Shown: positions 1 through 64,000 of the stretch, piece after piece | Position numbering within the stretch: the stretch's first letter is position 1 | Layout of the letters: the number at the start of each line of letters is the position of its first letter | Source: a virus | Lineage: Duplodnaviria > Caudoviricetes | DNA length: 64,000 nucleotides | Reading direction: 5' to 3' (one strand) | Virus record (IMG/VR): IMGVR_UViG_3300005434_000009 | Coordinates: 1 to 64,000 of that record | Translations under genes and position numbers: made by a program | The notes under the pieces: generated by a model | Database searches by the model: none | Told to the model about the DNA's origin: nothing | Seen by the model: the letters and a program-made list of their open reading frames with translations, nothing else

Positions 1-97
1 GGGCTTTGCCGCCGTGGCGCCAGCACACTGTTCCGCCGGGGATGGCTTTGAGGGAGCAGGGGTTGCCTTGGCGGTTCTTACCGGCGCAGGAAGCCAT
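1..97 (-). CDS. Terminase small subunit-like protein (HGG Zn-motif), N-terminal 32 aa, runs off window
   Basis: MASCAGKNRQGNPCSLKAIPGGTVCWRHGGKA with AGGAGG RBS; C..C..C..HGG pattern typical of actinophage TerS; follows late regulator. Confidence 0.55.
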   Translation of the reverse strand, partial: MASCAGKNRQGNPCSLKAIPGGTVCWRHGGKA

Positions 98-121
98 GGG
101 GTGCCTCCTGGTCCTTGGGGT

Positions 122-232
122 CTAGTCGTCTTCCGCCTGGGCGTTGCGCCACTCTTCGTAGGCCTGCCATTCGGCGAGCTCGACGTCGGTCATGTCACGC
201 TCAGTAGGCTCCGGGCGGTGAGGCTTTGGCAT
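122..232 (-). CDS. Small hypothetical protein
   Basis: 36-aa ORF MPKPHRPEP...AEDD, in track ORF 122..328. Confidence 0.4.
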   Translation of the reverse strand: MPKPHRPEPTERDMTDVELAEWQAYEEWRNAQAEDD

Positions 233-254
233 TTTCGTCGCCCTGTGTAACCGG

Positions 255-479
255 TCAGGCCGGTTGTGCCGCCTTGGAGAGCTCGGATCTGGCGTCCAAC
301 AACCGGTCCCGGTCCAGTAACAGGCCATCCATCTCGAGGACGGACACGCACGTTTCCATGCGCTTGGCCAGCTGGCGGAGGTGGACGTCCACGGAGCTCA
401 CATCACGGCACGGGTAGCGGCCGGTGACGCCCTGGACGACGTCAGAGATCGGTGGCTTACTGGGCCAGGAGATGGTCAC
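255..479 (-). CDS. Hypothetical protein
   Basis: 74-aa ORF with GGAGG RBS. Confidence 0.45.
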   Translation of the reverse strand: MTISWPSKPPISDVVQGVTGRYPCRDVSSVDVHLRQLAKRMETCVSVLEMDGLLLDRDRLLDARSELSKAAQPA

Positions 480-509
480 GACGACCTCCCTATGCTCCCC
501 CGAGGCATG

Positions 510-541
510 AAAAAGCCCGGCAGTCTCGGAAGACGCCGGGC
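510..541 (-). terminator. Intrinsic terminator after late regulator
   Basis: GCCCGGC/GCCGGGC stem (with GTCT/AGAC inner pairs) followed by TTTTT on minus strand. Confidence 0.7.
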
Positions 542-629
542 AGCTAACCTCGCGGACAGAAATTGCGAGGATGACACACAGTAGCGTTCGCCCTGATCAT
601 CCCGCAACTCCCCTCCGGTCACGGGTGTG

Positions 630-1409
630 TCACGCCGCTTCCCGGCTGCTGATTTCGTGCAGCAGCTCGATGACGTCCCCGACGCGGTACACCGGTTCTC
701 GGGGTCGGTCCGGCAGTGGAGGGTGAGCGGTCAGACGTCCCCGGTGGGCGAGCCCGCGGATCATCGAGGCGGTGAGTTGCTGTTGCAGCAGACCTGGGAG
801 GGCCCTGGACATCTCGGTGGCGGTGAGCAGCTGGTCCTCGGCTTTGGTGAGCATCCACTTGCGGCGGGTGTCGATGTTGTAGTCGCGGGCGCAGTTGCGG
901 CAGGACACGTCGGAGGCACGGGGGTGGGCGTACAGGTCGACCCCGCATTCGTCGCAGGGGCCGGCGTAGACGTGCTGGAGGGGTTTGTCGACGGTGCGGC
1001 CGGCCATGATGACGCAGTAGCCGATCTCGTCGGCGATGTCGCCGGCCATCTGGTCGTCCTGGATCTCACCGAGGAAGCACCGCAGGAACGACGCGGCTTT
1101 CACTGGATCGTGCTCGGGGGCGGGGATGCCGCGACGCTGCGCGACGTGGTCGGCCCAGGCTCGGAGCGTGTCGGTGAGGTCCCTGCGGGCCTCCATGGGG
1201 CCCAGACGTAGCGGCAGTGGGTGTTCGTCGGTGGAGCGGCCGTCGGTGTCGCCGAGGCGGTCCTGTTTAGCGATGGTGACCTGCAGGTCTTCGCAGAGCA
1301 CTGGTACGGCGTCGAGGTCCCGACGGAGGACGTCACGGCAGGTGACGCAGATGAATCCGTCGTGAGCTGGGCGGTCGCATTGGGGGGCGGCACAAACGGG
1401 GGTGGACAC
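630..1409 (-). CDS. Zn-finger/HTH DNA-binding protein, probable late-gene regulator
   Basis: N-terminal CxxxxC..CxxC, internal CxxC/CxxC, C-terminal HTH-like (MIRGLAHRGRL..YRVGDV); last early gene before packaging genes. Confidence 0.55.
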   Translation of the reverse strand: MSTPVCAAPQCDRPAHDGFICVTCRDVLRRDLDAVPVLCEDLQVTIAKQDRLGDTDGRSTDEHPLPLRLGPMEARRDLTDTLRAWADHVAQRRGIPAPEHDPVKAASFLRCFLGEIQDDQMAGDIADEIGYCVIMAGRTVDKPLQHVYAGPCDECGVDLYAHPRASDVSCRNCARDYNIDTRRKWMLTKAEDQLLTATEMSRALPGLLQQQLTASMIRGLAHRGRLTAHPPLPDRPREPVYRVGDVIELLHEISSREAA

Positions 1410-1544
1410 AATCGGCCTCCGGTCGGGAGTACTCTTCCGGGTGATCGCCTCCCGCGCGGTGATCAGGTTGGTGGAACCGCAGTAGGTGCCGGCCCCGTCG
1501 CTACGCTCCCGCTCCCCAGCGAGGCGCGACGGGGCCGGTGGCTT

Positions 1545-1643
1545 TTAGGGGTCCGACTCGTCCTCGTCGTCGTCGTCCTTGGGTGTTGAGCCACCTCCGG
1601 AGAGGAGACGGCGGATCTCACAGTCCAGTTCGTCGGAGGTCAC
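1545..1643 (-). CDS. Small acidic hypothetical protein (32 aa)
   Basis: GTGA overlap with upstream stop; MTSDELDCEIRRLLSGGG... Confidence 0.35.
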   Translation of the reverse strand: MTSDELDCEIRRLLSGGGSTPKDDDDEDESDP

Positions 1644-1864
1644 GCGGCGTCCCTTTCCACACGTAGAGCAGCGTCATGAAGAGCGATGAAAGGGCTCACG
1701 TCGGAGGTGGAGTCTGCGGTAACGGCATCCCAGCAGGTCACGTGACCTTTCCGACCGCAGGACTCACAAACCCGCTTGGGGTCAGGGAGATGGGAAGTGC
1801 CGGTGAGGCGGGCGATCAGCCGACCAAAAGATGAGATTTCTCCTTTTCTTTTCGCCCGGCTCAT
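1640..1864 (-). CDS. Hypothetical protein
   Basis: 74 aa, coupled on both sides, CxxC. Confidence 0.55.
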   Translation of the reverse strand: MSRAKRKGEISSFGRLIARLTGTSHLPDPKRVCESCGRKGHVTCWDAVTADSTSDVSPFIALHDAALRVERDAA

Positions 1865-2097
1865 GAGCCACTCCGGTTTGGCCTGGCGGTGTCGGCCATG
1901 TTCGCGGCGTCTATCAACTTCTGGGCGATCAGCGTGGCGCCGGCCGCTGTGACTGTGACCTTGCAGGTGGCTTCGGAGAACTCCAGCGCCAGGACGACGG
2001 CCGGTTCGTCTCCGGACAGGTCGACGGACACTTTCAGGCCGTCAGCGGCGGAACGGTTCTCCTCGATGATTCGAGGTTCACGCCTGGTCCAGCTCAC
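1861..2097 (-). CDS. Hypothetical protein
   Basis: 78 aa, GTGA/ATGA overlaps. Confidence 0.6.
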   Translation of the reverse strand: MSWTRREPRIIEENRSAADGLKVSVDLSGDEPAVVLALEFSEATCKVTVTAAGATLIAQKLIDAANMADTARPNRSGS

Positions 2098-2537
2098 GCC
2101 GCTTCCTCCTTGCCGTCGGGTGCTTTCCGCTCCGCCATCAGCCGCTCAGCTTTGGCTCGTTCCCACGCATCGATCTGCGCCATCCACGCAGGCTCTGGTG
2201 GGGCGTCGGAGACAAGCCGTAGGTCAGGTCCGGGTGGGGGTGGCGCGCAGCCCTGGATGGGTGGGAGTTCCGGCCCGTAGGTGGGGCCGCTGGTCTCCCG
2301 GAGCCAGCTGGCGGCGTGTTGTGGGGTGCAGAACTCGGGGTCGGGGGAGGTCGCGGGGATGGGTTGCCGGCACCAACCACACTTGTCTGCCCACTGGAAC
2401 GGCTCTGGCGGTCGATGCGTCCAGGCGGGCTCAACCGGTGCGGGGACGGTTGCGGGTGGCTCAGCGGCGGCCTGAGGGCGCACAGGGCGGGTGTTTCGCC
2501 GCCACGGCCAGCGCAGGACGGGCAGGAGGTGGATCAC
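2094..2537 (-). CDS. Pro-rich hypothetical protein with CxxC
   Basis: Start re-called at GTG overlapping the stop of the 2534..2692 ORF. Confidence 0.5.
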   Translation of the reverse strand: MIHLLPVLRWPWRRNTRPVRPQAAAEPPATVPAPVEPAWTHRPPEPFQWADKCGWCRQPIPATSPDPEFCTPQHAASWLRETSGPTYGPELPPIQGCAPPPPGPDLRLVSDAPPEPAWMAQIDAWERAKAERLMAERKAPDGKEEAA

Positions 2538-2692
2538 CGGCCCACCAGCCACATCCAGAACCCGATCAGGGCGAAGCATCCGAAGCAGATGACGACGACG
2601 CCCCACATCTCGGAGTTGTTGCTCGGATACCCCTCCGGGGTGCACGAGGTCAGGACGAGCAGTAGCGGCAGTAGCAGGACGCCCCGATTCAC
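2534..2692 (-). CDS. Small putative lipoprotein with second TM helix (52 aa)
   Basis: MNRGVLLLPLLLVLTSC (lipobox-like) then MWGVVVICFGCFALIGFWMWLVGR; GTGA overlaps at both ends; absent from ORF track. Confidence 0.55.
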   Translation of the reverse strand: MNRGVLLLPLLLVLTSCTPEGYPSNNSEMWGVVVICFGCFALIGFWMWLVGR

Positions 2693-3036
2693 GCTGCGCC
2701 TCCGACATCCCGCAGCGCGTGGTTGATGAACTTGTCCACTCGGGCCCGCTCGGCGTCGTAGTCCCTACGCAGCGTGCGGGTGTCCTCAGTGCCGCCGAAG
2801 TGTGCAGCCAGTGCTTCGAGAAGCGCCTTGGCGATGGACTCCTCCACATGCAGTTCCGGCGGTGGAGTGCTGTCGCCCGGGTCGCGCGGCTCGATGGTGG
2901 CGAAGCTGGAGTTGCCGCCGAACTCGCTCAAGTACTGGACGGTGCCGTCAGCAACCTGACGTCCGATGATGATGCTGACGTTCATGGTCACCGGGTTATA
3001 CCGGGCCAGGGCTCGCCACCCACGTGGGTCGTTCAC
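2689..3036 (-). CDS. Hypothetical protein
   Basis: 115 aa, coupled. Confidence 0.65.
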   Translation of the reverse strand: MNDPRGWRALARYNPVTMNVSIIIGRQVADGTVQYLSEFGGNSSFATIEPRDPGDSTPPPELHVEESIAKALLEALAAHFGGTEDTRTLRRDYDAERARVDKFINHALRDVGGAA

Positions 3037-3347
3037 TCGCCGACTCCCGTCTTGACAGGGATGGAGAAGAGGTTCCAGCCGTTGGACATCGCCACGGCGA
3101 GCACCGCATGCCAGGTGAACCGTTCGATGTCATGGGCCGGAGTCGAGGTCGGCGGAAACTTGGGGTCGCACGGGGTGCAGACCTGCATCCGTCGGCCCAG
3201 CCATCCGTCTCTCCACGGGGACCGCCGGAACTCATACCGGACGTTGCCGGTGAGGTCTCGGGCTTCGAGGGGACGGTCTCGGCAGACGTCCTCGTTGGGC
3301 ATCTCGATGCGCCACTCCTGTGACTCGTCCAGGATCTCCACCACCAT
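3033..3347 (-). CDS. Hypothetical protein
   Basis: MVVEILDES...; TGATG overlap. Confidence 0.6.
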   Translation of the reverse strand: MVVEILDESQEWRIEMPNEDVCRDRPLEARDLTGNVRYEFRRSPWRDGWLGRRMQVCTPCDPKFPPTSTPAHDIERFTWHAVLAVAMSNGWNLFSIPVKTGVGE

Positions 3348-3592
3348 CAGGCACTCACCTGCCCGGTCAGCAGGTCGATGTACTTCACGGCGACTCGGCA
3401 CGGGAACGAGCGGCGGAGATGGCGGACCACGGTTCCCCGGTCGTCGACACTGGCCGCCCACCCCAGGGCATCGCAGGTCGGGCAGGTGATCGGGTCCTCG
3501 TCGAGATCCCGGATCGACTGCATCTGCTGACGCCAGTCCGGAGGCAGAGGCCGGCCGTCATCGCCCGTCATGACCAGTTTCGGCTTGGCCAT
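3347..3592 (-). CDS. Hypothetical protein with CxxC
   Basis: MAKPKLVM...; TGATG overlap. Confidence 0.6.
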   Translation of the reverse strand: MAKPKLVMTGDDGRPLPPDWRQQMQSIRDLDEDPITCPTCDALGWAASVDDRGTVVRHLRRSFPCRVAVKYIDLLTGQVSA

Positions 3593-3780
3593 CAGTTCGT
3601 CCCCTCCACCACTCGGGCGGTGAGGGCAGCGACACGGAAGGCGCGGGTGGCACGCTTCGCATCGGCCTTCCGGGAGTAGCTCTGCGACGGCGAGATGATC
3701 TCCCCGTTCGCCGCCACCAGCCGGAACCGCCACCTGCCGGAAGCGTCGGGGAAGATCTCAAAACGGGCGAGCTTGGCCAT
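3592..3780 (-). CDS. YegP/DUF1508 family protein
   Basis: FEIFPDASGRWRFRLVAANGEIISPSQSYSRKADA matches DUF1508 pattern. Confidence 0.85.
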   Translation of the reverse strand: MAKLARFEIFPDASGRWRFRLVAANGEIISPSQSYSRKADAKRATRAFRVAALTARVVEGTN

Positions 3781-4097
3781 CAGGCTGCTTCTCCTCTGAT
3801 CGAACGGGCTATATCGCACTTCTCCACATGCGCCAAAGCCATCAACTCCGCGTCTAACCGGTCCCCCGATTCGCAGAACAGGACGCACTGGCACGGCAGG
3901 ACGATCACCGGGCGACCCAACGGGTGCAGACGTCTGCCTGCCGGGTGCCGGGCCATGTGCGCCAGCAACGACTCCACCTGCTTGGCCCGGATCCGTTTGT
4001 GGCGGCGGATGAGGAACCCCAACACGGCGGCGGCACCGAAGCCGGCGCACACCCAGAAGCCGAGGATGGCCAGGATGAGCAACAGGGTGGGATCCAT
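3780..4097 (-). CDS. Membrane protein
   Basis: N-terminal hydrophobic helix LLLILAILGFWVCAGFGAAAVLGFLI. Confidence 0.6.
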   Translation of the reverse strand: MDPTLLLILAILGFWVCAGFGAAAVLGFLIRRHKRIRAKQVESLLAHMARHPAGRRLHPLGRPVIVLPCQCVLFCESGDRLDAELMALAHVEKCDIARSIRGEAA

Positions 4098-4426
4098 CAG
4101 GGCGTCGCCCCCGCGATCAGGGCGCGCTTCAGATCCTCGTAGCAGCGGACCTTGTTCATCAACTGCGACCTCTCGGTGTGGCATTCGATGACGATCCCGG
4201 TCTCGATGTGGGTGACGCGGACACCCCGGCCGTAGTTCTCGTGCGCGAGCGCACCCGGCGGGTCATAGAACTCGATGCTCAGGTCTTCGGCGTACACCGT
4301 CGGCGCGGCGTTGACCGCCATCACCACCTGCTTGGCGAGCTCGGCGGTGTCCATCAGGCCCACCAGACGGTCACCGATGTACAAGGTCCGGCCGACGCTG
4401 CTACCTACGCGCCAGTGCTCGCTCAT
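4097..4426 (-). CDS. Peptide release factor (RF-1 domain 3)-like protein lacking GGQ
   Basis: EDLSIEFYDPPGALAHENYGRGVRVTHIETGIVIECHTERSQLMNK aligns by eye with RF1 [43 protein letters not shown]. Confidence 0.75.
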   Translation of the reverse strand: MSEHWRVGSSVGRTLYIGDRLVGLMDTAELAKQVVMAVNAAPTVYAEDLSIEFYDPPGALAHENYGRGVRVTHIETGIVIECHTERSQLMNKVRCYEDLKRALIAGATP

Positions 4427-4767
4427 CGCTGCCTCCGGTTCAGCCAGTCGGCCACGAACTCATACCAGTCCTCTTCAAGTCGGCTGATGTCGTCACCGGC
4501 CTCTTCCCACCACGCCCGCTCAGCCGCCCGCACGTCCTCGGCCGTGATGTGGGCCGGGGGCTGGGCGGCGGCTTCGGAGAGGACGGCGCGAGCTACGGCG
4601 ATCCAGTGATGCTGGTTGTCGCGGTCGCCGCGCCACCAGGCTTCGCTCCATGAGTCAGCGCCGTACAGAGTCCGCCTACTGGCCGCCGCTGCTGCCCGAC
4701 CAAGCGCAACTAAGGAGGGGTCGTATTCAATCCCGGTCGCTGGGTCGATCAGAGGGTGCGCGCTCAT
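4423..4767 (-). CDS. Hypothetical protein
   Basis: MSAHPLID...; ATGA overlaps. Confidence 0.6.
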   Translation of the reverse strand: MSAHPLIDPATGIEYDPSLVALGRAAAAASRRTLYGADSWSEAWWRGDRDNQHHWIAVARAVLSEAAAQPPAHITAEDVRAAERAWWEEAGDDISRLEEDWYEFVADWLNRRQR

Positions 4768-5000
4768 CGCCCCTCCCCTTCGGCGTGCCACGGGCACGGG
4801 GCGTTCGGGTCGAGTGCCGCCGCGTAGCAGCAGAAACCCAACCGTCGGGCTCGCTCCTGCACGATGTCGAGCTCGGCGTGAATGCCCCGCGCGGCCTCCG
4901 GTGCGCCCACGCCGCAGCAAGTACCGGGGGCGCACCGGGATGGGCCGTCGCACTCGGGGCACCAGCCTCGTGGTGGGCCGTCTCGCAGGTCGTCGCTCAC
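4764..5000 (-). CDS. Cys-rich hypothetical protein
   Basis: 78 aa, coupled. Confidence 0.5.
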   Translation of the reverse strand: MSDDLRDGPPRGWCPECDGPSRCAPGTCCGVGAPEAARGIHAELDIVQERARRLGFCCYAAALDPNAPCPWHAEGEGR

Positions 5001-5368
5001 GAGTTCCCCTCGTTCCGTTTCCGGTGGCTGTCCTCAGCGAGGGCCTTCCTGATCGTCGCCTCGGACGGGCGCTGGTATCCGGGCGTGCGACGGTGTAGGA
5101 CGTGGGCGATCATGCGGCCCAGCTGCGTCAGCTTCGTGTCCCCGGGCAGGCCGTCGACCGCTGGCGTCTTATCCCAGGTCTCGTCCTCGTCCCAGTAGGC
5201 GGCGATCATCCCGGCGATCTCGTCGGAGATGTCGCACGCGGCGCAGTCGCGCTCGTGGAGCAGCTCGGAACGGGGTGGGATGTCGAAGATCAGGTTCAGT
5301 AGGCGTTGCGCGGTCTCGTCGTCCGGCTCCGGCGGCGTGTAGTCCATGAGGTAGTCGTGTGCGCTCAT
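4997..5368 (-). CDS. Hypothetical protein
   Basis: MSAHDYLM...; coupled. Confidence 0.6.
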   Translation of the reverse strand: MSAHDYLMDYTPPEPDDETAQRLLNLIFDIPPRSELLHERDCAACDISDEIAGMIAAYWDEDETWDKTPAVDGLPGDTKLTQLGRMIAHVLHRRTPGYQRPSEATIRKALAEDSHRKRNEGNS

Positions 5369-5580
5369 CGCGCCTCCCACCGCCCACGAGTCGTGGAACC
5401 CGCCGTCGCGGCGTTCTCGCACATGAACCGACCGGCCCAGCAGTCGTGCTCACCGCACATGTCGCACACCTCGTCCGGGTCGCCGTTGCAGCACCCGCAG
5501 ACGGGGTCCAGGCCCAGGAACTCGCACGCGCCCCCCTGGCCGGTCCAGTTGCGGCACAGCTCCTGCTCGCAGTTCCTCAT
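5365..5580 (-). CDS. Cys-rich small protein
   Basis: MRNCEQELC...; many Cys in 71 aa. Confidence 0.55.
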   Translation of the reverse strand: MRNCEQELCRNWTGQGGACEFLGLDPVCGCCNGDPDEVCDMCGEHDCWAGRFMCENAATAGSTTRGRWEAR

Positions 5581-5861
5581 CGCCCCTCCCCTTCGAGCAG
5601 GGCCCGGATCTCCGCGACGGGCAGGATTGCCGGGAGGCGACCGCCCACGATGTGGGGGGCACGTGCCTCTGCCTCGTCGCAACGGGCCAGCACCGCCGCG
5701 ATCAGGGCGCGCTGACGGTCCAGCTCGGCGAGCACGACCTCGATGGCGAGGTGGCGTTCATCCCTGGTCCCGTCGAAGTCGCAGTCATAGGCACGGAGAA
5801 TGCGCTCCGCTCCAGCCAGTTCCGCCGCTGCCCGGTCAGGGGCGGGGCCGGGGGCGGTCAC
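5577..5861 (-). CDS. Hypothetical protein
   Basis: 94 aa, coupled. Confidence 0.55.
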   Translation of the reverse strand: MTAPGPAPDRAAAELAGAERILRAYDCDFDGTRDERHLAIEVVLAELDRQRALIAAVLARCDEAEARAPHIVGGRLPAILPVAEIRALLEGEGR

Positions 5862-6022
5862 GACTGCCCTCCAGGTCGCGGGGGTCGGCTCTGTCGTTCC
5901 ACGTACTCGCGCTGCATTCGAGCCAGCTCCTCAGCCCAATCGCACCCCGGACGGCAGGGCTCGTTCTGGCCCGCCCCGCACGAAGAGCACGGACCGCCCC
6001 ATCCTTCGTCCTGCTCAGCCAC
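5858..6022 (-). CDS. Small Cys-containing hypothetical protein
   Basis: MAEQDEGWGGPCSSCG...; overlaps upstream stop. Confidence 0.5.
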   Translation of the reverse strand: MAEQDEGWGGPCSSCGAGQNEPCRPGCDWAEELARMQREYVERQSRPPRPGGQS

Positions 6023-6311
6023 GTTCCTGCTCCTCGGTCTCGTTCTCGGCCTGCCCGCGTGCGGCAAGGCGTTTGCGGTTGCAGCAGTCGCACAGCCACT
6101 CGTCGTCCTCCACTGGACCGCCGTCGATGAACGTCAGCGGGAACGTGGCCGTTGGGGGTAGATCGGTGTAGAACGGCGCACCGCATCCCGTGCAGTTGGT
6201 GAAGCAGGTGATGCAGCAAACCCCGCCAGGGCGGAAGAACTTGAAGTGCGGCAACGAGGCGCAGTCCTTCGGGTGGGCGTCGTAGACGGCCTGGTTGTAC
6301 GGCTCAGCCAT
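6015..6311 (-). CDS. Cys-rich hypothetical protein
   Basis: MAEPYNQ...; start lies inside the junction repeat. Confidence 0.55.
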   Translation of the reverse strand: MAEPYNQAVYDAHPKDCASLPHFKFFRPGGVCCITCFTNCTGCGAPFYTDLPPTATFPLTFIDGGPVEDDEWLCDCCNRKRLAARGQAENETEEQERG

Positions 6312-6330
6312 CGGTGTTCTCCTCGTCGCG
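6296..6330. repeat. Gene-junction direct repeat copy 1 (35 bp)
   Basis: tgtacggctcagccatcggtgttctcctcgtcgcg; 34/35 identical to 6947..6981. Confidence 0.9.
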
Positions 6331-6699
6331 CGGGCCAGGGGCAGCGGCAAGCACCCTGGCGACGTCAGCGGGCCGCCACCCTTCTGGTTTCAGCACCTTG
6401 CCGTCATCGCGCAGCACCGGCTTGCCGTCTGGGAACTTCCGCATGTTCGCGGCGTGCACCTCGGCGATCACCGCGTCCAGTGGAATGCCCAGCGAGTGCG
6501 CCGACCCGTACGCCACGTAGACGACGTCGGCGAGCTCGTGCGCGATCGCCGTCCGGTCGCCATCGAGGAGCGCTTCAACCAGCTCGCGGTTCTCTTCGAG
6601 GTGCAGCTTCGCCCGCAGCTCGTTGGTCCGGCCGCCGTTGTGTCCGAACGGCTCCCCGAATGCGTTGTGGAACTCGGCAAGCATCGCGGCAATGTTCAT
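6304..6699 (-). CDS. mazG: MazG-like nucleotide pyrophosphohydrolase
   Basis: EE..EL..A......HELADVVYVAYG and EVHAANMRK..GK..LR.DGKVLKPEGW motifs. Confidence 0.85.
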   Translation of the reverse strand: MNIAAMLAEFHNAFGEPFGHNGGRTNELRAKLHLEENRELVEALLDGDRTAIAHELADVVYVAYGSAHSLGIPLDAVIAEVHAANMRKFPDGKPVLRDDGKVLKPEGWRPADVARVLAAAPGPRDEENTDG

Positions 6700-6962
6700 C
6701 GGTTGAACTCCGGCGGGTAGTACATCTGGTCCGGCTCGGAAAACCCCGGCTGAGCCTCCGGGTCGCTGGGGCGGGCGTAGATCGTGCACTGACTCGAGGT
6801 GTCGTGCAGCGAGACGGTCCACCAGTGGTCGGACTCGTTCACCTCGGACCATGGCGGGGCGGAAGCCCGGACGTACCGCTCGCCGCGCCGGATCGGAGTA
6901 CCGCAGCCCCAGCCGCACTCGTGTTCCTTGCGGGCGATCCGCACGGTGTACGGCTCACCCAT
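6696..6962 (-). CDS. Zn-binding hypothetical protein
   Basis: MGEPYTVRIARKEHECGWGC..I..GERY. Confidence 0.6.
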   Translation of the reverse strand: MGEPYTVRIARKEHECGWGCGTPIRRGERYVRASAPPWSEVNESDHWWTVSLHDTSSQCTIYARPSDPEAQPGFSEPDQMYYPPEFNR

Positions 6963-6981
6963 CGGTGTTCTCCTCGTCGCG
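6947..6981. repeat. Gene-junction direct repeat copy 2 (35 bp)
   Basis: tgtacggctcacccatcggtgttctcctcgtcgcg. Confidence 0.9.
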
Positions 6982-7134
6982 TGCACCAGGGGCGGGGGTT
7001 TCGCGCCCCTCGGCGATGAGCGGTTCGACGGCCGCACGGAACTCCTCGATCTGCATCACGCTGGCCATCAGCCCACAGCGCAGGCGGTCGAAGATGGGCT
7101 GAAACAGCCGGTCAGCTTCCGGGCTACTGCTCAT
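6955..7134 (-). CDS. Hypothetical protein (59 aa)
   Basis: MSSSPEADRLF...RDEENTDG; same C-terminus as MazG; not in track. Confidence 0.55.
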   Translation of the reverse strand: MSSSPEADRLFQPIFDRLRCGLMASVMQIEEFRAAVEPLIAEGRETPAPGARDEENTDG

Positions 7135-7615
7135 CGGAGCCCCCGCTCTGCCCCCGGTCGGCGAGCCGCTGCTGGGCGGCCGACACCAGAGCTAGGGCCT
7201 TACTCAGGCCGTGAGCCACGGCTGTTTCGGAGTACTCGTCCGCGAGCGCCGTCATCTGCTCCTGCAGCCTGGCCAGGACCGTGGCCGCGTCGTCAGCTGG
7301 GACGGGAGGCTGGGCGGCGCAGGCCGGACACGGATAGACGTGGTGCAGATCCGACTCAGGCTCGTGCGCGGTGAACAGCGGCTTGCCCCGCCGCGCTGTC
7401 CAGATCTCGTGCAGCGCGACGCCGCCGAGTCCGAGACAGAGCCAGCACGGCTCCCCGCTCTCGGCCTTCCCCTCGGTTACACCCGAGGAAGGGGTGGCGG
7501 GACGATCTACGCCCTCCCATTGACACGCGGAGGGCATGCACAGGTTGTCGTCGCCGTAGGTGTTCCCGCAGCCGGGGCACATGTTGTCGTTCTTGCCGAG
7601 AACGTTCTCGCTCAT
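7124..7615 (-). CDS. Cys-rich hypothetical protein
   Basis: MSENVLGK...; several CxxC. Confidence 0.55.
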   Translation of the reverse strand: MSENVLGKNDNMCPGCGNTYGDDNLCMPSACQWEGVDRPATPSSGVTEGKAESGEPCWLCLGLGGVALHEIWTARRGKPLFTAHEPESDLHHVYPCPACAAQPPVPADDAATVLARLQEQMTALADEYSETAVAHGLSKALALVSAAQQRLADRGQSGGSDEQ

Positions 7616-8034
7616 AGGTCGTACCTCACATCGTGGCCGCACCCAGTTCGGGCGCAGCAGGTGACGTAGGAGTCGTTCGGCAGTAGGAGCCACGGTGTCC
7701 AGACGTGGTTGCCCATCGCGCACTGCTGCTGGGCGGCCAGGCGGGTCGTCATCTCGATGACTCCCGGCTCCGGCTCAGGGGTGTCGGGAACCCACCTGAC
7801 AGCCTCGAGCACCTCGTGGACGACGAAGTTGTAGAACTCGCTCGAGGCGCTGGGGGCGACGTCACCCTTGCCGTTCAGGGCGCGGTTCACGGCGTCGAAC
7901 GCCCTCCGCAGCTGGTTGCGGGACACATCCTTCAGCGCGTGGTCTCTACGGGCACGGGACAGCTGGAGGTATTCCTCCTGGAGTTGCCTGTGCTCCGCCC
8001 GGAGTGCGTCCAGGTCAGCGACTGGACCGCTCAC
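7612..8034 (-). CDS. Hypothetical protein
   Basis: 140 aa, coupled. Confidence 0.6.
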   Translation of the reverse strand: MSGPVADLDALRAEHRQLQEEYLQLSRARRDHALKDVSRNQLRRAFDAVNRALNGKGDVAPSASSEFYNFVVHEVLEAVRWVPDTPEPEPGVIEMTTRLAAQQQCAMGNHVWTPWLLLPNDSYVTCCARTGCGHDVRYDL

Positions 8035-8771
8035 GCCGCCGCCTCCGTGTTAGGTTCCCGCACCCGACGTACCGCCCTGCACCGCATGTGACCGTCGGCG
8101 TCCACATAGGTGGTGTCGGAGTTGTACGGGGTCAGGACGTGCCGTTCGGGTCGGCAGCGGCACAGCTTCTCCCCCGGCAGCAACGTGCGCTGCTCAGCGG
8201 GAAGCAGCCGTTCGGCCTGCCGGCGACGGTCGATCCCCACCCGGCACAGGCGTTGACCGCGCGGATCCACATACGTCGACTCGGAGGTCTCCGCCGTCAA
8301 CACGTGTTTGCGGCCCGGGCAACGGCACAGCACCGGGGCGTTGGGGTCCTTCACCTTCTTCGGACCCCGCTTACGGCGCTGATCACACCCACGGCACCGC
8401 AGACGGCCGGTGGTTTCGTTGCGGCGGATGTTCTCCGGGATCCACGGGTGATCCCCCGCGGCGCACTTCCCGTTGTCACCGTGCCGACGTGACGCCCCCG
8501 CAACAGCCCCTGGTTCGCCCTCTGCCGCATCCTCGGTGTCCGGTGCGGGTGTGGAGACCATGTCGGTGCGTAGACGCCCGTAGGAGTCCCTGGGGACACT
8601 CAAACCCGACCCGACCGGTTCAGCCAGGCCCATCATTTCCAGCGACTCCCGCAGCTCATCCTTCGGGATATTTCGCCGCTCCATCATGTTCACAAGACGG
8701 ATACGCACCAACCGGGCCTGCTCCGCATCACAACCGACTGGGGTGAGGCGAGAACCACCGCCGAAATCCAT
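8031..8771 (-). CDS. Protein with three C..H..C..(C) Zn-finger-like repeats
   Basis: Repeats CAAGDH..RCRGC, CRCPGRKH..LCR, CRCRPERH..RCR resemble the C-terminal module of the HNH at 47601. Confidence 0.6.
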   Translation of the reverse strand: MDFGGGSRLTPVGCDAEQARLVRIRLVNMMERRNIPKDELRESLEMMGLAEPVGSGLSVPRDSYGRLRTDMVSTPAPDTEDAAEGEPGAVAGASRRHGDNGKCAAGDHPWIPENIRRNETTGRLRCRGCDQRRKRGPKKVKDPNAPVLCRCPGRKHVLTAETSESTYVDPRGQRLCRVGIDRRRQAERLLPAEQRTLLPGEKLCRCRPERHVLTPYNSDTTYVDADGHMRCRAVRRVREPNTEAAA

Positions 8772-9217
8772 CAGGCCACCTCTGATTCGTTCGCTCGGGC
8801 CGCGCGCATTCGGCGCAGCGGGGGATCAGCTAAATACGACAGGCCGTCCTCGAGGTCGCCGACGAACCTTCCGAGGAGCAGGAAATTGTGCGGGGCGCAC
8901 AAGATCCCCCTCGGCTCCCCCGTGACGTGGTCGTGATCCACCGCCAACTTCCGGGCCCTCCCATTCGCCGTACACGACGGGATCGCGCACGTCCCACCCT
9001 GAAACGCCAACAACTCCTCGTACTCCCCCGGGTCCAACCCGTAGGTCTTCACCACCCGGGAGTCATGACGGGCCTGCTTCTGCGCCTTCACATGGGCCCG
9101 CCAATGGGTGTTGCAGCGACGCGAACGAGGACCACCATGGACAGCTGGGCGGGGCTTCTGCGGGCGGTCATCCACCGGGAGAGCAGCACAATCGACGCAG
9201 GCGTGTTGTGAACTCAC
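8771..9217 (-). CDS. Endonuclease VII (Holliday junction resolvase)
   Basis: YGL..EY..L...QGG.CAI...LAVDHDH.TG..RGILC..HN. Confidence 0.9.
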   Translation of the reverse strand: MSSQHACVDCAALPVDDRPQKPRPAVHGGPRSRRCNTHWRAHVKAQKQARHDSRVVKTYGLDPGEYEELLAFQGGTCAIPSCTANGRARKLAVDHDHVTGEPRGILCAPHNFLLLGRFVGDLEDGLSYLADPPLRRMRAARANESEVA

Positions 9218-10506
9218 GGGATCGCATCCTCGATGTCGAATAACGGATCGACCTCAGGTAGCTCCATGACCTGCGCGGTGTGAGTCACCGCCTGCTCCAG
9301 CGCCGCGCGTTCCTTGCGGGCGGACTGGATGGCCCGGAACTGAAGCCAGGCCTCCGACTTAGGCTGCGCCTGGCCGAGCCCCTTGCACCACCAGTCGTTC
9401 CGCAGGATGCATTTCGCTAGGCGCCGCCATGACGGAACCCACTGCTTGGCCTCCAACACCATCGGAGCCTCATCGGGGATCTCCGCGTAACCCCGCCCGA
9501 TCCAGCCCTTCAGGAACGACTGAAACCGGCGGATGTAGTGCTCGCGGGTCTTCTTCGGCAGCGACGCCAACAGCAGGTTGGTGTAGGACTTCCAGGTGTG
9601 ACCGGCAGGTAGGTCAACGTGGCCGTAGCCGGCGACGTTGCCGCGTTCCTGCACGTACAGGGCGCCGGTGTTGGCGCCGTTGACCCGGGCCACCAGTTTG
9701 AACCAGGTGTCCGGCTCGAGCAGGTGGTACAGCCACAACCCCTGCCGTTGGTCGTCGCCGTAGGGCTGGCACAGGCGTTGCTTAGACAACGGGACGCCGG
9801 CTTTGTGCATGAGGTCGTAGATGATGTTGTGCGGGTAGTCCGGGAAGCGGGCGTGGAACCGCCAAATGTCCTCGGTCTGCCAGTCGTAAATCGGGTACAC
9901 GTTGTACAGCTCGCGGCCGATCCCGGTGGTGAACCGGCGTCCCTTCCACATGGGTTTGCGGTCCCACTTCACGATCGTCCCCAACCGGTGCAGGGACTCA
10001 TCCGCCCGAATGCCGATCATGGCGGCGGTGCGTTGGCCTTCGGAGTACCGGTAGCCCCACTCGACCATGAACTCCTCGAACTCCATCCGAGGGATGAACC
10101 AGTCATAGCCGGGATGGGCATCGGCGGGGAGTTCGCGCACCCACTTATCCCGCTGGTCGGGGTCCCAGCAGGTCCACTGCGGTTCGAAGTTCGTGACCGC
10201 GTTCCGCAGGTTCAGCGGCAGGCACACCCAGTGCAGGTCGATGTGCTCCCGGTACATGTCCACACAGGTCTGGATGTGGTCGATGGTGGCCCGGTACTGG
10301 GCTTCCATGTCGATGATCAGCACCCCGACCTGGCGGCCGCGCCGGATCGCCTCCTCCATGGCCAGGTGCAGCATGACCGTGGAGTCCTTGCCGCCGGAGA
10401 AGCTGATGTACACCTTCTCGAACTCGTCGAACGTCCAGGCGATCCGCTCCCGGGCCGCCTGAAGGACCGTCTTGTTCGGGTTGTACTTCTTCCGCAAGTC
10501 AGTCAT
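9214..10506 (-). CDS. ibrA: PAPS-reductase/PP-loop family protein with DUF3440 (IbrA/YbdN-like)
   Basis: SFSGGKDS, IGIRADES..R, YPIYDW, QRLCQPYG, SWRRLAKCILRNDWWCK. Confidence 0.85.
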   Translation of the reverse strand: MTDLRKKYNPNKTVLQAARERIAWTFDEFEKVYISFSGGKDSTVMLHLAMEEAIRRGRQVGVLIIDMEAQYRATIDHIQTCVDMYREHIDLHWVCLPLNLRNAVTNFEPQWTCWDPDQRDKWVRELPADAHPGYDWFIPRMEFEEFMVEWGYRYSEGQRTAAMIGIRADESLHRLGTIVKWDRKPMWKGRRFTTGIGRELYNVYPIYDWQTEDIWRFHARFPDYPHNIIYDLMHKAGVPLSKQRLCQPYGDDQRQGLWLYHLLEPDTWFKLVARVNGANTGALYVQERGNVAGYGHVDLPAGHTWKSYTNLLLASLPKKTREHYIRRFQSFLKGWIGRGYAEIPDEAPMVLEAKQWVPSWRRLAKCILRNDWWCKGLGQAQPKSEAWLQFRAIQSARKERAALEQAVTHTAQVMELPEVDPLFDIEDAIP

Positions 10507-11690
10507 CAGTACAACTCCGGCTGGGTCTTACGCTCCGCGTCCTTCAACGTCGCCAACGTCGGACGGCCCACCGATGCCAGCCACTTGTTCAGGTGCTCGA
10601 ACGCGGCCTGGTTCGCCCGCTCCTGCTCCTCCTTGCTCATGAGGGAGAAGCCGTTGCAGAACGCCGCCGGCACACCGGAGTCCCAACACATCGCCGCCTG
10701 CCCCAACCAGGCGATCCTGTTCATGCGCTCGTTGGACAGGTTGTGCTCGGTGGAGTTCGGCCAGTCCTTGAACACCCCGTCCATGGCGATCTGGAATCGG
10801 GGGATGTCACGGAGGAAGTCCGCGTACATGGCCTTCATCCGATCCGCCGTCAACGTCCGGTTCGGTGGAGTTGAGTCGAAGAACCCGGCGGCGAACGCCT
10901 CCCACTTGTCCCAGGTGTGATAGATGCGCCCCGACTGACCGTCCGGCACCTCCACCTGCGGGATCTCCGCCTCCATGCCCTCGAAATCGTCGTCAGGGTC
11001 GGCGACGTCCCAAGACGCGGAGAACTCATCGTCGGAGAACAGTTCCGCGATGCCGGACATCTGGCACAGCCGCAACACCTCGTCGGCTTCCATGCCGAGT
11101 TCCCGGGCGATCCGCTCATCCGGCCAGTTGCGGGACTTCAGCTCCACCACAATGTCGGACATGGCGTCCACCCGGTGCTTACCCCGGGCCCGGTTGTGGC
11201 GGATCGTGGAAGCGATGCGGTCGTTGCGTCCCTGCTGCTCAGATCGGATACGGACCGCTGGGAGGTAGCCGTGGACCCGCTGGGCCACGTCGGGCATTTC
11301 CGTGCCGACCCGGTGGCGGTGGAAGCCGTCGATGACCACTCGACCGTCGTCGTCGGGCATGGTCACGATCGGTTGGGTGTAGCCGTCGTTCATGATGGAG
11401 ATCCGGAGCAACTCCAGCTCAGGAGGGGCTACGACGTTCGGGTTGTAATCGTTCGCCCTGATGTCGCCGTTCGGGATCCACTCGACCAAATCCACGGGCT
11501 CCGTCTGAAACGGAGAGTGCTCAGCCAACACCGCGCGGAGCTCGTTGAGCAGCTGCACCCGCTGCGGCATTTCCAACCCGCGAAACCAGAGCTTGGCCAG
11601 TGCGCGCAGATCCGCAACCGCCCGACTGGGGATGGTGGGAGGCGGAGCTGAGTCAGTTGCGGCCACTAGCTTGAGCTGTTCGGGGGTCAC
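10506..11690 (-). CDS. ibrB: ParB/Srx-like nuclease (IbrB/YbdM-like) fused to an extra C-terminal domain
   Basis: ANDYNPN.VAPPE, VIDGFHR, RIASTIRHNRARGKH, LGMEADEVLRL; extra RIYHTWDKWE...NRIAWLGQAA domain; start re-called at GTGA overlap. Confidence 0.8.
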   Translation of the reverse strand: MTPEQLKLVAATDSAPPPTIPSRAVADLRALAKLWFRGLEMPQRVQLLNELRAVLAEHSPFQTEPVDLVEWIPNGDIRANDYNPNVVAPPELELLRISIMNDGYTQPIVTMPDDDGRVVIDGFHRHRVGTEMPDVAQRVHGYLPAVRIRSEQQGRNDRIASTIRHNRARGKHRVDAMSDIVVELKSRNWPDERIARELGMEADEVLRLCQMSGIAELFSDDEFSASWDVADPDDDFEGMEAEIPQVEVPDGQSGRIYHTWDKWEAFAAGFFDSTPPNRTLTADRMKAMYADFLRDIPRFQIAMDGVFKDWPNSTEHNLSNERMNRIAWLGQAAMCWDSGVPAAFCNGFSLMSKEEQERANQAAFEHLNKWLASVGRPTLATLKDAERKTQPELY

Positions 11691-11860
11691 CGGTGCCACC
11701 CCGCCGGCATCCTCGGAACCGCGTACTTCAGCAACCGCCGTGCGGCTTCCGACCAGCTCAGGCCGTCCCGGTCCGCTACCAGCCCGATCTCCTCCGCGAT
11801 CACATCCTCCAACCGGAGGGAGTGGGTCGTGCGTGGAGGCTCCTTCTTCGTGTTCGTCAT
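11687..11860 (-). CDS. Ribbon-helix-helix DNA-binding protein
   Basis: THSLRLEDVIAEEI..VADRDGLSWSEAARRLL (beta-alpha-alpha pattern). Confidence 0.7.
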   Translation of the reverse strand: MTNTKKEPPRTTHSLRLEDVIAEEIGLVADRDGLSWSEAARRLLKYAVPRMPAGWHR

Positions 11861-11872
11861 GCTCACATCGTA
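11861..11872 (-). promoter_or_regulatory. Putative leaderless promoter (-10 TACGAT, 6 nt before ATG)
   Basis: TANNNT hexamer 6 nt upstream of RHH ATG, no RBS. Confidence 0.45.
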
Positions 11873-11923
11873 TTGCATCGTCATGCGTTGTAGCGGGCCA
11901 GGGAAGCGCCATCAGGTCGCCGG

Positions 11924-12175
11924 TCACGCCGCACCGTCTTTCTGTTCGTCGTCCTGGACAGCGGTCGGATGGGCGGCCTTCACATGCCGCTGACCAGCCA
12001 CAAGCGCCGCGATCTTCGACTCATGCACCGCCTTCCACCCACACCCGCAGCGAGCCACATGGCCGTAGAAAGTGGCAGCCGTCATCACCTGGTTAATCTC
12101 GCTCGGTCCGGGGCTCACGCCTCCTCCCCCTGGGAGGCGAACCTTCAACGCCCTAGCCCTCGTCGGGTCGGTCAT
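11924..12175 (-). CDS. Small CxCGW..H Zn-binding protein
   Basis: ARCGCGWK..H motif, similar to 35689..36000. Confidence 0.55.
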   Translation of the reverse strand: MTDPTRARALKVRLPGGGGVSPGPSEINQVMTAATFYGHVARCGCGWKAVHESKIAALVAGQRHVKAAHPTAVQDDEQKDGAA

Positions 12176-12879
12176 GCCGCTCCCTCACCGGTCGAAGTGC
12201 GCTCCTCTAGATTCGCAAGCTCGCCCTGCCCTGGGATGGTGCGCAACGCCGTGAACGCGGTGACGGCCTTGGCCATCTCCAACACCACGTGCTCGGGTGT
12301 ATCGCAGGCTTCCTTCCCGGTGAATCGGGCGATCCGCCAGCCCTCAAGCTCGAGTGCCCTGTGCCGTTTGCGGTCGTTCTCGAACGTCTTCTTGTCCGAG
12401 TGGTAGGCGTAGCCGTCGATCTCGAACGCGATCCGCTTGTCCGGCAGGGCGAAGTCCAGGCGGTACTTGAACAGGTCGTGCTGGGCGACCAGGCCTTCCA
12501 GCTCCGGCAGGTTCATCTGGGTGTGCGCTTCCCAGACGCGAAGCTCAGCCTCGGAGTCGAGCCGCACGGGAACCGGCGGGTCGATCTCCTGGGACTCCAC
12601 CAGCGTCACGCCCTTGTGCTGGGTGAAGACGATGGCGAACTTTCCGCCGCACATCTCGCACCACCCGTGGAGCGCGATCCGATGCCGGTGGCCGGTGCAT
12701 ACCCGATTCCCTATCGGGACCACTTCGGATCCGATCTGGCCGGCCTTGGTGACCGAGATGTGGGTGATCTCGCCGTCCTCCCGAATGCGAGCAGCTACCC
12801 GTGCCTCGTCGACGTGGACGTACACGTCGCCGCAGAGCGGGCAGCAAAGCTGTTCGGCCCTGTCCGTGTAGACGCTCAT
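12172..12879 (-). CDS. Zn-ribbon plus DUF559/Vsr-like endonuclease fusion
   Basis: N-terminal CPLC..CEMC; C-terminal YRLDFALPDKRIAFEIDGYAYH..DRKRHRALELEGWRIARFT. Confidence 0.8.
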   Translation of the reverse strand: MSVYTDRAEQLCCPLCGDVYVHVDEARVAARIREDGEITHISVTKAGQIGSEVVPIGNRVCTGHRHRIALHGWCEMCGGKFAIVFTQHKGVTLVESQEIDPPVPVRLDSEAELRVWEAHTQMNLPELEGLVAQHDLFKYRLDFALPDKRIAFEIDGYAYHSDKKTFENDRKRHRALELEGWRIARFTGKEACDTPEHVVLEMAKAVTAFTALRTIPGQGELANLEERTSTGEGAA

Positions 12880-14462
12880 GCGCGCTCCTTGAAGTCTTCG
12901 TCGACCAGCCACGGCCAGTCGTTGGGGTCCTCGCTCCACTTCAGGGCCCGTGGCCAGTGGCGTTCGTCGCGGTTGCCACGCCACGGCTGCACCACGACGT
13001 TCTTGCAGGGGTAGTCGTCGGTGGCCGGCCGGATCCCCATGCCCATCTCGGGCCACCGCATCAGCAGGCTCGACCCGAACGGGCGGAGCGTGCGGACACC
13101 GTTGGAGGCGTGTGGGGCGTGGTGCTCAACGATCAGTGCGCAATCGGCGTGCACCCGGGCGGCATCCAGCGCGGCAACGACTCGGCGGGCGCCCTTCTCC
13201 TCTTCGGAGTCGGCGGCGTGGAGGCGGTAGAACGGCCCACACACCAGAAGGTCCGGTTTGTGCGCCACCACCCGCTCCATCAGCCAGGCGGTGTCGTCCG
13301 GGCGGGACAGGTCGATCCCCGTGGGCCGGTGGATGACGAACATCCCCCCATCCGGCACCCGGTGGTTCTTCAGCCGGGCCACCCGCTCCAGTCCGCGGAA
13401 GTGCTTGCGGCCCTGCCGTTCGGAGTTCTCGCAGTCGATGTACAGCACCTTCTGGCGTGGGATCGACTCCGACCGGAACGGGTGGATACCGGCGGCCGCC
13501 GCGACGGCGATCTGCCGGACCGTGAGCGACTTACCCAGTCCCTCGGTTCCGGTCCAGATCAGGCGATCCCCACGCTCGAGCAGCCCAGGTACGACCCAGG
13601 TGGTGGGCGGGTCCACTTCGGACAGGAACTCGTGGAGGTCCGGGGCGAGGAACACCACCGGGGCGACCTCGGTCGTCCACGTGACCAGCAGGTCGTCGAG
13701 CGTGCCGCCGGCCGCCAGGTGGTCGGAGATGTCCTTGCCGCCCGTTGGTTCGACGATCGTCACCGAACCGGCGACCTCAGCGAGGGAGTCCGCTATCGCG
13801 CGGGCGTGGGCCTGGCCGGGCCTGTCGCAGTCGGCGACGATCCGGACGTGGGCGTCCACGAAATGGTCGGTGTACTCGTCGAGCCACTTTCCCGGCCCGG
13901 CGCCGCCGGAGTTGCAGGTGGCGGTGATCCCGTGGCGGGCGAGGGTTTCGACGTCCTTCTCACCTTCGACGACCCACACCGTCTGCCCTGCTTCGAGCGC
14001 GGCGATGAGCTCAGGGAGCCGGTAGAGCACCTTTCGGGTGTCGCCGAGTTTCCAACGCCAGCCAGACTTGGCGATCGGGTCCGGTACCCGCTGGCGGAAA
14101 GTCTTCGATCCGCCGGGCTGCGGGACGCGCAGCACCTGGAACAGGAGCTTCCCGCTCTCGTCGCGGTAGTCGTAGACGTGGCTTGCCGGGCCGGCCGGGG
14201 TCCACTCCTCGTCGTTCTCCCGTCGCTCCTCCGGAGGTAGCGAGATGTCGGCCCACGTGAGTTCCAGGGCGGCGAGGATGTCCTCGGTCTGACATCCGGC
14301 GTGGCAGTTCAGGACGACCGGCTGCGTGGTCCCCGGGGTGATCGACAGGCTCGGGTTGTGATCCTCATGGGCCGGGCAGCGGGACTGGAATCCGCCGGCG
14401 ACGCTGCGGACGCCCACCAGTCGTGGGAGCAGCGTGTCGTGCAGGACATCTGCGACCGTCAT
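12876..14462 (-). CDS. DNA primase-helicase (Zn-binding, TOPRIM, AAA_25/RepA-type ATPase)
   Basis: CPAHED..C.AGC; VVEGEKD, VADCD; Walker A GTEGLGKS. Confidence 0.9.
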   Translation of the reverse strand: MTVADVLHDTLLPRLVGVRSVAGGFQSRCPAHEDHNPSLSITPGTTQPVVLNCHAGCQTEDILAALELTWADISLPPEERRENDEEWTPAGPASHVYDYRDESGKLLFQVLRVPQPGGSKTFRQRVPDPIAKSGWRWKLGDTRKVLYRLPELIAALEAGQTVWVVEGEKDVETLARHGITATCNSGGAGPGKWLDEYTDHFVDAHVRIVADCDRPGQAHARAIADSLAEVAGSVTIVEPTGGKDISDHLAAGGTLDDLLVTWTTEVAPVVFLAPDLHEFLSEVDPPTTWVVPGLLERGDRLIWTGTEGLGKSLTVRQIAVAAAAGIHPFRSESIPRQKVLYIDCENSERQGRKHFRGLERVARLKNHRVPDGGMFVIHRPTGIDLSRPDDTAWLMERVVAHKPDLLVCGPFYRLHAADSEEEKGARRVVAALDAARVHADCALIVEHHAPHASNGVRTLRPFGSSLLMRWPEMGMGIRPATDDYPCKNVVVQPWRGNRDERHWPRALKWSEDPNDWPWLVDEDFKERA

Positions 14463-15505
14463 GACGAGTACCTCGTCACGTCGGCCCACGGAGACCGGTT
14501 CGGGTTGATCGCGTCGTTGTTGGCCTTCGCGCGGTCGGCGTTCGCGCGCCACTCCTCCCGGGCCCGTAGGGCGAGCTTGTCGTACTTCTCCCGGAACGTG
14601 GGGATCGAGTGGATGTTGGCCATCCAGAACGCGTCCTGCTGACACCAGTCGATCAGGTTCAGCGCCTTCGAGAGCTCGCGCTTGTCCCGGTCGAGCATCA
14701 GCCGCGCCTGCCGCCGCCATTCCTTCGTGATGGTCGGAGCCTTGACACCGTTCTGGATCATCCACTCGCGCAACCGGTCGCAGAGCGCGTCCACGTCGTC
14801 CCGCCGAGCTTCATCGTCCGAGCATTCGTCCGGCTTCGGCGCAGCCGAATCGGACCGAGAAGAATCAACTGCAGAAGCTGAAGAACTCCCCCTAACCTTC
14901 CCCCGTTCCTTACCCGGGGGTTCGGCGAAGTCTTCCGCGAAGGGTTCATTGGAAGGGTTTCCGGAAGGGTTCGGCGAACCCTCTTCGGGCTGGTTATTTA
15001 GGACCCTTGGAGGTGGTTGAGGTGCGCCCTCCGGATCGAGTTCATCCGCACATGCATGCGGGTCTGGGTAGACCATGACCCGGTTGGTTCCGACCGACTT
15101 CGCTGGCGGTGCCGGTGGGAGCTTGCGAAGCTCGACGGCGAGGGTCTTGCGAATGATCGGAGACCGAGCCAGGCGGGCATGAGCCAACGCCTGCTTCAGG
15201 ACGTTCGGCTGGTCGGCGATACCGTCGTTGCGGATGAACGACCGCACCAGAACCTCACGGCGCCGCTCGCCGACCACAACGAACCGGGCTTCGACCAGCT
15301 CATCCAGCGCGTCTTCCAGCTCACTGAGGCCTAGTCCCAGATCCTCCGCCCACTCTTCGTCGCACACTGGCATCACCCCGGCGGCATTCAGGTAGGCGTC
15401 CTGAAGCAGGAAGACGTACAGCAACTTCGCGTGCGGGGTCAGCGCCCGCATTTCCGGGTCACCACTCAGGGCGCCCACTTTTAGCCTTGCGTGTGCACGG
15501 GCCAT
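14459..15505 (-). CDS. Replication initiator (RepA/O-like)
   Basis: N-terminal wHTH-like LTPHAKLLYVFLL, central low-complexity linker with iteron-like repeats, C-terminal IDWCQQDAFW..NIHSIPTFREKYDKL; sits before primase-helicase. Confidence 0.75.
   Translation of the reverse strand: MARAHARLKVGALSGDPEMRALTPHAKLLYVFLLQDAYLNAAGVMPVCDEEWAEDLGLGLSELEDALDELVEARFVVVGERRREVLVRSFIRNDGIADQPNVLKQALAHARLARSPIIRKTLAVELRKLPPAPPAKSVGTNRVMVYPDPHACADELDPEGAPQPPPRVLNNQPEEGSPNPSGNPSNEPFAEDFAEPPGKERGKVRGSSSASAVDSSRSDSAAPKPDECSDDEARRDDVDALCDRLREWMIQNGVKAPTITKEWRRQARLMLDRDKRELSKALNLIDWCQQDAFWMANIHSIPTFREKYDKLALRAREEWRANADRAKANNDAINPNRSPWADVTRYSS
14917..14986. repeat. Iteron-like repeats, candidate origin inside the initiator gene
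   Basis: GAAGGGTT at 14939, 14952, 14964; GGGTTCGGCGAA twice; inverted GAACCCTCTTC at 14976. Confidence 0.55.
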
Positions 15506-15592
15506 CAGCTGGCTGCCGTTCCTGGTCGCTCATGCGTTGAGCGGGGAGCCCGCATGGTCGACCTCCTCTCGGTCACGTCGGGGGCACTGGGG

Positions 15593-16018
15593 TCAGAACG
15601 GGGCGTCTTGACTGGCCCACGGGTCGCCTGCGGGTGCGTGCTGCGTGGAGCGGTCGCTGCCGCGCTCGACCTTGTTGACCTTCGCGGTAGCGAATCGGAG
15701 CTCCGGGCCGATGGAATCGACCTGGAGTTCCATGTCAGTGCGCTTCTCCCCGCTCTTCGTCTCGTAGGAGCGCGTGGAGAGCCGGCCGGAAGCGATGACC
15801 CTCGTGCCCTTGGTGACGGACTCAGCGACGGACTCAGCGAGTTGGCGCCAGCAGGCCAGCCGGAACCACATGGTCTCGCCGTCTTTCCAGTCCTGACCGT
15901 CCTTCACGCGGGGAGTGACAGCGACGGTCAGGTTCGCCACGGCGACACCGCTGGGCAGGAACCGCAGCTCGGGCTCGCTCACGCAGTTGCCGACGATCGT
16001 GACAGTGGGCTCGTTCAT
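15593..16018 (-). CDS. ssb: Single-stranded DNA-binding protein
   Basis: TIVGN...PELRF.PSG.AVAN, KGTRVIASGRL..RSYE, acidic DAPF tail. Confidence 0.95.
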   Translation of the reverse strand: MNEPTVTIVGNCVSEPELRFLPSGVAVANLTVAVTPRVKDGQDWKDGETMWFRLACWRQLAESVAESVTKGTRVIASGRLSTRSYETKSGEKRTDMELQVDSIGPELRFATAKVNKVERGSDRSTQHAPAGDPWASQDAPF

Positions 16019-16473
16019 GCGACGCCTTCTTCCTCGGGTACTTCGGTGATCGATCCATCGGTGTTCAAGAAGCAGTAGCCGTGACCACTGAGCCAGACCG
16101 GGACATCAGCTGGGTTGCGGGTGGAGGGCACCGCCCATCCCTGCTCGCGGGCGGCTTGGGGGTTCACGGTGATGTGGTGGTGGTGGGCACGGCACAGGTG
16201 CAGGAGGTTCTCGATGGCCCAGAGGCCTCCCTGGCTGCGGTTGCGGCGGTGGTGGGCGTCCGTGGCCAGGCAGCCGATTCCGATCTCGCAGCGGCCGCCT
16301 GAGCGGTGCGCGAGCAGCTTCCGCGCGGAGCGTTCCTCAGGGGTCACGGTCGGGCGCGTGGGCTTGATCGCCGTCTTGGGGATGAACGCGCCTCGCTTCA
16401 GGAAGCCGCCGGGCTTCAGGGGTGTCTTGGCCACCAGGCGGGTCTTCCGGGCCAGCCCGTTGCCGCGCTTCAT
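16015..16473 (-). CDS. HNH endonuclease
   Basis: RSGGRCEI.C..TDAHHRRNRSQGG....NLLHLC..HH. Confidence 0.85.
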   Translation of the reverse strand: MKRGNGLARKTRLVAKTPLKPGGFLKRGAFIPKTAIKPTRPTVTPEERSARKLLAHRSGGRCEIGIGCLATDAHHRRNRSQGGLWAIENLLHLCRAHHHHITVNPQAAREQGWAVPSTRNPADVPVWLSGHGYCFLNTDGSITEVPEEEGVA

Positions 16474-16826
16474 GCCGCGTCCAGGTTCGACAGGTTCAGC
16501 TCAGACCGGATGGCCACACCCATGGAGCGGCCGACGTCGATGCGGATCTTCACGGTGTCGATCTGCCGGCGCAGACCGCGCACCAGGGCCTCGGCTGCTT
16601 CGGCGGCGATGCGTTGGGCGTGGGTGTCGACGATGGACTGGTGTTTGCGGATGTCCATCGGGCCCTCGGCCATCAGGAACGCCTTGGACAGGGCGAGGGT
16701 GTAGTCCTCCCGCTTGTTCACCGCCTCCCGTTCCTGGACGGCGAGGGCGTCGACCAGGCGGGACAGGTCCCGGGCCAACCCGGCGAGGTGGGTAGCGACG
16801 TCGTTGGCGGTGAGCATCTTCGTCAC
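16470..16826 (-). CDS. Helical hypothetical protein
   Basis: GTGA overlap; coiled-coil-like. Confidence 0.65.
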   Translation of the reverse strand: MTKMLTANDVATHLAGLARDLSRLVDALAVQEREAVNKREDYTLALSKAFLMAEGPMDIRKHQSIVDTHAQRIAAEAAEALVRGLRRQIDTVKIRIDVGRSMGVAIRSELNLSNLDAA

Positions 16827-17374
16827 TTCGCCACCGCCTTGAGCTGTTCGGCGGGAATGGAGAACAGGCTCTCCCGGAACTTCTCGATCACAGCCGCGTT
16901 GGTGGTCTCCTTGAGCTCCACCCCTTGCTCGCCGGCGAACAGATCGGCGACGATGGTGAGGTCCCACCCGTTCTCTGAGCAGGACTGGCGCAGCTTCGCC
17001 TTCGCCACGTCGGCCTCACTGAGCGGCTTCTCCTGGGCGGCTCGCTGACGGTTGGCCTTGTCCATCTCCTCGCGGGATGGGCGGGCACCCTTCGGGGCGA
17101 ACCCGAGTCGGGCCAGGGCTCGTCCTTCGGCGGAGGTTTCGCAGTTCTCCAGGGCGCTGGTCTGGTTCACTCCACGGCCGGTGACGATCTCCTCGGCGTG
17201 GCCGGTGGCGGCTGGTACGGAGTCGTCGGCGCTGCGGAAGATCTCGCAGCGGCAGATGTAGCGGGTGCCGTCCTGGAACAGGATGTCGGTGTGGATCCGG
17301 CCCTCGGGGTACTTCGCCCAGAACTGGGCGTTGCGTTCCTCTACGGGCTGGTAGTCGGCGAGGTTGAAGCCCAT
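16823..17374 (-). CDS. Probable ssDNA-annealing recombinase (Rad52/Sak-like)
   Basis: FNLADYQPVEER..FW.KYPEGRI, ATGHAEE, TSALENCETSAEGRAL; beside ssb. Confidence 0.55.
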   Translation of the reverse strand: MGFNLADYQPVEERNAQFWAKYPEGRIHTDILFQDGTRYICRCEIFRSADDSVPAATGHAEEIVTGRGVNQTSALENCETSAEGRALARLGFAPKGARPSREEMDKANRQRAAQEKPLSEADVAKAKLRQSCSENGWDLTIVADLFAGEQGVELKETTNAAVIEKFRESLFSIPAEQLKAVAK

Positions 17375-17514
17375 CACGCGCTCCGTTCCTGCTCGGGATG
17401 GATGCGGTCCTTGTCGTCGTCCCGCCAGGGCAGCGAGATCAGCGGAACCAGGACGGTTTCGGAGACGATGGGGATGGACTGGATGAGGACGAGGTTGCGT
17501 CCGTCGCCGCTCAT
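17374..17514 (-). CDS. Small hypothetical protein (46 aa)
   Basis: Coupled at both ends. Confidence 0.45.
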   Translation of the reverse strand: MSGDGRNLVLIQSIPIVSETVLVPLISLPWRDDDKDRIHPEQERSA

Positions 17515-17948
17515 GCCGCGCCTTCCTCGGCGATGAGTTCGGCGAGCTCGGAGTCCACGTCGTAGCCGGCGTACTCCGCCCCACGGGGGCAGCGGTTATA
17601 CGACATGGCCAGGAAGGAACGGAGAACCTCGGCACTCATGGAGAACGTGGCCGTACCGGAGAGGCTTTCCAGATGCAGACCCACGCAGGTGGGGTTGGCG
17701 ACGGGGAACACCTGGTAGTCCGACAGGCCGGCGGGGAAGGTCATTCCGTCGGCCAAGGCGTCGCGGGACAGGACCCAGGTGACGGGCATGGTGTCGCGGG
17801 CGATGAACTCCATGGTGACCGCGAGGGGGTAGTTGGGGTCCCAGCGGAGACCCACTCGGACCGGGGTGCGGTCGGGAGTGCCGGGGTCGAGAGTGAAGAC
17901 GGCCCAGCAGAGGAGGGAGCCGTCGTTGAGGGTGTAGGTGGTCATCAC
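17511..17948 (-). CDS. ssgA: SsgA-like sporulation/cell-division protein (SALP)
   Basis: LRWDPNYPLAVTM, VTWVLSRDALADG, GLSDYQVFP, LRSFL..SY..CP.G.E, DVDSELAEL match SALP consensus. Confidence 0.85.
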   Translation of the reverse strand: MMTTYTLNDGSLLCWAVFTLDPGTPDRTPVRVGLRWDPNYPLAVTMEFIARDTMPVTWVLSRDALADGMTFPAGLSDYQVFPVANPTCVGLHLESLSGTATFSMSAEVLRSFLAMSYNRCPRGAEYAGYDVDSELAELIAEEGAA

Positions 17949-18442
17949 GACGCCGGCCTCCCCTCAGCGGCCGGCAGCTCCAGCACTCCGGAGGCGATGA
18001 GGTCGGAGAGTTTGGCCTGAATGAGGGCCTTGCCTTCCGGGGACGGGCTCACCACATAGCTGGCGGAGCCTTCCTGGCCTTCGATGCCGGGGATGATCTC
18101 CCCTTCCGCGTCGAAGGCGAAGCCGTGTTCCTTGCACTGCTTGCGCAGGTACTCCAGGAACGCCGGCCGGATGGTGGGGACCAGTTCCACCTCGTCGGGG
18201 CGGTTCTTGCGGCACCACTTCAGCAGGGCATCGGCGTCTGTGGTGACGGCCACGACGGAGCGTTCGTTGCGGCGAACCTTCCCGACCCGAGTTCCGTCTC
18301 CGAGCTGGGCGGTGATGTGCTCACCGGGCTCCAGGCCGGGCTCCACAACGTCACGGACAGCCTTGGCCAGCCTCGTGGCCTCTTCGACGAAGACCTTGGC
18401 CACGATGGCGCGGCCGGCGAGCTGCCTATCGGTCTCGTTCAC
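17945..18442 (-). CDS. Hypothetical protein, possibly Gam/Gp157-like
   Basis: D..LLKW...EV..TIRPAFL..L.K..DAEGEIIPGI pattern; upstream of recombination genes. Confidence 0.4.
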   Translation of the reverse strand: MNETDRQLAGRAIVAKVFVEEATRLAKAVRDVVEPGLEPGEHITAQLGDGTRVGKVRRNERSVVAVTTDADALLKWCRKNRPDEVELVPTIRPAFLEYLRKQCKEHGFAFDAEGEIIPGIEGQEGSASYVVSPSPEGKALIQAKLSDLIASGVLELPAAEGRPAS

Positions 18443-18621
18443 GAATCCTCCAGGTCGTCTGGCCACTCGATGCGGAAGATGAGGGAGTCCCAGTAGTGCT
18501 CGATGGACTTGACCCACTTGCTCAGCTCGTCCGGCCGGAGGTGCCGGATGTCGTACTCGAGGCAAACGCGGTCGCTGACCCGGTGGACGATGCGGACGAT
18601 GCCGCTGGTTCGGACGCTCAC
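18439..18621 (-). CDS. Hypothetical protein
   Basis: 60 aa, GTGA overlaps. Confidence 0.55.
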   Translation of the reverse strand: MSVRTSGIVRIVHRVSDRVCLEYDIRHLRPDELSKWVKSIEHYWDSLIFRIEWPDDLEDS

Positions 18622-18800
18622 GCCGCCCACCCCTTCAGTCCGCGACCTGACGTCCCCCAGGGGGCGAGGGCTTCGAGTTCGTCCCGGTAGTTCTGGCAGC
18701 CCTCAACAGCGCAGTGGGCGAGCGGGTGCTCCCCGGTGTCCGGGCAGAGGTCGTCGTCCGGTAGGGGTTCCCGGGGGATGGAGTAGACGGAGGAGGTCAT
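18618..18800 (-). CDS. Hypothetical protein
   Basis: 60 aa, coupled. Confidence 0.5.
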   Translation of the reverse strand: MTSSVYSIPREPLPDDDLCPDTGEHPLAHCAVEGCQNYRDELEALAPWGTSGRGLKGWAA

Positions 18801-19654
18801 GAGGCCGCCGCCGTGGTCGAGACAGGTCGTCCGGCGATGTCCACCTCGCGGACCACGAACGCACGGTTGGTCTTACATTTCGCCGTGCCGGAGTCGGTCA
18901 GAGGCCGGAGGTCGGACAGCTTGATCGTGCACTCCAGGAACCGGGTGGCCGCGTAGTCGTAGGACGACGCCTGAGCGGGGCTGGGCGAGAAGTGCAGGCC
19001 GTTGCCGCACTCGTTGGTGTCGCGCCAGTCATCACAAGTGACCTCGGTGCCGACCGTGTAGAGGGCGCCGTGGGCGGAGCGGTAGTCGTCCCGGACGGCC
19101 TTGAACACGGTGACGGTGTCTTCGTTAGGGAGTTGCGCCCCGTGGTAGTCGGCCCAGGTGGCGGGGGCTGACTGGTCGACAGCGGTGTGGTCGATGAGGA
19201 CCCCGCCTTCGATACAGGCGCGGCCGGAGTGCAGGTGCACTGCGGTGTGCGATGAGGCCCTCACCGTGCTGGAGCCGTAGGCCCTCACCGTGCTGGAGTC
19301 GCAGGCCGTCACCGTGCTGGAGCCGCAGGCCGTCACCGTGCTGGAGTCGTAGGCCCTCACCGTGCTGGAGCCGCAGGCCGTCACCGTGCTGGAGCCGTAG
19401 GCCGTCACCGTGCTGGAGCCGTAGGCCGTCACCGTGCTGGAGTCGTAGGCCGTCACCGTGCTGGAGTCGTAGGCCGTCACCGTGCTGGAGCCGCAGGCCC
19501 TCACCGTGCTGGAGTCGTAGGCCGTCACCGTGCTGGAGTCGCAGGCCGTCACCTCGATCCATACCCCCTGCGGGGAACGGATCTCGATCCAACCGACCTT
19601 GTCGGCGATCGCCTTGTTCAGTTCAACCTGGTTCTTGACGATGCGCTCGCTCAT
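18797..19654 (-). CDS. Octapeptide-repeat (beta-solenoid-like) protein with DUF7666-like C-terminus
   Basis: 12 x V(T/R)A(Y/C)(D/G)SST; C-terminal FKAV...Y.VG..V...ECGNGLHFS. Confidence 0.7.
   Translation of the reverse strand: MSERIVKNQVELNKAIADKVGWIEIRSPQGVWIEVTACDSSTVTAYDSSTVRACGSSTVTAYDSSTVTAYDSSTVTAYGSSTVTAYGSSTVTACGSSTVRAYDSSTVTACGSSTVTACDSSTVRAYGSSTVRASSHTAVHLHSGRACIEGGVLIDHTAVDQSAPATWADYHGAQLPNEDTVTVFKAVRDDYRSAHGALYTVGTEVTCDDWRDTNECGNGLHFSPSPAQASSYDYAATRFLECTIKLSDLRPLTDSGTAKCKTNRAFVVREVDIAGRPVSTTAAAS
19256..19552. repeat. 24-bp tandem repeat, 12 full units plus one partial
   Basis: caccgtgctggag(t/c)cg(t/c)aggcc(g/c)t units, contiguous, in frame. Confidence 0.95.
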
Positions 19655-20217
19655 GCCGCCACCTGCTCTCGGGTCGTAACGGGAAGGGGCTGGACGGTGA
19701 CGGGGGTGAATCGGCCGAACTTCTCGGCGTAGTCCACGAGCTCGAGCACATGGTCGCGGCAGGCGCATTCGCGGCGGGCGGCGTGTCCCCGGGACTCGAA
19801 CTCCACGACATACGCCACCGCCTGGTCACACCCGGGGAGACCCTCACAGCGGGTGGAGGCGAGGTGGGACAGCTCGTCGTCGTGCCGGAACTCGGCCGGC
19901 AGGTGCAGGGTCACGTCGTAGACGCGGCGGGCGTACAGGCCCAGATCCAACAGGTCCCGGATGACCCGATCCGCACACCAACGGCCGCACACGTCGGTGA
20001 AGAACACCGACCCGCCCTCCGTCTTGCGGTAGGTGACACGCCACTGGGCGGGAACGTCCTCGGCGTCGCACTCCCCGCAGGCTCCGACGGTGTAGGCGTC
20101 CAGGTCGACCAGGACGGTGACCCGGGAGTCACGGGCGACCGGAGGGAGGTCGTCGGTGAAGGGGGTGGCGTTCGACAGGTCGCGGGCCGGGGCAAGTTGT
20201 GGGAACATGGTGGTCAC
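19651..20217 (-). CDS. Cys-rich hypothetical protein, paralog of 24471..24953
   Basis: AGGAG RBS before GTG; shares W.V.Y..F..VCG..CA..IR.LL..G.Y..LHLP motif. Confidence 0.65.
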   Translation of the reverse strand: MTTMFPQLAPARDLSNATPFTDDLPPVARDSRVTVLVDLDAYTVGACGECDAEDVPAQWRVTYRKTEGGSVFFTDVCGRWCADRVIRDLLDLGLYARRVYDVTLHLPAEFRHDDELSHLASTRCEGLPGCDQAVAYVVEFESRGHAARRECACRDHVLELVDYAEKFGRFTPVTVQPLPVTTREQVAA

Positions 20218-20250
20218 AGCGATTCTCTCCTGAGTTTCCGTTGTCACGAG

Positions 20251-20281
20251 AGCCCACTTCTGCTTGCCGGCGCGGTGGGCT
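20251..20281 (-). promoter_or_regulatory. Leader hairpin with CGGCAA loop
   Basis: AGCCCAC/GTGGGCT stem upstream of RBS of the 20217 gene. Confidence 0.45.
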
Positions 20282-20303
20282 TTCGTGCTGTCTGGGGTCG
20301 AGC

Positions 20304-20385
20304 TGTTACGTGTAACCCTAGACCCGAACGGGCGTTGTGCGCAACCCCTGTTCCGTGTAACGTCACTTGTGTTGTTACGTGTATC
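20304..20385. promoter_or_regulatory. Three palindromic operator-like sites (TGTTAC-GT-GTAAC)
   Basis: tgttacgtgtaac 20304, tgttccgtgtaac 20349, tgttacgtgtatc 20373, in the divergent intergenic region before an RHH gene. Confidence 0.65.
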
Positions 20386-20422
20386 CACCCCATCTGACCA
20401 GGGCCTACGTTGTGGAGGTGTG

Positions 20423-20677
20423 ATGGAGCTAGTTACAGTGCTTCCCGTGTCCGGGAGCCGTCGCGTGATCCCCCCGCGCTCGGCGCAGATTGAGGACGAG
20501 GTCTGGTTTCCCGCGCTGCGCATCGCATTCCTGCGCCGCGAGAAGATGTCGCAGGTCATCAGAGCGGCCGTGGTGCGATACGTCGGCAGGCACAAGGGGC
20601 TGCTGGATGCTGATCCCGAGTGGCCAGACGCGGCCATGGAGGAGTACCGCCGAAACGGCAGATGGTCAAGGCGCTGA
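20423..20677 (+). CDS. Ribbon-helix-helix (CopG/Arc-like) regulator
   Basis: PPRSAQIEDEVW..A.......MSQVIRAAVVRYV; GGAGG RBS. Confidence 0.75.
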   Translation: MELVTVLPVSGSRRVIPPRSAQIEDEVWFPALRIAFLRREKMSQVIRAAVVRYVGRHKGLLDADPEWPDAAMEEYRRNGRWSRR

Positions 20678-20680
20678 TCA

Positions 20681-21025
20681 GTGGCTGCTACTCGAGAGAG
20701 ATCGGTCAAGGTCAGACTGCGCAACCAGTCGCATGTGCTGTACCGCATGTACGGCCCGGATCGTCGGCTGCTGTACATCGGGCTGACCACGAACCTTGAG
20801 GACCGCCTGGCCGACCACCGCAGCATGAAGCGGTGGTGGCGGGAGGTTGCGACGATCGAGCTGGAGCACTTCTCCACCCGCCCTGAAGCGGTGGAGGCCG
20901 AGCGCCGGGCCATCATCGACGAGGTGCCCGAGTACAACGTGACGAACGGGTACGCGCCGGCCGTTTCGCTGCATCCGAAGCCGGCGCGGCGCCGGCGGCC
21001 CAGCTCGGTTGAGGCAGGCGAGTAG
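20681..21025 (+). CDS. GIY-YIG endonuclease domain protein
   Basis: VLYRMY..DRRLLYIGLT..L.DRLADH..W, EAVEAERRAI..E.PEYN. Confidence 0.85.
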   Translation: MAATRERSVKVRLRNQSHVLYRMYGPDRRLLYIGLTTNLEDRLADHRSMKRWWREVATIELEHFSTRPEAVEAERRAIIDEVPEYNVTNGYAPAVSLHPKPARRRRPSSVEAGE

Positions 21026-21026
21026 C

Positions 21027-21308
21027 TCACGCGGCCACCTGCCCGGCGATCAGATCCTGACCGGTTCGGTTCGCCCACCGACACCGCCAGCAGGCTTCCT
21101 CTCCGTTGCGGAGGTGCCGTTTGTACGCCGCTCGCGTACCGCAGGGCTTCAAGACTCGCGCGACTCCCGCTCGCCGCTTCCAGTCCTGCCACGCCAGTCG
21201 GTGAGCGTCCAGGCAGTCAAGGCACGGGTACTCGCTGGCGGCGAGGTGCAGCCGGTAACCATGATCACGGCCGCACTGCTTCCGGGTAGTCGGGGGCAGC
21301 TTCCGCAT
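21027..21308 (-). CDS. Tandem Zn-finger protein (CGT..Y.RH..GE..C..C type)
   Basis: Two copies: CGRDHGYRLHL..C..C and CGTRAAYKRHLRNGEEACWRC. Confidence 0.65.
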   Translation of the reverse strand: MRKLPPTTRKQCGRDHGYRLHLAASEYPCLDCLDAHRLAWQDWKRRAGVARVLKPCGTRAAYKRHLRNGEEACWRCRWANRTGQDLIAGQVAA

Positions 21309-21601
21309 CACGCCACCCGGCCTTCCCGGATGCGGCGACGCTGCTGCTCCCCCAACCCGCCACGCACACCCCACAGGTCACCGGTCGAGTCCGCGTCTTC
21401 GAGGCATTCGTCCCGGACCGGGCACCGGCGACAGATACGCACAGCGGGGAGCGCGGACTCACCCTTCTCCGGGAAGAAAATGGCGGGATCAACCTCACGG
21501 CAGGCCGCGTACTCCACCCACGGCCGGTCGCAGTCGAGCCCGAGTAGGCGTTGCAGTTGGCCGGGTGTGGCTTTCGGCCACCAGGTGCGGACAGCCATCA
21601 C
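21308..21601 (-). CDS. whiB: WhiB family Fe-S transcription factor
   Basis: AAC..DP.IFFP..C..CPVRDECL..GVRGG (4 Cys plus GVxGG turn). Confidence 0.92.
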   Translation of the reverse strand: MMAVRTWWPKATPGQLQRLLGLDCDRPWVEYAACREVDPAIFFPEKGESALPAVRICRRCPVRDECLEDADSTGDLWGVRGGLGEQQRRRIREGRVA

Positions 21602-21990
21602 GCCACCATCCGCAGCAGCAGGTCGGAGAACGGGTGCGACAACGGGGCCTCACCGGCCGGCCGGGTCGCCAACTCGGTGTTGGCCTGGACCAACGCCCGG
21701 TACACCCGTTCCAATTCGGCCCGCAGGTGGTCGTTTTCCGCTCTCAGCCCGGTTACGTCGGATCGGCCGGGGATGAGGATCCCGGTTTCGAATCCGCGTC
21801 GTACCGCGTGCGCGGCTGTTCTTGCCCCCATCCGGTCGTAGGCCCGTTTCAGGTGGGACACCACTGACGGCAGGGTGAGCTCTAGTTCTTGGGCGGCGTG
21901 TTGGTAGGTGGCGCCGTGGGAGATGAGGTCCAGGATTTGTTCTTGGCGGTCGTGGGACCGGGCGAGACGGGCGGAACGCTTGTCGGTCAC
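21598..21990 (-). CDS. LuxR-type HTH regulator with coiled-coil tail
   Basis: QEQILDLISHG.T...AAQEL.L...SV.SHL..AY.RMGAR..AHAV. Confidence 0.8.
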   Translation of the reverse strand: MTDKRSARLARSHDRQEQILDLISHGATYQHAAQELELTLPSVVSHLKRAYDRMGARTAAHAVRRGFETGILIPGRSDVTGLRAENDHLRAELERVYRALVQANTELATRPAGEAPLSHPFSDLLLRMVA

Positions 21991-22202
21991 TTCGCTTCCC
22001 CCAGGATTCGACGGGCCTCAGCCCACAGCGGGGTCATGTCGCCGGCGTGGTCGTCCTCGATGGCGTCCACTAGCTGCTTCAGCACCTCGCGGGTCGACTC
22101 GTCCCTCCGCTGTTCGTCCGGCTGGTCGTCGGTGGTGACAGTCACCAACAGTGCGAGGACGCCGTACGCCAACAGGGCAAGAAACAACGGTTCGTTCAGC
22201 AC
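21987..22202 (-). CDS. Small membrane protein
   Basis: MLNEPLFLALLAYGVLALLV. Confidence 0.5.
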   Translation of the reverse strand: MLNEPLFLALLAYGVLALLVTVTTDDQPDEQRRDESTREVLKQLVDAIEDDHAGDMTPLWAEARRILGEAK

Positions 22203-22312
22203 GGCCACTCCCTGTCCTCCACCCACCCGGTCTCCCACCCTTTGATGAGGGAGGCGAAACCGATGCAGTCGACGGCCAGGACGGCGACACAGACGAGGAC
22301 CACGGCGATCAC
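22196..22312 (-). CDS. Small membrane protein (38 aa)
   Basis: MIAVVLVCVAVLAVDCIGFASL; GTGA overlap with MTase stop. Confidence 0.45.
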   Translation of the reverse strand: MIAVVLVCVAVLAVDCIGFASLIKGWETGWVEDREWPC

Positions 22313-23426
22313 GCGGCCACCGCCTCGGTTGAAACCAGACGGGGCAGGAGAAGCCGTAGGGCGGCCTCCGCCTGTTGCGGGATGACGCCGTTACCCAGAA
22401 GCTTCAGCTGCTGGTTACGGGTCAGTCCGGGGACGTCGCACACCCAGCCTTCGGGGAGGCCCATGAGCCATTCCACGAACGGTGCGGCCAACTGCCGGCC
22501 ACCACGCAGGCCTAGAACAGTCGGGGCGGGTGCGGGCCGTCCGAGGAGGGCTTCCCATCGTCGGATGGCGGGTTCGTATCCGGCCCAGTCCAGAACACGT
22601 CCGTCAACGTCTGGCCGGCGTGGTGGGCACTGTCCGGGTTCGACCGGCCCGAGGTGGCGTTCCTGGTCCCCCGCGAGTCCGCGACCGTCGGCGTCGGCAG
22701 GAGCATCACGGCGTTCGGTAGCTGGTTGTTCCTGCACGGGTCGTCGCTGACCGATCCGTCGGACAGCACCCGGTTCTTCCTCGCCGACGGGCCTTTGTGA
22801 TCCCTGCTCGTCGGGGTGGGAAGCAACGCGATCGCGTCGTCCAGATTCCGTTTGCCTTGGATGAACATCCGCCGGAACGCCGTCTTCGTCGACATCGACC
22901 TGCTCGCTGAGTCTACGTCCCTGGCCTGAGGCGTCGGCAGCAGTGATGAAGATCCGCTCCCGGCGGTGGGGGGCTCCAACGGCGGAAGCTCGTAGGCTTC
23001 CCCAGCACGCGTCATACCCGATTTGGGCCAGGTCGCCGACGGCTCGGGCAAGCTCCCCAGCGCCAGCGATAGCGCTGACGTTCTCCAGGACGACGAGTCG
23101 TGGTCGTAGCGTGCGAATGGCTCCGGCAACTGCCGGCCAGATGGCCCGCTCATCCTCTGCGCCCTTCCTCTTCCCTGCCTGCGACCAGGGCTGGCAGGGC
23201 CAGCCGGCGGTGATGACTTCGACCGGTTCGGCCCGTGCCCAGTCCATGGCGATCAGGTCGTGGTGGTTCGGGATGCCAGGGTGGTTGTGGGCGAGCAGTG
23301 TTGAGGCTCCAGCGTCGATGTCGCACACCCACGCCAACTCGCCACCCAGCACGGCCTGCACGGCCATATCAAGGCCGCCGTTCAATAGCCTGAGCACAGG
23401 GAACCGATTCGGAGCTGCTCAGACAT
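22309..23426 (-). pseudogene. C5 cytosine DNA methyltransferase, disrupted at motif I
   Basis: Motifs IV (AGWPCQ), VI (LENV), VIII (HRRERIF), IX (FVEWLMG), X (LGNGV) intact; ATG 23426 reads MSEQLRIGSLCSGY then a 5-nt insertion creates TGA and shifts GGLDMAV out of frame. Confidence 0.85.
22512..23153 (-). CDS. Alternative-frame ORF nested in the MTase gene (M.EcoHK31I beta-like, LLPTP repeats)
   Basis: 213-aa open frame with SD-like AGGAAGG; SATWPKSGM..GEAY motif; three LLPTPxxxD repeats. Confidence 0.6.
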   Translation of the reverse strand: MSGPSGRQLPEPFARYDHDSSSWRTSALSLALGSLPEPSATWPKSGMTRAGEAYELPPLEPPTAGSGSSSLLPTPQARDVDSASRSMSTKTAFRRMFIQGKRNLDDAIALLPTPTSRDHKGPSARKNRVLSDGSVSDDPCRNNQLPNAVMLLPTPTVADSRGTRNATSGRSNPDSAHHAGQTLTDVFWTGPDTNPPSDDGKPSSDGPHPPRLF

Positions 23427-23997
23427 AGGACATCACCCCCCGTGGTGGCGAGGTGCGCTCGCCGGTCAGCCTGCGACGTGCGGCGTCGTAGGTGCGATGG
23501 CACGGGACGCACATACGCTCGTAATCAGCGACGTTGTCGTATCGCCCGGTCAGATTGGCCCACTCATAGCGGACATCGGGGGCGCCAGTCCCGCACTGCT
23601 CGCAACGGGACGGTTTGCCCCGAGCGGCGGCGACGCGCAAGTGCAGAGCGGTGTAGCTGGCACCTGACCCGCGCCAGCTGCCGTTACGCTCGCCGGTCTG
23701 GTCGCGCGGTACCGCTGGCCTTCGTTCAGCGATGAACCGCTCAACCAGCGCTTGCGCCTTATACCCGGACCCGATCACGGTGTCGATCTCGCGGATGGTT
23801 GCGCCGTCGGCGTACATCTGCCGAACAGCCTCAACAAGATCCGGCGGATAGTCCCGTTTCGGTCGACCAGGCGAGGGGCGTTCGCGTTCCCGCAAGCGCG
23901 CTCGACACACGGGCGAGCAGGAGCGGGCGGTGAGGGACTTTGTCGTCCACCGAGATCCGCAGTAATCGCAGGTCTTCTCCCGCAGCGAGGATGGCAT
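23419..23997 (-). CDS. HNH/His-Me finger homing endonuclease-like protein
   Basis: CxxC..CS..C, HTH-like middle, G.RN.SW.G..SY..LH.RV..RGKP..CEQC..WAN..Y..MC..CH. Confidence 0.75.
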   Translation of the reverse strand: MPSSLREKTCDYCGSRWTTKSLTARSCSPVCRARLRERERPSPGRPKRDYPPDLVEAVRQMYADGATIREIDTVIGSGYKAQALVERFIAERRPAVPRDQTGERNGSWRGSGASYTALHLRVAAARGKPSRCEQCGTGAPDVRYEWANLTGRYDNVADYERMCVPCHRTYDAARRRLTGERTSPPRGVMSYV

Positions 23998-24038
23998 CAG
24001 AGTCCGCCGTAACCGGTGCAGAGACTCCCGATCTTCAC
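23997..24038 (-). pseudogene. Original 5' end of the MTase (13-codon stub MKIGSLCTGYGGL*)
   Basis: GTGA overlap with upstream gene, complete motif I, TGATG overlap into HNH gene. Confidence 0.85.
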
Positions 24039-24289
24039 CGGAAACACGCCCCCGTCATCACTGCCGGCCCGTACACGGGCACATCAGCGGACACGAACGC
24101 CACCTGACCGAGCTCAGTCGGGTCCGGGGGTGCGACGGTGACCCCGAGAGAGCACACGACGGCGAGGAGGATGACGAACCCGGCGAGGGCGAGGCGGGTT
24201 TTCACGCACGGCCAGGCGTCTTCGACGTGGTCGATGACCCGCTGGTGGCGGTGAGGGCGTGGTTTGCGGTGCTTCCCGACGTAGGACAT
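24035..24289 (-). CDS. Membrane protein
   Basis: GKHR basic N-terminus, TM LALAGFVILLAVVCSLGV. Confidence 0.6.
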   Translation of the reverse strand: MSYVGKHRKPRPHRHQRVIDHVEDAWPCVKTRLALAGFVILLAVVCSLGVTVAPPDPTELGQVAFVSADVPVYGPAVMTGACFR

Positions 24290-24474
24290 CAGGCGGCCCT
24301 CCGCTCGGCCTGAACCTCAGCCAGCGCCTGGCCGCGAGCCTGAGACAGGCCGTCAGGCACAGGCCGAGCCGGCCTGCCGCCGACGAGGCATGTGTCGCAC
24401 AGCTCGAGGTTGGCGAACGCCTGACGGCCGCAGCGGTCGCATGGTCCGGGAACGGATAGGCAGCGGAAGATCAT
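24289..24474 (-). CDS. Small Zn-finger protein
   Basis: CDRC..CDTC. Confidence 0.5.
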   Translation of the reverse strand: MIFRCLSVPGPCDRCGRQAFANLELCDTCLVGGRPARPVPDGLSQARGQALAEVQAERRAA

Positions 24475-24953
24475 GACGCCACCGCCAGCTGCTCGATCCT
24501 GTTCAGCCCGAGCTGGGCGAGATGGGCACGGATCTCGTTGCGGGTCTTCTCGAACCGGGGGTCACCCGCCGGGTTCGGCAGAGACTCGACCAGGCGCAGA
24601 CACCGCTGGATGCCGGCGAACAACGGGTCATCCCCCGAGGCGGGGGTTCGGGCCCAGTCGGTGGGCAGGTGCAGCCCTAGGCGGTACACCCCCCACTCGA
24701 GGAGTTCCCGCAGCTCCGTCTGTGCGCACGCCGCACCGCAGATGTTCTCGAAGTGCACCGGGTGGTCCGGGGAGAACTGGTAGGAGATCTGCCACCGCCC
24801 CATCGGGGCGACGTCCTCCCCCGCCCCCAGGATGTGGACGGAGCACTGGTCGAGTTCGACGTCGGCGTTGGCCTGGACGTCCACCTCAGGTAGGGAAGCG
24901 GCCGGGGGGAGTTCGTCGGCGCGACCTAACGCGGCCACCTGCTGCGCGGTCAT
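24471..24953 (-). CDS. Hypothetical protein, paralog of 19651..20217
   Basis: WQISY..F.NICG..CA..ELRELLEWGVY..LHLP. Confidence 0.65.
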   Translation of the reverse strand: MTAQQVAALGRADELPPAASLPEVDVQANADVELDQCSVHILGAGEDVAPMGRWQISYQFSPDHPVHFENICGAACAQTELRELLEWGVYRLGLHLPTDWARTPASGDDPLFAGIQRCLRLVESLPNPAGDPRFEKTRNEIRAHLAQLGLNRIEQLAVAS

Positions 24954-25057
24954 AACGTGCAGCTCCCGTCGCAGGGCCAGGGCCGGGGCCGCAGGCAGAT
25001 CGGGCAGATGTTCGAGGCCACTACATGCACCAGAAGGCGGAGGAAGAAGGTGCTCAC
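24950..25057 (-). CDS. Small Cys-containing protein (35 aa)
   Basis: GTGA/ATGA overlaps; CPIC..C..C. Confidence 0.4.
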   Translation of the reverse strand: MSTFFLRLLVHVVASNICPICLRPRPWPCDGSCTL

Positions 25058-25581
25058 GAGGTCACCGCCTGGCCCTTAGCCCACCGTTCACAGGTGCGGC
25101 AGGTAGGCAGGTCCATCAGCCACGGGCGTTCCCACAGGTTCTCGTGGTCCCTGGGTCCCGCGTGAACGTGCTTGGCCCAGATGCGGAACTCCTTGGGCGT
25201 TTCCGTGCCCACCGCAACGAGGTGCTGACGGCGGTTACCGGTCGCCTCGGCCCACCGGTAACCCTCCGGGACCGCGACCTTGTTCAGGCCGAACCGGGGC
25301 GAGCAGGAACACCTGTTGCCCAGCCGGTCGAGGACCAGATCGCGGGGGGCGAGACGAAGATTGAAACCCGCTGCCTCATCACGGCGGCGCTGCTCAGCGT
25401 TCGGGGTGATGCGACGGTGCGCGGCTTCCGCGTCGACTGTCTCGGCAATCATGATCCCGCAGGTGCACCCGCACGGGGCCACGTGCTCCCAGGCCAGGTT
25501 GTCCAGCGACATCGGCTCGTCGGCCTCGGCGACCTTCACGAAGATGTGCGAGACGTCGGCGAATCCAGCTCGCGCGCTCAC
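25054..25581 (-). CDS. Hypothetical protein
   Basis: 175 aa, coupled. Confidence 0.6.
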   Translation of the reverse strand: MSARAGFADVSHIFVKVAEADEPMSLDNLAWEHVAPCGCTCGIMIAETVDAEAAHRRITPNAEQRRRDEAAGFNLRLAPRDLVLDRLGNRCSCSPRFGLNKVAVPEGYRWAEATGNRRQHLVAVGTETPKEFRIWAKHVHAGPRDHENLWERPWLMDLPTCRTCERWAKGQAVTS

Positions 25582-26054
25582 GCCACCGCCACCCCTCGTA
25601 CGGTCCGCTTCCGGGCCGGCCGCAGAGCTTCCGTCGTCAACGTCTCCGTCGGAGAGGCGAGGACAGCCCCCTTCACCCCTTGGGCTTCGTGGCGGATGTC
25701 ATCGCCGTGCCCTTTGGGGAGGGTGCAGATGTACTGGCCCGCCACCTCAGCGGCCCACCGGTGACCGCACCCAGTGGAGCGGGGACCGGGCCACGGTGTC
25801 GGGGACCAGGACACGTTCATGGCGTCGACTTCGGCCTTCGCCCAGTCGTCCTGCTCCTGGGACACCAGACCAGCGGGGCGGCCGTTCTCGTCCCACTGCA
25901 GGACGGGGGCCGTCCAGGGGACTACCGAGCCCACCTTCAGGTAGCCGGTGGATGGGAGGGTAGGGCTGTTCAGAGCGTGAGAAGGCACTGGGGTTGCCTC
26001 GCTATCGCGTTGGTCTGGCCGTGCTGGGGTCACGGCCTGTAAGGTGTTGCTCAT
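25578..26054 (-). CDS. Hypothetical protein
   Basis: MSNTLQ... after hairpin and GAGG RBS. Confidence 0.55.
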   Translation of the reverse strand: MSNTLQAVTPARPDQRDSEATPVPSHALNSPTLPSTGYLKVGSVVPWTAPVLQWDENGRPAGLVSQEQDDWAKAEVDAMNVSWSPTPWPGPRSTGCGHRWAAEVAGQYICTLPKGHGDDIRHEAQGVKGAVLASPTETLTTEALRPARKRTVRGVAVA

Positions 26055-26095
26055 CGACTCGTTCCTCTGGCTGGGGTGCGATCGGTTGAGGTTCT

Positions 26096-26127
26096 GAGGC
26101 TTCATCCGTTGCAGCGGATGGGGCCTC
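26096..26127 (-). promoter_or_regulatory. Leader hairpin with CTGCAA loop
   Basis: GAGGC..CATCCG-CTGCAA-CGGATG..GCCTC. Confidence 0.45.
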
Positions 26128-26143
26128 GTCTCGTTTACGGAGG

Positions 26144-26317
26144 TCAGGCGGCCTCCTTGCGCCGTTTCACCGGCACCTGCTCCGCCGCCCACCGCTCCAG
26201 TAGCGGAGTCATGAGGTCGGCGATGAGCTGCTTCTGCTCCGAGGAGAACCGGAAACCCCGGGCGATCTCCTGGGCGGCGGCTTTCGCTTCCGGGGAGAGC
26301 CGGGACGAGGCGGTCAC
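26144..26317 (-). CDS. Small hypothetical protein (57 aa) downstream of cro
   Basis: GTGA overlap with cro stop; not in track. Confidence 0.55.
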   Translation of the reverse strand: MTASSRLSPEAKAAAQEIARGFRFSSEQKQLIADLMTPLLERWAAEQVPVKRRKEAA

Positions 26318-26565
26318 GCGGCCGCGCCGTTCGAGTCGTCGTTTTCGTCGGTGAAGTCGTCCAGGCTCACGGGACGCTCGAGTGCCTTACTGAGCTGCCT
26401 CCGTAGGCGGTGGGCCAGCACCGTGCTGGGCTCGTAACCCCACATCTCCATGTTGCGGAGATGGCCTTCGCTGCACTGGATCAACACTGCGAGTTGGGAG
26501 CGGGACAAGCCAGCTTCTTCCCGGAGTGCCTTCAGGTCACGGCCTCTGATCTTGCGTCCGTCCAT
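26314..26565 (-). CDS. cro: Cro-like XRE HTH regulator
   Basis: LKALREEAGLSRSQLA..I..S..HL..ME.W..EPS; divergent from repressor, heads the early operon. Confidence 0.85.
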   Translation of the reverse strand: MDGRKIRGRDLKALREEAGLSRSQLAVLIQCSEGHLRNMEMWGYEPSTVLAHRLRRQLSKALERPVSLDDFTDENDDSNGAAA

Positions 26566-26734
26566 GCGCAGTAATTTAGCATTTCCTGCGCTTTCTGCGC
26601 AACCGAACGTGTGGGATTTCTACCAGAACGACGCAGGGTTTGCGATGGTGGGGTGTACCGACCCGTGGACCTGGGGAGCATCCATGCAGGTGGGCCTAGT
26701 TAGTCCTGCGCATGTTCTGCGCTATCGTCGCGTC
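26566..26734. promoter_or_regulatory. Immunity switch: divergent leaderless promoters with operator repeats
   Basis: Minus: TTGCGC-18-TAAATT-7-ATG(cro). Plus: TTAGTC-17-TATCGT-6-GTG(repressor). CCTGCGC..TTCTGCGC repeats at 26585 and 26705 lie in both spacers. Confidence 0.7.
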
Positions 26735-27118
26735 GTGCGCTGGACACCCGAGAGCATCCGCAAACGGCGAGACGCCCTTGGCATGACCCAAGAGCAACTC
26801 GCTGAGCGCGTAGGCGCGAGCCTGCGCACGGTATGGGGATGGGAAGACGGTGTAACCCCCCAGAGGAAGTGGACCGAGAAACTCAACGAAGTCCTCGGCC
26901 CACCGTCAGCGGACACGCCGCGCCAGGAGTCCCTGGCCGACAAGGGCGCCGCACAGTTGGTCGCGGAGATCGCCGAACGCCTGACCGAGCTGGCCAGCCG
27001 CGTACCCCCTGACCGGCTCGCCGGCACCTACGAGAGCCGTTCTGACGACGTCCCAGCGTTTGTAACCGAATCGTTAGAAAGTGCTCATGAGCAAGAGCGG
27101 CGGGAGGCGCTCGGTTGA
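26735..27118 (+). CDS. Immunity repressor (XRE HTH)
   Basis: IRKRRDALGMTQEQLAERVGASLRTVWGWEDG..P. Confidence 0.88.
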   Translation: MRWTPESIRKRRDALGMTQEQLAERVGASLRTVWGWEDGVTPQRKWTEKLNEVLGPPSADTPRQESLADKGAAQLVAEIAERLTELASRVPPDRLAGTYESRSDDVPAFVTESLESAHEQERREALG

Positions 27119-27191
27119 GATTGCACTCAGGTGGCCTATACCCAACCGTCCCCTGTCGGTTCTTGGGGAGTTACTGAACTGTCGATTTAGA

Positions 27192-27207
27192 TCGAACGAG
27201 CGTTCGA
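27192..27207. promoter_or_regulatory. LexA (SOS) box
   Basis: TCGAAC-GAGC-GTTCGA, perfect match to actinobacterial TCGAAC-N4-GTTCGA. Confidence 0.85.
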
Positions 27208-27376
27208 AGCATCCGGGTCACCCCTCGACGGACTATTGACACCGCATGAGGACGATGGTGCACCCTGCGGGTGACAAGATCCCCCTGGTTGCTCTAACGA
27301 AACGGTGCGAGTAGTAATACTCCGCTCAGTCTTACGGCGGACCGGGGCACCGCCACCTGAAGGGGGATCAGGAGCT

Positions 27377-27679
27377 GTGGCACAACCGATCGACTGGAAC
27401 TACTCTTACCGCTCAGACCCTGCGGCGCAGTGGCTGTTCGACCGAGTGGAAACGAACTACGACCTCAAGATAGTGACCGATCCGCGCCAGACCAGCCCCG
27501 TCCGGGTGAGCCTGCCCCGGGGTGTCATCGCCCTCAAGCCGGACATGGAGTTCCCACGGCTGCACTGGTGGGTGTGCCGGGCGGTGGCGCTCACCGAACT
27601 CGGCCCGAATCTGATCCCCGACCTGATCCCCGTGCAGCGCACCGACAACGTGGTGCCCATCCTGCGACGACCGTGGTGA
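27377..27679 (+). CDS. SOS-regulated protein, possible ImmA-like antirepressor lacking HExxH
   Basis: AGGAG RBS; ImmA position between repressor and integrase; GVIAL...RL.....LTELG without HExxH. Confidence 0.5.
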   Translation: MAQPIDWNYSYRSDPAAQWLFDRVETNYDLKIVTDPRQTSPVRVSLPRGVIALKPDMEFPRLHWWVCRAVALTELGPNLIPDLIPVQRTDNVVPILRRPW

Positions 27680-27688
27680 CTGCCCCAG

Positions 27689-29056
27689 TCAGCGCGGGGT
27701 GATCCGCACCGTCTCCGGTCGGAACGTCCGTGTGCCCCGGCCCACCGGGAACAGCTCCACGGTGCACAAGGCGTCGATCAGAGCCCGCTGAACGTGGAAA
27801 CCGGCCGCCTCGAACTTCTCCTCCCGTTCCTTCTCCGCAAGGTTGAGGAAGGGGCCGATGATGTCGAAGCGGCCGGAATCGGTCATGCGGAGCTCCACCG
27901 CATCCAATCTCGCCCGCACCCGGCTGGTCATCAACCGGAACTGCGCGGGGGTGACGACCGGGTCGTCGGTGAACTCCTCGGCGAGTTCCCGCAGCTGCCG
28001 GTGCAGGTCGTCCGCCTCGGCCCGCAGGGCGTCCAGGTCGGGTTTGTCCCGGTCGACGATGTACTCGAACGCGCCCGGCTCACCCAGGATGAGCAGCACG
28101 GTGTAGGTGACGTAGTCGTCCACCGGTTGGGCGAGGCGGTTGACGTGTTTCATGGACCGGCAGCGGTAGATGCGTTTCCCGTGGGAGGCGCCGCCGCCGT
28201 GGACGAGCAGCCCACACACCCCACACCTTCCGATCCCGGTCAACAGTTGGGTGGCGCCGGGGGTGCCGGTCCGGCGTTCGGGGCGGGACAGGATGTCCAC
28301 CACATCCCGCCACACCCCTTCATCGACCAGCGCCTCCCACTCAGCGCGGACGTCCATGATCTCGCCCTTGTAACGACGTTTCCCACAGTTGCGGGGGTTC
28401 AACAACACCCGGCGGACGTTGTCGATCCGCCACACACTGTTCTGCCCGGTGCGCAACCCGGCGTTGTTCCAACGGCGGGCGATCTCAGCCAACGGCACAC
28501 CCGACTGCGCCCACACGTAGCCGTCACGGATGGCGTCGGCTTCTTCGGGGACGATCTCGACACCGCGACTGTTGTAGCCGAAGGGTCGCCGGCCGCCCAT
28601 GCGTCGGCCTTGCTCGGCGGCCTGGCGGTGTGCGCGGATCTGCCTCTCCGACTTCATGTCGATTTCGTGCTGCGCGACCTCGCCCAGCAACCCGATCAAC
28701 AGTCTCCCAGATGGGGACGTCGGGTCCATGTCGGTGCCCTGGACGAGGGCGACGACCACGTTGTGGGCTTGGCAGGCCTCAACGAGCGCGAGACGGTCCC
28801 GGGGGTTGCGGGTGAGCCTGTCCAACGCCCAGGCGACGATGACGTCCACGCGGCGGTCCTGGACGGCTTTGAGCATGGCCTGGAACTGGGGGCGGGGTTT
28901 GCGTCCGGAGGCGGACACGTCGTTCTCGGTGTAGACCACCGTCTTGGTCCAGCCTCGTTGCTGGATGAGGCGTTCGCAGTCCTCGAGCTGCCGGGCCACG
29001 CCGAGGCCTTCGCCGACGCGGTCCTGCGAAATCCTCACGTATATGGCGGCTCTCAC
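27689..29056 (-). CDS. int: Large serine integrase
   Basis: AAIYVRIS (catalytic Ser), DRLTRN, GGRRPFGY, recombinase domain, LLTGIGRCG.CG Zn ribbon, coiled coil. Confidence 0.95.
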   Translation of the reverse strand: MRAAIYVRISQDRVGEGLGVARQLEDCERLIQQRGWTKTVVYTENDVSASGRKPRPQFQAMLKAVQDRRVDVIVAWALDRLTRNPRDRLALVEACQAHNVVVALVQGTDMDPTSPSGRLLIGLLGEVAQHEIDMKSERQIRAHRQAAEQGRRMGGRRPFGYNSRGVEIVPEEADAIRDGYVWAQSGVPLAEIARRWNNAGLRTGQNSVWRIDNVRRVLLNPRNCGKRRYKGEIMDVRAEWEALVDEGVWRDVVDILSRPERRTGTPGATQLLTGIGRCGVCGLLVHGGGASHGKRIYRCRSMKHVNRLAQPVDDYVTYTVLLILGEPGAFEYIVDRDKPDLDALRAEADDLHRQLRELAEEFTDDPVVTPAQFRLMTSRVRARLDAVELRMTDSGRFDIIGPFLNLAEKEREEKFEAAGFHVQRALIDALCTVELFPVGRGTRTFRPETVRITPR

Positions 29057-29107
29057 GTGCGCTAGACTAGCCCCCAGGCCAGCGGAAGCACGTGTTTCTA
29101 GCGTACG
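29056..29107. other. Candidate attP
   Basis: Imperfect inverted repeat CGTGCGCTAGA (29056) / TCTAGCGTACG (29097), 10/11, 30-bp spacer, just upstream of int. Confidence 0.55.
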
Positions 29108-29131
29108 TTGCAGGTATAGATGGGGGCGGCC

Positions 29132-29341
29132 ATGACCAGCACAAAGACGGTGCGAGTACCTAAGCCGGCCCCGCCGACTGAGCCGCCCCGTTCCGGCGCC
29201 TTCCGCTTCTGGCTGGGAACGGCCCCGAACCCCTTCCCCGAGTACACCCCGCTCGACGAGTGTGAACACTGCGGGGCGATGGTCCTCACCGCCACCTTGT
29301 CCCGACACCACGCCTGGCATCGACGTCAGGCCCACATCTGA
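29132..29341 (+). CDS. Small CxxC/HxxH protein, possible recombination directionality factor
   Basis: CEHC..HHAWH; divergent from int across attP. Confidence 0.4.
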   Translation: MTSTKTVRVPKPAPPTEPPRSGAFRFWLGTAPNPFPEYTPLDECEHCGAMVLTATLSRHHAWHRRQAHI

Positions 29342-29382
29342 TGGTGTCAGGGTCACCGGTAGTGGGAGAGGAAGGTGGGGGG

Positions 29383-29898
29383 ATGAGCGAACTGGTCGAG
29401 TGGTTGACCGCGATCCTGGACGAGCACGAGCGGGTGGCGCGGGCTGCGGACGAGAAGGCGTTGAGCCCCTGGCGCAACTCCAACGGACTCGTCAAGCACT
29501 CCGGACCACCCGAGGGTGGACATGGGCGCGACAATGGCCTCTGGGACGACGAGGGAACTTCGGGCATGAAGGTGGACCACCAGCTGTGCATGCTCGGTGA
29601 GATCGCCGAGCATGTGGCCCTGCACGATCCGGCGGCCGTCCTAGCTCTCATCCAGGCGCAGCGACAGATTTTGGCCGCCCACGCCCCGACCCGGTACACC
29701 AACGCCGACCTTGGGATCAAGGACGCACCCGTTTGTCTCACCTGCCATGCGGTGATGGACTCCCCCGAGGATTGGCCAGACGAAGCAGACTGGTCCTACC
29801 CCCTGGTCCAGCGCTCTTTCCCCTGTCCGACTGTTCGGGCCCTTGCTTCCGCCTACCGGCACGCACCGGGCTGGGATGAGGCGTGGGGGTCGACATGA
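29383..29898 (+). CDS. DUF6221-like protein
   Basis: LVEWL.A.LDE.ER.ARAA..HDPA.VL......ILA.H..CPTVRALAS.Y...PGW.E.W. Confidence 0.75.
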   Translation: MSELVEWLTAILDEHERVARAADEKALSPWRNSNGLVKHSGPPEGGHGRDNGLWDDEGTSGMKVDHQLCMLGEIAEHVALHDPAAVLALIQAQRQILAAHAPTRYTNADLGIKDAPVCLTCHAVMDSPEDWPDEADWSYPLVQRSFPCPTVRALASAYRHAPGWDEAWGST

Positions 29899-30212
29899 CC
29901 GACGCGAGGATCGAGTTCATCCGCCGCTGCTTGGACGCCGAAGAGCAGCACATCCGACAGGACGCGGCGAGGGCCCGGGAGATCCGGACCGCGTGGGGTT
30001 TGCCGCAACACGAGCCGACTGGGCTGCTGTCCACCGACTCCCGGATGCTCCCCATCGAGGCGCACAGGGAGATCGTGGACACCTGCGAGCACTACCTGCA
30101 CGAGTACGAGTCGGGCATCGATCCCTGCGCTAACGGGGTTCTCGATGCGCTCGTGGCCGCGTACAGGGAGCACAGCTTCGACGGCCGACACCCCAGTTGG
30201 GGGCCGACGTGA
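29895..30212 (+). CDS. Second, shorter DUF6221-like protein
   Basis: IEFIRRCLDAEE..R..IEAHREIV..L.ALVAAY. Confidence 0.55.
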   Translation: MTDARIEFIRRCLDAEEQHIRQDAARAREIRTAWGLPQHEPTGLLSTDSRMLPIEAHREIVDTCEHYLHEYESGIDPCANGVLDALVAAYREHSFDGRHPSWGPT

Positions 30213-30886
30213 CCCGCCCTGGAACGTTCGCCTGGTTCGGCGCGAGCACCGTGTGGTTCGGAGCCGCAACCCTCTCGTTCTCTGGTCTGGACGGCCTAGC
30301 CCAGTCCTGCTACATCTCCCCCACACTCGCTCCGCTCATGCCCCTGGTGATCGACGTCGGGGTTGCTGTCGCCGCCTGGGTGTGGCGCAGAGGTGTCAAC
30401 CCTGACGCGGCACGGTTAGCCGGCCGGATGACGTGGAGCCTGTTGGTGCTCACCGTTGTGGGTAACGGGTCGCATCTGGGCATGGAGGCCAGTCACGTCC
30501 TCCCGCCGTGGTGGGCGGCCGCGATCGTTGGAGCGGTGCCGCCTGCCGTCGCTGGAGCCGTCGCTCACCTGCTGGTGCTGCTCGGGCGAGGCGATGTGCA
30601 GCTGGATGTACAGGAGCCCGTTATTTGCGCGCAGGAGCCCGAGGTAATTGCACAGCGCAAACCGGCCCCTGCACCGTCTCGGCCGAAGCGGACCAGCGTA
30701 GCCGCACCCACCGACAGAACGGTTTCCGAGACCCGGGCCGCTGCTCTCCTCGCCTCCGGGGCAGGGAGACGGCGGATCAGCCGTGAGCTTGGGGTGTCGG
30801 AGCATCAGGCCCGGGTGTTGCTTGAGCAGCACGCGGCGGAGAAGACCCCGAACAATGGTCACCCGGTGTTAGAGGAGGCGAAATAG
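30209..30886 (+). CDS. DUF2637 (SpdA-like) membrane protein with C-terminal HTH
   Basis: Four TM segments, LSFSGL, PLVIDVG, GN.SH, VPP; C-terminal GRRRISRELGVSE. Confidence 0.75.
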   Translation: MTRPGTFAWFGASTVWFGAATLSFSGLDGLAQSCYISPTLAPLMPLVIDVGVAVAAWVWRRGVNPDAARLAGRMTWSLLVLTVVGNGSHLGMEASHVLPPWWAAAIVGAVPPAVAGAVAHLLVLLGRGDVQLDVQEPVICAQEPEVIAQRKPAPAPSRPKRTSVAAPTDRTVSETRAAALLASGAGRRRISRELGVSEHQARVLLEQHAAEKTPNNGHPVLEEAK

Positions 30887-31332
30887 TGGGCTGCGACATC
30901 CACCTGATCGTCCAGGCCCGTCGTGACGGGAAGTGGGAAGACGTGGAACTCAACCTGGACGGGACCAACGAGTACAACGAATCGTTCTGGGAGTCTCAGT
31001 CCTACGCCACGTTCGCGGTCCTGGCAGCTGTGCGCAACTGGCCCGAGTCAGGTCTCACTCCCATCTCGACTCCACGCGGGCTGCCGGACGACTTCGAGTG
31101 CCAGGACGACCGCGTGCCCTCGCGCCGTCGTTTCAACCTGGGAGCCCTCGTCGGCGACGTGGAGCGCAACGGCAAGGACTTGGGCGAGCACTCCCACTCC
31201 TGGGTCACCCTCGCTGAACTGAAGGCTGTTCCGGAGGGCCAGCAGTGGGCGTTGCCTGAGGGCTGGATCCCGGAGCTGGAGAAGTACGGCGCACCCGATG
31301 ACGTCCGGCTCGTGTTCGGCTTTGACTCGTGA
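30886..31332 (+). CDS. Conserved phage hypothetical protein
   Basis: MGCDIH..Y.TFA.LA.VRN..RGLP.D..HS.SW.TL.EL..RLVFGFDS. Confidence 0.7.
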   Translation: MGCDIHLIVQARRDGKWEDVELNLDGTNEYNESFWESQSYATFAVLAAVRNWPESGLTPISTPRGLPDDFECQDDRVPSRRRFNLGALVGDVERNGKDLGEHSHSWVTLAELKAVPEGQQWALPEGWIPELEKYGAPDDVRLVFGFDS

Positions 31333-31490
31333 CAGCCCTCCTCATCGCCTTCGTGGTCTGGCTCTTCTGGCCGGAAAAGACGCGCTGGCATCCCTTCGAG
31401 GGCATCTACAACTTCAACCGTAAGACCGGGCAACTGAAGATCGCGGTCACGTTGCCGACCAAGAAGAACGCCAGGAAGAGGAAGAGATGA
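31329..31490 (+). CDS. Small membrane protein (53 aa)
   Basis: GTGA/ATGA overlaps; hydrophobic N-terminus, basic tail. Confidence 0.5.
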   Translation: MTALLIAFVVWLFWPEKTRWHPFEGIYNFNRKTGQLKIAVTLPTKKNARKRKR

Positions 31491-31708
31491 GCCGTTCGCA
31501 CCCGCGCTGCTGGACGGGCGAAGCCTACGTCCACACCTGCCACGAGCCGTCTGGTCGAACCTGCCTGGACTGCGACCGGCCCGCTGGAACGCCGTGGGGG
31601 CCGTACTGGTGCCCGGATTGCGACGTGAAGCGACTCGACCGTTGCACCGCTGGGTTGATGGAGATCCAGGCGGCACTGGACGAGCAACGCGAACTGAGGC
31701 AGTCGTGA
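31487..31708 (+). CDS. Cys-rich small protein
   Basis: CLDC..WCPDC. Confidence 0.55.
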   Translation: MSRSHPRCWTGEAYVHTCHEPSGRTCLDCDRPAGTPWGPYWCPDCDVKRLDRCTAGLMEIQAALDEQRELRQS

Positions 31709-31821
31709 CCCCCACCATCGCCTCCCTCTTGGCTGCTCTCCTGGTATGGGGAACACGGATCGAGGTTCGGGTCAGGCGGGAGCAGAGGCCGGCACCGGAG
31801 AGCGTGGAGGTGGAGGGCTGA
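31705..31821 (+). CDS. Small hydrophobic protein (38 aa)
   Basis: Coupled at both ends. Confidence 0.4.
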   Translation: MTPTIASLLAALLVWGTRIEVRVRREQRPAPESVEVEG

Positions 31822-32132
31822 TGGGCGGCTGGATGACGTACGGCCGCTTGCGCTCCCGGAACAACTTGCAGCGGAAGCCCGACGACGACCCAGACCCCTA
31901 CTGGCGAGATCAGAGTAAGCACTCCTACGCCTCCGGCAACCCAGTCCGCGCGCTGCTCGCAGGCGAGCTGAACAGGATGGAGCGCGACTACCTGGACCCG
32001 CAGTACCCGGAGCCCCCGTTCGCCGCCCGGTCGCCTGGCAGCGACCCGCTCACCGAGTGCGCCACCGCCACTGGAGTGGACCGTGAGGTCGTCCGTCGGG
32101 TGCTCCGTCATGTGTTCCGAGAGTCCCCATGA
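31821..32132 (+). CDS. Hypothetical protein
   Basis: TGATG overlap; ATGA overlap into FtsK gene. Confidence 0.55.
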   Translation: MGGWMTYGRLRSRNNLQRKPDDDPDPYWRDQSKHSYASGNPVRALLAGELNRMERDYLDPQYPEPPFAARSPGSDPLTECATATGVDREVVRRVLRHVFRESP

Positions 32133-34213
32133 CCGAGCCCGTCCCGGCTGTCCTTGTCTCCGACGAGGAGTTCGCCCGCCGCTTCAACGCCCGCCAGGCT
32201 GTGGCCGCCCGGGCGAACGTCGCCCGCTCCGACGTGGTGACTGTCGCCCGGGTCACCCGCCGTGTCGCCACCCACGACCGCACCCGGGCGGTATGCCGGG
32301 AGATCGCCTACATCCCAGGTGGGGTGGCAGCGGCGGCAAAGTGGTGGCGGGAGAACTGCACGGGGGCCGGATACCAGCGGGCGATCCGTGACGCCGAAGC
32401 GAAAGGCGACTACGAAGCCGTCATCCAGCTGCGGAAGTTGGCGGACGACGAGCGGCATCGCCGGTTCGAACGGATCATGACCTACATCCGGGCCCCGCAG
32501 GAGCTGCTGAAAGCCCTCGTCGTCATCGCCGTCGTCGCCGTCGGCGGCCTGCTGCTGCTGGGTGTGGCGGCTGCGTTGGCGTTCGGGGATCCCACCCTGG
32601 CCACCGGGCCCATCCGGGCCGTCATGTGGGCGGTCGCCACAGCGGTATGGCTGTGCACCGTCGGCGGCAGCCTGCTGGTGGGCGGGTTGTGTGGGCTGGT
32701 CGTGCTGTGCCTGTGGGCTGCTGGGAGGCGGGCGGGGAACGTCCCGGAGTTCCTGGCGCCAGCGGCGGAGCGGGAGGCCCGGCGGGAGGAAATCACGCCC
32801 GCCCTGGCGGTGATGGCGTTCCGGGACCTGGGGGTCGCCGAGCTCCGCAAACGGATCCTGGCGTTGCCGGACAACGGGGCGCCCATGATCTCTCAGATCC
32901 GCCCGGCCGGGTGCGGGGTGGAGTTCGACGCCACCCCACCCAGAGGTTCCACATCCACGGCGGTGATCCTGTCCCGCCACGACCGGCTGTCGGAGAACAT
33001 CAACCGCCACCCGCACGAGGTGCACCTGTCGGTCCCGCAGAACCAGCCGGGGACGGTGCGGGTGTGGGCGGCGGACCCGGGGGCGTTGGACGAACCGATC
33101 GGGGCGTCTCCGCTGGTCTACGACGACGAGATCAAAGCGGACTACCGGCGAGGCGCGGCCCCGTGGGGTGTGACGCTGCGGAACGACCCGGCTGAGATCC
33201 GGCTGTATCAGATCCACGTGCTCATCACCGGCAAGTCGAACCAGGGCAAAACGGCGGCGCTGCGGTCGCTGGCTTTGTGGCTGTCCCTGGATAAGCGTCC
33301 TGAGCTGCGGATAGCTGACCTGAAGGGGATGAACCCCACCACGAAACGGTCGGATTGGGCGATGTTCGAGGGCATCGCCACCGAGTTCATCGCCGGCCCC
33401 ACCGATGACCACGTCGCTGAGGCCACGGAGATGTTGGAGCGGGTGGTGGCGGAGATGAACCGTCGTATTCAACGGGGCGGGAACTGGGATCCGCTGATCG
33501 CCATCGTCGACGAAGCCCAGGTGGCGTACATGTGCCCTGCGAAAGGGCCGGACGGGCGACCCTACGGCGGGTCGAAGAACACCTCCCGGTTCCTGACCGC
33601 TGTGCGGCAGATCCAGAACCAGGGGCGGGCGGTTGATGTGCTGCTGTGGGAGGGGACCCAGGACCCCACGAACCAGAACCTCCCCATCCTGGCCCGCGAG
33701 GGCGCCCACCTGCGGATTTGCCTGGCGGTGGGGACGGAGGAGAAGTCCCGGATGGCGTTGGGTGACAACGCGGTGGAAGGCGGGGCCGCACCGCACCGTC
33801 TACGGCCTGGCCTGGACAAGGGGACTGTGGTGGTGGCGGGTGACGGTGCACCGTTGTCGGCCGGGCAGGCGTCGGTGACGATCCGAACCCACTTCATCGA
33901 TGACAAGGACGCCACCGCCATCGCCAACCGGGCGAAGAAACTGCGCGGCCCGCTGGTCCCCCGCCCCCCGGAGCAGGAGCGGGACCTGCTTGAGGACGTG
34001 TTCGAGCTGATGGGCGACGCCGAGCAGGTGCCGGCCGCGACGATGGCCCGCCTGCTGCACCCGGTGGACCGCCGGTACGCCGTGATGGACGGGGTTCAGC
34101 TCAAGGCCCGACTGGACGATCTGGGGGCTCTGGTGACGAAGAACAAGGGTGTTCCGATGGTGTACCGGTCCCGCATCCAGGCGGCGATGGAATCCCGGGG
34201 GGAGGGCGCGTGA
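32129..34213 (+). CDS. FtsK/SpoIIIE-family DNA translocase of TraB/TraSA type
   Basis: Two TM helices, Walker A GKSNQGKT, ADLKG, Walker B IAIVDEAQ, GTQDPT, C-terminal winged-helix-like region. Confidence 0.85.
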   Translation: MTEPVPAVLVSDEEFARRFNARQAVAARANVARSDVVTVARVTRRVATHDRTRAVCREIAYIPGGVAAAAKWWRENCTGAGYQRAIRDAEAKGDYEAVIQLRKLADDERHRRFERIMTYIRAPQELLKALVVIAVVAVGGLLLLGVAAALAFGDPTLATGPIRAVMWAVATAVWLCTVGGSLLVGGLCGLVVLCLWAAGRRAGNVPEFLAPAAEREARREEITPALAVMAFRDLGVAELRKRILALPDNGAPMISQIRPAGCGVEFDATPPRGSTSTAVILSRHDRLSENINRHPHEVHLSVPQNQPGTVRVWAADPGALDEPIGASPLVYDDEIKADYRRGAAPWGVTLRNDPAEIRLYQIHVLITGKSNQGKTAALRSLALWLSLDKRPELRIADLKGMNPTTKRSDWAMFEGIATEFIAGPTDDHVAEATEMLERVVAEMNRRIQRGGNWDPLIAIVDEAQVAYMCPAKGPDGRPYGGSKNTSRFLTAVRQIQNQGRAVDVLLWEGTQDPTNQNLPILAREGAHLRICLAVGTEEKSRMALGDNAVEGGAAPHRLRPGLDKGTVVVAGDGAPLSAGQASVTIRTHFIDDKDATAIANRAKKLRGPLVPRPPEQERDLLEDVFELMGDAEQVPAATMARLLHPVDRRYAVMDGVQLKARLDDLGALVTKNKGVPMVYRSRIQAAMESRGEGA

Positions 34214-34274
34214 CGATCGCGAAAAACCATCGGATCCAGGCCGATCCGAGGTTCGGAGCCCCCGCTCTCCCATG

Positions 34275-34320
34275 CCACCTGAGCAGCATAAGTGCAGGTC
34301 AGCGTGCTATACTCAGGTGG
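34275..34320. promoter_or_regulatory. Inverted repeat overlapping leaderless promoter of tyrosine recombinase (possible res/lox-like site)
   Basis: CCACCTGAG/CTCAGGTGG perfect 9-bp arms, 28-bp spacer; TATACT 6 nt before GTG 34320. Confidence 0.5.
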
Positions 34321-35363
34321 TGGACGGCGTGAAGCATTCGCAACCTCGCCCCCCGAGTCAAGCTCCCGTTGAGGATCCAAAAAACGGGGTCGACCAGGTC
34401 GTCTTGAGCACCGTTAACAAAACTTATGGCGGTCCGCTCGCCGAGGAACTGGACGATCTCACGCGCGCCGATCTCGATAGCGCGCCACCACAGAACACGC
34501 TGGACGCCTACAGGTACGCACACGAGTCGTTCGCCAAGTTCTGCCGTGAGATCGGCTCGCCCATCTGCCCGGCTCCGGAGTCCACGTTGACCCGCTATGT
34601 GTCCCGGATGAACCGGGACGGGTACGCGCCCGCCACCATTACCCAGCACGTCGGGGCGATCCGGGCGATGCACAACCAGCACGGCCACCCGGGCGAGCCG
34701 AACACCTACCGTGCGTCGCTACTGCTGCGGAAGTACCGGCGACAGCTGGCTCAGGGAGACGGGCAGCGGCAAGCCATCCCGATCGAGCCGGAGTCGCTCC
34801 GCCGCATGATCGCCACCCTGGACGTGACCACAGTGAAGGGGCAGCGGGACCGGCTGGCGTTGACGCTCGGGTTCTGCGGGATGCTCCGCCGCTCCGAGCT
34901 TGTCGGGCTGCGAGTACACGATGTGACCGTGACCGGCGACGGAGTGACTCTGCGGGTGCGGACCAGCAAGACGGACAAGGACTCGCAGGGGCGCGTGGTG
35001 CCGATCCCACCGCAGGGCGATCCTGACCCGAAGGCGCTCACGAGGGCGTGGTTGAACCTGGTCAATTCCGGCTTCCTGCTGCCACGTGTGTCCCGCTCGG
35101 ACGAACTGATGGACGGGGCGTGGCGCGCGGCCGGTGTGTGCGACATGGTGGCCCGTTGCGCCCGGGATGCACACCTTCCGTCGCCGGATCGCTACACGGC
35201 CCACTCCCTGCGGGCCGGTGGCCTCACCGCATCGCTGCGCGCCGGCACCCCCGCTGGCGTGGCCGCACGGCACGGAGGCTGGTCACCGGAGTCCGCGATG
35301 GTGGGCCGGTACGCCCGTGTTGCCGATCAGTGGAAGCACAACGCCATGAGAGGCGTCCTATGA
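34320..35363 (+). CDS. Cre-like tyrosine recombinase
   Basis: SAM-like N-domain (NTLDAYRY), R (MLRRSEL), K (SKTDK), HSLR, HGGW, RY. Confidence 0.9.
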   Translation: MDGVKHSQPRPPSQAPVEDPKNGVDQVVLSTVNKTYGGPLAEELDDLTRADLDSAPPQNTLDAYRYAHESFAKFCREIGSPICPAPESTLTRYVSRMNRDGYAPATITQHVGAIRAMHNQHGHPGEPNTYRASLLLRKYRRQLAQGDGQRQAIPIEPESLRRMIATLDVTTVKGQRDRLALTLGFCGMLRRSELVGLRVHDVTVTGDGVTLRVRTSKTDKDSQGRVVPIPPQGDPDPKALTRAWLNLVNSGFLLPRVSRSDELMDGAWRAAGVCDMVARCARDAHLPSPDRYTAHSLRAGGLTASLRAGTPAGVAARHGGWSPESAMVGRYARVADQWKHNAMRGVL

Positions 35364-35692
35364 GCGAAGCGCGCCGGTTCTGGACCTACGGTAAGGACCA
35401 GTGGTCGGGCCCGCTGATCTCACGCAGCGGGGACGAGTACGGCAACTCCACCGTGGTCTTCCGCCTGCCGGGTGAGCGGGCGCTGATCGTGGCGTACAAC
35501 TGGCCGCTGCGCCGTGAGCTGGAACCGTGCGAAGGCCGAGTCGAGTGGGGCGCGGTGAACGATGACCACGGCGCCCCGATGGACAACCCGTTGCCGCTCG
35601 CGGGCCCCGACTTGCGGGGCTTGCCTCCGGAGGAGTGGAAGCTGGTTCGGCGTGAGCTTTGGGCCAGCCCGTGGCAGGAGGTGCTGGAATGA
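35360..35692 (+). CDS. Hypothetical protein
   Basis: ATGA overlap. Confidence 0.55.
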   Translation: MSEARRFWTYGKDQWSGPLISRSGDEYGNSTVVFRLPGERALIVAYNWPLRRELEPCEGRVEWGAVNDDHGAPMDNPLPLAGPDLRGLPPEEWKLVRRELWASPWQEVLE

Positions 35693-36000
35693 GCGGCGAC
35701 GGCTGGCCGTACATGTCTGACGCTGAGATCGAAGCCGTCCAGCGCAAGGTGAGCGAACCGGGTTACGTCCCACCTCCGTATCCGCCTCTTCACGGTCTCC
35801 TGCACCAGCTTCTGTCCTCAATCGACCGGAAGCCTGACATCCACCGCGTTCGGGTCGACAGCACGTGGTGGGACGTCCTGGGTTGGGAGTGCTCCTACCG
35901 GTATCAGGCGAAGTGTCGGTGCGGTTGGTACGGCGACGAGACCAAGTCGAAGGTGACAGCTGAGCGGCAGGCGGAGTGGCATGCGAGCTCGAAGCTTTAG
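35689..36000 (+). CDS. Hypothetical protein with CxCGW..H motif
   Basis: AKCRCGWY..WH. Confidence 0.55.
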   Translation: MSGDGWPYMSDAEIEAVQRKVSEPGYVPPPYPPLHGLLHQLLSSIDRKPDIHRVRVDSTWWDVLGWECSYRYQAKCRCGWYGDETKSKVTAERQAEWHASSKL

Positions 36001-36014
36001 CAGGTGGGGACGTT

Positions 36015-36321
36015 ATGAGTGACGTGATTCGCTGGGAAGACCCACCGGAATGGCGAACCCTCCCGCTGTTTGATGAACTCCACGCCCAACCGTTGCGGTG
36101 GGCGGTGATCTGGGAGGAAGGCAGCGGGACGACCGATGAGCTGTGGGCACTCCAGAAGGCCTTGCTATCTACATCCCCGCGTGAAGTCCGACCTGGAGCA
36201 ACGACACCAGGTCAGGCCCGACGGTGGCGACTCCTACTACCCCAAGGCGCTGCGCGCGGTGTACGTACCGTTCGGGGAATCGTGGCATGGTCCGACCTAC
36301 CGGGGCCAGTCGGATGCCTGA
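36015..36321 (+). pseudogene. Probably frameshifted small protein
   Basis: N-part (IRWEDPP..RWAVI) and C-part (..LRAVYV..SDA*, overlapping next start) are in different frames; break near 36165. Confidence 0.35.
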
Positions 36322-36565
36322 CTCCCCGCCGACGCTCACCCGCGTGTCCATCGACCTGAACGTGCGAGTCCGTGGGCGGCAGACTCTCGCTGGCCTGGAG
36401 GACGTCCACGGTCCGATCGAGGTGGGCCAACTGGTGGAGGTGTTCGAGGAGGAGTCCGGTGCCTACGGTCCGGGGTATGTGATGGACATCGACACGAAGA
36501 AGCGGCTGGTGTACCTGTCGGTGGACTGGGCTGGGATGCGACTACCGGAGGCTGACTGTGGTTGA
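36314..36565 (+). CDS. Hypothetical protein
   Basis: MPDSPPTL...; coupled. Confidence 0.6.
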   Translation: MPDSPPTLTRVSIDLNVRVRGRQTLAGLEDVHGPIEVGQLVEVFEEESGAYGPGYVMDIDTKKRLVYLSVDWAGMRLPEADCG

Positions 36566-37028
36566 GCTCGACATCATTGAGTCCGAAGCCGTTCCAGCTG
36601 ACGGTAAGGACGGGCGGCCGGCGTCATTCATCCAGTGGAAGGGCACCGACCTGTGCGCTGATTTCTTCTGCCCGTGCGGGAGCGGTGGGCACATCGACGC
36701 CGGGTTCGCCTACTCGGTGCACTGCACAGAATGTGGTCGCCGCTGGCACCTGGCCCCCGTGCTGTTGGTGCGGGAGATGAAACCCGGTGAGTTCGACCCG
36801 GGTGAGGCGGTGATCGACCTCTACGACGATGACGCCGACGAGAGAATGGCGATGCCGGTATTCACCAGGAACTGGCCTGGCCACAAGTGCCCGGTATGCG
36901 GGGTGATGATCGCAGAGGTGAACACCACCCGGGACGGTGACGCCGCCCAAACGCTCCCCTGTGGTTGTCGTTGGGACCGCAGCCGTGAGGGGCAGTGGAA
37001 GCACCAGGGCGAGCACCGGCATGTCTGA
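36558..37028 (+). CDS. Zn-ribbon hypothetical protein
   Basis: IQWKGTDLC.DF.CPCG..H.D..C.EC; CPVC. Confidence 0.6.
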   Translation: MVELDIIESEAVPADGKDGRPASFIQWKGTDLCADFFCPCGSGGHIDAGFAYSVHCTECGRRWHLAPVLLVREMKPGEFDPGEAVIDLYDDDADERMAMPVFTRNWPGHKCPVCGVMIAEVNTTRDGDAAQTLPCGCRWDRSREGQWKHQGEHRHV

Positions 37029-37236
37029 GCCTAAGACCCAGCGGGTCCTCGTCCACGTCCGCTACCCCGACGATCCTCCACTGGAGATGGTGTACAGCGC
37101 TGACGGGACGGTGGAGCAGTTGGCCGGCCCTCCGGGTGTGGTGATGGAGGTCCCGGTGTCGGAACCTGGGCCGACCATGACGGTTCGGCTCGAGCACAGC
37201 CCGGAGGACGGGACGACATGGACGGAGCTGACGTGA
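37021..37236 (+). CDS. Hypothetical protein
   Basis: 71 aa, coupled. Confidence 0.5.
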   Translation: MSEPKTQRVLVHVRYPDDPPLEMVYSADGTVEQLAGPPGVVMEVPVSEPGPTMTVRLEHSPEDGTTWTELT

Positions 37237-37516
37237 GCGACGCCGAGTCCATCGCCCTGATCCGCTGGCTGGACGAACGGCCGCCCACCGAACGCGGGTG
37301 ATGGAGCAACAGGGACCTTACGGAACTCGCCGGTGACCCGGCCGAGCAAGGTGCGGGTGACCGAGTACAGCAACATCGCTGGGGCGTCTCGCTCGGTATA
37401 TGTGGCCTGATGGTCGGGTGCGGCGGTTCGACCGCAACCGTGGAGATCTGGGGTGGACCGAGGTGGATGATGCCTGATCTCGTCGGACGAGTACACCGAC
37501 GTTTGCCCCTGAACGC

Positions 37517-37563
37517 AACAAAGGACCCCACCTCCCCGATCCCGTAGGACCGAAGAGGTGGGG
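37517..37563 (-). terminator. Terminator between convergent late and plus-strand operons
   Basis: CCCCACCTC/GAGGTGGGG 9-bp stem, TTTGTT tail on minus strand. Confidence 0.6.
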
Positions 37564-37658
37564 CCAATGTGGGGTTCCGCCGCCCCAGGAGTCGCTCCGG
37601 GGGGAGCTGACGACGGAACCCCGATCCGTGGGGCGGTTAGTCAGATGTTGGTATGGCT

Positions 37659-38276
37659 CTACGGAAGGACAGCCGCGTAATACCGTTGCCCCGACGCGAC
37701 GAGCGAGGCCGCGGTGAACGACGACGGCAGATCGGTCTGCCCAGTGAGCGTGCCGATGATGCGTGGGACTAGAGCCGTCTCGTTGATGACACCGGTGCCC
37801 ACGGACAACCCCGGCAACGTGGGGGCTGTCGCCGCTGTGACCACCAAGATCGCCAACGCGTACCGCTGCCCGGCGACCTTCGCGTAACTGGACGACCACG
37901 ACCGGGTGTAGGCGGTATTGGCCGCTGCGAAGATCGTGGTGTCGTTGGCGATCGACGCGACCAGAGTGCCGTTGTCGGAGCCGTCCACCGTGTACAGGCC
38001 GAAGCGGACCAGGGTGGGAGTCGCGCCCGCCGCTGTCCCGCCGGAGTACACGCGGACCTGGGTGGTGGTCTCCGTTTTTCGGGCGGTGAAGAAACTCAGC
38101 CGCAACGACTGGGACACCGTGGTCAGGGCGTTGCTTGCCGCCATGGTTACCGGGAACGTCGCTTCCCCGGTTGCCAGGGCGTCAGGGTCGCGCAGCAACG
38201 CCGGCGGCAGGTTGTCCCCGTCGGGGATCTCGGTGAGAGTCCCGCCGTTGTTGTAGACGGGCCTGCGGGAGGCCAC
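37659..38276 (-). CDS. Putative virion/tail-associated protein
   Basis: T/A/G-rich beta-type composition; end of tail operon. Confidence 0.55.
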   Translation of the reverse strand: MASRRPVYNNGGTLTEIPDGDNLPPALLRDPDALATGEATFPVTMAASNALTTVSQSLRLSFFTARKTETTTQVRVYSGGTAAGATPTLVRFGLYTVDGSDNGTLVASIANDTTIFAAANTAYTRSWSSSYAKVAGQRYALAILVVTAATAPTLPGLSVGTGVINETALVPRIIGTLTGQTDLPSSFTAASLVASGQRYYAAVLP

Positions 38277-38279
38277 CGC

Positions 38280-38786
38280 CTACGCCAGGACGATCGTGGT
38301 GGTCGGCTTGAAGTCGATGGCGGTGGTGGTGAGCCCTACCCCGATCTTCTGCACCGTCTTACCCGTGCCGGAGGGCGCGGTGGTGGTGAACCCGCCCGGG
38401 GTGGTGTCGGACAGGAACACCTCAGCCCCGGCGGTGACAGAGGTGACGGCGGTGTTGATCCCGGCCAGGTACACAGCCGCGGTGCCTCCGTTGGAGACGG
38501 AGGCCAACACGAACCCGTCGGCTTTCTTGCCGGAGGTGGACGCGTCGGCCTTGCGCACCTTCGCCCCGGTGGAGGTCCACACGTTGACGAAGTCCCCGGC
38601 GTTCAACGCTTCGGTGGCGACCAGGTTCTGGATCTCGATGTCGGTGCCGACCGGCATGAACGAGGGGTCCAGGCGCCCGGAGCCGTCCAGGCCGGGGATC
38701 TTACCGGCGTCCCCGGCGCCCGCCGACGACGCCAACGCGGCCTTCTCGGTGAGAGTTCCGGCGACCTGGGCGATGTACTTGTCCAC
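38280..38786 (-). CDS. Putative virion protein
   Basis: SAGAGDAGKIP.LD.SGRLD, A.EAL.AGDFVN..KADA; start re-called at GTG. Confidence 0.6.
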   Translation of the reverse strand: MDKYIAQVAGTLTEKAALASSAGAGDAGKIPGLDGSGRLDPSFMPVGTDIEIQNLVATEALNAGDFVNVWTSTGAKVRKADASTSGKKADGFVLASVSNGGTAAVYLAGINTAVTSVTAGAEVFLSDTTPGGFTTTAPSGTGKTVQKIGVGLTTTAIDFKPTTTIVLA

Positions 38787-38859
38787 TGAGGCTCCTATGT
38801 CAAGGCACGACGAATAGCCCTGAACCGGCGGCGGTCGGGGCGAAGTGGGGGGGGTGAGG

Positions 38860-39282
38860 TCAGGTGAGCCGGCCGACGTGCAGCGGCACCACATCGGAGA
38901 AGGTGTCGCGCTTTTGAGTGGCCGCGTGTGTCAGGTCGTGGGTGACGCCCGCTTTCGTTTCCCGGACCTGGGGGTCGAAGAAAGCGTGGTATTGCTGGAA
39001 GGCGCCCCCGGTGAAACTCAAACTATGTTGAGCATCAATGCATTCGTAGGCGGGCTGCTGGGACCAGTCGCCACCGGTGGGAAGGTTGAACCCGCCCTCG
39101 AGCTCGGTGCGGCCACCGCTGGTGGTCTTAATGATCGTCCCGTACTTCTCGATCTTCAGGCCGAAGCACCACAAATCGCCACCGGCATTCAAGATCCGCC
39201 GATTCGGTGTCACCCCGGCGCCGGTGTGGGTGATGAACCGGCCTCGGACCCAGACGTGGGAGATGTTCCCCGGTAGCGCCAT
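38860..39282 (-). CDS. Putative minor tail protein
   Basis: 140 aa in tail operon. Confidence 0.5.
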   Translation of the reverse strand: MALPGNISHVWVRGRFITHTGAGVTPNRRILNAGGDLWCFGLKIEKYGTIIKTTSGGRTELEGGFNLPTGGDWSQQPAYECIDAQHSLSFTGGAFQQYHAFFDPQVRETKAGVTHDLTHAATQKRDTFSDVVPLHVGRLT

Positions 39283-39321
39283 CCAGTCCCTCCACTTTCC
39301 GACAGAACGAAGGGACTCGAG

Positions 39322-39936
39322 TCACATGAAGAACGGGAGGAAGGATCCCACGCCCAACGGGGGGATCGCCACCGTCCACCCGCCGGCGGTGTTCGCGGTC
39401 CCAGTGAACGCGCCCGGATCCTCAGAGCTGGCGTTGAGGGTGCGGCGAGCCAGGGCGAGAAGGTGGTCGCCGGCGTTGAACGACGCGTTAGCGAGGTTGG
39501 TGTAGTTCGTCGGGGCGGCGGTGATCGAGTTGGTGAAGTTCGAACCACCCGCGAACCACAGATAATCCCTGGCGGTCGTCATATTCAACGCCGGCGGGTT
39601 GATCGCCCCCGTGGTCCCGGCGTACCCGATCCCGGCGATAGACCCTGACCAGTTGTCGATGGAGGTGATGAAGCCTCCGGACCGGCCGCCACCAGCTACC
39701 GTGCACGTGTCGCTAGCCTGGGCAACCTTCGCCCACACCTTCACAAACGTGGTCGAGCCGACGTTGGTCGAGCCCACCAGGGTCCAGGCGCCGTTGACGC
39801 TCGATGCCCCGGTCGCCGAGGTGAGACAGCCGACGTTGGCGAGAAGCAGCTGCCCGGCGGTGAAGGCGGGCATCGTGAAAACGCCGGTGGTGGTGTCGGT
39901 GGTGGCGGCCTGGGCGTTGACGGTGGGGAACGCCAT
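39322..39936 (-). CDS. Putative minor tail/fibre protein
   Basis: T/G/A-rich beta-sandwich-like. Confidence 0.55.
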   Translation of the reverse strand: MAFPTVNAQAATTDTTTGVFTMPAFTAGQLLLANVGCLTSATGASSVNGAWTLVGSTNVGSTTFVKVWAKVAQASDTCTVAGGGRSGGFITSIDNWSGSIAGIGYAGTTGAINPPALNMTTARDYLWFAGGSNFTNSITAAPTNYTNLANASFNAGDHLLALARRTLNASSEDPGAFTGTANTAGGWTVAIPPLGVGSFLPFFM

Positions 39937-39939
39937 CGG

Positions 39940-40410
39940 TCAGAGGGTTTGGCTGGAAGCGAGCAGGATCCACACCCCGCCGGCGAGGGAGCTGTACCGC
40001 ATCCCGATTAACCCGACCTTCCCGGAGGCGATAGCCAGGGTGGAGGACAGCCCGGTGGACAGGACGATGGACCCGTTGTAGGTGACCGTCCTGGCACCGC
40101 CGGACGCCAGGACTTCCACGAACAACATCTGCCCGTTGGTGCCGTTTGTGGGCACCGACATGGCCGGGTTGCCGGTGGCGGTGATCTGGTGATTGTCCCC
40201 GGTGGAGGCGTCGATCGCCAACGTGGTGGTGACCGACTGGGTCTGGGGGGTGCGCACCTCACGGACAGCGGTGACCAGCCCGGTGAACGTCGGGGACGCC
40301 AACGGTGCTTTGAGTGCGTCGGCGGCGTCCATCTGCTGCTTCGTTGCCGCCTGCAACGCCGACGTCGCATCGGCTGGCAGAACGACTGGGGTGGTGAACT
40401 GCCGCGCCAC
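39940..40410 (-). CDS. Putative tail fibre-associated protein
   Basis: AATKQQMD, KAPLASPTFTG fibre-like motifs. Confidence 0.6.
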   Translation of the reverse strand: MARQFTTPVVLPADATSALQAATKQQMDAADALKAPLASPTFTGLVTAVREVRTPQTQSVTTTLAIDASTGDNHQITATGNPAMSVPTNGTNGQMLFVEVLASGGARTVTYNGSIVLSTGLSSTLAIASGKVGLIGMRYSSLAGGVWILLASSQTL

Positions 40411-41510
40411 TACCCCTCCACCATGCACGTCCAGTTATTCGACGCCGGGGCGGCGGGCAGTGTCACGACAAGGTTGTTCGCGTCCGAGGCGACCTCGTCG
40501 AACTCCACCAACTGACCTTGGGTGTACCCGGCGGCCGGGGAGGTGTAAGCGCGCACCGTCAACCGGGGGGCTGAGTTCCCCAGCGCATGGTTGATCGTCA
40601 CCGTGGACCCGGAGATGGAGAAGATCCCCGATGTGGACGACGGGATGACCCCGGTGACCTTCCGGACCACCTTCGTGGTGTCGACCGCCACCCCGGACCC
40701 GGACACCGAGATGCCAGTGTCGGCGACCACGGAGAACGTGTTCGTGGACAGGGTCAAACCGTTGCCGGCGGAGTAGGTGGCCCCGGTGGCACCCCGGAAC
40801 GCGAACGTCGGAGTCGTAGTGCCCAGGGTGATAGCCGAGTCGTTGGTGAGTACCGCGAACGTGTCCGCGTTCGTGCCCTGCTCCACGATCCAGAACGACC
40901 CCAGCACCGCCTCAGCGGAGGTGTCCCAGTTCGTCGCCCTGGTCATGGCCGACCCGGCACCGTTGAACACGTACGGGCCACCCTGGGAGCCGGTGGTCTG
41001 GTTCGTCAGCAGGAAGATCTGCCCGTTGGATGCGGTGACACCGTCGATCGTGGACGGCGCCGACGCGATGTTGATGTTCGTGGTGGCGGCGGCGACCACA
41101 GCGCCCTTGATGATCAGTCCAGTGGACAGCCCGGAGATCTGGGTGTCGACGTAGTTCTTCGTCGCCGCATCCTGGGCCGACCCCGGGTCGGTGACGTTGG
41201 TGAGCTTGTGCGACCCGATGGACAGGTCCGTGTTCGGGGTGGCGAACTGGTCCAGCCGGTAAGCCTGCACCGTGGCAGCCAGGTCCGAAATGGTGGACGA
41301 CAGCTGGGTGCCGGTGTGGTTTGCCCGCGCCCGCACATCAATGGCGGTGGTGCCGTCCCAGTACATGAGCCGGTTGGTCGAGGTGTTGAACCATACCCGG
41401 CCTGCCTGCCCAGACCCCAACCCTGCCGGGTCCGAGGAGACGGGGTTGAGCATGGCGTTGAGGAGACTGAACCCCAGCAGGTCCAGGTCGGTGGCGAACC
41501 TACGGCTCAA
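40410..41510 (-). CDS. Tail fibre-like protein
   Basis: TTG start with AGGAG; RANHTGTQ, DP.SAQDAATKNYVD, IDGV..L..QT..G.Y motifs. Confidence 0.7.
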   Translation of the reverse strand: MSRRFATDLDLLGFSLLNAMLNPVSSDPAGLGSGQAGRVWFNTSTNRLMYWDGTTAIDVRARANHTGTQLSSTISDLAATVQAYRLDQFATPNTDLSIGSHKLTNVTDPGSAQDAATKNYVDTQISGLSTGLIIKGAVVAAATTNINIASAPSTIDGVTASNGQIFLLTNQTTGSQGGPYVFNGAGSAMTRATNWDTSAEAVLGSFWIVEQGTNADTFAVLTNDSAITLGTTTPTFAFRGATGATYSAGNGLTLSTNTFSVVADTGISVSGSGVAVDTTKVVRKVTGVIPSSTSGIFSISGSTVTINHALGNSAPRLTVRAYTSPAAGYTQGQLVEFDEVASDANNLVVTLPAAPASNNWTCMVEG

Positions 41511-41521
41511 GGGGCACGCTC

Positions 41522-41932
41522 CTAAGACACGTAAACGACGCCGGAGAACGGCACCCCGAAGGTGAGTTCGGTGATGCCGGTGGCGGGGTGAGAGAGGGTG
41601 GCCCACTCGGTGGAGTAGCCGTCGTTTTCCACGGCCACAACCCCGGCCGGTTTGAACAGGAACCCGTGCTGGATCTGCACCAGCAACGCCGGAGAGGACT
41701 GGGTGTGCACGTACCCGAGCCCCGCCTCATCACCGGCCGGACCCGCTGGTCCTTGCGGTCCAGGTGGTCCCTGCACTCCGACGTCGGAGATCTGGATGAC
41801 CGGTGCCGTCTCGGTGATGGACAGCCGCACCGGCTCCTCTGTGACTTCCAGTACCGTCACGCCGTTCACCACGGTCACCTGCACCGACGGGGAGGTGACC
41901 TGGAGGTTGGCCGTCTCTTCGACGACCGTCAC
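41522..41932 (-). CDS. Minor tail protein with short collagen-like stretch
   Basis: GVQGPPGPQGPAGPAG; YVHTQ..IQH. Confidence 0.65.
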   Translation of the reverse strand: MTVVEETANLQVTSPSVQVTVVNGVTVLEVTEEPVRLSITETAPVIQISDVGVQGPPGPQGPAGPAGDEAGLGYVHTQSSPALLVQIQHGFLFKPAGVVAVENDGYSTEWATLSHPATGITELTFGVPFSGVVYVS

Positions 41933-42297
41933 CTCCACCGGGTCACCGCCCGCTCCAGCGACGACTTCCCCTTCAATAGCTTCTTGTCCTGACCGCCGGC
42001 GAGGATGACGAACAGATCCCATTTGCCGAGGGTGAAGTCCAACAAGGCGGTGATGTCACCGGATACGTTGGCGTCGATGACCCCGGAGGTGTTCAGCGGG
42101 CCGATGGTCTGGCCGTCGCGGAGGTTGTCCGAGTCGAAGTCGAGCAAGGTGTCGGCTGAGTCGACCGCGTCACGGACCTGGAACAGCACCCGCGCCCCGG
42201 TCAGGTCGACCAGGGCGCCGGCCTTGTCTCGCCACACGATGTACAGCTGGAGGTCTTCACCCTGGGCGATGGGTAAGTCGTAGGTCTGGGCAGTCAC
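41929..42297 (-). CDS. BppU-N-like baseplate/tail protein
   Basis: YDL.I.QGED..W.D..G..VDLTG....QVR..G.WDL. Confidence 0.65.
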   Translation of the reverse strand: MTAQTYDLPIAQGEDLQLYIVWRDKAGALVDLTGARVLFQVRDAVDSADTLLDFDSDNLRDGQTIGPLNTSGVIDANVSGDITALLDFTLGKWDLFVILAGGQDKKLLKGKSSLERAVTRWR

Positions 42298-42349
42298 CTG
42301 CTCCGCCTCCTTGCGAGCTCAGGGGAACGAGGGAGACGGAGCGGGCGGG

Positions 42350-42496
42350 CTAGTACCAGCGGTTGCCCCACGGGGCGGCCGTACCGAGGACCAGAAGGAC
42401 CAATCCCAACACCAGGAGCAGGACGCCCAAGGTCTGGAGGATCCCGATTCCGAAGACGACACCGAGGATGATCAGCAGGATTCCGAGCAGGATCAT
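42350..42496 (-). CDS. Small two-TM membrane protein (DUF6131-like)
   Basis: MILLGILLIILGVVFGIGILQTLGVLLLVLGLVLLVLG..WY; ATGA overlap; not in track. Confidence 0.65.
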   Translation of the reverse strand: MILLGILLIILGVVFGIGILQTLGVLLLVLGLVLLVLGTAAPWGNRWY

Positions 42497-42840
42497 GCGA
42501 CCACCTCGGGCGCCGAGGCCGGGGCGACCACCTGAGTGCGGATGAAGAATGCGGTCACGGCGGACACGAACACCATCACCGACGACTGAACATCCGGAGC
42601 GAGCGCCAGACCGAACGAGAGAGCGCAGGCGATGCCGGCCTGGACAAGCCCGGAGGCGGCGGCGGCGGCCTTCTCAGCGGACACCGACGCGGCGAGGACG
42701 AACCCGAGCAGCGCCACGGCGACCGCGTTCAGGGTCCCCTGCTCCGCCACGGAGAGATGCAGGAACAGAGCCGAGGCCAGCTGGATGACGGCCGCTGCGA
42801 AGCCGAGGATCTGGGCGGGCTCTCGCTTGAGGTAGTTCAC
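42493..42840 (-). CDS. Holin
   Basis: REPA.I.G, four hydrophobic segments, FIRTQV.P tail typical of actinophage holins. Confidence 0.7.
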   Translation of the reverse strand: MNYLKREPAQILGFAAAVIQLASALFLHLSVAEQGTLNAVAVALLGFVLAASVSAEKAAAAASGLVQAGIACALSFGLALAPDVQSSVMVFVSAVTAFFIRTQVVAPASAPEVVA

Positions 42841-43139
42841 GACGGGACCTCCTGGGTTGTGCCGGCCTCCTGGTCGGCGTCGATGAGTACGAAGTGCGCG
42901 GACAGAGCCGCCCAGAAAAGGGCGAACGCCGCCGCTCCGATCCACCTACAGCTGTTGTCGGGGCCCAGCCCCAACTTGCGGGAGGCCCACCGGCTCACAC
43001 GGCCCAGCCAGCGGTTCATCACCCGAGACAGGGTGAGGTGTTTGTTCCGCCGGAACGCGGCCTCCTCGAGCAGCGCGAAGCTGCCCAACACCCCGGCGAT
43101 CCAGAAGGCCCAAGCGCGGGGCCACAGCCGTGCTGCCAT
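42837..43139 (-). CDS. Membrane protein
   Basis: Two hydrophobic segments, TLSR..RW. Confidence 0.55.
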   Translation of the reverse strand: MAARLWPRAWAFWIAGVLGSFALLEEAAFRRNKHLTLSRVMNRWLGRVSRWASRKLGLGPDNSCRWIGAAAFALFWAALSAHFVLIDADQEAGTTQEVPS

Positions 43140-43172
43140 CGCCGGTCTCCCGTTCGACGTGACGTTGGAGCC

Positions 43173-43220
43173 GCCCCGGGGGTGCGGCGGGGAGCGGGCG
43201 AGTTACCGCACCCCCGGGGC
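43173..43220. terminator. Strong hairpin, terminator-like
   Basis: Perfect 15-bp stem GCCCCGGGGGTGCGG/CCGCACCCCCGGGGC. Confidence 0.6.
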
Positions 43221-43235
43221 TGGCGAGGGAGGTGG

Positions 43236-43664
43236 TCAGGCGACAGGCGGGACGTCCCCACCATCAGCCGGGGCCTCCGGGGACGGGTCGATGTCGGAGG
43301 TGGTCTGGTCCAGGGACCCCACCGCCGACTCCAGAGCCGACAGGTCCAGGTCCGGGTGACCGGCCTTGATCTCGTCGACCTCCGCGCGGATCTTCGCCAC
43401 GTCGTCGGTGATCCGCTGCGCGAACGCGTTCAGGTCATCCTGCTGGCTCATCGCCATCTCCCTTAGTTGCTCGATCTGCTTCTTCTGGGCCGCGAGCTCC
43501 GCGTACACCAGTCGGAGGTCACCCCACAGGACGGGCACCCACCAGCGGGGATGCCAGCCGGGTGACGGGGTTGTGCACCGGCACGGCTGGTTGTCACCGC
43601 ACAGGCAACGCTCATGCTTGTGACGGGCACGGGCACGGTCCTGGGAGTCCGGCCGGCGGGTCAC
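43236..43664 (-). CDS. Lysis-cassette coiled-coil protein
   Basis: GTGA overlap with lysin stop; amphipathic helix region. Confidence 0.55.
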   Translation of the reverse strand: MTRRPDSQDRARARHKHERCLCGDNQPCRCTTPSPGWHPRWWVPVLWGDLRLVYAELAAQKKQIEQLREMAMSQQDDLNAFAQRITDDVAKIRAEVDEIKAGHPDLDLSALESAVGSLDQTTSDIDPSPEAPADGGDVPPVA

Positions 43665-44407
43665 GGCTGCTTTCCGGACTGGGCGGCCGTCAGGGCGCCG
43701 ATGAGGGCGTCGACCTTCGCGCCCAGCAACTTCACGGCGTCGCGGATCTCGTCGAGCTCGGCGTGCTTGTCCGCCAGGTCCGAACGCAGGTCCCGGTCGA
43801 GGAGGTCGTACTTGCCCACCCGGGAGTCGAGGTCAGCGATCTGCTTGCGGACGGTGTCCCACTGGTCCTGCGGCACTGCGGCCATGTCATCTCCCGGCGG
43901 TGGTGGGTTGACGGTTGCGCCGGCGAGGCGCTGCTTCCAGGTGGCGTAGCGGGCCATGAACGTGGTCGCGTACCGTTCGGCGGCCGGTCCGGAGCCGTTG
44001 TAGCGGCGAGCGCCGTCGCGGGTGCCGTAGGTGTGAATGAGCCGCTGGAGGCCCCGGAATCCGCTGCGGTAGTTGGCGACCGGATCCCAGCAGCCGCCCA
44101 ATGCGTCGGCGGTGTCCTGGTAGCCGGCGCTGGTGCACTGGGCGGGGCCGACGCCTTGCCTGCCGATCTTCCCGGCCTTCACCAGGTTCCGGTAGGCGAG
44201 GTAGTTGGCCTTCGTGACCGGACCACCCTTTGTGTAGGCCCCGCCGGTGGAGACCGGGTCCGAACCCCAGACGTTGCGGCCGTTGGACTCCATCGAGATG
44301 ACCGTCGCGGCGGCGGCGAGCTCAATGCCTTCCATCTGGGCGGCTTGGACAAGTTCGTCGGCGAGCCCCATTCCGTACTGGCGCAGGATCGCGGCGGCAT
44401 CGGCCAT
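43661..44407 (-). CDS. Endolysin, lysozyme-like (SLT/GH23-type)
   Basis: I.MES.G (catalytic Glu), QGVGPAQ, DP..N, RRYNGSG..A..YA. Confidence 0.75.
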   Translation of the reverse strand: MADAAAILRQYGMGLADELVQAAQMEGIELAAAATVISMESNGRNVWGSDPVSTGGAYTKGGPVTKANYLAYRNLVKAGKIGRQGVGPAQCTSAGYQDTADALGGCWDPVANYRSGFRGLQRLIHTYGTRDGARRYNGSGPAAERYATTFMARYATWKQRLAGATVNPPPPGDDMAAVPQDQWDTVRKQIADLDSRVGKYDLLDRDLRSDLADKHAELDEIRDAVKLLGAKVDALIGALTAAQSGKQP

Positions 44408-44482
44408 GCGGGACCTCCCAGTCACACGGGGTATGGAGTTTCAGGCCGTCAGCGGCCACTACAGGGCCGCACAGGATGGCTT

Positions 44483-47400
44483 CTACGGGGTGACACCGGA
44501 GGTGGTGACGACCTTCGTCCACGGCCCCGGTGGGGGTGCGTCCACGAACTGCCAGGTGATGTGGTCGTTCTCCCCGTCGAGTTCGGCGTAACCAAGGCAG
44601 CCGTTCAAACTGGGGCTCACGTCGGCGCCCGCGCCGTTGTACTCGCGGTTGGCGGGTCGGGCGTCGTTGTCCCCGAACGCGTAGGCGGCGTCGTGGTAGG
44701 TGCCCGGCCCGGCGTCCTCCACTTGCCCGTAGCAGGTGTTCCCGTTCGGGCCGGTGAGCTTCACCCAACGGTTCTTCATGTAGGAGAAGTTCGGGTCGGA
44801 GCACTTGCCCGCATAGCCGGGGTCGTTCGCCCACGGGACCGTCTGACAGCGCGACTTGAACGCCGAGCTGTCATTGATGTCATCGAAGGGCAGATCCAGG
44901 TAGAACGGGTTCTCCTTCGGTGTGGCCTTCGTCGGCCAGAAGTCGGGGGCTTTCCGCGCCTCGGTGGCGCAGGTGTTCTTGCCTGCCACGCCGTCGCAGC
45001 CGCCCAGTGGGGAGCCCGCGCAGTCGGTGCCGCTCCCGGCCACAGCGGTGCTCTTCACCCCTGACCAGTGGTAGGCCCACTGGGAGTCGTAGGTGGAACA
45101 CACCTGGGAGCCGTCTGGGCGGGACGGGTCGAAGATCTCCCCCACCCAGAACGTCGTGCTGACGATGCCGGTGTGCACCGGGTACACCCGGCCGGTAGAC
45201 GGGGTGGTCGTCGGCGCGGGAGTTGTCGTAGTCGGAACCGGCGTCGGTACGGGTGTGCTCGTCACCGGCACCGGGGGCGGCGGGGTGGTGCCTGGGTCGC
45301 CGCCGGCGTGGATGCCGATCGCCGCCAACGCCGCCAACAGTGCGGCGATGAACGCCGCCCACCAAAGAGGCTTCGTCGAAGGCGGAGCAGGGTCCGGTAC
45401 GGGTGCAGGGTCTGGCTGCGGCGTGGGATCAGGCACAGGCGTCGGCGTCGGATCGGGAACCGGCACGGGATCCGGAACAGGCACCGGGGCCGGGGCCGGC
45501 TTCACATAACCCGGGTCCCCCTCGAGCACGCCTTCGTCGGTCTTCGAGAACAACCAGTTCCCCGCGCCATCACCGACGAACTTCCAGATGGAGGAGAAGT
45601 CCGCGTCGTCCCACGAGCTCGGGGTCTTCGCGTTCCACTTCCCACCGAGCACCTTCACCAGAGCGGAGGCCACGGCGGCGATGGCGGAGTGCTCGAGCAC
45701 CGCCAGCACCGTCTTGCCGGCCAAAGCCTGCTTCGCCAGGAGTTGCGCGGTCTGGGTGACCGCGTTCTCCGAGTCCAGGCTGGTGTCGATCGACAGACCG
45801 AGAGCGGTCGCCGTGGGTTGCGCGGTTTGGAGCATCCGCATCGACATGGTGTTGCCCTTCGACGCGAAGATCCACGTCGGCCGGTACAGGTCCGCCTTGG
45901 GGCCTGTGAAGATGGGCGGTAGGGCGTTGGCCCGCTGTACACCCTTCGGGGCGAGGGTGTGGTCGTTGGCGTCGGCGGGCTTCTCACCATGCCGGATTAT
46001 CTGGATCTTGATTCCGGCGGACGGTGCAGGAACCGGTACAGGATCCGGCGTGGGCGTCGGAGCCGGCGCCGAGCCGGGCCCTGGGCCCTTCGTGACCGGG
46101 ATACCGACGCCGTTCTTGTAGCTCCCCGTGATGTTGTTGTCCTCGTAGAACTTCACGTTGGAGCCCTGCGGCAGGTCCACGATCTTGTCGGAGCTGCCGG
46201 CGAAGGTGTTCCGGGTGATGTCGACGTTGTCGACGCCGTCGAGCTTGATGCACTGGTTCCAGGAGTCGCCGAAGTAGTTGTCGGCGACCACCCAGTTCTT
46301 CATGCCGCTGGAGCTGCCGCCGCTGTTCCCGCCCCGGCCGTAGTCCTCGGCCATGATGCACTGGTGGATCGACGGCACCTTCGGGTCACGCTTCGGGTTG
46401 GCCGGGCCGACGAACTTGTTGCCCCGGATCTCGATGTTGCTGGACGCCGTGGGATGCGAGCTCGAGACCCAAAATTGAATCGCGTCCGTGTGGCTGTCCC
46501 CGGGGTCCCCGACGACATAGTTGATCGCCGTGTTGTACAGGATGCGCAGGTTGTTCCCGAACGCGGTGATCGCGTTCAGGTCCCCGTCACCGCTGACCTT
46601 CACTCCGGTGATGTCGTTGTTCTGGAACGTGATGTTGTCGGCGTTGAGCACAGCCCCGTACTGGCCGCCGGCGACGATCCGGTAGTTCTGCACCGTCACA
46701 TTCGAAGCGTTCACGGTGACCCGGCCGACCTTGTGCCCCTGGCCGTCGTACGTTCCGGCCTTGGTTATGGTCAGCGGGGACGTCGAGTCGGCGGTGGCCA
46801 CAATCGCCCCGGCCGGGGTAGCCACTCCCCCGACACCGAGCGTCTGAGTCGCCGGCGGGGTAACGACCGGCGGCGGGTCCACCACAGGCGGTGGGGTGAC
46901 CACAGGAGGCGCGCTCTGCGGTCCCGGGTACGCGCCCAGGCCGGAGCGGACCTTCCGGGCTAGGATCTCCCCGTACTGACCCCTCGAATCCGTCTTCAGA
47001 TTCGACTGCAAGTAGTTCAGCAGCTTCGCGTAGGTCTTGGAGCTCTGCGGCATCTTCGTGGTGGTCAGGATCGGAGTGCCGTCCCGGTACACCGTGGGGG
47101 CACCCTTGACGATCCCGAACCCCAGCACCATGGGCCGCCCGGCCTCGTGGGGGATGACCGGCTGCCCCTTCGAGGTTCCAGCCACCCGCTGGGTGAGTTC
47201 GAACCCGCCGGCGGAGTTGCGCTGCCAGATGACCTCGAGCAGATCGTCTTTGTCGGAGTGCAGCTGGAAGATGCACATCTGCGGCTTGCCGTCAGGCAGG
47301 TGCAGCGGGGACACCTCATACTCGAACCAGCAGTCCAGTTTGCTTGAGTCCCAGGCCGCTTCCTTGCCGGCCGCCGTCATCTGCCGGAGCTCGCCACGCG

Positions 47401-47617
47401 GATACGACGATCCGTCCGTGGTTCCCGCGTCCACCGGGACCCGGATGTCGACCCACTGGCCGTCCTTCGTGACCTGAAAATACCCGGTCACATCGTCGCC
47501 GGCGGACAGCTGAGCCTGGGAAAGTTCCTTGATGCCGGACTGCCCGGAGATACCGTACTGGTACTTCCACAGGGCGTTCGGGCCGGTGATGCCGAGGATT
47601 TCAGCGGGTGTCGGCAC
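44483..47617 (-). CDS. 1044-aa mosaic enzyme: PL7 alginate-lyase-like, beta-helix, histidine phosphatase, TM, DPBB-like domain
   Basis: YPRGELRQM/QLH/NYLQSN (PL7); parallel beta-helix with HTDAIQ; IIRHGEKP..R..QT..EH; hydrophobic WWAAFIAALLAALAAIGI; CYGQVEDAGP..DVSP; Pro-rich linkers. Confidence 0.7.
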   Translation of the reverse strand: MPTPAEILGITGPNALWKYQYGISGQSGIKELSQAQLSAGDDVTGYFQVTKDGQWVDIRVPVDAGTTDGSSYPRGELRQMTAAGKEAAWDSSKLDCWFEYEVSPLHLPDGKPQMCIFQLHSDKDDLLEVIWQRNSAGGFELTQRVAGTSKGQPVIPHEAGRPMVLGFGIVKGAPTVYRDGTPILTTTKMPQSSKTYAKLLNYLQSNLKTDSRGQYGEILARKVRSGLGAYPGPQSAPPVVTPPPVVDPPPVVTPPATQTLGVGGVATPAGAIVATADSTSPLTITKAGTYDGQGHKVGRVTVNASNVTVQNYRIVAGGQYGAVLNADNITFQNNDITGVKVSGDGDLNAITAFGNNLRILYNTAINYVVGDPGDSHTDAIQFWVSSSHPTASSNIEIRGNKFVGPANPKRDPKVPSIHQCIMAEDYGRGGNSGGSSSGMKNWVVADNYFGDSWNQCIKLDGVDNVDITRNTFAGSSDKIVDLPQGSNVKFYEDNNITGSYKNGVGIPVTKGPGPGSAPAPTPTPDPVPVPAPSAGIKIQIIRHGEKPADANDHTLAPKGVQRANALPPIFTGPKADLYRPTWIFASKGNTMSMRMLQTAQPTATALGLSIDTSLDSENAVTQTAQLLAKQALAGKTVLAVLEHSAIAAVASALVKVLGGKWNAKTPSSWDDADFSSIWKFVGDGAGNWLFSKTDEGVLEGDPGYVKPAPAPVPVPDPVPVPDPTPTPVPDPTPQPDPAPVPDPAPPSTKPLWWAAFIAALLAALAAIGIHAGGDPGTTPPPPVPVTSTPVPTPVPTTTTPAPTTTPSTGRVYPVHTGIVSTTFWVGEIFDPSRPDGSQVCSTYDSQWAYHWSGVKSTAVAGSGTDCAGSPLGGCDGVAGKNTCATEARKAPDFWPTKATPKENPFYLDLPFDDINDSSAFKSRCQTVPWANDPGYAGKCSDPNFSYMKNRWVKLTGPNGNTCYGQVEDAGPGTYHDAAYAFGDNDARPANREYNGAGADVSPSLNGCLGYAELDGENDHITWQFVDAPPPGPWTKVVTTSGVTP

Positions 47618-48287
47618 GGTGTTCTCCTGGGATCGGCGAATCAGCGGTGGGGCGCGGCTCCGGCATCCCGGGAACTGGGCGCGTGAACTGCTGAGCTGCG
47701 ATGGCGGCCTGGCGGGCCGCCGCACGCCGCCGCACGTTGCGCTTATCACGGTTGGCTTCGCGGAGCAGGCGGACACATAACTGACACTGTCGAGAGCCGG
47801 ATGTTCGGTTGATCTTTACGTTTTCCGGGCTCAGTTCATGCCCACGCTTACAGTGGGCCTGCCGGTGCGGCCGAGCCTTGAGGTTCTCCGACCGCGTTTG
47901 TGCCACAAGGTGATCCGGGTTGATGCAGCGCCGATGCGTGCAGGTGCGCCAGTCCTGACAATCCAGGTCTTTGTCGTGGCATGCGTGACCGACGTCGTAC
48001 TTCTCAGGGACCGGTCCGATGTGGTGCTCGTAGGACGCGACATGAGCCGCAGTGTGCTTCTTGGTCACTCCGTACCCGTTGTCGTTCACGAAGCCGGGCC
48101 AAAGCCAACAGCCGTTCTCGTCGGGGACGATCGTGGCCAAGTGCTCCTCAAACGAGTGAGTGCGCTTCGCGTGCTCGCCGAGAGTGCCGCGTCTGCGGCG
48201 CCTGTAGTAGCAGCTCTTGCAAAGTCCTCGCGCGCCACCGGCTCTGCGTTCTTTGCCACAGTCCAGACAGGCGTTATCGTCCGACAT
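47601..48287 (-). CDS. HNH homing endonuclease
   Basis: CWLW.G..NGYG..AH..SYE..G.VP..H.C..RC.NP.HL..T..EN; C-terminal HCKRGH..CQLC. Confidence 0.9.
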   Translation of the reverse strand: MSDDNACLDCGKERRAGGARGLCKSCYYRRRRRGTLGEHAKRTHSFEEHLATIVPDENGCWLWPGFVNDNGYGVTKKHTAAHVASYEHHIGPVPEKYDVGHACHDKDLDCQDWRTCTHRRCINPDHLVAQTRSENLKARPHRQAHCKRGHELSPENVKINRTSGSRQCQLCVRLLREANRDKRNVRRRAAARQAAIAAQQFTRPVPGMPEPRPTADSPIPGEHRADTR

Positions 48288-48318
48288 GTCGGTCTCCTGG
48301 TCGCTCAGGTTTCCGGCA

Positions 48319-48376
48319 GCTCAGGGGGTGTTACCAGCACCCTCTGAGCCCCTTAAGTTGTAGGTAAATCCTACCA
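48319..48376 (-). promoter_or_regulatory. Promoter and leader hairpin of HNH gene
   Basis: Extended -10 TGGTAGGAT (48368-48376); 12-bp stem with CTGGTAA loop (48319-48349); AGGAG RBS. Confidence 0.5.
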
Positions 48377-48412
48377 TGTTTCCGCAGGTCAGAAGCGGTG
48401 CGAGCCGCTCCG

Positions 48413-48646
48413 CTACTCCTGCGCCGCTCTCGGTTCAGGCATCCGGTCGGCGATCCGTTCCCGACAGATCAACTCAGCGAACGATGCCAACATCGCCGTC
48501 ATGCACGGGTACCGCTCCCGGCGGGAATGGGCCACACACAGGCCGTCCACGTCAGGCCGGTGGGTCTGTTGGGCCGCGAACACCCGCCAGGCGTCCGCGG
48601 CCATCCATTCGGCGGCGGCGGACATGTCCCGGCTCAGCTGGTTCAC
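48413..48646 (-). CDS. Hypothetical protein
   Basis: GTGA overlap; H..D..C..YPC motif. Confidence 0.5.
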   Translation of the reverse strand: MNQLSRDMSAAAEWMAADAWRVFAAQQTHRPDVDGLCVAHSRRERYPCMTAMLASFAELICRERIADRMPEPRAAQE

Positions 48647-48825
48647 CGGTCGTCCCGCAACCCGACAGGGCGGACGTACATTTGCGGGCCCACGGTGCAC
48701 ACCAGCGACGAGGTCACATACCGGGACGGTTCGCTGACATCGGAGGGGCTGGTGGTGGTCATCGCCCACCCCACAGCAACGAAGGCGACGGCAACTAACG
48801 CGGCGGCGAGGTTGGCCCGGTTCAT
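48643..48825 (-). CDS. Small membrane/secreted protein (60 aa)
   Basis: MNRANLAAALVAVAFVAVGWA; ATGA overlap. Confidence 0.5.
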   Translation of the reverse strand: MNRANLAAALVAVAFVAVGWAMTTTSPSDVSEPSRYVTSSLVCTVGPQMYVRPVGLRDDR

Positions 48826-49283
48826 TTCGGCCCCGTGGTGACCAGATCGGAACGGGGTGGAACGAGGGCGCCGGAGCAGTGCAGCACCGCGTACTGGGAC
48901 CACATGTCCCTGAACGCGGCCTGGTACTTGTCCCGGTCCGGGCCGGCCGCCCTGGTTTCGGGTTGGTAGCTGCCGAGGAACACCTTGTACATCGGGCACA
49001 GCACCTGTGCCCGCACGGTCTCCTGGTCGCGCACCAGGTCGGAGATCTTCAGGTATCCGACGAGCATGGCGGCGGACAACACCAGATCCATGATGACCAG
49101 GGCGATCATCCACCGGATCTTCACGGTGGTCTTCCACGTCTTGATTTGGAGCTCGCCCCGGAGTTTGGCGATCTCGTCGGTCTGGTTGCTCGACGCCACC
49201 GTCAACCGGGCCACCTCGGCACCGAGTTCGGCGGCGACGACCGCCAACACCCGGCGGCGTTCCAGTTCATCGTCGGAGGTCAA
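48822..49283 (-). CDS. Single-TM membrane protein
   Basis: Coiled coil, TM, then C..C ectodomain; TTGA overlap. Confidence 0.6.
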   Translation of the reverse strand: MTSDDELERRRVLAVVAAELGAEVARLTVASSNQTDEIAKLRGELQIKTWKTTVKIRWMIALVIMDLVLSAAMLVGYLKISDLVRDQETVRAQVLCPMYKVFLGSYQPETRAAGPDRDKYQAAFRDMWSQYAVLHCSGALVPPRSDLVTTGPK

Positions 49284-49441
49284 CGGCTCTCCTGGTCGTC
49301 ATCGTCGTCTTCGGTATCCAGCTCGTGTTGCAGGACAGCCACGAACCAGTTCAGGCGGGCGGTGACAGCGGCCAGTTGGGCTCGAGAGCGTTCCGACTCG
49401 ACCAGCAACGCCTCCCCTGTGCGTTCCCGGTCGGCGACCAT
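49280..49441 (-). CDS. Small coiled-coil protein (53 aa)
   Basis: Coupled at both ends; not in track. Confidence 0.5.
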   Translation of the reverse strand: MVADRERTGEALLVESERSRAQLAAVTARLNWFVAVLQHELDTEDDDDDQESR

Positions 49442-49734
49442 CACGTCTGCCCCCGTCGGGCCTTCTGTGCAAGCTGCGCCATCACCTCGGTGGCCTTCAC
49501 CACGGCCGGGAGGGTGGAGGACTGGATTTCGGCGTTGAGCCGGCGCACTTCCGCTTCGGAGGCCTCAAGGCGTTGTCTCAGGTACTCGCTGTTCTTGATC
49601 TCCCGGGAGAACAGCACCTTCACCGCGCCCACGCTCAAGGTGGCGAGGATGACCAGACCCGACTTCGACCACAGGTCGGTGGCGCCGTCGGACGCTTCGG
49701 CGGCGACGATGATCGCGGCGGCGAGAGTCAACAC
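49441..49734 (-). CDS. Membrane protein with coiled-coil tail (lysis-associated)
   Basis: TM then heptad region. Confidence 0.6.
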   Translation of the reverse strand: MLTLAAAIIVAAEASDGATDLWSKSGLVILATLSVGAVKVLFSREIKNSEYLRQRLEASEAEVRRLNAEIQSSTLPAVVKATEVMAQLAQKARRGQT

Positions 49735-50139
49735 TTAGAGGCCTGACGCCCGCTGCTGGTGCTCCCGCAGCTCGTCCAGGCCGGTACCGACTTCGTAAAC
49801 GACCAGCATGTGCCAACCCCCCATGCCGATCAACAACACAAGATCCCCGTACGAGGCGGGGGTCCCGGACACCGCCGACATCACCCAGGCGAACGCGAAC
49901 ACCGACCAGGCGAACGAACTGATCCCCGCCCCCAGGATCGACCACCCCAAACCGATCAAACCGCAGGACACCAGCAGCAGACACGTCCCGGCGATCGGTA
50001 ACACCAGCGGGTCAGACTCGGGGCGGCCGAGGATGTTCACCGCCCCGTACCCGGCGTCCTGGATGAGCAGCCACGTCAACCAGTGCTTCCGGATCGCATC
50101 GACGGAAACCCAAATTGGCATCCGGCCGAGTCTGTCCAC
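49735..50139 (-). CDS. Multi-TM membrane protein
   Basis: Four hydrophobic segments. Confidence 0.6.
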   Translation of the reverse strand: MDRLGRMPIWVSVDAIRKHWLTWLLIQDAGYGAVNILGRPESDPLVLPIAGTCLLLVSCGLIGLGWSILGAGISSFAWSVFAFAWVMSAVSGTPASYGDLVLLIGMGGWHMLVVYEVGTGLDELREHQQRASGL

Positions 50140-50188
50140 GCCCTTGTCCCCCTCCTGCGGCGGTACTGACGCTGAGGTGAGGGGAAGG

Positions 50189-50581
50189 TCAGGCGAAGGA
50201 GTAGGAGGTGACGAGGTCCCAGTTGACCCGCTGGCCTGACGGAAGAGTGTAGAACCCGCCAGCCTCCGCTGCCGCGTCCACCTCGTCGACCTGATCCGCC
50301 GGGATCAGGTAGGCCTGAGTGGTTGGGCCGGTGTGGATGTACAACTTCTTCGAAGCGGTCGCGGCAGCCATGCTTGCCGGAGGGGTGGCGGACACGTCGT
50401 AGCGAGCCACCCCCGACAGATGCCATTGCTGGGCGGGAGTAGCTGGATCCGCCCACCAGTCACCCTTGCGGATGGCCTCCTCAAGATTCGAAGCCTCTGG
50501 CAACGAAACCGTGAAGATAAGAACAGGGACCGGGTTATCGATCGCCGTGAACAGCTGAAAAGTCTTCATCGTCCCAGGCAT
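50189..50581 (-). CDS. Hypothetical protein
   Basis: TGATG overlap. Confidence 0.55.
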   Translation of the reverse strand: MPGTMKTFQLFTAIDNPVPVLIFTVSLPEASNLEEAIRKGDWWADPATPAQQWHLSGVARYDVSATPPASMAAATASKKLYIHTGPTTQAYLIPADQVDEVDAAAEAGGFYTLPSGQRVNWDLVTSYSFA

Positions 50582-51018
50582 CAGAGGCTCCATGCCAAAC
50601 GGATCTCCTCGTAATACACGGTGAACAAGTAGACGGGGCTCGCGGAGCCCCCACCCGCCGGTAGCTGATAGTGGTTCAACCTCAACGCATTCCCGGGCTG
50701 AATGATCACATCGAACGGATACGAGAATGACCCACTCGAGCTGCCGAAGGAGTTGATGATCGTGCTCGTGCCCGAGGTGGTTACCCCAGACTTCGCCGAC
50801 ACGGTCGACGCCGGGGCCCCGTCCCTGAGCGCGGCCGGTGTCAATGTACTCCCGCCGGTCAATGTGGCCCCAGCGTATCGGTAGGCGGTGACGAATCCGG
50901 CCGTGCTGAACGAAACATCGATACGCGCGATCTTGACCGGATAAGAGACCGCTTTGATCGCGACCTCGTTTACAGTGGCGGGGGAACCGCTGCTCGCGTA
51001 AACGACGTACGTCGTCAT
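50581..51018 (-). CDS. Putative small virion protein, AT-richer than flanks
   Basis: S/T/G-rich beta composition; 32/60 GC in line 50581. Confidence 0.55.
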   Translation of the reverse strand: MTTYVVYASSGSPATVNEVAIKAVSYPVKIARIDVSFSTAGFVTAYRYAGATLTGGSTLTPAALRDGAPASTVSAKSGVTTSGTSTIINSFGSSSGSFSYPFDVIIQPGNALRLNHYQLPAGGGSASPVYLFTVYYEEIRLAWSL

Positions 51019-51046
51019 CCGGAAGCGCCTCTTCTCTATTCAGTAA

Positions 51047-51182
51047 TCACGGGATGATCACCGTGGAGTTCGGCACGATGTGCCGCCCCAACACCAGAAG
51101 GTCCGTCCCGTTGTGCTGAGCCCACGCCACATCCCCCACCTGCGGGGGGTCCGAATCGGAATAGGCCTGGAGGTAGGGCCTA
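51047..51182 (-). pseudogene. Start-less relic C-terminus homologous to the end of 51180..51506
   Basis: PYLQAYSDSDPPQVGDVAWAQHNGTDLLVLGRH parallels PVFRAYPMGVDPQAGDYVQLVQIGETLGVWARQ. Confidence 0.5.
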
Positions 51183-51506
51183 GAAGGACACCCGGCCGGT
51201 GGGCCGGTACTGGCGGGCCCACACACCCAACGTTTCGCCGATCTGCACCAACTGCACGTAGTCCCCGGCCTGCGGATCCACACCCATGGGGTAGGCCCGG
51301 AACACCGGCAGACGGGACACCGGGGAGTCGTCGAAGTCGTTCAACGTCGCCTGTGACTCGTTCCGGCCCGCGTCGTGGCCCAAGATCGTGGCCAAATGGA
51401 ACTGCGGGTAGTCCGTGGGGTCCATGAACGCCGGCAGGTTCGGCTGCAACACCTGAGAGGCCAGCTTGTTAGCGGCCGCCCTGTCGAAGTTGAACCGTGC
51501 CACCAC
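51180..51506 (-). CDS. Minor tail protein
   Basis: Follows baseplate hub-like gene; P..GD.V...G motif. Confidence 0.6.
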   Translation of the reverse strand: MVARFNFDRAAANKLASQVLQPNLPAFMDPTDYPQFHLATILGHDAGRNESQATLNDFDDSPVSRLPVFRAYPMGVDPQAGDYVQLVQIGETLGVWARQYRPTGRVSF

Positions 51507-51511
51507 TCACC

Positions 51512-53584
51512 TCACGGGTTGTCGGTCTGGCGGAAACAGGTGAGTTGCATCTGGTCCGCCACCGAATCCATCAGCTGGTAGCCCTGGATGAGGAACCGGC
51601 CCACCACCCCGGTCTCCGGGGAGTTGATACGGGCGATGTCACCCAAGGCCACCCCGGGGTGGGCGACGATGCCGATGGTGACGGTGTTCGCCAGACCGAG
51701 GCTGTTGTTCAGTGACCCGTCGGCGATGTCCTGGCACTGCTGCACCGTTTTCGCCAGCGAGAACGTCTTGCGTTTGATCCGTTTCCCGATACCGACCGGC
51801 GGCGGGTAGATGTTGTACTTGCTGGCCGGGTCGGTGTTGAACGCGTACGCATTCACCGGGTTCTTACTGGTCGTGGACTCGCCCTTGATGACCCAGCCGT
51901 TGACGATCTGGGAAGTGTCGAGTTCCGACTCCAACCCGATGATGACCGGCCGGATCGTGTGGTCCCAGTTCCAGGAGATCGCGCCACGGCGCGGGTCAGG
52001 GACAGGCCGGGAGGTGAACGCCCCGATGACGTCGTAGAAGCATTCCGAGCCGATGGAGGTGTAGACACCGCGGATGTTCTGCCACGGGTTCGCCCCCTCC
52101 CCCAACCCCCACACCAGCAGGGAGTCATCCACGGTATGGTCGGAGGAGAACTGGTTGAACAACGTCTGGTTGGGCCGGCGGTCCAACACCATGGCTTTGC
52201 CGAGCTGGTCGTAGGTGACGCCGGTGGGCCCGGTGTACACCTGCTCCCATTCGGCCAACTGGATGAGTCGTGACGGGTCGGTGGCGTGGACTTTCACCAC
52301 AGCCCCACCGCCGACTAGGCCTCCACCGCGCCCGATGGAGCCGGCACCGCTGGATGCGCCACCGGTGCCGCCGGACGAACCGGGGGTGATCTTCGTTTTG
52401 GCTTTGTCGACCGGTCCGTAGAAGGTGGGGATCAGTTCGTCGGAGGAGATGACGCAGCCGATTCGGACCTTCAGCGACTTCACCTTCGGGATGCCCCCGA
52501 GGGCGCTTTGGCGGGTGAACGTCACCCGCGACAGCACCGTGCGGGTGGTGGTGTCACCCTCGCGGAGGCGTGGGACCGGGCCGTAGTTGGTGGCGACATC
52601 CCAGCTGAGCCCGTTGTTGATCGACGTCTCCACCACAGCCGTGGCACCGTCGGGGACCACCAAGTCGAACGTCACCCGCGACGCCGCGACAGGTGCACCG
52701 TTCAACGGGTAGGGGTCGGAGATCCAGTAGCCGGCCAGCGGGTTGAACCCGGTGGACATGCTGGCTGTGGACACCATCGGGGAGCCCTGGGACACCGGGT
52801 TCGTCGTCGACGACGAGGTGCCGGTGGTCATCGACGCGGTGGCGGTCATCGCGCTACCGGTGGAGGAGCTGTCCGGGGCCTTGCGGAGGAAGAACCACAT
52901 CCCGGCGGTCGCCGGAGCCCCATCCCCCACCGGAATGGAGACGGTGCCGGTGGTGCCCGAGCTCAGGTATTCCTTGCCGATCACGATGACGGCCGGGTTG
53001 GTGTCGTACTGGTAGTAGGTCTCCCCGGACTTGTCGGTCGACATGACCGGCTTCCACCCGGTCGGGGTCCCCATCGACGTCGGCCACGACGGCCAACCAC
53101 CCTCAGGGTCGGCGGTGTTCCAGACGACGAACACCATCACCCCGGCCGTCGGGACTGACACCGACGACACGTCCACTGTTGTGGCGCCCACCGTGTGGGT
53201 GGTGGTCAGCGCGCCAGCGGTGGGCGCTACCGAAGGGTCCACGCCACGGGCGGTGAGCAGCCCGTACATGAAGTCCCGCCACCCGGGCGGTTTCGGGAAC
53301 GCGACGCTGGTGTCGGTGTCGCCGTTGACGATGGTCCGGTAGTAGATCCCCCGGGTCTCGTTGTCTGAGTCCAGGACGTACGCGGCTGTGAACCCGGTGG
53401 GTGGGTCCGGGGACATCGGGACCATCAGGGTGGTGTCACTCGAGGTGCCCGACCCGGACACCATTACCAGGCGTACGTCGTTCTGCTGCTTGTTCGGGCC
53501 CAGGGTCAGCGTCAGCGGTTCGAAATGGCCACCGGGTGGGGTGATGACGACCGAGGGGTCATCGAAGTAGATGGTCGCCGGCAT
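51512..53584 (-). CDS. Minor tail protein with baseplate-hub (DUF5047-like) C-terminal half
   Basis: ELIP..KVHATDPSR..ECFYDVIGAF..IVNGWVIKGE..GD.ARI; N-terminal extra beta domains. Confidence 0.65.
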   Translation of the reverse strand: MPATIYFDDPSVVITPPGGHFEPLTLTLGPNKQQNDVRLVMVSGSGTSSDTTLMVPMSPDPPTGFTAAYVLDSDNETRGIYYRTIVNGDTDTSVAFPKPPGWRDFMYGLLTARGVDPSVAPTAGALTTTHTVGATTVDVSSVSVPTAGVMVFVVWNTADPEGGWPSWPTSMGTPTGWKPVMSTDKSGETYYQYDTNPAVIVIGKEYLSSGTTGTVSIPVGDGAPATAGMWFFLRKAPDSSSTGSAMTATASMTTGTSSSTTNPVSQGSPMVSTASMSTGFNPLAGYWISDPYPLNGAPVAASRVTFDLVVPDGATAVVETSINNGLSWDVATNYGPVPRLREGDTTTRTVLSRVTFTRQSALGGIPKVKSLKVRIGCVISSDELIPTFYGPVDKAKTKITPGSSGGTGGASSGAGSIGRGGGLVGGGAVVKVHATDPSRLIQLAEWEQVYTGPTGVTYDQLGKAMVLDRRPNQTLFNQFSSDHTVDDSLLVWGLGEGANPWQNIRGVYTSIGSECFYDVIGAFTSRPVPDPRRGAISWNWDHTIRPVIIGLESELDTSQIVNGWVIKGESTTSKNPVNAYAFNTDPASKYNIYPPPVGIGKRIKRKTFSLAKTVQQCQDIADGSLNNSLGLANTVTIGIVAHPGVALGDIARINSPETGVVGRFLIQGYQLMDSVADQMQLTCFRQTDNP

Positions 53585-53593
53585 CCCGGGCGC

Positions 53594-54076
53594 CTATGTG
53601 GCTTGGTCGGTCAGGACACCGAACACGTGCGAGTACGTTCCGCCGGTCGCGCCACCGGTGGTGGTGTCCAGTCCGAGCGGTTTGCACAGCGACAACGCGG
53701 TGCCGGTGGTGGGCCGGTAGAGCAACACCGCCCGCACGATGGAGGGGTTGTTCACCGCACCGCCCGCGGGGTTCCATACCTGGGTCGCGTTGAGTGACAG
53801 TGCGTTCTTGTAGGGCGATGAGCCGGTGGTGATGGTGATGGTTCGGTCGGCGGTTCCGAGGATCTTGGGGGCGTAGTTTGTGAAGTCGCATTCAACCCAG
53901 CCTGCGGTGAGCATCGCCCCGTAGGTGGTGCAGTTCCGGAGAATGGTGTCGGTGGCGGCACCGATGCTCTTGGCCAGGCAGAGGACGAGGTTGTCAGTCC
54001 CCAGCCCGTCCCGCTGCCTGGGGAGCTCGCCGAGCTCGATGAACCGGCCGAGCGCGACTGTGCAGGGAACCGACAC
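53594..54076 (-). CDS. Putative minor tail protein
   Basis: 160 aa; LCL..EC.FTNY motif. Confidence 0.55.
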   Translation of the reverse strand: MSVPCTVALGRFIELGELPRQRDGLGTDNLVLCLAKSIGAATDTILRNCTTYGAMLTAGWVECDFTNYAPKILGTADRTITITTGSSPYKNALSLNATQVWNPAGGAVNNPSIVRAVLLYRPTTGTALSLCKPLGLDTTTGGATGGTYSHVFGVLTDQAT

Positions 54077-54114
54077 GGGCGCTCCTCAGGGCATGCGTGA
54101 GAGCCCCGAACCAC

Positions 54115-54143
54115 AAGGTGGGGGCGAAGAAGGTGGGGGCGAA
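54115..54143. repeat. 14-bp tandem duplication
   Basis: AAGGTGGGGGCGAA at 54115 and 54130. Confidence 0.85.
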
Positions 54144-54154
54144 CTGTTGGGCCG

Positions 54155-54547
54155 TCAGGGGCCCAGCTGGAGTTCCCCTGAGCCGTTGACGGTCACCCCG
54201 ACCATCTGGCCGGTGGACGTGGGCGTCCAGGACGCCACTGAGTTGTGAACACCGCCGAGCATCTCGGTGTCGGTGTAGCGGATGCCGGCCCAGGACCGGA
54301 TGTAGGTGTCCGCCACACCCGTGGTCAACGCGGCCTTCGCCGCGTCGGTGAGCACCCCCAGAGGGATGTCGACTTCGCGGACCAACTGCTGGGCGGCGTT
54401 CCGGTCGGCGGTCACCATGCCTGAGGGGAGGATCGGCACATCCCGCTGGATGGTCGTGCCGCTACCGTTCTCGATGTCGACTCGGCGGATCGGGTTGTGC
54501 GGAACCCGCTGTTCAGCATCGAAGCGGCTGGTCCGTGGCTGCGGCAC
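54155..54547 (-). CDS. DUF5047-like hub N-terminal fragment
   Basis: SRF....H..RVDI..VPI..G.VTADR..IRSWAGIRY.D.E. Confidence 0.55.
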   Translation of the reverse strand: MPQPRTSRFDAEQRVPHNPIRRVDIENGSGTTIQRDVPILPSGMVTADRNAAQQLVREVDIPLGVLTDAAKAALTTGVADTYIRSWAGIRYTDTEMLGGVHNSVASWTPTSTGQMVGVTVNGSGELQLGP

Positions 54548-54559
54548 GACACCCCCTGG

Positions 54560-56251
54560 CTAGTAGGTGACCGGTGGGCCTGTCTGGGTGAACAGCGTCT
54601 TCCGCTTGATCATTTGAATCTTGGTCTGGTTACCGGGCACCGTCCGAACCGTCTCCTCGGTGTCCCTACCTGAAGCCCCCGGGCCCAGAGCGCCCCACAA
54701 CTGGTCACTCCACGGGAACTGAAGGAACAGCGGACAACGGGCCTCATCGAGCTGGTCCAGAGCCGCCCACAAGGTGGGGTCCTCGATCATCTTGAACACC
54801 ATCGACAGGTCGTACTCGAACCCGTACGTGGGCCCCCAGGTAACCATCGGCAACACCTGCGTGGTGGGCCCACCGGAGAAGAAGAACGTCCCCTGCATCT
54901 GCCGCTTGGTTCGTTTGACCGTGGGGTCGCCCTTCGCCGCCTCCAACTCGATGGCGGTATCCAGCAGCTCATCCGTGGGGTGCTTCAGCAGGATCCGGTC
55001 ATCGGCCGGGGTGACTGTCAAAGTCGACGAGGGGGACGCGGCCGCAACCAGCGGGCTGCCGGCGTAAGCGACGATCCGGTATTGGGTGGGGGCGTTCAAC
55101 AACGGGAACCGGTCACCCACCGTCACCGGGCTCATTCCGCTCGCCTGGACATAGGTCAAGGACGGGGACGCCGCCGCCCACCCATCAGCCGTCCCAGTTG
55201 TGTTCTTCTCCACGGTGAACGCCACCGTCGCCGGGCTGGAGCCGCCCGGGTGGAACGTCAGGTAGGTCTGCATGTCGGTGTAGGAGTACGCCGCCGAATC
55301 CAGCATCGCCGTCGCCGGCGGCGATGCGGGGGCCGCCGCGCGGGTCCACGTCCGGGAGGCGATCGCCGTCCGAAAGTCCCCGCCGGCCCCGGCCCACTGG
55401 GCGGTGGCCTGGATGTACACCACGTAGGTGTCGTCCACCAGGTCCCCGGGTAGGACCCACTGCTGGTCCTCCCCCAGCTGCCAGTAACTGGTGTCCGCGC
55501 TCGCCCCGACCTGACCGGAGGTGAACTTCGCCGGGGTGACGAACGGGGCGAACCCGCCAGCCAGCGTCGTCGCCTGGGTGTACACCGCACCCCGCCAAGA
55601 CTGCTGCGGGGCCTGGTTCGTGCTGGCGTAAGTCCATTTCACCGTCGGTTGGGTCTCGGACCCGTTCGACGGTGCGGTGATCGTGACCGTGGACACCTGC
55701 TGGTAGTAGTAGTCGACGTACAGGGCCGCCAGGTCAAGGTTCTGGGAGAAGTCGTCATCCCCACCACCACGGCCGAGCTCCACGGACAGGGCGGTGAGGT
55801 TGCCGTTCTGGTCCCACGCCCCGTCGTCAGGGGCGATGGTGAACTGGCCCAGGTCCAAGTCCTGCCACGACGCGGTCACCGGGTCCGTGGGGGCTTTTCG
55901 GTCGAACGCCGTCTTGGCCACCGGCGCGGTCTGGCCGGCGACCACAACAGGCCCGTACTGGGTACGCAACCAGCCAAGCAGCAGCGGCCGGTTCGTGCCC
56001 TCCACAACGGACTTCATCCGCAGTCGGATCCCGACGGAGAACACCCGGTCGGTGGACGACAGCACCGGGGCAGGGATAGTCACCCGGGCCACTTCGGCGT
56101 CGTTGCGGGCTGGTCCGGTGAACCGGGCAAAGCTCGAGTCGGATGCGTCAGCCAGGGCGGCGTCGATGCTCGCCGCACCGCTGACCGTGTTCGTGACGAC
56201 CCCGACCTGGGTGGTCGCACTGGGGCGCAGGGTGCCGGTCAGGAACGTCAC
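54560..56251 (-). CDS. Minor tail (distal tail-like) protein
   Basis: 563 aa directly after tape measure; Ig/FN3-like beta segments. Confidence 0.65.
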   Translation of the reverse strand: MTFLTGTLRPSATTQVGVVTNTVSGAASIDAALADASDSSFARFTGPARNDAEVARVTIPAPVLSSTDRVFSVGIRLRMKSVVEGTNRPLLLGWLRTQYGPVVVAGQTAPVAKTAFDRKAPTDPVTASWQDLDLGQFTIAPDDGAWDQNGNLTALSVELGRGGGDDDFSQNLDLAALYVDYYYQQVSTVTITAPSNGSETQPTVKWTYASTNQAPQQSWRGAVYTQATTLAGGFAPFVTPAKFTSGQVGASADTSYWQLGEDQQWVLPGDLVDDTYVVYIQATAQWAGAGGDFRTAIASRTWTRAAAPASPPATAMLDSAAYSYTDMQTYLTFHPGGSSPATVAFTVEKNTTGTADGWAAASPSLTYVQASGMSPVTVGDRFPLLNAPTQYRIVAYAGSPLVAAASPSSTLTVTPADDRILLKHPTDELLDTAIELEAAKGDPTVKRTKRQMQGTFFFSGGPTTQVLPMVTWGPTYGFEYDLSMVFKMIEDPTLWAALDQLDEARCPLFLQFPWSDQLWGALGPGASGRDTEETVRTVPGNQTKIQMIKRKTLFTQTGPPVTY

Positions 56252-59200
56252 CCGTTGGCCCCCGTCAGCGCGTTCAACAGCAGCTCAAAGAGCTGATTGC
56301 CACCCTCTGTGACCAGGTCCCGGAACGGCTGGCTGTCGAGGCTGATCTGGATCACCTGGGGTTGAGTGGTGACCCCCTGAAGCGCCGCCGTCAGCGCGGC
56401 CACAGCCCCGCTGCCGTCGAAGTTGAGTGACTTGTTCTTGTAGACCGACGCCCCGCCGTACCCGCCCAACGAGTTGGTGCCGGCGAGTGCGGTGGCGATC
56501 TGCTCGTTGTCGACGTTCGGGGTGCCCGCTTGGAAGTCAGCGGTCTTCAGCTGCGACTGAGCACCGGTGAGGACGCTTCGGCTCCAGGTGTAGCCGATCT
56601 GCAGTCCGGAGTCCGACATCGGCCCAACGGCGGCGTTCTGCATCGCCCCCGCCATGCCGGACCCGGCGGCGGCGAGGGAAGGGATGCCCGCGTTGACTCC
56701 CCCGACAGCACCGGCGACGGAGTTTCCACCTATGGCGGCCCACTCCGCTGAGGGGGACGACTGCTTGTCCTTCTTCTTGTAACCGGCGTGCCCTGCACCG
56801 GCCAACGCGGCACCGGAGGCTTGGATCTTCCCGACGTGAGCGGACAGCCCCTGGGACAAACCCTGGGCGGAGTTCTGACCGGCCTTGTTGAACATGCCCG
56901 GTAGCTGGGAGAACGGGTTGATGACCGCGTTCAACCCCCGGGAACGGGCCTGGTCGGCGGCGAACGGGTTCACATCACCAGACGGCTTCGCGTGACCTGA
57001 GATGTGCAGGTTCGCCAGAGCCCGCTCATGCAAGCCGGCCCGGTTCTGTAGGAGCTGGTCGCGGCGCTCGTCGTGAGTCATCCCACCGATCGCCTGCCGC
57101 TGACGGCCCTCCCGGGCAGCAGCCAACGCGGCGGCGCGGTCGTTGTGAGCCTGGAACCGGGCCATCGCGTCGGGGCTGTACTCCCGGGCGGTGTTCGGGT
57201 CCTGCTTGCGTACCGACACCACGGGGGCGGACCCGTCCTGGTAGTCGTACCCGAACTTCTGCACACCATCCTGAGCGGCGGACAGCACCCCACCCATGTG
57301 GTTGGACATGGCCCCGAACGTGCCCGCGGAGGCCCGCTGAGCACCCTGCCCGAAGCCGGCCATCGTCATCCGGCCCAGGTAGTCGAACTCCTTGGACGGG
57401 GAGTGAATACCGAGAGCACCGGCAGCGATCTCAATGAGATGCTTGACGTGCTTGACCATGACCGTGTCCGTAACGGTCATGGTCGAGGTCGTGCCCGCCG
57501 CTATGCCGCCACTGACCCCACCGCCGATAGCCGCACCGCCGGCCACCGCCGCTGGCGCGGCCACAGACACGGCCTTCTGGATGTGCTGCACCATCGCCGC
57601 ACCCGTCGAAGCCCCACCACCGGCGATCTGAGGGGCGGCGGCTCGCATCATGTCGTTCAAGGGTGCGACACCGCCACCACCGAGGCCCACAGCGGCGCTT
57701 ACGGGCATCGGCCCCACCGACTGACCGGGACCTCGGGGACCAACACCGGAGTACATCGGATGACCCACCGGCGGCAGACCAGCGTCAGCGCGGGCAGAGG
57801 TCAAGGCATCCGCGGCCGACTGGCCCGGGGGGACCATCGGCCCGCCCGAACCTGGCCCGAAGTTGCCAGCTCCGGCGCGTGATCCGATGCCCATGCTCTT
57901 CTGCGACTGAGGCGGGCCCAGGTTCATGGGACCGGTGCTGGCATTCGGGTCGGCCGGAGTGAAGCCGGGGACCCCGAACAGGCCCGCGAGGCCACCACCG
58001 ATACCACCGATGAGGCCACCGATCGGGGCGGTGATCTCAGCCGCTGGCCCGCCGAACAGGCCAACCGCCGCGCCGATCGGAGCACCCTTGGCGGCCCCGG
58101 AGAAGAACTTGGACAGGGGCGAGGCCCCCGGCGTCTTCACCGTGCCGCCCATGCCATCAGGGACCCCGGTGTCCACAGATCCAGGCAACGAACCGTCCGG
58201 GCCGGGGGTGCTGGAGAAGTTGGAGGGAATGCCGAACGCCCCGGACACCGCATCGGTACCCCACGCCGCCGCGTTGGCGGCGCCGTGCAGGAACGGAGCC
58301 GCCGCCGAGACACCCTGGACGAGCCCGCCACCGAGCGCGGAGGCGCCGCGGACAATGCTCTCGGTCGCGGACTGCAAACCACCCGCGTTCTGGGTGACGA
58401 TGTTCGCGAACCGGGCGATCTCGGGGGCAGAATTCCCGAACGCCCCCAACGCGGCACCGGCCAAAGAGGTGAGAGCCTGCTCTGACGGCCCGATCGCCGG
58501 GGCCAGCTGCTTCATCGTCTGAGTGAGGGTGCCGGCGAGGTCGTTCGCGTGCTTCAGAGTGGGTGCCATGTTGTCGGCGCCGATCCGGGCCAACTCGTGA
58601 CCAACACCCTTGATCGACGTGCCGAGGGCGTCCATGCCTGGCAGGCCCGCCGCGGAGGTTTCCGACCGCATCTGCCGGAATTCCTTGTTGAAGCCGCGTA
58701 TGGCCTCTTGACCCTTGTTCATCAGCTGGCTGTTGTGCGCGAAGTCCTCAGCGACACCGGCCAGCCCTACACCGGCCACGGCCGCCCCGAGAGCGCCCAT
58801 GCCGATCGCGGAAACACCAGCGACCAGGCCGACCATCATCAGCGGACGGGCGGCCGATCCAGCCATGCCAGCAACGCCGCCCAGAGTGGAGCCGACACCC
58901 TCGAACCCGCTCGTGGCGGATCCCAGGGTGTCGCGGAGACCCTTGGCTGCGAGGTCTATCCCGGACAGACCGTTACCTGATCTGCCAATGTTGTTGACGG
59001 CGTCGCCGACCTTTGCGAGTTCCTTGCCCGCTTGGCCAGCACTCGCTCCGGTACGGGCGAGATCGGTACCCATCTGGCTGGTATGTCCGGATGCGGTGGA
59101 GAATGCCGAACCCATCTCGCCGGCGGAGGTGATGGCCTGCCGGGCGTTCCGGTAGATCCCCATCACCTCAACGGTGGTGGCGTGCGCATCAGCCGCCATC

Positions 59201-59694
59201 CCACGGAACCCGCGCCCCGCGCTGGCGGCGCCGGATTCGATGGCCCGCATACCGACCGAGCCGGAACCGATCTCGCCGATCGATCCCCGGGCCCGGTCGG
59301 CTTCGTTGGCCAGCTGCCGCATTCCAGAGGCCGACCGGGAGATGCTGGACGGTGCCCCGCCGCCCATGATCCGGTTGACGGCGTCCAGGTGGTCGTTCAG
59401 CCGCCCAGCGTGATCGGCGGCGCGACCAACATGGTCGCCCATGCCATGGGCCGAACGACCCGCCCGGTCGAAGCTGTCGCCCATCCCCCGGCCGGCGCGG
59501 CTGGCACGGTCAGCGGCGTCCCTAACCCGACCCAGGTCACCAGCCAGGCCGCCAACCCCAGACCCATTCTGGCGGACGTTTATGTCAACGTTGACCGTCT
59601 TACCGTGCAAAGCATCAATGGCACCCTGGGCGGCCGCGACGGCGGCGAGCGCACCGGAGGCGTCACCGCCGATGTTCACAGTTGCGTCAGGCAT
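56248..59694 (-). CDS. Tape measure protein
   Basis: 1148 aa, A/G-rich helical, LGIHSPSKEF and QSSPSAEW motifs, downstream of tail chaperone. Confidence 0.9.
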   Translation of the reverse strand: MPDATVNIGGDASGALAAVAAAQGAIDALHGKTVNVDINVRQNGSGVGGLAGDLGRVRDAADRASRAGRGMGDSFDRAGRSAHGMGDHVGRAADHAGRLNDHLDAVNRIMGGGAPSSISRSASGMRQLANEADRARGSIGEIGSGSVGMRAIESGAASAGRGFRGMAADAHATTVEVMGIYRNARQAITSAGEMGSAFSTASGHTSQMGTDLARTGASAGQAGKELAKVGDAVNNIGRSGNGLSGIDLAAKGLRDTLGSATSGFEGVGSTLGGVAGMAGSAARPLMMVGLVAGVSAIGMGALGAAVAGVGLAGVAEDFAHNSQLMNKGQEAIRGFNKEFRQMRSETSAAGLPGMDALGTSIKGVGHELARIGADNMAPTLKHANDLAGTLTQTMKQLAPAIGPSEQALTSLAGAALGAFGNSAPEIARFANIVTQNAGGLQSATESIVRGASALGGGLVQGVSAAAPFLHGAANAAAWGTDAVSGAFGIPSNFSSTPGPDGSLPGSVDTGVPDGMGGTVKTPGASPLSKFFSGAAKGAPIGAAVGLFGGPAAEITAPIGGLIGGIGGGLAGLFGVPGFTPADPNASTGPMNLGPPQSQKSMGIGSRAGAGNFGPGSGGPMVPPGQSAADALTSARADAGLPPVGHPMYSGVGPRGPGQSVGPMPVSAAVGLGGGGVAPLNDMMRAAAPQIAGGGASTGAAMVQHIQKAVSVAAPAAVAGGAAIGGGVSGGIAAGTTSTMTVTDTVMVKHVKHLIEIAAGALGIHSPSKEFDYLGRMTMAGFGQGAQRASAGTFGAMSNHMGGVLSAAQDGVQKFGYDYQDGSAPVVSVRKQDPNTAREYSPDAMARFQAHNDRAAALAAAREGRQRQAIGGMTHDERRDQLLQNRAGLHERALANLHISGHAKPSGDVNPFAADQARSRGLNAVINPFSQLPGMFNKAGQNSAQGLSQGLSAHVGKIQASGAALAGAGHAGYKKKDKQSSPSAEWAAIGGNSVAGAVGGVNAGIPSLAAAGSGMAGAMQNAAVGPMSDSGLQIGYTWSRSVLTGAQSQLKTADFQAGTPNVDNEQIATALAGTNSLGGYGGASVYKNKSLNFDGSGAVAALTAALQGVTTQPQVIQISLDSQPFRDLVTEGGNQLFELLLNALTGANG

Positions 59695-59756
59695 GACGAC
59701 CCCACCTCCGATCGAGGGCTAGCAACACAGGTGGAAACGTGGTCAACTAGTGAGTT

Positions 59757-60038
59757 ATGCGGATCTACCAGCGTGTAGGCGCCAACACTGCTATCAGCTA
59801 CGGGGTGGGCGGGCTCCTACTCGTGGCGTTGCTGTTCGTCGGCATGCTCGTGGCGATGGGGCAAATGTTCTTGCAGACCCCGGCGGTTCTAGCGTTGTTC
59901 GCCGGAGGGTTCGCCGTGATGTTCGCGTCCTACGCCGTGTTCACCCACCGTCGGCACGGCGTGTGGCCGTGGCAGCCGCTACCCCTCGGATCTGACGACA
60001 CCGAAGATGAGCTGGAGCGCGATCCCGTCGAGAACTAG
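59757..60038 (+). CDS. Two-TM membrane protein, antisense to the tail operon
   Basis: Hydrophobic LLLVALLFVGMLVAMG and VLALFAGGFAVMFASYAVF, acidic tail. Confidence 0.6.
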   Translation: MRIYQRVGANTAISYGVGGLLLVALLFVGMLVAMGQMFLQTPAVLALFAGGFAVMFASYAVFTHRRHGVWPWQPLPLGSDDTEDELERDPVEN

Positions 60039-60052
60039 CCAGCTCAACGAGC

Positions 60053-60379
60053 TCAGTCGAAGGTCCGGTCGCCCTTTCTGCGCACCCCGACCCGGCACTG
60101 GCACATGTTCCCCCCGCCCGAGAGCCCAGCCTCGGCCAAGTCCTCTGCCGGGTCCTCATCGTTGGACTCCGTGAGCAGGCGAAGAATGTTGCCGTTGCAC
60201 TGCTCGCAGGGGACGTTGCGTGGGTCCTGATTCGCCCTACACGGCCCGCACGCGCCCGGTCCGTGGATGACATACAGCTCGAACCCGGAATCCGACAGAG
60301 AGTCTTCCAGAATGTCGTCCGAGGACGGACCGCCACGACTGATGGTGACGTTGATGACCACACCAGCCATCGGCGGCAC
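60053..60379 (-). CDS. Cys-rich hypothetical protein
   Basis: CGPC, CEQC, CQC. Confidence 0.5.
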   Translation of the reverse strand: MPPMAGVVINVTISRGGPSSDDILEDSLSDSGFELYVIHGPGACGPCRANQDPRNVPCEQCNGNILRLLTESNDEDPAEDLAEAGLSGGGNMCQCRVGVRRKGDRTFD

Positions 60380-60382
60380 CCC

Positions 60383-61134
60383 CTAGTCGTCGCCTGTGAA
60401 CTCTTCCGGTGCGGGGTCCGGGCCGAGATCGAGTCCCCAGGCCAGGTAGTCCGACGGTTTGCGCCCGAACGGCAGGAAATCGGCGATCCTCCGCTCTTCT
60501 CCCGCCTTGCCGAGAATTGAGGTCCGCATCGCCAGTTCGGCGTGCCGGAGATCATCCCCCAAAGCTCCGAGCGGGCCCTGCAGGCGAGCCCAGGCGAGCC
60601 ACTCCAGCCACACGGACAGACGCATCTCCCGGCGCATCCGCTTCGGGTCCGGATGCCCGCACTGGGCGGCCAGGTAGTGGGCCAGCTGCAGCTCTAGGCT
60701 TCCTCGGAGTTTCCCTCTGCGTCCGCGACAGCCTCGTCAGGGGTGGTGTTGTCGTCCCCGTAGTTGGCCTTGTTCGCCGCCGTGACCATCTTGTTCGTGA
60801 TGGACTTCCCCAGCGGCTTGAGGCGTTTCTCGCAGGCCTCAGCGTTCTGCCACACCCGCTGGCCGTCCCCGTCACGGGTGCAGCGGGCCAGGAACTCGTA
60901 CTGCTTCGACCCGACCTTGAGCCGGACGACCTGACCGAACTTGTCGTACACCTTGTCCGACCGGTCGAAGTCGTCGTGCTCCCCGGTGGACAGCTCGTGC
61001 ATCACGTAGGCGACACACGAACCGTCTTCGAGGAGCCAGTCCTCCAGGATCACCAGTTCCTTGTTCAGATCCGGTGGGGGCGCGTTGTCCAGTTCGGCAT
61101 CGGTGGAGATGATCCGGTACTTCACCTCGGACAT
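60383..61134 (-). CDS. Tail assembly chaperone G-T (-1 frameshift product)
   Basis: After GGGAAAC the -1 frame reads KLRGSLELQLAHYLA..MRREMRLSVWLEW to stop at 60383. Confidence 0.85.
60694..61134 (-). CDS. Tail assembly chaperone G
   Basis: MSEVKYRII...EGNSEEA*; TGATG overlap with major tail. Confidence 0.85.
   Translation of the reverse strand: MSEVKYRIISTDAELDNAPPPDLNKELVILEDWLLEDGSCVAYVMHELSTGEHDDFDRSDKVYDKFGQVVRLKVGSKQYEFLARCTRDGDGQRVWQNAEACEKRLKPLGKSITNKMVTAANKANYGDDNTTPDEAVADAEGNSEEA
60709..60715 (-). other. -1 ribosomal slippery site GGGAAAC
   Basis: X XXY YYZ heptamer in frame (GAG GGA AAC) four codons before the G stop. Confidence 0.88.
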
Positions 61135-61937
61135 CAGAGGGACCGGTCGAAGCTGCGGGCGAACCCGATCAGCGCCTGGACACCAGTGACGGTCCCAGTG
61201 GTGGACCAGGACACCTGGATGAACTCGTTGATCGTCTGCGAGGACTGGACGTAGGCCTGCTGCGCCCAGTTGACCGGGGCCGCCAGAGTTCCGGATGCGG
61301 TGGAGAACGTCGCTCCGGGGATGTCGGTGTAGGTGCCGCCAGAGGTGGTGCAGTGCTGAACCTTCGCGGTGAACGTGGGGTTGCTGGAACCCTGGATGTC
61401 CCACACGTACAGGTAGGCGGCACCGCCGAACGTGGTGGCCCCACCGTAGGCGGTGTTCGCGTCGACCGGGCCCAGGCCGGACGCACCGGACAGCAGGGTC
61501 CCCTTCGGAGACAGCACGATGCGGCCCATGTGGAAGGCGCCGCGGGTGCCGAACTCGGTGTTCTCGGTGGCGACGGACTTCTCGTCGAACTTGCTTCCGT
61601 CCTTGCCGAAGGACCCAGGGAACATTTCGATGTGAGAGCCGGCGGACAGGCCGCGCTTGGCGATCCACCCGTACACCGGAGACTGGCGCCTCTTGAGCGG
61701 CTGCAGCTGGTAGTCGAGGGCGGGGCTGTGAACCAGCTCCATCTTGATCATGCCCTTGGGGATGCCGGGCAGGTTGTTCTGCGCCTCGTTCCCCAGCGTG
61801 GTCGCATCCGCCATGTCCACGTCGAAGTCGGAGTCCACCGACTTGATCTGGCTGGTCAGCAGGTAGCGGTCGATACCGGCGTGGCCGTACTGGCCGTGGG
61901 AGGCGTCCGCCCCGAGCCTGTTGAGGTCGTAAGCCAT
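61134..61937 (-). CDS. Major tail protein
   Basis: D.ADATTLG.EA...PG motif; precedes G/G-T and tape measure. Confidence 0.75.
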   Translation of the reverse strand: MAYDLNRLGADASHGQYGHAGIDRYLLTSQIKSVDSDFDVDMADATTLGNEAQNNLPGIPKGMIKMELVHSPALDYQLQPLKRRQSPVYGWIAKRGLSAGSHIEMFPGSFGKDGSKFDEKSVATENTEFGTRGAFHMGRIVLSPKGTLLSGASGLGPVDANTAYGGATTFGGAAYLYVWDIQGSSNPTFTAKVQHCTTSGGTYTDIPGATFSTASGTLAAPVNWAQQAYVQSSQTINEFIQVSWSTTGTVTGVQALIGFARSFDRSL

Positions 61938-61942
61938 GGTGG

Positions 61943-62200
61943 TCAGCTCTCCTTGCTGGAGGTCGTCGAGGAGGACTCCTCGTCAGGGATGGGGAAGAGC
62001 AGGCCGTGAGCGAGCAGCTCTTCGACCTCGTCGGAGCCGGGGACACCGGTGAACTTGGGCTTCGCGCCGGGCCACCCGTCGGCTCCGTCGGGGTCGTAGG
62101 AGACGGACACGTCGATCCCGGTCTTCGGGTTGCGTTCCTTGCGGCGGAAGTGGGCCCGTACCGGGTAGTCCCTGGTCTCCGGGTCTTTGGCTGCGGGCAT
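61943..62200 (-). CDS. Hypothetical protein
   Basis: 85 aa with RBS. Confidence 0.6.
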   Translation of the reverse strand: MPAAKDPETRDYPVRAHFRRKERNPKTGIDVSVSYDPDGADGWPGAKPKFTGVPGSDEVEELLAHGLLFPIPDEESSSTTSSKES

Positions 62201-62231
62201 GACAGGGAGACCTCTCCTTGTGCGGGCATGA

Positions 62232-62263
62232 GAAAGGCCCCCGGACCGTGACGGCGGGGGCCT
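62232..62263 (-). terminator. Terminator-like hairpin
   Basis: AGGCCCCCG/CGGGGGCCT stem followed by TTTCTCATGCCC. Confidence 0.6.
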
Positions 62264-62279
62264 GGAGTGCGAGGCGGGA

Positions 62280-62807
62280 TTACACGATGTCGGGGGTGAA
62301 CGTGCTGGCCTGACGGGTGATCGTCAGCGGCTGGTTCGTCGCCGTGGCGGTCGCGGCGGTGCTGATGACCACGGTGGTCGAGTTGGTGACCGACGCGATC
62401 GTGGTGCCGCTGGGGATACCGGGTCCGGCGATGACCGCACCCACATCAGCCGGGGATGCGAACGAAGCTGTGGCACTGGTGACCGTGGTGTTCGAGTTGG
62501 TCGCCCCATCGGCGACGGTGCGACCCAGTGCGGCGGCGGGCACCACAGACCAGGTGCCGTAGTTGTAGCCGATCGCATCACCGGGGTTGACCTCGAGCAC
62601 CTGGCCGGGGGCGATGATGACCTCGGCGACGGTGGAAGCACCTGGTTTGGCCACCACACCCAGGCCGGCCCCACCGTTGGGGAGGACAGCGGCCCAGTCG
62701 GCGGCGAACTGGGCGGCGAAGGATGCCACCGAACCCTGCGAGTAGGTGGTGAACAGGTAGCGGCGGATATCCGCCACCTTCAGGTACTGGATCCGCGTGT
62801 CAGCCAC
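62280..62807 (-). CDS. Putative virion surface/decoration protein
   Basis: C-terminal TVADGAT..TVTSATA.F..DVG..I.G.GIP.GTTI module. Confidence 0.6.
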   Translation of the reverse strand: MADTRIQYLKVADIRRYLFTTYSQGSVASFAAQFAADWAAVLPNGGAGLGVVAKPGASTVAEVIIAPGQVLEVNPGDAIGYNYGTWSVVPAAALGRTVADGATNSNTTVTSATASFASPADVGAVIAGPGIPSGTTIASVTNSTTVVISTAATATATNQPLTITRQASTFTPDIV

Positions 62808-62848
62808 GTCAGAGCTCCTTCAACGTCAATGAGGTGAGTCGGACGGGA

Positions 62849-63283
62849 CTAGTCGGCGCCGATCCGCACACCCAGATCGGCCTCGAGGTAGGTGTTCCGC
62901 TTCTCGCGGGTCAGATCCCAGCCCTTACCGGTGGTGGCGACGACGTTCCGTGGTGCCAGCCGCCACAGGGTGTCGTCGATGTCTTCGGAGTGCAGGGCGC
63001 TGATGACCGGCCCGAACTTGTCGAACATCCCCGCCATGTCCCGGCGGGACTGCTCCTGGTTCTTCACGGTCAGGTAGAACGTCAACCGGAACGACCACAG
63101 CGACGGGGTTTGGAGGTGGTCGACGAAACTGGATTTCTCCGCCTCAACGCACAGCAGCGGAAGCTCAACGATCGGGTCCGGTTTGAACCACTCCACATGC
63201 CAACCCGGCTGCAACGGCTCCAGCACCGGCAGCAACCGTTCGACCAGGGCGTCGGACAGTTCGACGAGGTCGGTCACCACCAA
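62849..63283 (-). CDS. Tail terminator/completion protein
   Basis: Position after connector; LP.LCV..W.F.L..EADL pattern. Confidence 0.55.
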   Translation of the reverse strand: MVVTDLVELSDALVERLLPVLEPLQPGWHVEWFKPDPIVELPLLCVEAEKSSFVDHLQTPSLWSFRLTFYLTVKNQEQSRRDMAGMFDKFGPVISALHSEDIDDTLWRLAPRNVVATTGKGWDLTREKRNTYLEADLGVRIGAD

Positions 63284-63747
63284 CCCCAGCCACGGTTACC
63301 GCACCCGTAACCCAACCCGAAGTCCGACAGCCCGAACATGGTGCCGTCATACCGGTTGATCGGGGCACCCATGTTGTTTCCGGAATCGGTCATCGCCGCC
63401 CCACCGTCGCCGGCGTCCAGTTCGATCTCACCGCACGCAACGGACTTGAGCAGCGCCATCGCCCGCGCATACCGCAACGCCAACGGATCCGATGCCAACA
63501 GTTCCGTTTCCTGATACCAGTTCAACCCGGCCAGGTAGGCGGCGATGTCGATCGTCAACGACTTCACCAACGCCGGATACGGCTCCTCGAACGGCAAGGT
63601 GTACCGGCCGCGTAGGTAGCCGTCGATCTGGGATTGGGCGTTCTCGATGGCCTCATCCAGCTGGTCATCACCCAGGTCGGCGGTGGAGTTGGGGCGGGAG
63701 GGGTCGCGCGCCACCGCCAGCCGGACATCGTTGGCGGTGGCGTACAC
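63274..63747 (-). CDS. Head-tail connector, Mu gp36/DUF1320-like
   Basis: YAT..D..AI..A...IDGYL.GRY.LP..P..L..DIA.Y..RY..A...LK.VA.G...L. Confidence 0.8.
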   Translation of the reverse strand: MYATANDVRLAVARDPSRPNSTADLGDDQLDEAIENAQSQIDGYLRGRYTLPFEEPYPALVKSLTIDIAAYLAGLNWYQETELLASDPLALRYARAMALLKSVACGEIELDAGDGGAAMTDSGNNMGAPINRYDGTMFGLSDFGLGYGCGNRGWGWW

Positions 63748-63753
63748 GACGTC

Positions 63754-64000
63754 CTACTTGCTCGAGGACCGGCGCTGGTTGGGCTTCGCCTGCGCACTCG
63801 CCGGCGAACCCGCCCCGGAACCCTCGTTCGACGCGGATTCCTCGGCTGTGGCCTTGTCGTCCAGGTCGGACTTCGGGTCGCCGTGCAGACGACGCTGCTC
63901 GGCCTCCACCCGGCGGTGGGCTTCGGCGTCGTCGCGCTCGATCTGTTCGAGACGACGCTCCTCAGCTTCCTCGTCGGCCTTCTCCTGCTCCTTGCGGAGC
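63754..64000 (-). CDS. Charged low-complexity protein, C-terminal part (5' end outside window)
   Basis: Open frame LRKEQEKADEEAEERR...RRSSSK*. Confidence 0.5.
   Translation of the reverse strand, partial: LRKEQEKADEEAEERRLEQIERDDAEAHRRVEAEQRRLHGDPKSDLDDKATAEESASNEGSGAGSPASAQAKPNQRRSSSK

Follow-up and report, generated by a model that had tools for sequence, protein, structure and literature searches.

The question raised by this locus is whether a small phage gene that resembles the catalytic domain of class I release factors (RFs), but lacks the GGQ motif, is a genuine and selected gene, and if so, how its product may act. The window analysed here is a 64-kb stretch of a 72.6-kb linear IMG/VR virus record (estimated 89% complete, GC ~66%). 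An initial annotation, made from the nucleotide sequence alone, had described the gene at window positions 4097-4426 as a mimic of RF domain 3 in which the GGQ tripeptide is replaced and the domain is fused to an unrelated N-terminus.

Location and coding signature of the gene

The gene (4097-4426, minus strand) encodes a protein of 109 aa (P0001), in which an N-terminal module precedes a GGQ-less RF domain-3 core. Its GC content at codon positions 1, 2 and 3 is 0.63, 0.44 and 0.90, respectively, which is a high-GC coding pattern, and homologues of the complete product exist, with a dN/dS of 0.21 against one of them (L031, see below). A Shine-Dalgarno sequence (GGAGG; 4432-4436, minus strand, read as cctcc on the plus strand) lies 5 nt upstream of the ATG. 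The start codon overlaps the stop codon of the upstream gene (ATGA; 4423-4767, minus strand), which encodes a 114-aa product and is also called on the metagenome contig L012, and the TGA stop shares one base with the ATG of the downstream gene for a 105-aa protein (TGATG; 3780-4097, minus strand). With this coding signature, the Shine-Dalgarno sequence and the start/stop coupling to both neighbours, 4097-4426 on the minus strand is a real gene.

The genomic surroundings offer few functional clues. Neither the upstream 114-aa gene nor the downstream 105-aa protein has a Pfam, PHROG or PADLOC match, and the latter carries a hydrophobic N-terminal stretch that is apparently a membrane helix. A PADLOC analysis of P0001, three of its relatives and three neighbours likewise gave no match. 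The gene is part of an extended leftward block, made up of small genes without annotated function, which adjoins a DUF1508 gene and genes for an endonuclease VII, a PAPS-reductase/DUF3440 protein and a Toprim-AAA primase-helicase. The last three are encoded upstream within the same leftward block (8771-14765, minus strand), together with a 473-aa protein without a Pfam match, the primase-helicase being of the Toprim-AAA_25 type. The DUF1508 (YegP-like) gene is the second gene downstream of P0001 (3592-4050, minus strand); its Pfam match (E = 2e-11) covers residues 102-149 of a long ORF, and the true start is probably internal. No tRNA genes were found within the 64-kb window, and a search of the phage genome revealed no second RF-like or N-module gene. 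The neighbours are different in every relative, leaving no conserved gene partner. We take P0001 to be encoded by a real and presumably expressed accessory gene, which would belong to an early or replication-side block of a temperate-type actinomycete phage.

The C-terminal part is a release-factor domain 3

The assignment of residues ~44-105 to class I RF domain 3, which the initial annotation had proposed, is borne out by Pfam, PHROG, NCBIfam, phmmer and structural matches. The core comprises residues 44-106 (4109-4297, minus strand) and consists of a strand, a loop, two strands and a long helix. The Pfam family RF-1 (PF00472), which the initial annotation had named for a check, matches residues 68-104 with 35.0 bits, exactly the gathering score of 35 (E = 1.5e-8), and over profile positions 33-70 only; in a six-frame search of the genome, the same family reached 34 bits, which is not over the cut-off. 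The profile of phrog_20323 ("RF-1 domain peptide chain release factor") covers nearly the whole core (E = 9.3e-11; residues 46-103 against positions 4-62 of 73). The NCBIfam models of the full-length factors match as well, confined to the domain-3 part (P0001 residues 43-104) and far from the equivalog cut-offs, with prfB (TIGR00020; residues 47-104 against positions 227-286) at 35.6 bits vs. 370 and prfA (TIGR00019) at 30.5 bits vs. 423. A phmmer comparison with RF1/RF2 sequences of the PDB aligned residues 41-103 (E = 1.6e-6). RF homology of the core is not in doubt at the profile level, because a family profile built from 16 members matches PDB RF1 with an E-value of 1.5e-17.

The predicted structure points in the same direction. 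The AlphaFold2 (AF2) model of P0001 has a mean pLDDT of 87, and Foldseek placed it on E. coli RF2 with an E-value of 1.7e-5 and an rmsd of 1.3 Å over 65 columns (35% identity); over domain 3 of E. coli RF2 and RF1 taken together, the rmsd is 1.3-1.5 Å for ~65 residues at 34%-37% identity. VIA-align gave a Z-score of 10.3 against RF1 (rmsd 2.1 Å over 68 residues). In the all-against-all structural search, RF1, mtRF1, mtRF-R, PrfH and RF2 were the best matches (Z 8.2-10.3), and ArfB and ICT1 ranked lower (Z 5.9-6.7), among dsRNA-binding domains.

The domain-3 fold of RF1/RF2 is present, GGQ is absent, and the full-length equivalog score is not reached. RF-1 is the only family that Pfam finds in the 109-aa protein, which lacks domains 2/4, PCRF (PF03462) and a PxT or SPF motif. 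There is no NCBIfam match to ArfB/ICT1 (PRK09256), and P0001 has neither the GGQ nor the basic tail of those proteins. The match to PHROG 20323 is significant, but its name implies an activity that is barred to P0001 by the known mechanism. Rather than an RF1, RF2, ArfB or PrfH, P0001 is a variant member of the RF-1 domain superfamily that lacks GGQ.

Loss of GGQ is conserved in a diversified family

The loop that holds GGQ in true RFs is shortened and rewritten in P0001 (residues 55-68, D-P-P-G-A-L-A-H-E-N-Y-G-R-G; 4223-4264, minus strand). Which residues stand opposite G-G-Q depends on the alignment: the pairwise phmmer alignment to PDB RF1/RF2 places L-A-gap there, in agreement with the initial annotation, and the profile alignment places P-G-A, with a three-residue deletion just upstream. 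There is no GGQ either way. Two other motifs of the domain are readily recognised, namely the T-H-x-P-T-G hairpin motif, which reads T-H-I-E-T-G in P0001 (4196-4213, minus strand), and the E-R-S-Q-x-x-N-K motif, which opens the long helix and is as in true release factors (4151-4174, minus strand).

Relatives were gathered by an exhaustive profile search over 1.84 billion representatives and by a word-indexed search. The profile search yielded 2103 matches at E ≤ 1e-3, of which the best 150 were viewed. Among the matches listed, about 25 relatives with an RF core have the same shortened loop, and none of these ~25 contains GGQ. Instead, the aligned positions read P-D-Q, x-G-Q, G-D-Q, P-D-A, P-G-A or P-Q-A. 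In 21 family members for which columns were counted, the Gln of GGQ is kept in 10 and replaced by Ala in 6, including P0001 and its nearest relatives, and at the position of the second Gly, 9 members have Asp and 6 have retained Gly. The loop also has residues of its own: position 63 (E63 in P0001) is acidic in 17/21 members (Lys in true RFs), R67 is found in 16/21 (Ser in true RFs) and G68 in 19/21 (Ala in true RFs), so that the loop of the GGQ-less family approximates x-[G/D]-[Q/A]-L-[A/V]-[H/N]-E-x-x-R-G-V. Outside the GGQ region, the superfamily motifs persist, with H73 and N91 invariant and P75, G77, R86 and S87 near-invariant; P0001 is the only one of the 21 members with a Glu in place of P75 of the T-H-x-P-T-G motif.

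Selection could be gauged on a relative with 76% DNA identity, represented by three contigs from three samples (L031-L033). Against L031, dN/dS (Nei-Gojobori) amounts to 0.19 in the N-module and to 0.21 in both the RF core and the whole gene, at a dS of 0.7-0.9; pairs of 40%-56% identity gave values of 0.4-0.9, which are saturated and uninformative. Because the loop motif is shared, GGQ is missing from all ~25 relatives and dN/dS is close to 0.2, P0001 appears to be a selected protein with an ancestral loss of GGQ. Judged from these sequence comparisons, the loss is conserved and ancestral to a diversified family, and is not decay. The initial annotation had set consistent absence of GGQ from homologues against random decay; the family, with its own shared loop motif and low dN/dS on both halves of the protein, sides with the former. 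In a tree of the 65-column core, the GGQ-less proteins cluster, and the GGQ state needs at least two changes compared to ~12-16 for shuffled labels, although 65 columns are too few to tell how often GGQ was lost, and support for the key fork is only 44%. P0001 fits an informal group of "GGQ-less phage RF-domain proteins", having a phage-encoded core, retained motifs, relatives without GGQ and a signature of purifying selection.

The N-terminus is an orphan module of wide distribution

Most of the best 150 of the 2103 profile matches (E ≤ 1e-3) cover positions 1-45 only and thus represent the N-module without an RF core. In P0001, this module comprises residues 1-42 (4301-4426, minus strand) and is delimited by the profile matches, its invariant columns and the AF2 model, which shows three short strands followed by a helix (pLDDT 81-93). 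Eight columns are invariant among 30 divergent N-module proteins, and the consensus reads W-R-V-G-R-K-V-G-R-T-L-Y-x-G-D-x-L-V-G-x-M-D-T-P-E-L-A-x-x-V-V-x-A-V-N. The module is found at the N-terminus, at the C-terminus or in the middle of proteins from 50 to more than 400 residues, whose remaining parts are unrelated to each other (coiled coils, Cys-rich stretches and low-complexity regions). Its carriers in our data set (proteins P0011-P0154 and loci L016-L030) have it either as a stand-alone unit or joined to one or the other end of proteins that are unrelated. In the genome collection, the N-module occurs mostly in Actinomycetota (Nocardiopsis, Nakamurella, Solirubrobacteraceae and Mycobacteriales). 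The claim of the initial annotation that the first ~40 residues are unrelated to release factors is well supported by these data, the N-terminus having no RF homology and being a separate module in hundreds of proteins.

Several deep branches of the family (P0004, P0007, P0008, P0009 and P0014) share the fusion of N-module and RF core, which is present twice in tandem in P0015 and P0112, and other relatives with an RF core have different N-terminal regions or none (P0027, P0137 and P0147). Further architectures were observed as well. P0015, P0112 and P0115 contain a tandem pair of RF cores that are reduced still further and have hardly any loop left; R-S-Q-x-x-N-K is degraded as well in P0015, where I-T-H-I-P-T persists, and both P0015 and P0112 carry the N-module in addition. 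P0119 (200 aa) has a GGQ-less RF core at its N-terminus, fused to a C-terminal domain of ~115 residues without a Pfam match.

Searches for the identity of the N-module returned little. Pfam gave no match to this part of P0001 at E ≤ 1, to 10 carriers, or to 30 members at E ≤ 10; there was no match in PHROGs or the ESM Atlas, none in the PDB by Foldseek at E ≤ 0.001, and none by tblastn in 50,697 phage records. The best VIA-align match (Z 5.9) is to the C-terminal half of PH domains and reflects a common strand-strand-strand-helix arrangement, and no recognisable RNA- or ribosome-binding fold emerged from the structure searches. The pattern G-x-[FM]-D-T-x-E-x-A bears some resemblance to the AP2/lambda-Int N-domain, an assignment that was rejected, as the lambda integrase DNA-binding domain (IntDBD) reached a Z-score of only 3.5 and Pfam AP2 did not match. 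Positions 29-44 of the family profile align with the stretch of RF1 that precedes domain 3. An origin of the module as a remnant of RF domain 2/4 was also rejected, since it is present in hundreds of proteins without an RF part. As judged from its sequence distribution, the N-module is an independent, widespread and very conserved orphan module. It poses a second, separate puzzle, as some 40 residues are preserved nearly letter for letter across hundreds of otherwise unrelated, Actinobacteria-linked proteins.

The gene is split, and possibly recombined, in close relatives

A megablast search with 3 kb found no near relative among cultured phages. The three contigs of the 76%-identical relative (L031, positions 270-596, L032 and L033) lack 8 nt of the target (AGGTGGTG, codons K32-V35, in the linker helix), and this deletion puts the two modules into different frames. 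The result is an ORF in which the N-module is followed by an out-of-frame tail, and a separate RF-core ORF of 74 aa (P0003), whose start corresponds to the M36 codon of the target. A different pattern was found on the 2.1-kb metagenome contig L012 (2088 nt), which is 99.9% identical to window positions 5669-4198 and then diverges inside the RF core. The 616 nt beyond position 4198 were found nowhere in this phage and continue as an open frame, which gives a product of 214 aa (P0006); the point of divergence may mark a mosaic junction or stem from chimeric assembly. The gene appears, from these contigs, to be dispensable or separable in close relatives.

The 20.7-kb contig of the closest relative, P0002, encodes an integrase and an intact 401-aa C5 DNA methylase, the latter two genes upstream of the RF-like gene. 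The same contig has a second gene for an RF-1 domain (58 aa) 6 kb downstream.

Possible modes of action

The initial annotation had read P0001 as a catalytically dead domain that could act as a decoy or dominant-negative. Its structural half stands, as P0001 has an RF domain 3 that lacks GGQ, homologues consistently share this loss and the N-terminus is unrelated to RFs; the roles that it suggested are taken up below, at lower strength. Peptide release requires both glycines of GGQ. With its GGQ loop shortened and rewritten, the C-terminal module would be a pseudoenzyme that retains the domain-3 fold and the D-L-x-I, T-H-x-P-T-G and E-R-S-Q-x-x-N-K motifs, and it would not hydrolyse peptidyl-tRNA by the known mechanism. 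Because such hydrolysis is not expected without GGQ, P0001 probably acts by binding rather than cutting. The simplest partner would be the domain-3 pocket on the A-site side of the 50S peptidyl-transferase centre (PTC), since it is exactly the non-catalytic motifs of working RFs that are kept. With this pocket occupied during infection, termination or ribosome rescue would be slowed or blocked, or recoding would be favoured, and the N-module may serve as a second binding or oligomerising handle in place of RF domains 2/4 or the ArfB tail. The PDB matches of P0001 include GGQ-mutant RFs in ribosomes (RF1(GAQ), mtRF1(AAQ) and GGD/GGS mutants), and GGQ mutants are known to retain ribosome binding and serve as traps. 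We favour the reading of P0001 as a non-catalytic binder of the 50S A-site/PTC pocket, although with somewhat less than even confidence.

Several features of the protein temper this reading. The GGQ-less cores have net charges of -8 to +3 (median 0; P0001 -3) vs. +1 to +5 (median +4) for 13 GGQ-bearing cores, and the loss of positive charge is the wrong direction for an rRNA binder. Ribosome binding by RF1/RF2 needs domains 2/4, and the GGQ domain by itself is not known to associate with ribosomes. P0001 ends three residues after the domain-3 helix, with no known ribosome anchor recognisable. ArfB, for its part, needs its basic C-terminal tail for ribosome binding (PMC3950681). Binding to the ribosome is thus made less probable by the acidic core, the missing anchoring element, the P75E exchange and the separability of the gene in relatives.

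The same loss of charge is easier to reconcile with a repurposed domain-3 scaffold that binds another RNA or a protein unrelated to the A site, with the variable N-terminal modules directing it. We regard this as possible but doubtful. The loop has gained a conserved acidic residue and an R-G pair, the N-terminal partners in relatives are many (coiled coils, Cys-rich segments and the N-module), and dsRNA-binding domains are structurally similar (Z 5.5-6.8), although this similarity is within the range of common arrangements. A precedent exists in the plant protein PrfB3, which has lost SPF and GGQ and stabilises the petB mRNA (PMC5897788). Such a change of role would, however, have to account for the fact that the retained motifs are exactly those common to working release factors, and gene neighbourhoods reveal no conserved partner.

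An acidic surface would suit protein binding rather than rRNA binding, and P0001 is a faithful structural copy of domain 3. Both features would be expected of a decoy that titrates a protein recognising RF domain 3, be it PrmC, which methylates GGQ, or a protein of host defence, both of which the initial annotation had also suggested, or else a toxin aimed at release factors; we consider this improbable. The Gln is kept in 10/21 relatives, but the PrmC idea fits P0001 poorly because the methyl-acceptor Gln is an Ala in P0001 (as in its nearest relatives), and the loop, which is shorter by three residues, adds to making it a poor mimic of a PrmC substrate. As for defence, there is neither a PADLOC match nor a defence-related neighbour, literature searches returned no defence system targeting RF domain 3, and we know of none.

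It is very unlikely that P0001 is a decaying remnant, without present function, of a once-active phage mini RF similar to the GGQ-bearing ones of Bxz1-like phages. The P75E exchange, the splitting of the gene by an 8-nt deletion in one relative and its truncation or recombination in another, as well as the small database clusters, would fit a gene on its way out. A dN/dS of ~0.2 on both halves is not expected of such a gene, nor are a conserved loop motif of the family's own, intact ORFs across a diverse family, a strong Shine-Dalgarno sequence and translational coupling. That P0001 is still a peptidyl-tRNA hydrolase using a variant motif is hardly credible, as many relatives do keep x-G-Q or x-D-Q at the aligned position, but P0001 has P-G-A in a shorter loop without Gln and lacks a ribosome-anchoring part, and both GGQ glycines are regarded as essential, RF1(GAQ)-type mutants being inactive traps.

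Should non-catalytic binding to the A-site/PTC pocket hold for P0001, it may extend further. It is conceivable, although we advance this only tentatively, that phages of many bacterial phyla carry dead RF domains that dock in this pocket of the host ribosome and tune termination, rescue or recoding, with the orphan 40-residue module as the anchor in the Actinobacteria-linked lineage. P0001 itself is small (109 aa, with a core of 60-65 aa). That a conserved, selected and apparently catalytically dead copy of the domain is kept by phages from five or more host groups suggests an unstudied viral action on termination or ribosome rescue, or alternatively a new use of the fold.

Comparison with known systems

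P0001 shares with RF1/RF2 the domain-3 fold, the order of its elements and the D-L-x-I, T-H-x-P-T-G and E-R-S-Q-x-x-N-K motifs. Unlike these factors, it lacks GGQ and domains 1, 2 and 4, its loop is ~3 residues shorter, its core is acidic, and it measures 109 aa compared to ~360 aa. In its small size, its use of the same domain and the absence of stop-codon reading, it resembles the rescue factors ArfB (YaeJ), ICT1, mtRF-R (C12orf65) and PrfH, with structural Z-scores of 9.3 for mtRF-R, 9.0 for PrfH, 6.7 for YaeJ and 5.9 for ICT1. However, these proteins keep both GGQ and a ribosome anchor, and P0001 has neither; the anchor is the basic C-terminal tail in ArfB and ICT1, without which binding fails (PMC3950681), and a partner or an extra domain in mtRF-R and PrfH. 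The link between strands β2 and β3 is the tight P-T-G hairpin of RF1/RF2 and not the insertion seen in ArfB/ICT1.

Phage genes annotated as "RF-1 domain peptide chain release factor" are common, and P0001 resembles the proteins of phrog_20323 and phrog_3122 in being a phage-encoded mini domain 3; those genes lie in early or replication gene blocks. For the GGQ-less family, database labels such as "peptide chain release factor" or "peptidyl-tRNA hydrolase" are misleading because this activity is excluded by the known mechanism. Other phage proteins of this kind do retain the motif. Gp208 of the Bxz1-like Mycobacterium phage MoMoMixon keeps G-G-Q, in contrast to the P0001 family, which also has the additional N-module. 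A search with a narrow alignment for related loci found only three distant viral loci; the two that were inspected (L003 and L004, on large viral contigs) keep GGQ. The GGQ-keeping genes L009:1429-1761 (MoMoMixon gp208), L003:5635-6396 and L004:5929-6282 encode neither stop-codon domains nor an ArfB tail, and the products may be active hydrolases with an unexplained route to the ribosome.

GGQ-less mini RF domains are also found elsewhere, in Pseudomonas phage LPPA15, C. difficile phage CDMH1 (gp77), Vibrio phage 249E41-1 and Acinetobacter phage PhT2, and tblastn aligned the P0001 core to GGQ-less domains of other phages with 38%-51% identity. Like P0001, these four proteins have kept T-H-x-P-[ST]-G and R-S-Q-x-x-N-K and lost GGQ. 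They differ in belonging to other lineages, in having other loops (e.g. G-A-S-N-W in phage PhT2) and in consisting of the core only or carrying other extensions. Among the sequences compared, fusion to the N-module and a loop with the E/R-G motif are particular to the Actinobacteria-linked family.

Full-text searches of the literature turned up no publication on phage RF domains without GGQ, and the nearest published analogies are PrfB3 and Balon. PrfB3 is a GGQ-less RF2 homologue of plants that stabilises the petB mRNA (PMC5897788), and Balon is a GGQ-lacking, aeRF1/Pelota-like hibernation factor found on idle bacterial ribosomes (PMC10901736). Both are non-viral, and unlike P0001, PrfB3 is a full-length factor and Balon belongs to the archaeo-eukaryotic eRF1 family, whose fold is unrelated to bacterial domain 3. 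They are nevertheless precedents for the retention of an RF-type protein that lacks GGQ in a binding role.

Follow-up and report, generated by a model that had tools for sequence, protein, structure and literature searches.

How does a phage methylase gene fare when an HNH endonuclease gene interrupts it at motif I and a 5-nt insertion then puts the rest of it into another reading frame? The question is raised by a window of 64,000 nucleotides (positions 1 to 64,000 of IMGVR_UViG_3300005434_000009, a metagenome-derived virus record in Caudoviricetes). Very few natural cases of translational bypassing are known, and gene 60 of phage T4 was long an isolated curiosity, while short stop-hops are, to our knowledge, known only from synthetic constructs.

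The initial annotation, made from the sequence alone, offered four mechanisms for this arrangement: a dead methylase, an excisable switch, a 5-nt ribosomal bypass and a split enzyme. Of these, the bypass fits the comparative data best. We put roughly even odds (about 0.5) on a reading in which a homing cassette carries an immunity insert that would be bypassed by a short ribosomal hop, so that a functional methylase is made.

Organisation of the locus

All features of the locus lie on the minus strand, and the coordinates given for them in the initial annotation agree throughout with the sequence and the ORF list. An upstream gene of 84 aa, taken from that list (24035-24289), overlaps with its end the GTG start of a short stub (23997-24038). 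The stub runs from GTG at 24038 through 13 codons to TGA at 23999-23997 and comprises the recipient methylase's own first 13 codons through motif-I GGL, its C-terminal end reading CTGYGGL. Its peptide is identical to the N-terminus of an uninterrupted allele, P0110, and similar stubs, ending right after motif-I GG, are found in L018/L019 and L020/L021. This left flank, the upstream gene, is common to HNH-free relatives, with positions 24312-24000 of the window showing 97.1% identity to L033 1182-1494 in the same gene order.

The TGA of the stub overlaps the ATG of the HNH ORF (192 aa, 23997-23419). Inside the last HNH codons lies a Shine-Dalgarno-like G-run (23436-23441), where other cassettes have GGAGG followed by TGA, and in an alignment of 14 cassettes the Shine-Dalgarno sequence with an ATG 8-10 nt further on is kept in all. 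In the window this ATG (23426) opens a replacement leader (23382-23426), in which it is followed by 13 codons, the last of them TAT, and then by TGA (23384-23382). The canonical methylase N-terminus encoded by the leader comprises the beta-1 strand with the initial half of motif I and ends in SLCSGY. Within the motif-I coding sequence there follows the insert of five nucleotides, TGAAC (23380-23384), which can equivalently be written as TTGAA inside a TAC codon, and 3' of it GGLDMAV resumes in the other frame from 23379. The initial annotation is supported in its view of a C5 methyltransferase gene that is broken at motif I by an HNH cassette with a replacement 5' end of its own.

The HNH endonuclease

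The endonuclease gene (23419-23997) was assigned from profile matches, homologue conservation and an AF2 model. Its product matches PHROG 8446 (E 2.7e-8) and PHROG 1271 (E 5.6e-6), both annotated 'HNH endonuclease'; a Pfam search gave no match at 0.01 and a sequence search of the PDB returned nothing. There are 102 homologues. Among 38 homologues H119, N148, H167, C132, C163 and C166 do not vary and C135 reaches a conservation of at least 90%, and the protein of the window carries them all, with C132/C135/C163/C166 as two CxxC zinc pairs. The protein is predicted to consist of an N-terminal zinc ribbon, a three-helix DNA-binding domain and a C-terminal HNH domain. The AF2 model has a pLDDT of 88 and gave nothing in a Foldseek search against the PDB at E<=0.001, and residues 114-179 showed a middling resemblance to the HNH nucleases 4h9d (VIA-align Z 5.4 over 64 aligned residues at an rmsd of 3.3) and 5h0m (VIA-align Z 4.8). 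Identity to the annotated HNH genes of phages Gudmit and Lton is 56-59%.

The methylase body

The catalytic N-domain, from GGLD as the second half of motif I through motif VIII, is encoded in frame A at 22912-23379 (PF00145; E 3.7e-29 for the methylase). The C-domain with motifs IX and X, located by tblastn with Gudmit, L023 and L024, is again in frame A at 22309-22592 and ends at a stop at 22311-22309. The translations show the C5 methyltransferase motifs I, IV (PCQ), VI (ENV), VIII, IX and X, with motif I split by the insert.

The target-recognition domain (TRD) is found in a frame-B (+1) ORF at 22512-23153, which aligns to the in-frame TRD of L024, matches PHROG 1008 'DNA methyltransferase' (E 6e-22), and contains three LLPTP-type repeats and a TLTD motif at about 22946-22617. 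Substitutions relative to L035, an HNH-free relative, were distributed over the codon positions as 14/11/28 in the N-domain and 5/4/15 in the C-domain; in the TRD stretch the figures by frame-A position were 34/15/6, which means that the substitutions sit at frame-B third positions. The initial annotation had predicted an uninterrupted repaired ORF of 366 aa. This 362/366-aa ORF is indeed open, but the sequence for target recognition lies in the +1 frame.

A TRD in the +1 frame also occurs in HNH-free alleles. We considered decay as the origin of the frame changes in the body and rejected it because the same changes are found in the HNH-free L035 and because selection acts on each segment in the frame that it uses. 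The L028 methylase, too, was considered as a degraded gene and this was dismissed: its apparent frameshift is a second, stop-containing 8-nt insert at motif IV, and the rest is intact.

Distribution and mobility of the cassette

The same architecture of HNH gene, Shine-Dalgarno sequence, leader and insert is present in the finished genomes of the Gordonia phages Gudmit and Lton and in the metagenomic L011, L018/19, L020-22, L023, L024, L032 and L052, with about ten metagenomic lineages in all and leaders of 13-16 codons of canonical methylase N-terminus across the cassettes. Gudmit and Lton were the only carriers among 50,697 phage records, against which a megablast of the window region found no match. 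A search of viral and genome collections with the HNH alignment gave pattern matches only and zero true relatives. In IMG/VR, an exact 16-mer scan yielded 14 matches, 13 of them due to chance and only L011 real, and a degenerate pattern of HNH C-terminus plus Shine-Dalgarno sequence yielded 15, all due to chance.

Related phages were compared, as suggested in the initial annotation: the cassette is absent from CheeseTouch, the HNH-free counterpart of Lton, and from Whitney and Getalong. The repaired gene that had been predicted from the window also exists in nature, as the uninterrupted alleles P0110 (371 aa, L033) and P0109 (368 aa, L035). In P0110 the 13 residues of the stub continue without a break into GGLDMAV, and at the site L033, L035 and CheeseTouch all read TAC GGC GGA with no insert. 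Cassette-bearing and cassette-free alleles, at a single site of genes that are homologous apart from it, make up the presence/absence polymorphism expected of a homing element.

A rival explanation is that recombination between direct repeats of 7-9 bp deletes the 629-bp cassette, so that the methylase is switched on in part of the population. We regard such an excisable switch as very improbable, even though the repeats exist and the deletion product would equal the natural alleles P0110 and P0109. The ACGGCGG repeats are present at 24010-24004 and 23381-23375, 629 bp apart, but this 7-mer occurs at chance frequency (35 in the window vs 28.5 expected), and the repeat is merely the duplicated motif-I target segment rather than a designed means of repair or switching. 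Likewise, the 13/14-bp repeat noticed nearby does exist (23422-23435 and 24278-24291), but it does not surpass seven further repeats that these 1.1 kb contain by chance. Most cassettes, e.g., those of Gudmit, Lton, L024 and L032, have no stub and so no repeat, and the HNH-free alleles occur in different genomes with diverged flanks, which fits a homing element that is present in some genomes and absent from others.

Blocks of identity mark the movement of the cassette. L020 and L022 have 684 nt in common with 0 differences, from the end of the stub to 29 nt past the insert, flanked by sequence with 6/207 and 21/770 differences (about 2.8%), and their crossover lies inside the stub. Gudmit and Lton share a block of 83% identity that reaches about 190 nt into methylase bodies with no other relationship, and the donor tract of the window stops about 12 nt beyond the insert. 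Because such blocks are discordant with the surrounding divergence, the comparisons show that the cassette is mobile, and they make it demonstrably recent in several genomes. L026 and L031 keep the insert but lack the HNH gene and have large methylase deletions; methylase function is therefore not always kept.

Leader, insert and predicted hairpin

The TGAAC insert is identical in Gudmit, Lton, L011, L020, L024, L026, L028, L031 and L032. In the 14-cassette alignment its five bases are invariant and the neighbouring synonymous sites vary, an apparent invariance that is biased to the extent that several insert-bearing loci were found by a pattern with a fixed 16-mer. The initial annotation had named an assembly error as the scenario that would undo its reading, and the window does come from a metagenome-derived record. 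Since the finished genomes of two isolates, Gudmit and Lton, and at least eight independent assemblies among the many metagenome contigs have this same insert at this very codon, such an error is very unlikely, and the probability that the five nucleotides are absent from the real genome is negligible.

Inserts of 4 nt and 8 nt occur besides those of 5 nt. In the 8-nt type (GCT TGA AA GCC) the gap is flanked by the synonymous codons GCU/GCC, in the 4-nt type of L023 and L052 (TAT T TAC) by UAU/UAC, the next codon being TTA, and in the second, motif-IV insert of L028 (CCG TGA TG CCA) by CCG/CCA, while in the 5-nt type of the window a UAU take-off codon faces an AAC landing codon that matches at 2/3 positions. 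Synonymous codons thus flank the gap in three of the four insert types, and in three of the four a stop is the very next codon. The A-site codon after take-off is UGA in the 5-nt and 8-nt types and UUA in the 4-nt type; TTA is very rare in this genome, at 1.26 per 1000 codons, and TAT accounts for 7% of Tyr codons.

The leader itself is under purifying selection in its own frame, the 4-nt lineages included. Differences among eight leaders fall on the three codon positions as 46/49/142, and five independent leader pairs show 13 synonymous vs 10 non-synonymous codon changes, with a third-position excess at P=0.016. Between the leaders of the two 4-nt lineages, L023 and L052, there are 5 synonymous vs 2 non-synonymous codon changes. 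In about ten lineages the leader is free of stops and frameshifts and its changes are mostly synonymous. The first 45 codons of the methylase body show selection in the other frame, so leader and body are both under purifying selection, each in its own frame, across a non-triplet gap of 4, 5 or 8 nt. For Gudmit and Lton an alternative N-terminus is annotated in the body frame; we rejected this reading, as the frame is unconserved there and is closed by a stop 11 codons upstream in five of nine lineages, which leaves no conserved alternative N-terminus.

RNAalifold predicts a hairpin in the leader mRNA (23388-23424), with a 5' arm that begins at the G of the ATG and a 3' arm that stops one base before the take-off codon. 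In the alignment 88% of cells are paired, vs 31-53% in slid controls; among shuffled alignments 0/500 matched the pairing and 3/500 the covariation score, and the third bases of codons 2 and 12 show a double change, U-A to C-G. These figures are suggestive of a conserved leader hairpin. TTGAAC was also considered as a promoter element and dropped, as there is no -10 element at the proper distance and the downstream sequence is unconserved.

Proposed mechanism and alternatives

We propose that the HNH gene, the Shine-Dalgarno sequence in its last codons, the 14-codon methylase N-terminus and the TGAAC insert together form a homing cassette in motif I of the methylase gene, with the insert itself in the best-conserved stretch of the sequence coding for this motif. 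The HNH enzyme would cut the uninterrupted motif-I DNA of cassette-free phages; the stub, which would now drive HNH translation through the stop/start overlap, is probably the left homology arm used when the cassette homes into a naive gene; and the insert would render its carrier immune to its own HNH enzyme. A ribosome that initiates at the leader ATG would come to UAU with UGA in the A site, where the peptidyl-tRNA could slip 5 nt forward onto AAC, from which decoding would resume at GGC GGC. The outcome would be a normal SGY-GGLD enzyme at a somewhat reduced yield. The hallmarks of gene 60-type bypassing are a stop or 'hungry' A-site codon, matched take-off and landing codons and a 5' structure, and the T4 gene 60 insert protects against MobA (bioRxiv 10.1101/2022.08.31.505936; PMC5009743).

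Several points count against a hop. The landing codon AAC of the 5-nt type, which is the commonest, can pair with tRNA-Tyr at only two of three positions, and non-programmed stop-hops in synthetic constructs are inefficient (PMC5009743). The leader has 14 residues, too few for a nascent-peptide signal of the gene 60 kind. Given the frequent movement of the cassette, intact methylase bodies may simply be recent acquisitions. Furthermore, a start codon overlaps the stop, TTG in the 5-nt and 8-nt types and ATG in the motif-IV insert of L028, which fits termination and reinitiation too.

In this last case the 14-residue leader would be released at UGA and translation would restart at the overlapping TTG (M-N-GGLD), with the body acting alone or complemented by the leader. 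The overlap of T-TG-A in the 5-nt and 8-nt types and the TGATG of L028, which puts an ATG in the downstream frame, are what this explanation would lead one to expect; gene callers choose these starts, there are homing endonucleases that split genes into fragments which interact, and splitting is tolerated by C5 methyltransferases, as in M.EcoHK31I (PMC2836561) and SssI fragments (PMC3404938). However, GGLD is preceded by no stop and no in-frame start in the 4-nt type of L023 and L052, whose leader is conserved all the same, a TTG-started body would be without both the central beta-1 strand and the cofactor loop's F-x-G, a stable subunit is hardly to be expected of a free 14-mer, and the duplicated codons at the gap would have no role. 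We therefore consider reinitiation quite unlikely, and the split enzyme, also put forward in the initial annotation, weaker than the bypass in view of the 4-nt variant.

A homing cassette could also operate with no recoding at all, its insert protecting the carrier and the methylase being dead, in which case the intact ORFs would reflect recent invasion and the scarcity of stops in GC-rich DNA. The recent arrival of the cassette in several genomes and the largely deleted methylase genes beside the insert in L026 and L031 agree with this, phage methylases are dispensable (PMC11855218), and a stop directly after the break would limit wasteful out-of-frame translation. Yet the leader always travels with the HNH gene and so is not refreshed from functional genes, and it has stayed canonical with mostly synonymous change; the five inserted bases do not drift; and synonymous flanking codons in three of four types, with an immediate stop in three of four, are unexpected for a functionless scar. 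Loss of the methylase in this way is unlikely, and the 'ordinary pseudogene' that the initial annotation had kept in reserve is disfavoured by a leader under selection, an invariant insert and non-random variants.

Significance

On the broader scale we advance, tentatively and at a little under even odds, that actinophage HNH cassettes may carry minimal ribosomal hops of 4, 5 or 8 nt, each with a stop or rare codon at the take-off site, as the first family of this kind in nature. The hops would keep the invaded methylase functional and the cassette self-immune, a strategy that would have arisen independently of that of T4 gene 60; the methylase would in addition need its +1-frame TRD, through a nested gene or two further frame changes. 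If the hop is real, a second, unrelated homing-endonuclease element would have solved the same problem with a gap of 4-8 nt, and an immunity insert combined with a ribosomal hop would be a general strategy of selfish nucleases. It would also offer a minimal, easily mutated model for the rules of take-off and landing in high-GC Gram-positive hosts and would imply that methylase starts are systematically mis-annotated in actinophages, the methylase of Gudmit and Lton being called from the wrong frame. The HNH-positive phages Gudmit and Lton and the HNH-negative CheeseTouch, Whitney and Getalong share one Gordonia terrae strain, which makes the idea directly testable. Should there be no hop, the locus would still show cleanly how a homing cassette can inactivate a gene for epigenetic counter-defence.

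Comparison with known systems

The closest parallel is the T4 MobA/gene 39-gene 60 element, in which an HNH homing endonuclease is associated with a 50-nt translational bypass (bioRxiv 10.1101/2022.08.31.505936; PMC5009743). In both, a free-standing HNH gene in a conserved enzyme gene moves with a short insert in the adjacent coding sequence, an insert that is untranslated in T4 and is proposed to be so here; it blocks self-cleavage in T4 and may do so here. A stop or rare codon follows the take-off site, RNA structure (here predicted) lies 5' of it, and nuclease-less elements retain the insert. There is, however, no sequence relationship, and the host gene is a C5 methylase, invaded at motif I, rather than a topoisomerase. 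The gap spans 4, 5 or 8 nt, compared with 50 nt in T4; at 14 codons from the start a nascent-peptide signal is impossible; and the upstream fragment is a 13-codon relic and not a functional subunit. The present cassette also carries a whole replacement N-terminus, and its hosts are high-GC Actinobacteria. With a 5-nt gap and only 14 preceding residues, it is an analogue of the gene 60 cassette family and not a member of it.

Short hops and stop-hops have been studied with E. coli reporters as laboratory constructs of low efficiency, and according to a review no natural in-frame stop-hop is known (PMC5009743). As in those constructs, the peptidyl-tRNA is proposed to leave a codon before a stop and to re-pair a few bases on with a codon that matches it in full or in part, but the events proposed here would change the frame and sit in a conserved natural element. 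MobE-type insertions split nrdA into two interacting polypeptides (bioRxiv 10.1101/2022.08.31.505936), so that there too a homing endonuclease splits its host gene, with a rescue that needs no splicing, as is proposed here. In that case two sizeable fragments with added tails assemble, whereas the upstream fragment here has only 14 residues, which makes such assembly unlikely.

Two further systems concern C5 methylases themselves. The ShiLan-domain insertion is a hidden out-of-frame HNH element inside actinophage DNA methylase genes (PMC11855218) and resembles the present cassette in its target, its sporadic distribution and its out-of-frame coding inside the methylase ORF. It lies within that ORF and is translated in frame to give an additional domain, with no replacement N-terminus or frame-breaking insert, whereas the HNH gene here is a separate ORF at motif I, and ShiLan-type HNH proteins were not found among the matches to that of the window. 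The alpha gene of M.EcoHK31I contains the beta chain in a second, nested reading frame (PMC2836561), and this enzyme, like the two-ORF methylases (Mazhar510 gp79/gp78), shares with our locus a C5 methyltransferase part encoded in an alternative, overlapping frame. The nested chain of M.EcoHK31I supplies motif IX, whereas here the nested +1 frame holds the TRD and motifs IX-X are back in the main frame.

Results

The metagenomic virus record that contains the window is 72.6 kb long, at 66.6% G+C, and the interrupted methylase locus runs along the minus strand. In the ORF list an 84-aa gene comes first, followed by a methylase stub of 13 codons (24038-23997); the stub's TGA and the ATG of a 192-aa ORF, the HNH gene (23997-23419), overlap. 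A G-run Shine-Dalgarno-like site precedes a second methylase start, the 14-codon leader (23426-23385), which runs into a TGA; five extra bases (the insert, 23384-23380) then separate it from the remainder of the C5 methyltransferase, which starts at GGLD in a different frame (the body, 23379-22309). The coordinates given for this locus in the initial annotation were all borne out by the window sequence and ORF list. At 23419-23441 there is a run of six G, and the in-frame TGA that ends the HNH gene, which in other cassettes lies inside GGAGG-TGA, is lost; the window HNH is therefore five codons longer, giving an 8-nt overlap with the leader start. This one-base difference may be genuine or result from an assembly slip.

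The 192-aa ORF encodes an HNH endonuclease: PHROG HNH families match it in profile comparison, all invariant His, Asn and Cys are retained when it is set against 100-plus homologues, and in its predicted structure a zinc ribbon and a three-helix DNA-binding domain are joined to a C-terminal domain whose best structural alignments, with modest scores, are small HNH nucleases. The nearest annotated HNH genes are those of the Gordonia phages Gudmit and Lton, each directly 5' of a methylase gene, and a methylase lies immediately 3' of the HNH in 10 of the 12 HNH loci examined. The Lton HNH (L002:2471-2914) has no N-terminal zinc ribbon and is 148 aa long, vs 187-192 aa, perhaps a nuclease in decay within a cassette that is still complete. 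More distant family members sit 5' of a YqaJ exonuclease gene in a Streptomyces prophage (L051:2501-2929) and 5' of a 541-aa ORF (L053:2501-3004), so the family has other targets.

The initial annotation allowed that the insert might be an assembly artefact, which is made very unlikely by the same five bases at the Gudmit and Lton junctions together with the same architecture in metagenomic loci. In the raw DNA of both phages, an ATG leader ending ..SLFSGY is followed by TGA, the five bases of the window and GGLD. The annotated methylases start in another frame than the leader, namely the body frame, 5' of the real Shine-Dalgarno and ATG leader (L001:3058-4443, Gudmit gene 58; L002:2914-4044, Lton gene 60); their N-termini (..KPVFGLLNGGLD) are conserved nowhere else and are frame artefacts. 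Contigs with HNH homologues and a junction scan placed the architecture in L011, L018/19, L020-22, L023, L024, L026, L028, L031, L032 and L052. Three insert types were found among these loci, part of the sample having been ascertained by a search pattern with the insert fixed: a 5-nt type, TGAAC, which is the commonest, an 8-nt type reading GCT TGA AA GCC, and a 4-nt type reading TAT T TAC, present in two lineages.

In L028 the methylase has another insert, built on the same plan, within motif IV; it is 8 nt long and contains a stop (CCG TGA TG CCA; L028:8090-8130). It lies just 5' of the catalytic PCQ in a methylase that is otherwise intact and also has the motif-I insert. The HNH upstream is absent there, an HNH_3 gene is found upstream of the methylase, and an Endonuclease-VII-family gene lies directly 3', overlapping the methylase 3' end (L028:8679-9179 and L028:6099-6728 are listed with the locus). 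In L026 the gene 5' of the leader (4272-4733) is not the HNH gene; it ends in a comparable ..RR-x-x-TG-x-RT-x-P.. tail, and its SD-TGA is identical. Possibly the nuclease was exchanged within the cassette, as is seen for MobA elements. Additional HNH genes occur just 3' of the methylase in L024 and L052, and in the Gordonia phages Keitabear and Sedona (H71, H75, H76; ~3256-4155 of the records) a homologous methylase gene is interrupted by an annotated LAGLIDADG (or HNH) endonuclease gene. Methylase genes of actinophages appear to be hot spots of homing-element insertion.

The methylases closest to that of the window are uninterrupted: P0110, whose N-terminus equals the 13 residues of the stub and whose contig (L033) has the gene order of the window, and P0109 (L035), a second such allele. 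Identity between the window and L033 is 97% through the end of the stub, drops to 82% over the initial 450 nt of body sequence and is 91-95% beyond. The 12 nt after the insert hold three synonymous differences, followed by identity to L033 and L035, and the right-hand crossover is placed there. Over 684 nt, L020 and L022 are identical: the shared tract begins at the stub end, takes in HNH, leader and insert and includes 29 nt of the body. The surroundings differ at 6/207 and 21/770 positions, three of these inside the stub. The block that Gudmit and Lton share, at 83%, stops ~190 nt into their methylase bodies, which are unrelated. The cassette, as these alignments indicate, is mobile. In L018/19 and L020/21 the stubs 5' of the HNH differ in sequence and all end just after the motif-I GG; the stub is thus the N-terminus of the recipient gene itself, and it very probably serves as left homology arm. 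L023 has, 5' of the HNH, a short ORF (200-266) that resembles an internally deleted stub: it opens with V-S-E-L-G-M-G, and its end, at GGCGG plus 4 nt, precedes the ATG. Gudmit and Lton are the only carriers of the cassette in 50,697 phage records; in ~290 other methylase genes homology begins two bases before the insert end, and the HNH-free phage CheeseTouch reads TAC GGC GGA with no interruption.

As the leader sits between HNH and insert, it must travel with the cassette. Across cassettes with no more than 43-66% identity between their HNH proteins, it still encodes a canonical N-terminus and contains neither a stop nor a frameshift. In a comparison of eight leaders, codon positions 1, 2 and 3 account for 46, 49 and 142 differences, and five independent pairs gave 13 synonymous vs 10 non-synonymous codon changes (third-position excess P=0.016). 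The first 45 body codons are also constrained, in another frame than the leader, and no body-frame extension 5' of the insert is conserved among the lineages compared. In the cassette alignment neighbouring synonymous sites vary, but no variation occurs in the five bases of the insert or in TAT, a rare codon that makes up 7% of Tyr codons.

The 362-aa methylase ORF is open, but its middle third resembles a wrong-frame translation. The +1 frame there holds three LLPTP-type repeats and a TLTD motif, which align both to a PHROG methylase family and to the recognition domain that L024 encodes in frame. This target-recognition domain (22512-23153, minus strand) directly follows motif VIII, motifs IX-X being back in the main frame. 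Substitutions vs the HNH-free L035, by main-frame codon position, are 14/11/28 in the N-domain, 34/15/6 in the middle third and 5/4/15 in the C-domain, so the +1 frame is selected in the middle third and is not cassette damage. The same switch follows motif VIII in most relatives, and the +1-frame domain is also seen in L035, L033, L001, L002, L020, L023, L032, L018 and L011. Some relatives, e.g., Mazhar510, are annotated as two overlapping methylase genes; the 'AD..G.G' stretches of annotated single-ORF relatives are LLPTP read in the other frame. The domain is either a nested TRD gene, for which M.EcoHK31I is a precedent as a nested alternative-frame chain (PMC2836561), or the product of two more frame changes.

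Discussion

Gene 60-type bypassing is characterised by slow decoding in the A site, take-off and landing codons that match, structure on the 5' side and an insert that protects against self-cleavage (bioRxiv 10.1101/2022.08.31.505936; PMC5009743). In the loci described here UGA follows the take-off codon, with UUA, the least used Leu codon of this genome, in its place in the 4-nt type; synonymous codons flank the gap on both sides in the 8-nt and 4-nt types; and a leader hairpin, with modest covariation support, has its 3' arm ending at the take-off codon. Together with the constraint on leader and body, these features favour a 5-nt hop, in which the ribosome would pass from UAU onto AAC and yield a ..SGY-GGLD.. 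methylase. This reading has its weaknesses: AAC would pair with tRNA-Tyr at two positions only, two HNH-less insert carriers have deleted methylases, and cassette transfer is so frequent that intact methylase bodies prove little. Termination and reinitiation at the insert is possible because a TTG, or an ATG in L028, overlaps the stop, but in the 4-nt type both the stop and a restart codon are missing.

A literature search found no paper describing such a cassette-plus-insert element, and according to the ShiLan-domain paper (PMC11855218) a strong association of HNH genes with methylases was not yet known. The element is no member of the gene 60 cassette family: it lacks homology to that family, a 50-nt gap and a nascent-peptide signal. 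The mechanism proposed for it would nonetheless follow the gene 60 logic.

What the first reader, a model, noticed from the sequence alone, without database searches (positions are those of the whole stretch)
29132..35363. Conjugative-element (AICE-like) transfer module built into a tailed phage
Seen: a coupled plus-strand operon starting at the candidate attP carries two DUF6221-like genes, a DUF2637/SpdA-like membrane protein, small membrane ORFs, a TM-anchored FtsK/SpoIIIE ATPase and a Cre-like recombinase, inside a genome with an apparently intact tail and lysis set. Established: in mycelial actinomycetes a single TraB/TraSA FtsK-like protein transfers circular dsDNA, helped by Spd membrane proteins. 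Inference: the excised phage circle may spread by hyphal conjugation or intramycelial spreading as well as by virions, with the tyrosine recombinase resolving circle dimers. I found no obvious 8-bp clt/TRS array.
Basis: partly seen in the sequence, partly recalled or inferred. Interest (0 to 1): 0.8.

Follow-up and report, generated by a model that had tools for sequence, protein, structure and literature searches.

The report
Conjugation-type DNA pump module in phage
A soil phage of a filamentous actinomycete carries a membrane DNA pump closely related to the pump that small Streptomyces mobile elements use to push naked double-stranded DNA between hyphae, so the phage may spread without particles; this is untested here and has one laboratory precedent, plasmid-phage pZL12.

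Summary
The window is most of a 72.6-kb metagenomic tailed-phage contig. Between a minus-strand serine integrase and the lysis and tail genes lies a plus-strand block. It encodes two DUF6221 proteins, a DUF2637 membrane protein with a C-terminal HTH, small ORFs, a 694-aa membrane-anchored FtsK-fold ATPase, and, after a 190-bp gap, a 319-aa Xer-like tyrosine recombinase.

The ATPase is 43-48% identical over its full length to TraB of Streptomyces AICEs. In trees it joins them (99% support), apart from chromosomal FtsK and EccC. It belongs to a metagenome-only subclade. All eight sampled contexts of that subclade are phage-like, and most have the same DUF2637-TraB-recombinase order. The module is therefore a stable phage feature, not a nested AICE.

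No clt/TRS repeat array was found. The DUF2637 protein shows no detectable homology to SpdB. Transfer itself remains an inference.

The idea is not new: plasmid-phage pZL12 has a tested tra locus, and Spd homologues in phages have been discussed in print. This scan has also noted TraB-in-phage modules before, on other DNA in at least 65 genomes. My verdict is a new variant of a known kind, of moderate interest.

The parts
27689..29356 (-). Large serine integrase, the phage's own integrase. The ORF runs to 29356, but the likely start is GTG at 29056, about 455 aa.
   Evidence: phrog_95 E 4.6e-97. NCBIfam serine-recombinase families. The catalytic domain begins at ORF residue ~100.
29057..29382 (.). 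Divergent control region between int and the module. It holds a weak 6-bp inverted repeat (29061-29066 and 29097-29102) and a possible 73-aa ORF (29120-29341) with no family hit.
   Evidence: Sequence read. No Pfam hit for the ORF. No attB is available for comparison.
29383..29898 (+). DUF6221 protein. An alternative start is ATG 29341; ATG 29383 follows a GGAGAGGAAGG ribosome-binding site.
   Evidence: Pfam PF19730 E 4.7e-19. phrog_6326. 53% identical to L006 6517-7008.
29883..30212 (+). Second, divergent DUF6221-like protein of 109 aa.
   Evidence: Pfam PF19730 E 6e-4, below the cut-off. GC3 is 0.89.
30197..30886 (+). DUF2637 polytopic membrane protein with a Pro-rich linker and a C-terminal helix-turn-helix. 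It is the candidate membrane partner of the pump.
   Evidence: Pfam PF10935 E 1.8e-7. phrog_733. Hydropathy and sequence. The architecture is conserved in six phage contigs. dN/dS is 0.24 against L005.
30886..31332 (+). 148-aa soluble protein of unknown function (phrog_10141).
   Evidence: phrog_10141 E 1.4e-23. 68% identical to L006 7685-8131.
31329..31490 (+). 53-aa protein with one N-terminal membrane helix and a basic tail. It is conserved in relatives.
   Evidence: Sequence. Homologues in L005, L006 and L035 at the same position.
31487..31708 (+). 73-aa Cys-rich protein, probably zinc-binding.
   Evidence: Sequence. No family hit.
31746..32132 (+). 128-aa protein of unknown function, coupled to the ATPase gene by a 4-nt overlap.
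   Evidence: ORF list. No family hit.
32129..34213 (+). TraB-like dsDNA translocase of 694 aa. It has N-terminal helices with two membrane spans, an FtsK-fold motor and a C-terminal winged-helix-like domain.
   Evidence: Family hits. 43% identity over the full length to the TraB of an AICE plasmid. Homologue list. Trees. AF2 model with pLDDT 79.6. Foldseek top hits are FtsK motor domains at E 1e-13. hhalign to pIJ101 Tra at 97.5% probability. dN/dS is 0.2.
34214..34403 (.). Non-coding gap. It contains the conserved motif GTGCAGGTCAGCGTGCTATACT (34292-34313, which includes an extended -10-like TGCTATACT). The motif is flanked by the 9-bp inverted repeat CCACCTGAG (34275-34283) / CTCAGGTGG (34312-34320). 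It is a candidate promoter-operator or recombinase site.
   Evidence: Sequence. Alignment with L005, L006 and L035 shows the core conserved and the arms changed on both sides in L006 and L005. The motif is unique in the window. It is found only in this gap in L005, L006, L007 and L035.
34404..35363 (+). Xer/Cre-like tyrosine recombinase of 319 aa, additional to the phage integrase.
   Evidence: Pfam PF00589. Weak XerD/XerC NCBIfam hits. An exact 319-aa protein is on record, and there are 274 mostly metagenomic relatives. It lies directly after TraB in L005, L006, L035, L036 and L042. 26% identical over the full length to pZL12.36c.
35364..37236 (+). Continuation of the plus-strand block: small ORFs of unknown function (36224-36565; 36558-37028, Cys-rich; about 37021-37236). 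Gene calls between 35364 and 36224 are uncertain.
   Evidence: tblastn of relatives' proteins. No family hits.
37524..37565 (-). Strong terminator-like hairpin that closes the convergent late (lysis and tail) operon and marks the right border of the block.
   Evidence: 19-bp stem followed by a T-run.

Best explanation
The block is a phage-adapted version of the actinomycete double-stranded-DNA transfer machinery, not a nested AICE.

Shown here:
- A membrane-anchored hexameric-type FtsK-fold motor of the AICE TraB lineage is encoded together with a DUF2637 membrane/HTH protein, small accessory proteins and an Xer-like recombinase.
- The block lies in the lysogeny-side region of a temperate siphovirus-like genome.
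- The set is inherited as a unit in a diverse lineage of soil phages whose integrases differ.
- The genes are under purifying selection.

Inferred:
- The host is a mycelial, sporulating actinomycete.
- After excision, or during infection, the phage genome is a double-stranded circle.
- TraB assembles in the membrane at hyphal contacts or cross-walls, recognises the phage DNA through its C-terminal winged-helix-like domain, and pumps it into the neighbouring compartment or hypha, helped by the DUF2637 protein.
- The recombinase, acting at a site in the gap after traB, returns multimers to monomers.
- The integrase then establishes the prophage, or lytic growth follows.
For: - Identity and family. 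TraB is 43% identical over 691 aa to the TraB of a 13.5-kb circular Streptomyces element with the order int-xis-DUF3631-primpol-TraB-SpdB-GntR. It is 47-48% identical to chromosomal copies that share that AICE gene set.
- Phylogeny. The phage and AICE proteins form one group at 99% SH-aLRT. Chromosomal FtsK, a 546-aa FtsK-like protein and EccC domains of one Streptomyces genome fall outside it.
- Link to a tested Tra. The motor profile matches pIJ101 Tra, an experimentally established transfer protein (hhalign 97.5%, E 7e-12).
- Fold. The top structural matches are the FtsK motor and the TcpA coupling protein. The Walker A and B residues are invariant in 30 homologues.
- Conserved phage context. 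All eight sampled contexts of the window's subclade are phage-like. Seven are other contigs (L005, L006/L007, L035, L036, L037, L042, L043). Six of these seven lie next to opposite-strand lysis or tail genes; L043 shows WhiB and HTH genes instead. DUF2637 is upstream of TraB in five, and an Xer-like recombinase directly follows TraB in five.
- Kor-like regulators. Two relatives have a divergent GntR or GntR-NUDIX gene, as in plasmid and AICE kil-kor/pif control.
- DUF2637 association. DUF2637 genes lie beside FtsK-like genes in Streptomyces genomes, and one occupies the SpdB position of an AICE.
- Selection. dN/dS is 0.2-0.4 for five module genes.
- Host. The phage encodes an SsgA-family protein (Pfam E 7e-21). 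That family is confined to morphologically complex actinomycetes; this last point is from my own knowledge.
- Literature. [quoted passage not shown] Thoma 2015 (PMC4447253) suggests that Spd homologues on phages help to spread phage DNA.
Against: - No clt/TRS-type repeat array or over-represented 8-mer was found in the module or in the genome.
- The DUF2637 protein has no detectable homology to SpdB of pIJ101 or of the AICE plasmid. Apart from TraB, no module gene matches an AICE gene.
- The C-terminal domain gives only weak winged-helix matches (E at least 0.17) and no profile match to an FtsK gamma domain.
- The Tra protein of the only tested phage precedent, pZL12, is only remotely related (hhalign 15%).
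- The host is unknown, and there are no expression or transfer data.
- Deep branches among Tra, FtsK and pZL12 are long and unresolved.
- FtsK-like genes also occur in lytic Streptomyces phages, where authors suggest other roles.
Confidence: 0.5

Rival explanations
1. The block is an FtsK/Xer-like resolution and segregation device. The membrane-anchored translocase works with the adjacent Xer-like recombinase to resolve and position phage circles at cross-walls or sporulation septa. This would, for example, secure the phage genome in every compartment or spore, with no transfer between cells.
For: - An Xer-like recombinase follows TraB directly in the window and in five of seven related contigs.
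- The recombinase has weak XerD/XerC matches, and its relatives carry Xer-type SAM-like N-domains.
- It is homologous to the recombinase of the non-integrating plasmid-phage pZL12.
- A conserved palindromic site lies between the two genes.
- Some relatives carry an FtsK gamma domain, either fused or as a separate gene.
- The phage also carries an SsgA-like septation protein.
Against: - The ATPase is nearest to AICE TraB, not to chromosomal FtsK.
- L037 has no recombinase after traB; in L043 only a separated, 202-aa integrase-family gene lies downstream.
- The phage has a serine integrase, so a plasmid-like state that needs dimer control is not evident.
- The recombinase has its own promoter-like motif and is not coupled to traB.
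Confidence: 0.2
2. The block is a lysogen-expressed exclusion or competition module. The prophage would use the pump and membrane proteins to block superinfecting phage DNA or incoming AICEs and plasmids, or to interfere with their spread, rather than to move its own DNA.
For: - The block lies in the lysogeny-side region, on the strand opposite to the late genes and co-oriented with the repressor-like HTH gene.
- In relatives it continues the cI-int transcription direction.
- In temperate actinophages this region commonly holds prophage-expressed defence genes; this point is from my own knowledge.
Against: - PADLOC gave no meaningful match; the only hit was a generic ATPase at E 8e-5.
- The nearest homologues belong to self-transfer systems.
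- The block is an eight-to-ten-gene conserved operon with its own recombinase, which is more than known exclusion genes need.
Confidence: 0.12
3. The block is a decaying remnant of an AICE that once inserted into an ancestral phage, and it now has no function for the phage.
For: - Only TraB is shared with AICEs, and the rep, xis and kor genes are missing.
- The tyrosine recombinase could be the remains of the AICE integrase.
Against: - All ORFs are intact.
- The catalytic residues are invariant.
- dN/dS is 0.2-0.4.
- The same order is kept across phages whose TraB proteins are only 50-84% identical and whose integrases differ.
- There are no flanking direct repeats.
- The recombinase shows no similarity to the AICE integrase.
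Confidence: 0.04

Closest known systems
Streptomyces plasmid-phage pZL12 / phage ZL12 (GQ919031; Zhong et al. 2010, J Bacteriol 192:3747, as cited in PMC3583192 and PMC7157519)
   Same: It is a tailed Streptomyces phage genome that also encodes an FtsK/SpoIIIE-like Tra protein (pZL12.71c, 725 aa) with adjacent genes and a GntR regulator. Conjugal transfer is reported to need the tra gene and two neighbours. It also carries a tyrosine recombinase (pZL12.36c) that is 26% identical over its full length to the window's recombinase.
   Different: pZL12 is a 90-kb extrachromosomal plasmid-prophage with ParAB. The window phage has a serine integrase and no partition genes. The two Tra proteins are only remotely related (hhalign 15%). 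The neighbours of the tra gene differ, and pZL12 has no DUF2637-TraB-recombinase order. I could not read the primary paper.
AICE TraB transfer modules (pSAM2/SLP1-type elements; here the 13.5-kb plasmid NZ_CP108827 and the chromosomal copies L008-L019)
   Same: The TraB proteins are 43-48% identical over the full length, with the same layout of membrane anchor, motor and C-terminal domain, and they form one well-supported clade. In both cases a polytopic membrane protein and small ORFs lie upstream of traB and a recombinase lies downstream.
   Different: The window has no AICE replication gene (Prim-Pol or DUF3631), no xis, and no GntR or DUF6284/RRQRL/SpdB homologues. Its recombinase is Xer-like and unrelated to the AICE integrase. 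The block lies inside a phage and has no att repeats of its own.
TraB-clt-Spd system of Streptomyces plasmids (pSVH1, pIJ101; Thoma et al. 2015, PMC4447253)
   Same: The FtsK-like motor matches pIJ101 Tra at the profile level. Membrane proteins are encoded alongside it. The cited paper already proposes that Spd homologues on phages phiC31 and VWB help to spread phage DNA.
   Different: There is no detectable homology of the DUF2637 protein to SpdB. No 8-bp repeat clt was found. The plasmids have no Xer-like recombinase next to tra.
FtsK-XerCD/dif chromosome dimer resolution
   Same: A membrane-anchored FtsK-fold translocase is paired with an Xer-like tyrosine recombinase, and a palindromic site lies nearby.
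   Different: There is one recombinase, not two. The site has 9-bp arms 28 nt apart, unlike the 11-6-11 layout of dif. The translocase belongs to the conjugative TraB lineage.

Membership tests
TraB/Tra dsDNA conjugative translocases of actinomycete plasmids and AICEs | FtsK/HerA-fold motor with Walker A and Walker B | tested here: met
   GKSNQGKT and VDEA are present and invariant in 30 homologues. Foldseek top hits are FtsK motor domains at E 1e-13.
TraB/Tra dsDNA conjugative translocases of actinomycete plasmids and AICEs | N-terminal membrane association | tested here: met
   Two hydrophobic spans at about 126-198 by hydropathy, modelled as long helices.
TraB/Tra dsDNA conjugative translocases of actinomycete plasmids and AICEs | C-terminal winged-helix domain that reads the clt repeats | tested here: inconclusive
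   The AF2 model of residues 605-694 (pLDDT 81.6) has H-H-H-beta-beta topology. Foldseek hits are mostly winged-helix proteins but weak, at E 0.17 or worse. There is no profile match to an FtsK gamma protein.
TraB/Tra dsDNA conjugative translocases of actinomycete plasmids and AICEs | Homology to an experimentally proven Tra protein | tested here: met
   hhalign against pIJ101 Tra gives 97.5% probability and E 6.7e-12 over 203 motor columns. Against pZL12.71c the probability is only 15%. pSVH1 TraB was not available to test.
TraB/Tra dsDNA conjugative translocases of actinomycete plasmids and AICEs | Groups with conjugative-element proteins rather than with chromosomal FtsK or EccC | tested here: met
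   Trees give a 99% SH-aLRT group with AICE TraB; FtsK and EccC fall outside. Deeper nodes are unresolved.
TraB-clt-Spd transfer system | cis-acting clt with direct 8-9-bp repeats near traB | tested here: not met
   No cluster of at least 4 identical 8-mers within 400 bp occurs outside a coding repeat. Counts of 1-mismatch clusters in 29000-37700 are not clearly above shuffles, 42 against 17-36. No 8-mer is over-represented. The power of these tests is low, because the recognised word is unknown.
TraB-clt-Spd transfer system | SpdB-type spread protein | tested here: not met
   The DUF2637 profile against SpdB of pIJ101 and of the AICE plasmid gives hhalign probability below 1%. There is only a positional analogy: a DUF2637 gene sits at the SpdB position of the AICE in L012 and beside FtsK-like genes.
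AICE (actinomycete integrative and conjugative element) | Own integrase at one end, with flanking att repeats | tested here: not met
   No significant direct repeats flank the block. The recombinase is Xer-like and unrelated to the AICE integrase.
AICE (actinomycete integrative and conjugative element) | Own replication gene (RepSA, RepAM or Prim-Pol) | tested here: not met
   No such family or homologue occurs in 29120-37496. The phage's primase/helicase lies elsewhere, at 12876-14765.
AICE (actinomycete integrative and conjugative element) | GntR (Kor) and NUDIX (Pif) regulation of transfer | tested here: not met
   Both are absent from the window. They are present in related phage contigs: GntR in L037 and a GntR-NUDIX fusion in L042.
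Xer/Cre-type tyrosine recombinases | Phage_integrase catalytic domain with the R..K..HxxR..Y residues, about 300 aa, and no arm-binding domain | tested here: met
   PF00589 E 2.7e-8. LRRSE, HSLRAG and GRYARV are read in the translation. XerD/XerC models hit weakly, far below their cut-offs. Relatives carry Phage_int_SAM_1/4 domains.
Xer/Cre-type tyrosine recombinases | A cognate core site with two inverted arms around a 6-8-bp spacer | tested here: inconclusive
   A conserved motif with 9-bp inverted arms lies upstream of the gene, but the arms are 28 nt apart and overlap a -10-like element.
Plasmid-phage of the pZL12 type | Tailed-phage genome plus an FtsK-like tra locus | tested here: met
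   Structural genes and TraB.
Plasmid-phage of the pZL12 type | Extrachromosomal maintenance by parAB, with no integration | tested here: not met
   A serine integrase is present. The only ParB-like gene is paired with a PAPS-reductase-like gene.

The most novel reading that the evidence does not exclude
A large, so far uncultured lineage of integrating temperate phages of mycelial actinomycetes routinely moves its genome as naked double-stranded DNA. It would use a phage-specific TraB-DUF2637-Xer module. The DNA would cross hyphal cross-walls during infection, or pass between mycelia from a lysogen. Virion-free transmission would then be a normal second route for these viruses, and the adjacent recombinase would handle circular DNA after passage through the pump, a step that is still unexplained for Streptomyces conjugation.
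Probability: 0.35. Interest if true: 0.8.

Novelty: new variant of a known kind. Interest (0 to 1): 0.55.

Why it matters
If the module works as its ancestry suggests, these phages blur the line between virus and conjugative element in a new way. They would be integrating tailed phages that can also spread through a mycelium, or to a neighbouring one, without capsids.

That would change how phage spread, host range and lysogeny are modelled in soil actinomycetes, which are the main antibiotic producers.

It would also supply a compact, natural test system of pump, partner and recombinase for an open question: how a closed circular double-stranded DNA passes a TraB pore.

The comparative result reported here gives concrete candidates for experiment: a phage-specific TraB subclade with a conserved gene order and a conserved site next to traB.

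Tried and rejected
- Phage collection. tblastn of TraB and of the DUF2637 protein against 50,697 phage records gave no match, and megablast of the block gave none.
- Plasmid collection. tblastn of the DUF2637 protein gave no match.
- PDB sequences. A profile search with the TraB alignment gave nothing.
- clt/TRS searches. Three approaches found no array. The only repeat cluster, at 19255-19553, is a coding 8-aa repeat.
- Circularity. There is no terminal overlap, and joining the contig ends does not complete TerL.
- Nested AICE. Rejected: there are no flanking repeats, no rep gene, and the position is conserved in relatives.
- Defence system. PADLOC gave only a generic ATPase hit.
- More distant recombinase homologues in Streptosporangium and Pseudonocardia genomes are not next to a TraB.
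- No tRNA genes were found in the window. The promoter scan found nothing.
- RNA evidence. No RNA holder is listed among the sequencing runs.
- Laying contigs of four runs showed the source contig spanning 26000-40000. Identical short pieces occur in a second sample, but no independent single contig bridges the borders.
- The primary pZL12 paper (PMC2897331) is not held.
- Adding pIJ101 Tra and pZL12 Tra to the tree gave long, unresolved branches.
Full report
**What the window is.** The window is the first 64 kb of a single 72,580-bp virus record. It was assembled from a rhizosphere metagenome, and identical short pieces occur in a second, unrelated sample.

The record has the layout of a temperate siphovirus:
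- A terminase large-subunit fragment is cut by the contig end. Portal and major capsid genes follow.
- A tape measure gene (56248-59694) and a tail protein gene come next.
- The lysis-side region holds a 1097-aa enzyme with an alginate-lyase domain.
- Then comes the plus-strand block under study.
- Next are a large serine integrase on the minus strand (27689-29356, phrog_95 E 4.6e-97) and an HTH repressor-like gene.
- Minus-strand early genes follow: a primase/helicase, a ParB-like gene paired with a PAPS-reductase-like gene, and an SsgA-family protein.

The contig is not closed, and joining its ends does not complete TerL. The integrase lies in the middle of the contig, so this is the phage arrangement rather than an integrated prophage.

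**The observation.**
- DUF6221 (E 4.7e-19), plus a weak second copy.
- A DUF2637 polytopic membrane protein with a Pro-rich linker and a C-terminal helix-turn-helix.
- Several small ORFs.
- A 694-aa ATPase with two membrane spans, Walker A GKSNQGKT and Walker B VDEA.
- A tyrosine recombinase.

Genes from 29883 to 34213 overlap by 1-16 nt. The corrections are these:
The real gene there is the serine integrase, whose likely start is GTG 29056.
- Only the 53-aa ORF has a membrane helix.
- The recombinase starts at TTG 34404 and is 319 aa, identical in length to the protein on record. A 190-bp non-coding gap precedes it.
- The plus-strand block continues to about 37236.

**What the ATPase is.**
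- No cultured phage in a 50,697-record collection has a tblastn match.
- The best plasmid match is a 13.5-kb circular Streptomyces element whose annotation reads as a textbook AICE: integrase, HTH, DUF3631, primase-polymerase, FtsK/SpoIIIE, SpdB, GntR. The two proteins align at 43% identity over 691 residues.
- A database search gave hundreds of ~705-aa Streptomyces proteins at about 50% identity. A closer series at 54-84% identity comes almost only from metagenomes.
- Chromosomal loci with the 47-48% homologues share the AICE gene set of the plasmid (GntR, DUF6284, SpdB, RRQRL protein, Prim-Pol, DUF3631, Xis, Int). With the window they share only TraB.
- In a motor-domain tree, the window lies in a subclade of metagenome proteins. 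That subclade sits next to the AICE proteins, and the two together have 99% support. The chromosomal FtsK, a 546-aa FtsK-like protein and the EccC domains of one Streptomyces genome lie outside.
- The profile of this family matches pIJ101 Tra, a proven transfer protein, at 97.5% hhalign probability.
- An AlphaFold model (pLDDT 79.6) shows long N-terminal helices, a RecA-like motor and a small C-terminal H-H-H-beta-beta domain. Foldseek puts FtsK motor domains and the TcpA coupling protein first.
- The C-terminal domain modelled alone looks like a winged helix, but its matches are weak.

**The module is a phage feature, not a nested element.** I looked up the contexts of seven members spread over the window's subclade. 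With the window itself, that makes eight sampled contexts.
- All are phage-like. Six of the seven lie next to opposite-strand lysis or tail genes: holin, CHAP or Rv2525c-type hydrolase, Gp80, a collagen-like protein, GDSL lipase and alginate lyase. Several also have cI/Cro-type regulators. L043 shows WhiB and HTH genes instead.
- None has an AICE replication gene.
- DUF2637 lies upstream of TraB in five.
- A 290-332-aa Xer-like recombinase lies directly downstream in five.
- The 53-aa membrane protein and DUF6221 recur.
- The relatives' main integrase is a tyrosine enzyme, whereas the window has a serine one. So the module has stayed in place while integrases were exchanged.
- Two relatives have a divergent GntR or GntR-NUDIX gene, which recalls the Kor and Pif regulators of plasmids and pSAM2.
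- dN/dS for five module genes is 0.2-0.4, and the catalytic residues are invariant.
- No direct repeats flank the block.

**What does not fit a simple 'AICE transfer module'.**
- Apart from TraB, no gene of the block matches an AICE gene.
- The DUF2637 protein shows no profile similarity to SpdB of pIJ101 or of the AICE plasmid. However, DUF2637 genes do sit beside FtsK-like genes in Streptomyces genomes and occupy the SpdB position in one AICE.
- No clt-type array was found by three searches. The one strong repeat in the genome is a coding 8-aa repeat elsewhere.
- The Tra protein of pZL12 is only remotely related.

**The recombinase and the gap.**
- The recombinase belongs to a small, mostly metagenomic family with Xer-type N-domains.
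- It is 26% identical over its whole length to the recombinase of the non-integrating plasmid-phage pZL12. This fits a multimer-resolution role.
- In the gap after traB lies a 22-nt motif containing an extended -10-like element. It is unique in the window and is conserved in the same gap of L005, L006/L007 and L035.
- The motif is flanked by 9-bp inverted arms that change on both sides in L006 and L005.
- It may be an operator-promoter or the recombinase's site. The 28-nt spacing of the arms is unlike known core sites.

**How it most likely works.**
- Shown: this is a TraB-lineage pump with membrane partners and a recombinase, conserved and under selection in temperate phages. The SsgA gene points to a sporulating, mycelial actinomycete host.
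- Inferred: the circular phage genome is pumped across hyphal walls or cross-walls and is then resolved to monomers. I give this reading 0.5.
- Rivals: an FtsK/Xer-like resolution and segregation role without intercellular transfer (0.2); a lysogen-expressed exclusion or competition function (0.12), for which PADLOC gave nothing; and a functionless remnant (0.04).

**Comparison with what is known.**
- Plasmid-phage pZL12 combines a tailed-phage genome with a tested FtsK-like tra locus.
- Thoma et al. 2015 proposed that Spd homologues on phiC31 and VWB help to spread phage DNA.
- FtsK-like genes in Streptomyces phages are mentioned generically in recent phage descriptions.
- I found no paper that describes this phage-specific TraB subclade or its DUF2637-TraB-Xer order.
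- Earlier notes of this scan report TraB-type modules in phages of at least 65 other genomes, with the same precedent. Within the scan this is a recurrent finding.

I class it as a new variant of a known kind, with moderate interest.

Noticed in passing
window 19255-19553 (minus strand): There are 12.5 tandem copies of a 24-nt unit at 93% match. They encode an 8-aa repeat (VTAYDSST / VTAYGSST) inside a gene that starts at about 19654. It is probably a beta-solenoid-type repeat protein in the early region, not a DNA site.
   Followed up: partly
window 17511-17948 (minus strand): The phage encodes an SsgA-family (SALP) protein (Pfam PF04686, E 7.2e-21). This points to a sporulating actinomycete host and to possible manipulation of septation.
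   Followed up: partly
window 9214-11927 (minus strand): A ParB-like protein (phrog_2159) is coupled to a PAPS-reductase-like protein (phrog_2302). This IbrA/IbrB-like pair has no known role in phages.
   Followed up: no
window 44483-47776 (minus strand): A 1097-aa multi-domain protein lies beside the lysis genes. It has an alginate-lyase domain (PF08787) and no PHROG match. Relatives carry alginate-lyase and pectate-lyase-like genes at the same place (L037).
   Followed up: no
L036 8797-9366; proteins P0022, P0025, P0037: In one related phage contig, a separate 189-aa gene with an FtsK gamma domain sits directly upstream of traB. In three homologues of 808-830 aa, precomputed Pfam annotation records an FtsK gamma domain. 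This suggests sequence-directed DNA handling in the lineage.
   Followed up: partly
L042 4805-5482; L037 4158-4412: A GntR-NUDIX fusion gene (L042) and a short GntR gene (L037) are transcribed divergently from the TraB operon of related phages. They resemble the KorSA and Pif regulators of pSAM2-type elements.
   Followed up: no
L005 9155-9499 and window 4097-4426: In L005 an RF-1-domain (release-factor-like) small protein lies inside the TraB operon. Its 40%-identical homologue in the window lies in the early region instead.
   Followed up: no
G001 contig 1, 4247294-4248895 and 3837673-3839158: In a Streptomyces genome, two further short FtsK-like genes (546 and 518 aa) each lie next to a DUF2637 gene. 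The FtsK-like plus DUF2637 pair is therefore a recurrent unit beyond the clade studied here.
   Followed up: no
window 22309-24038: According to earlier first-reader notes, an HNH gene interrupts a C5 methyltransferase here. I did not examine it.
   Followed up: no
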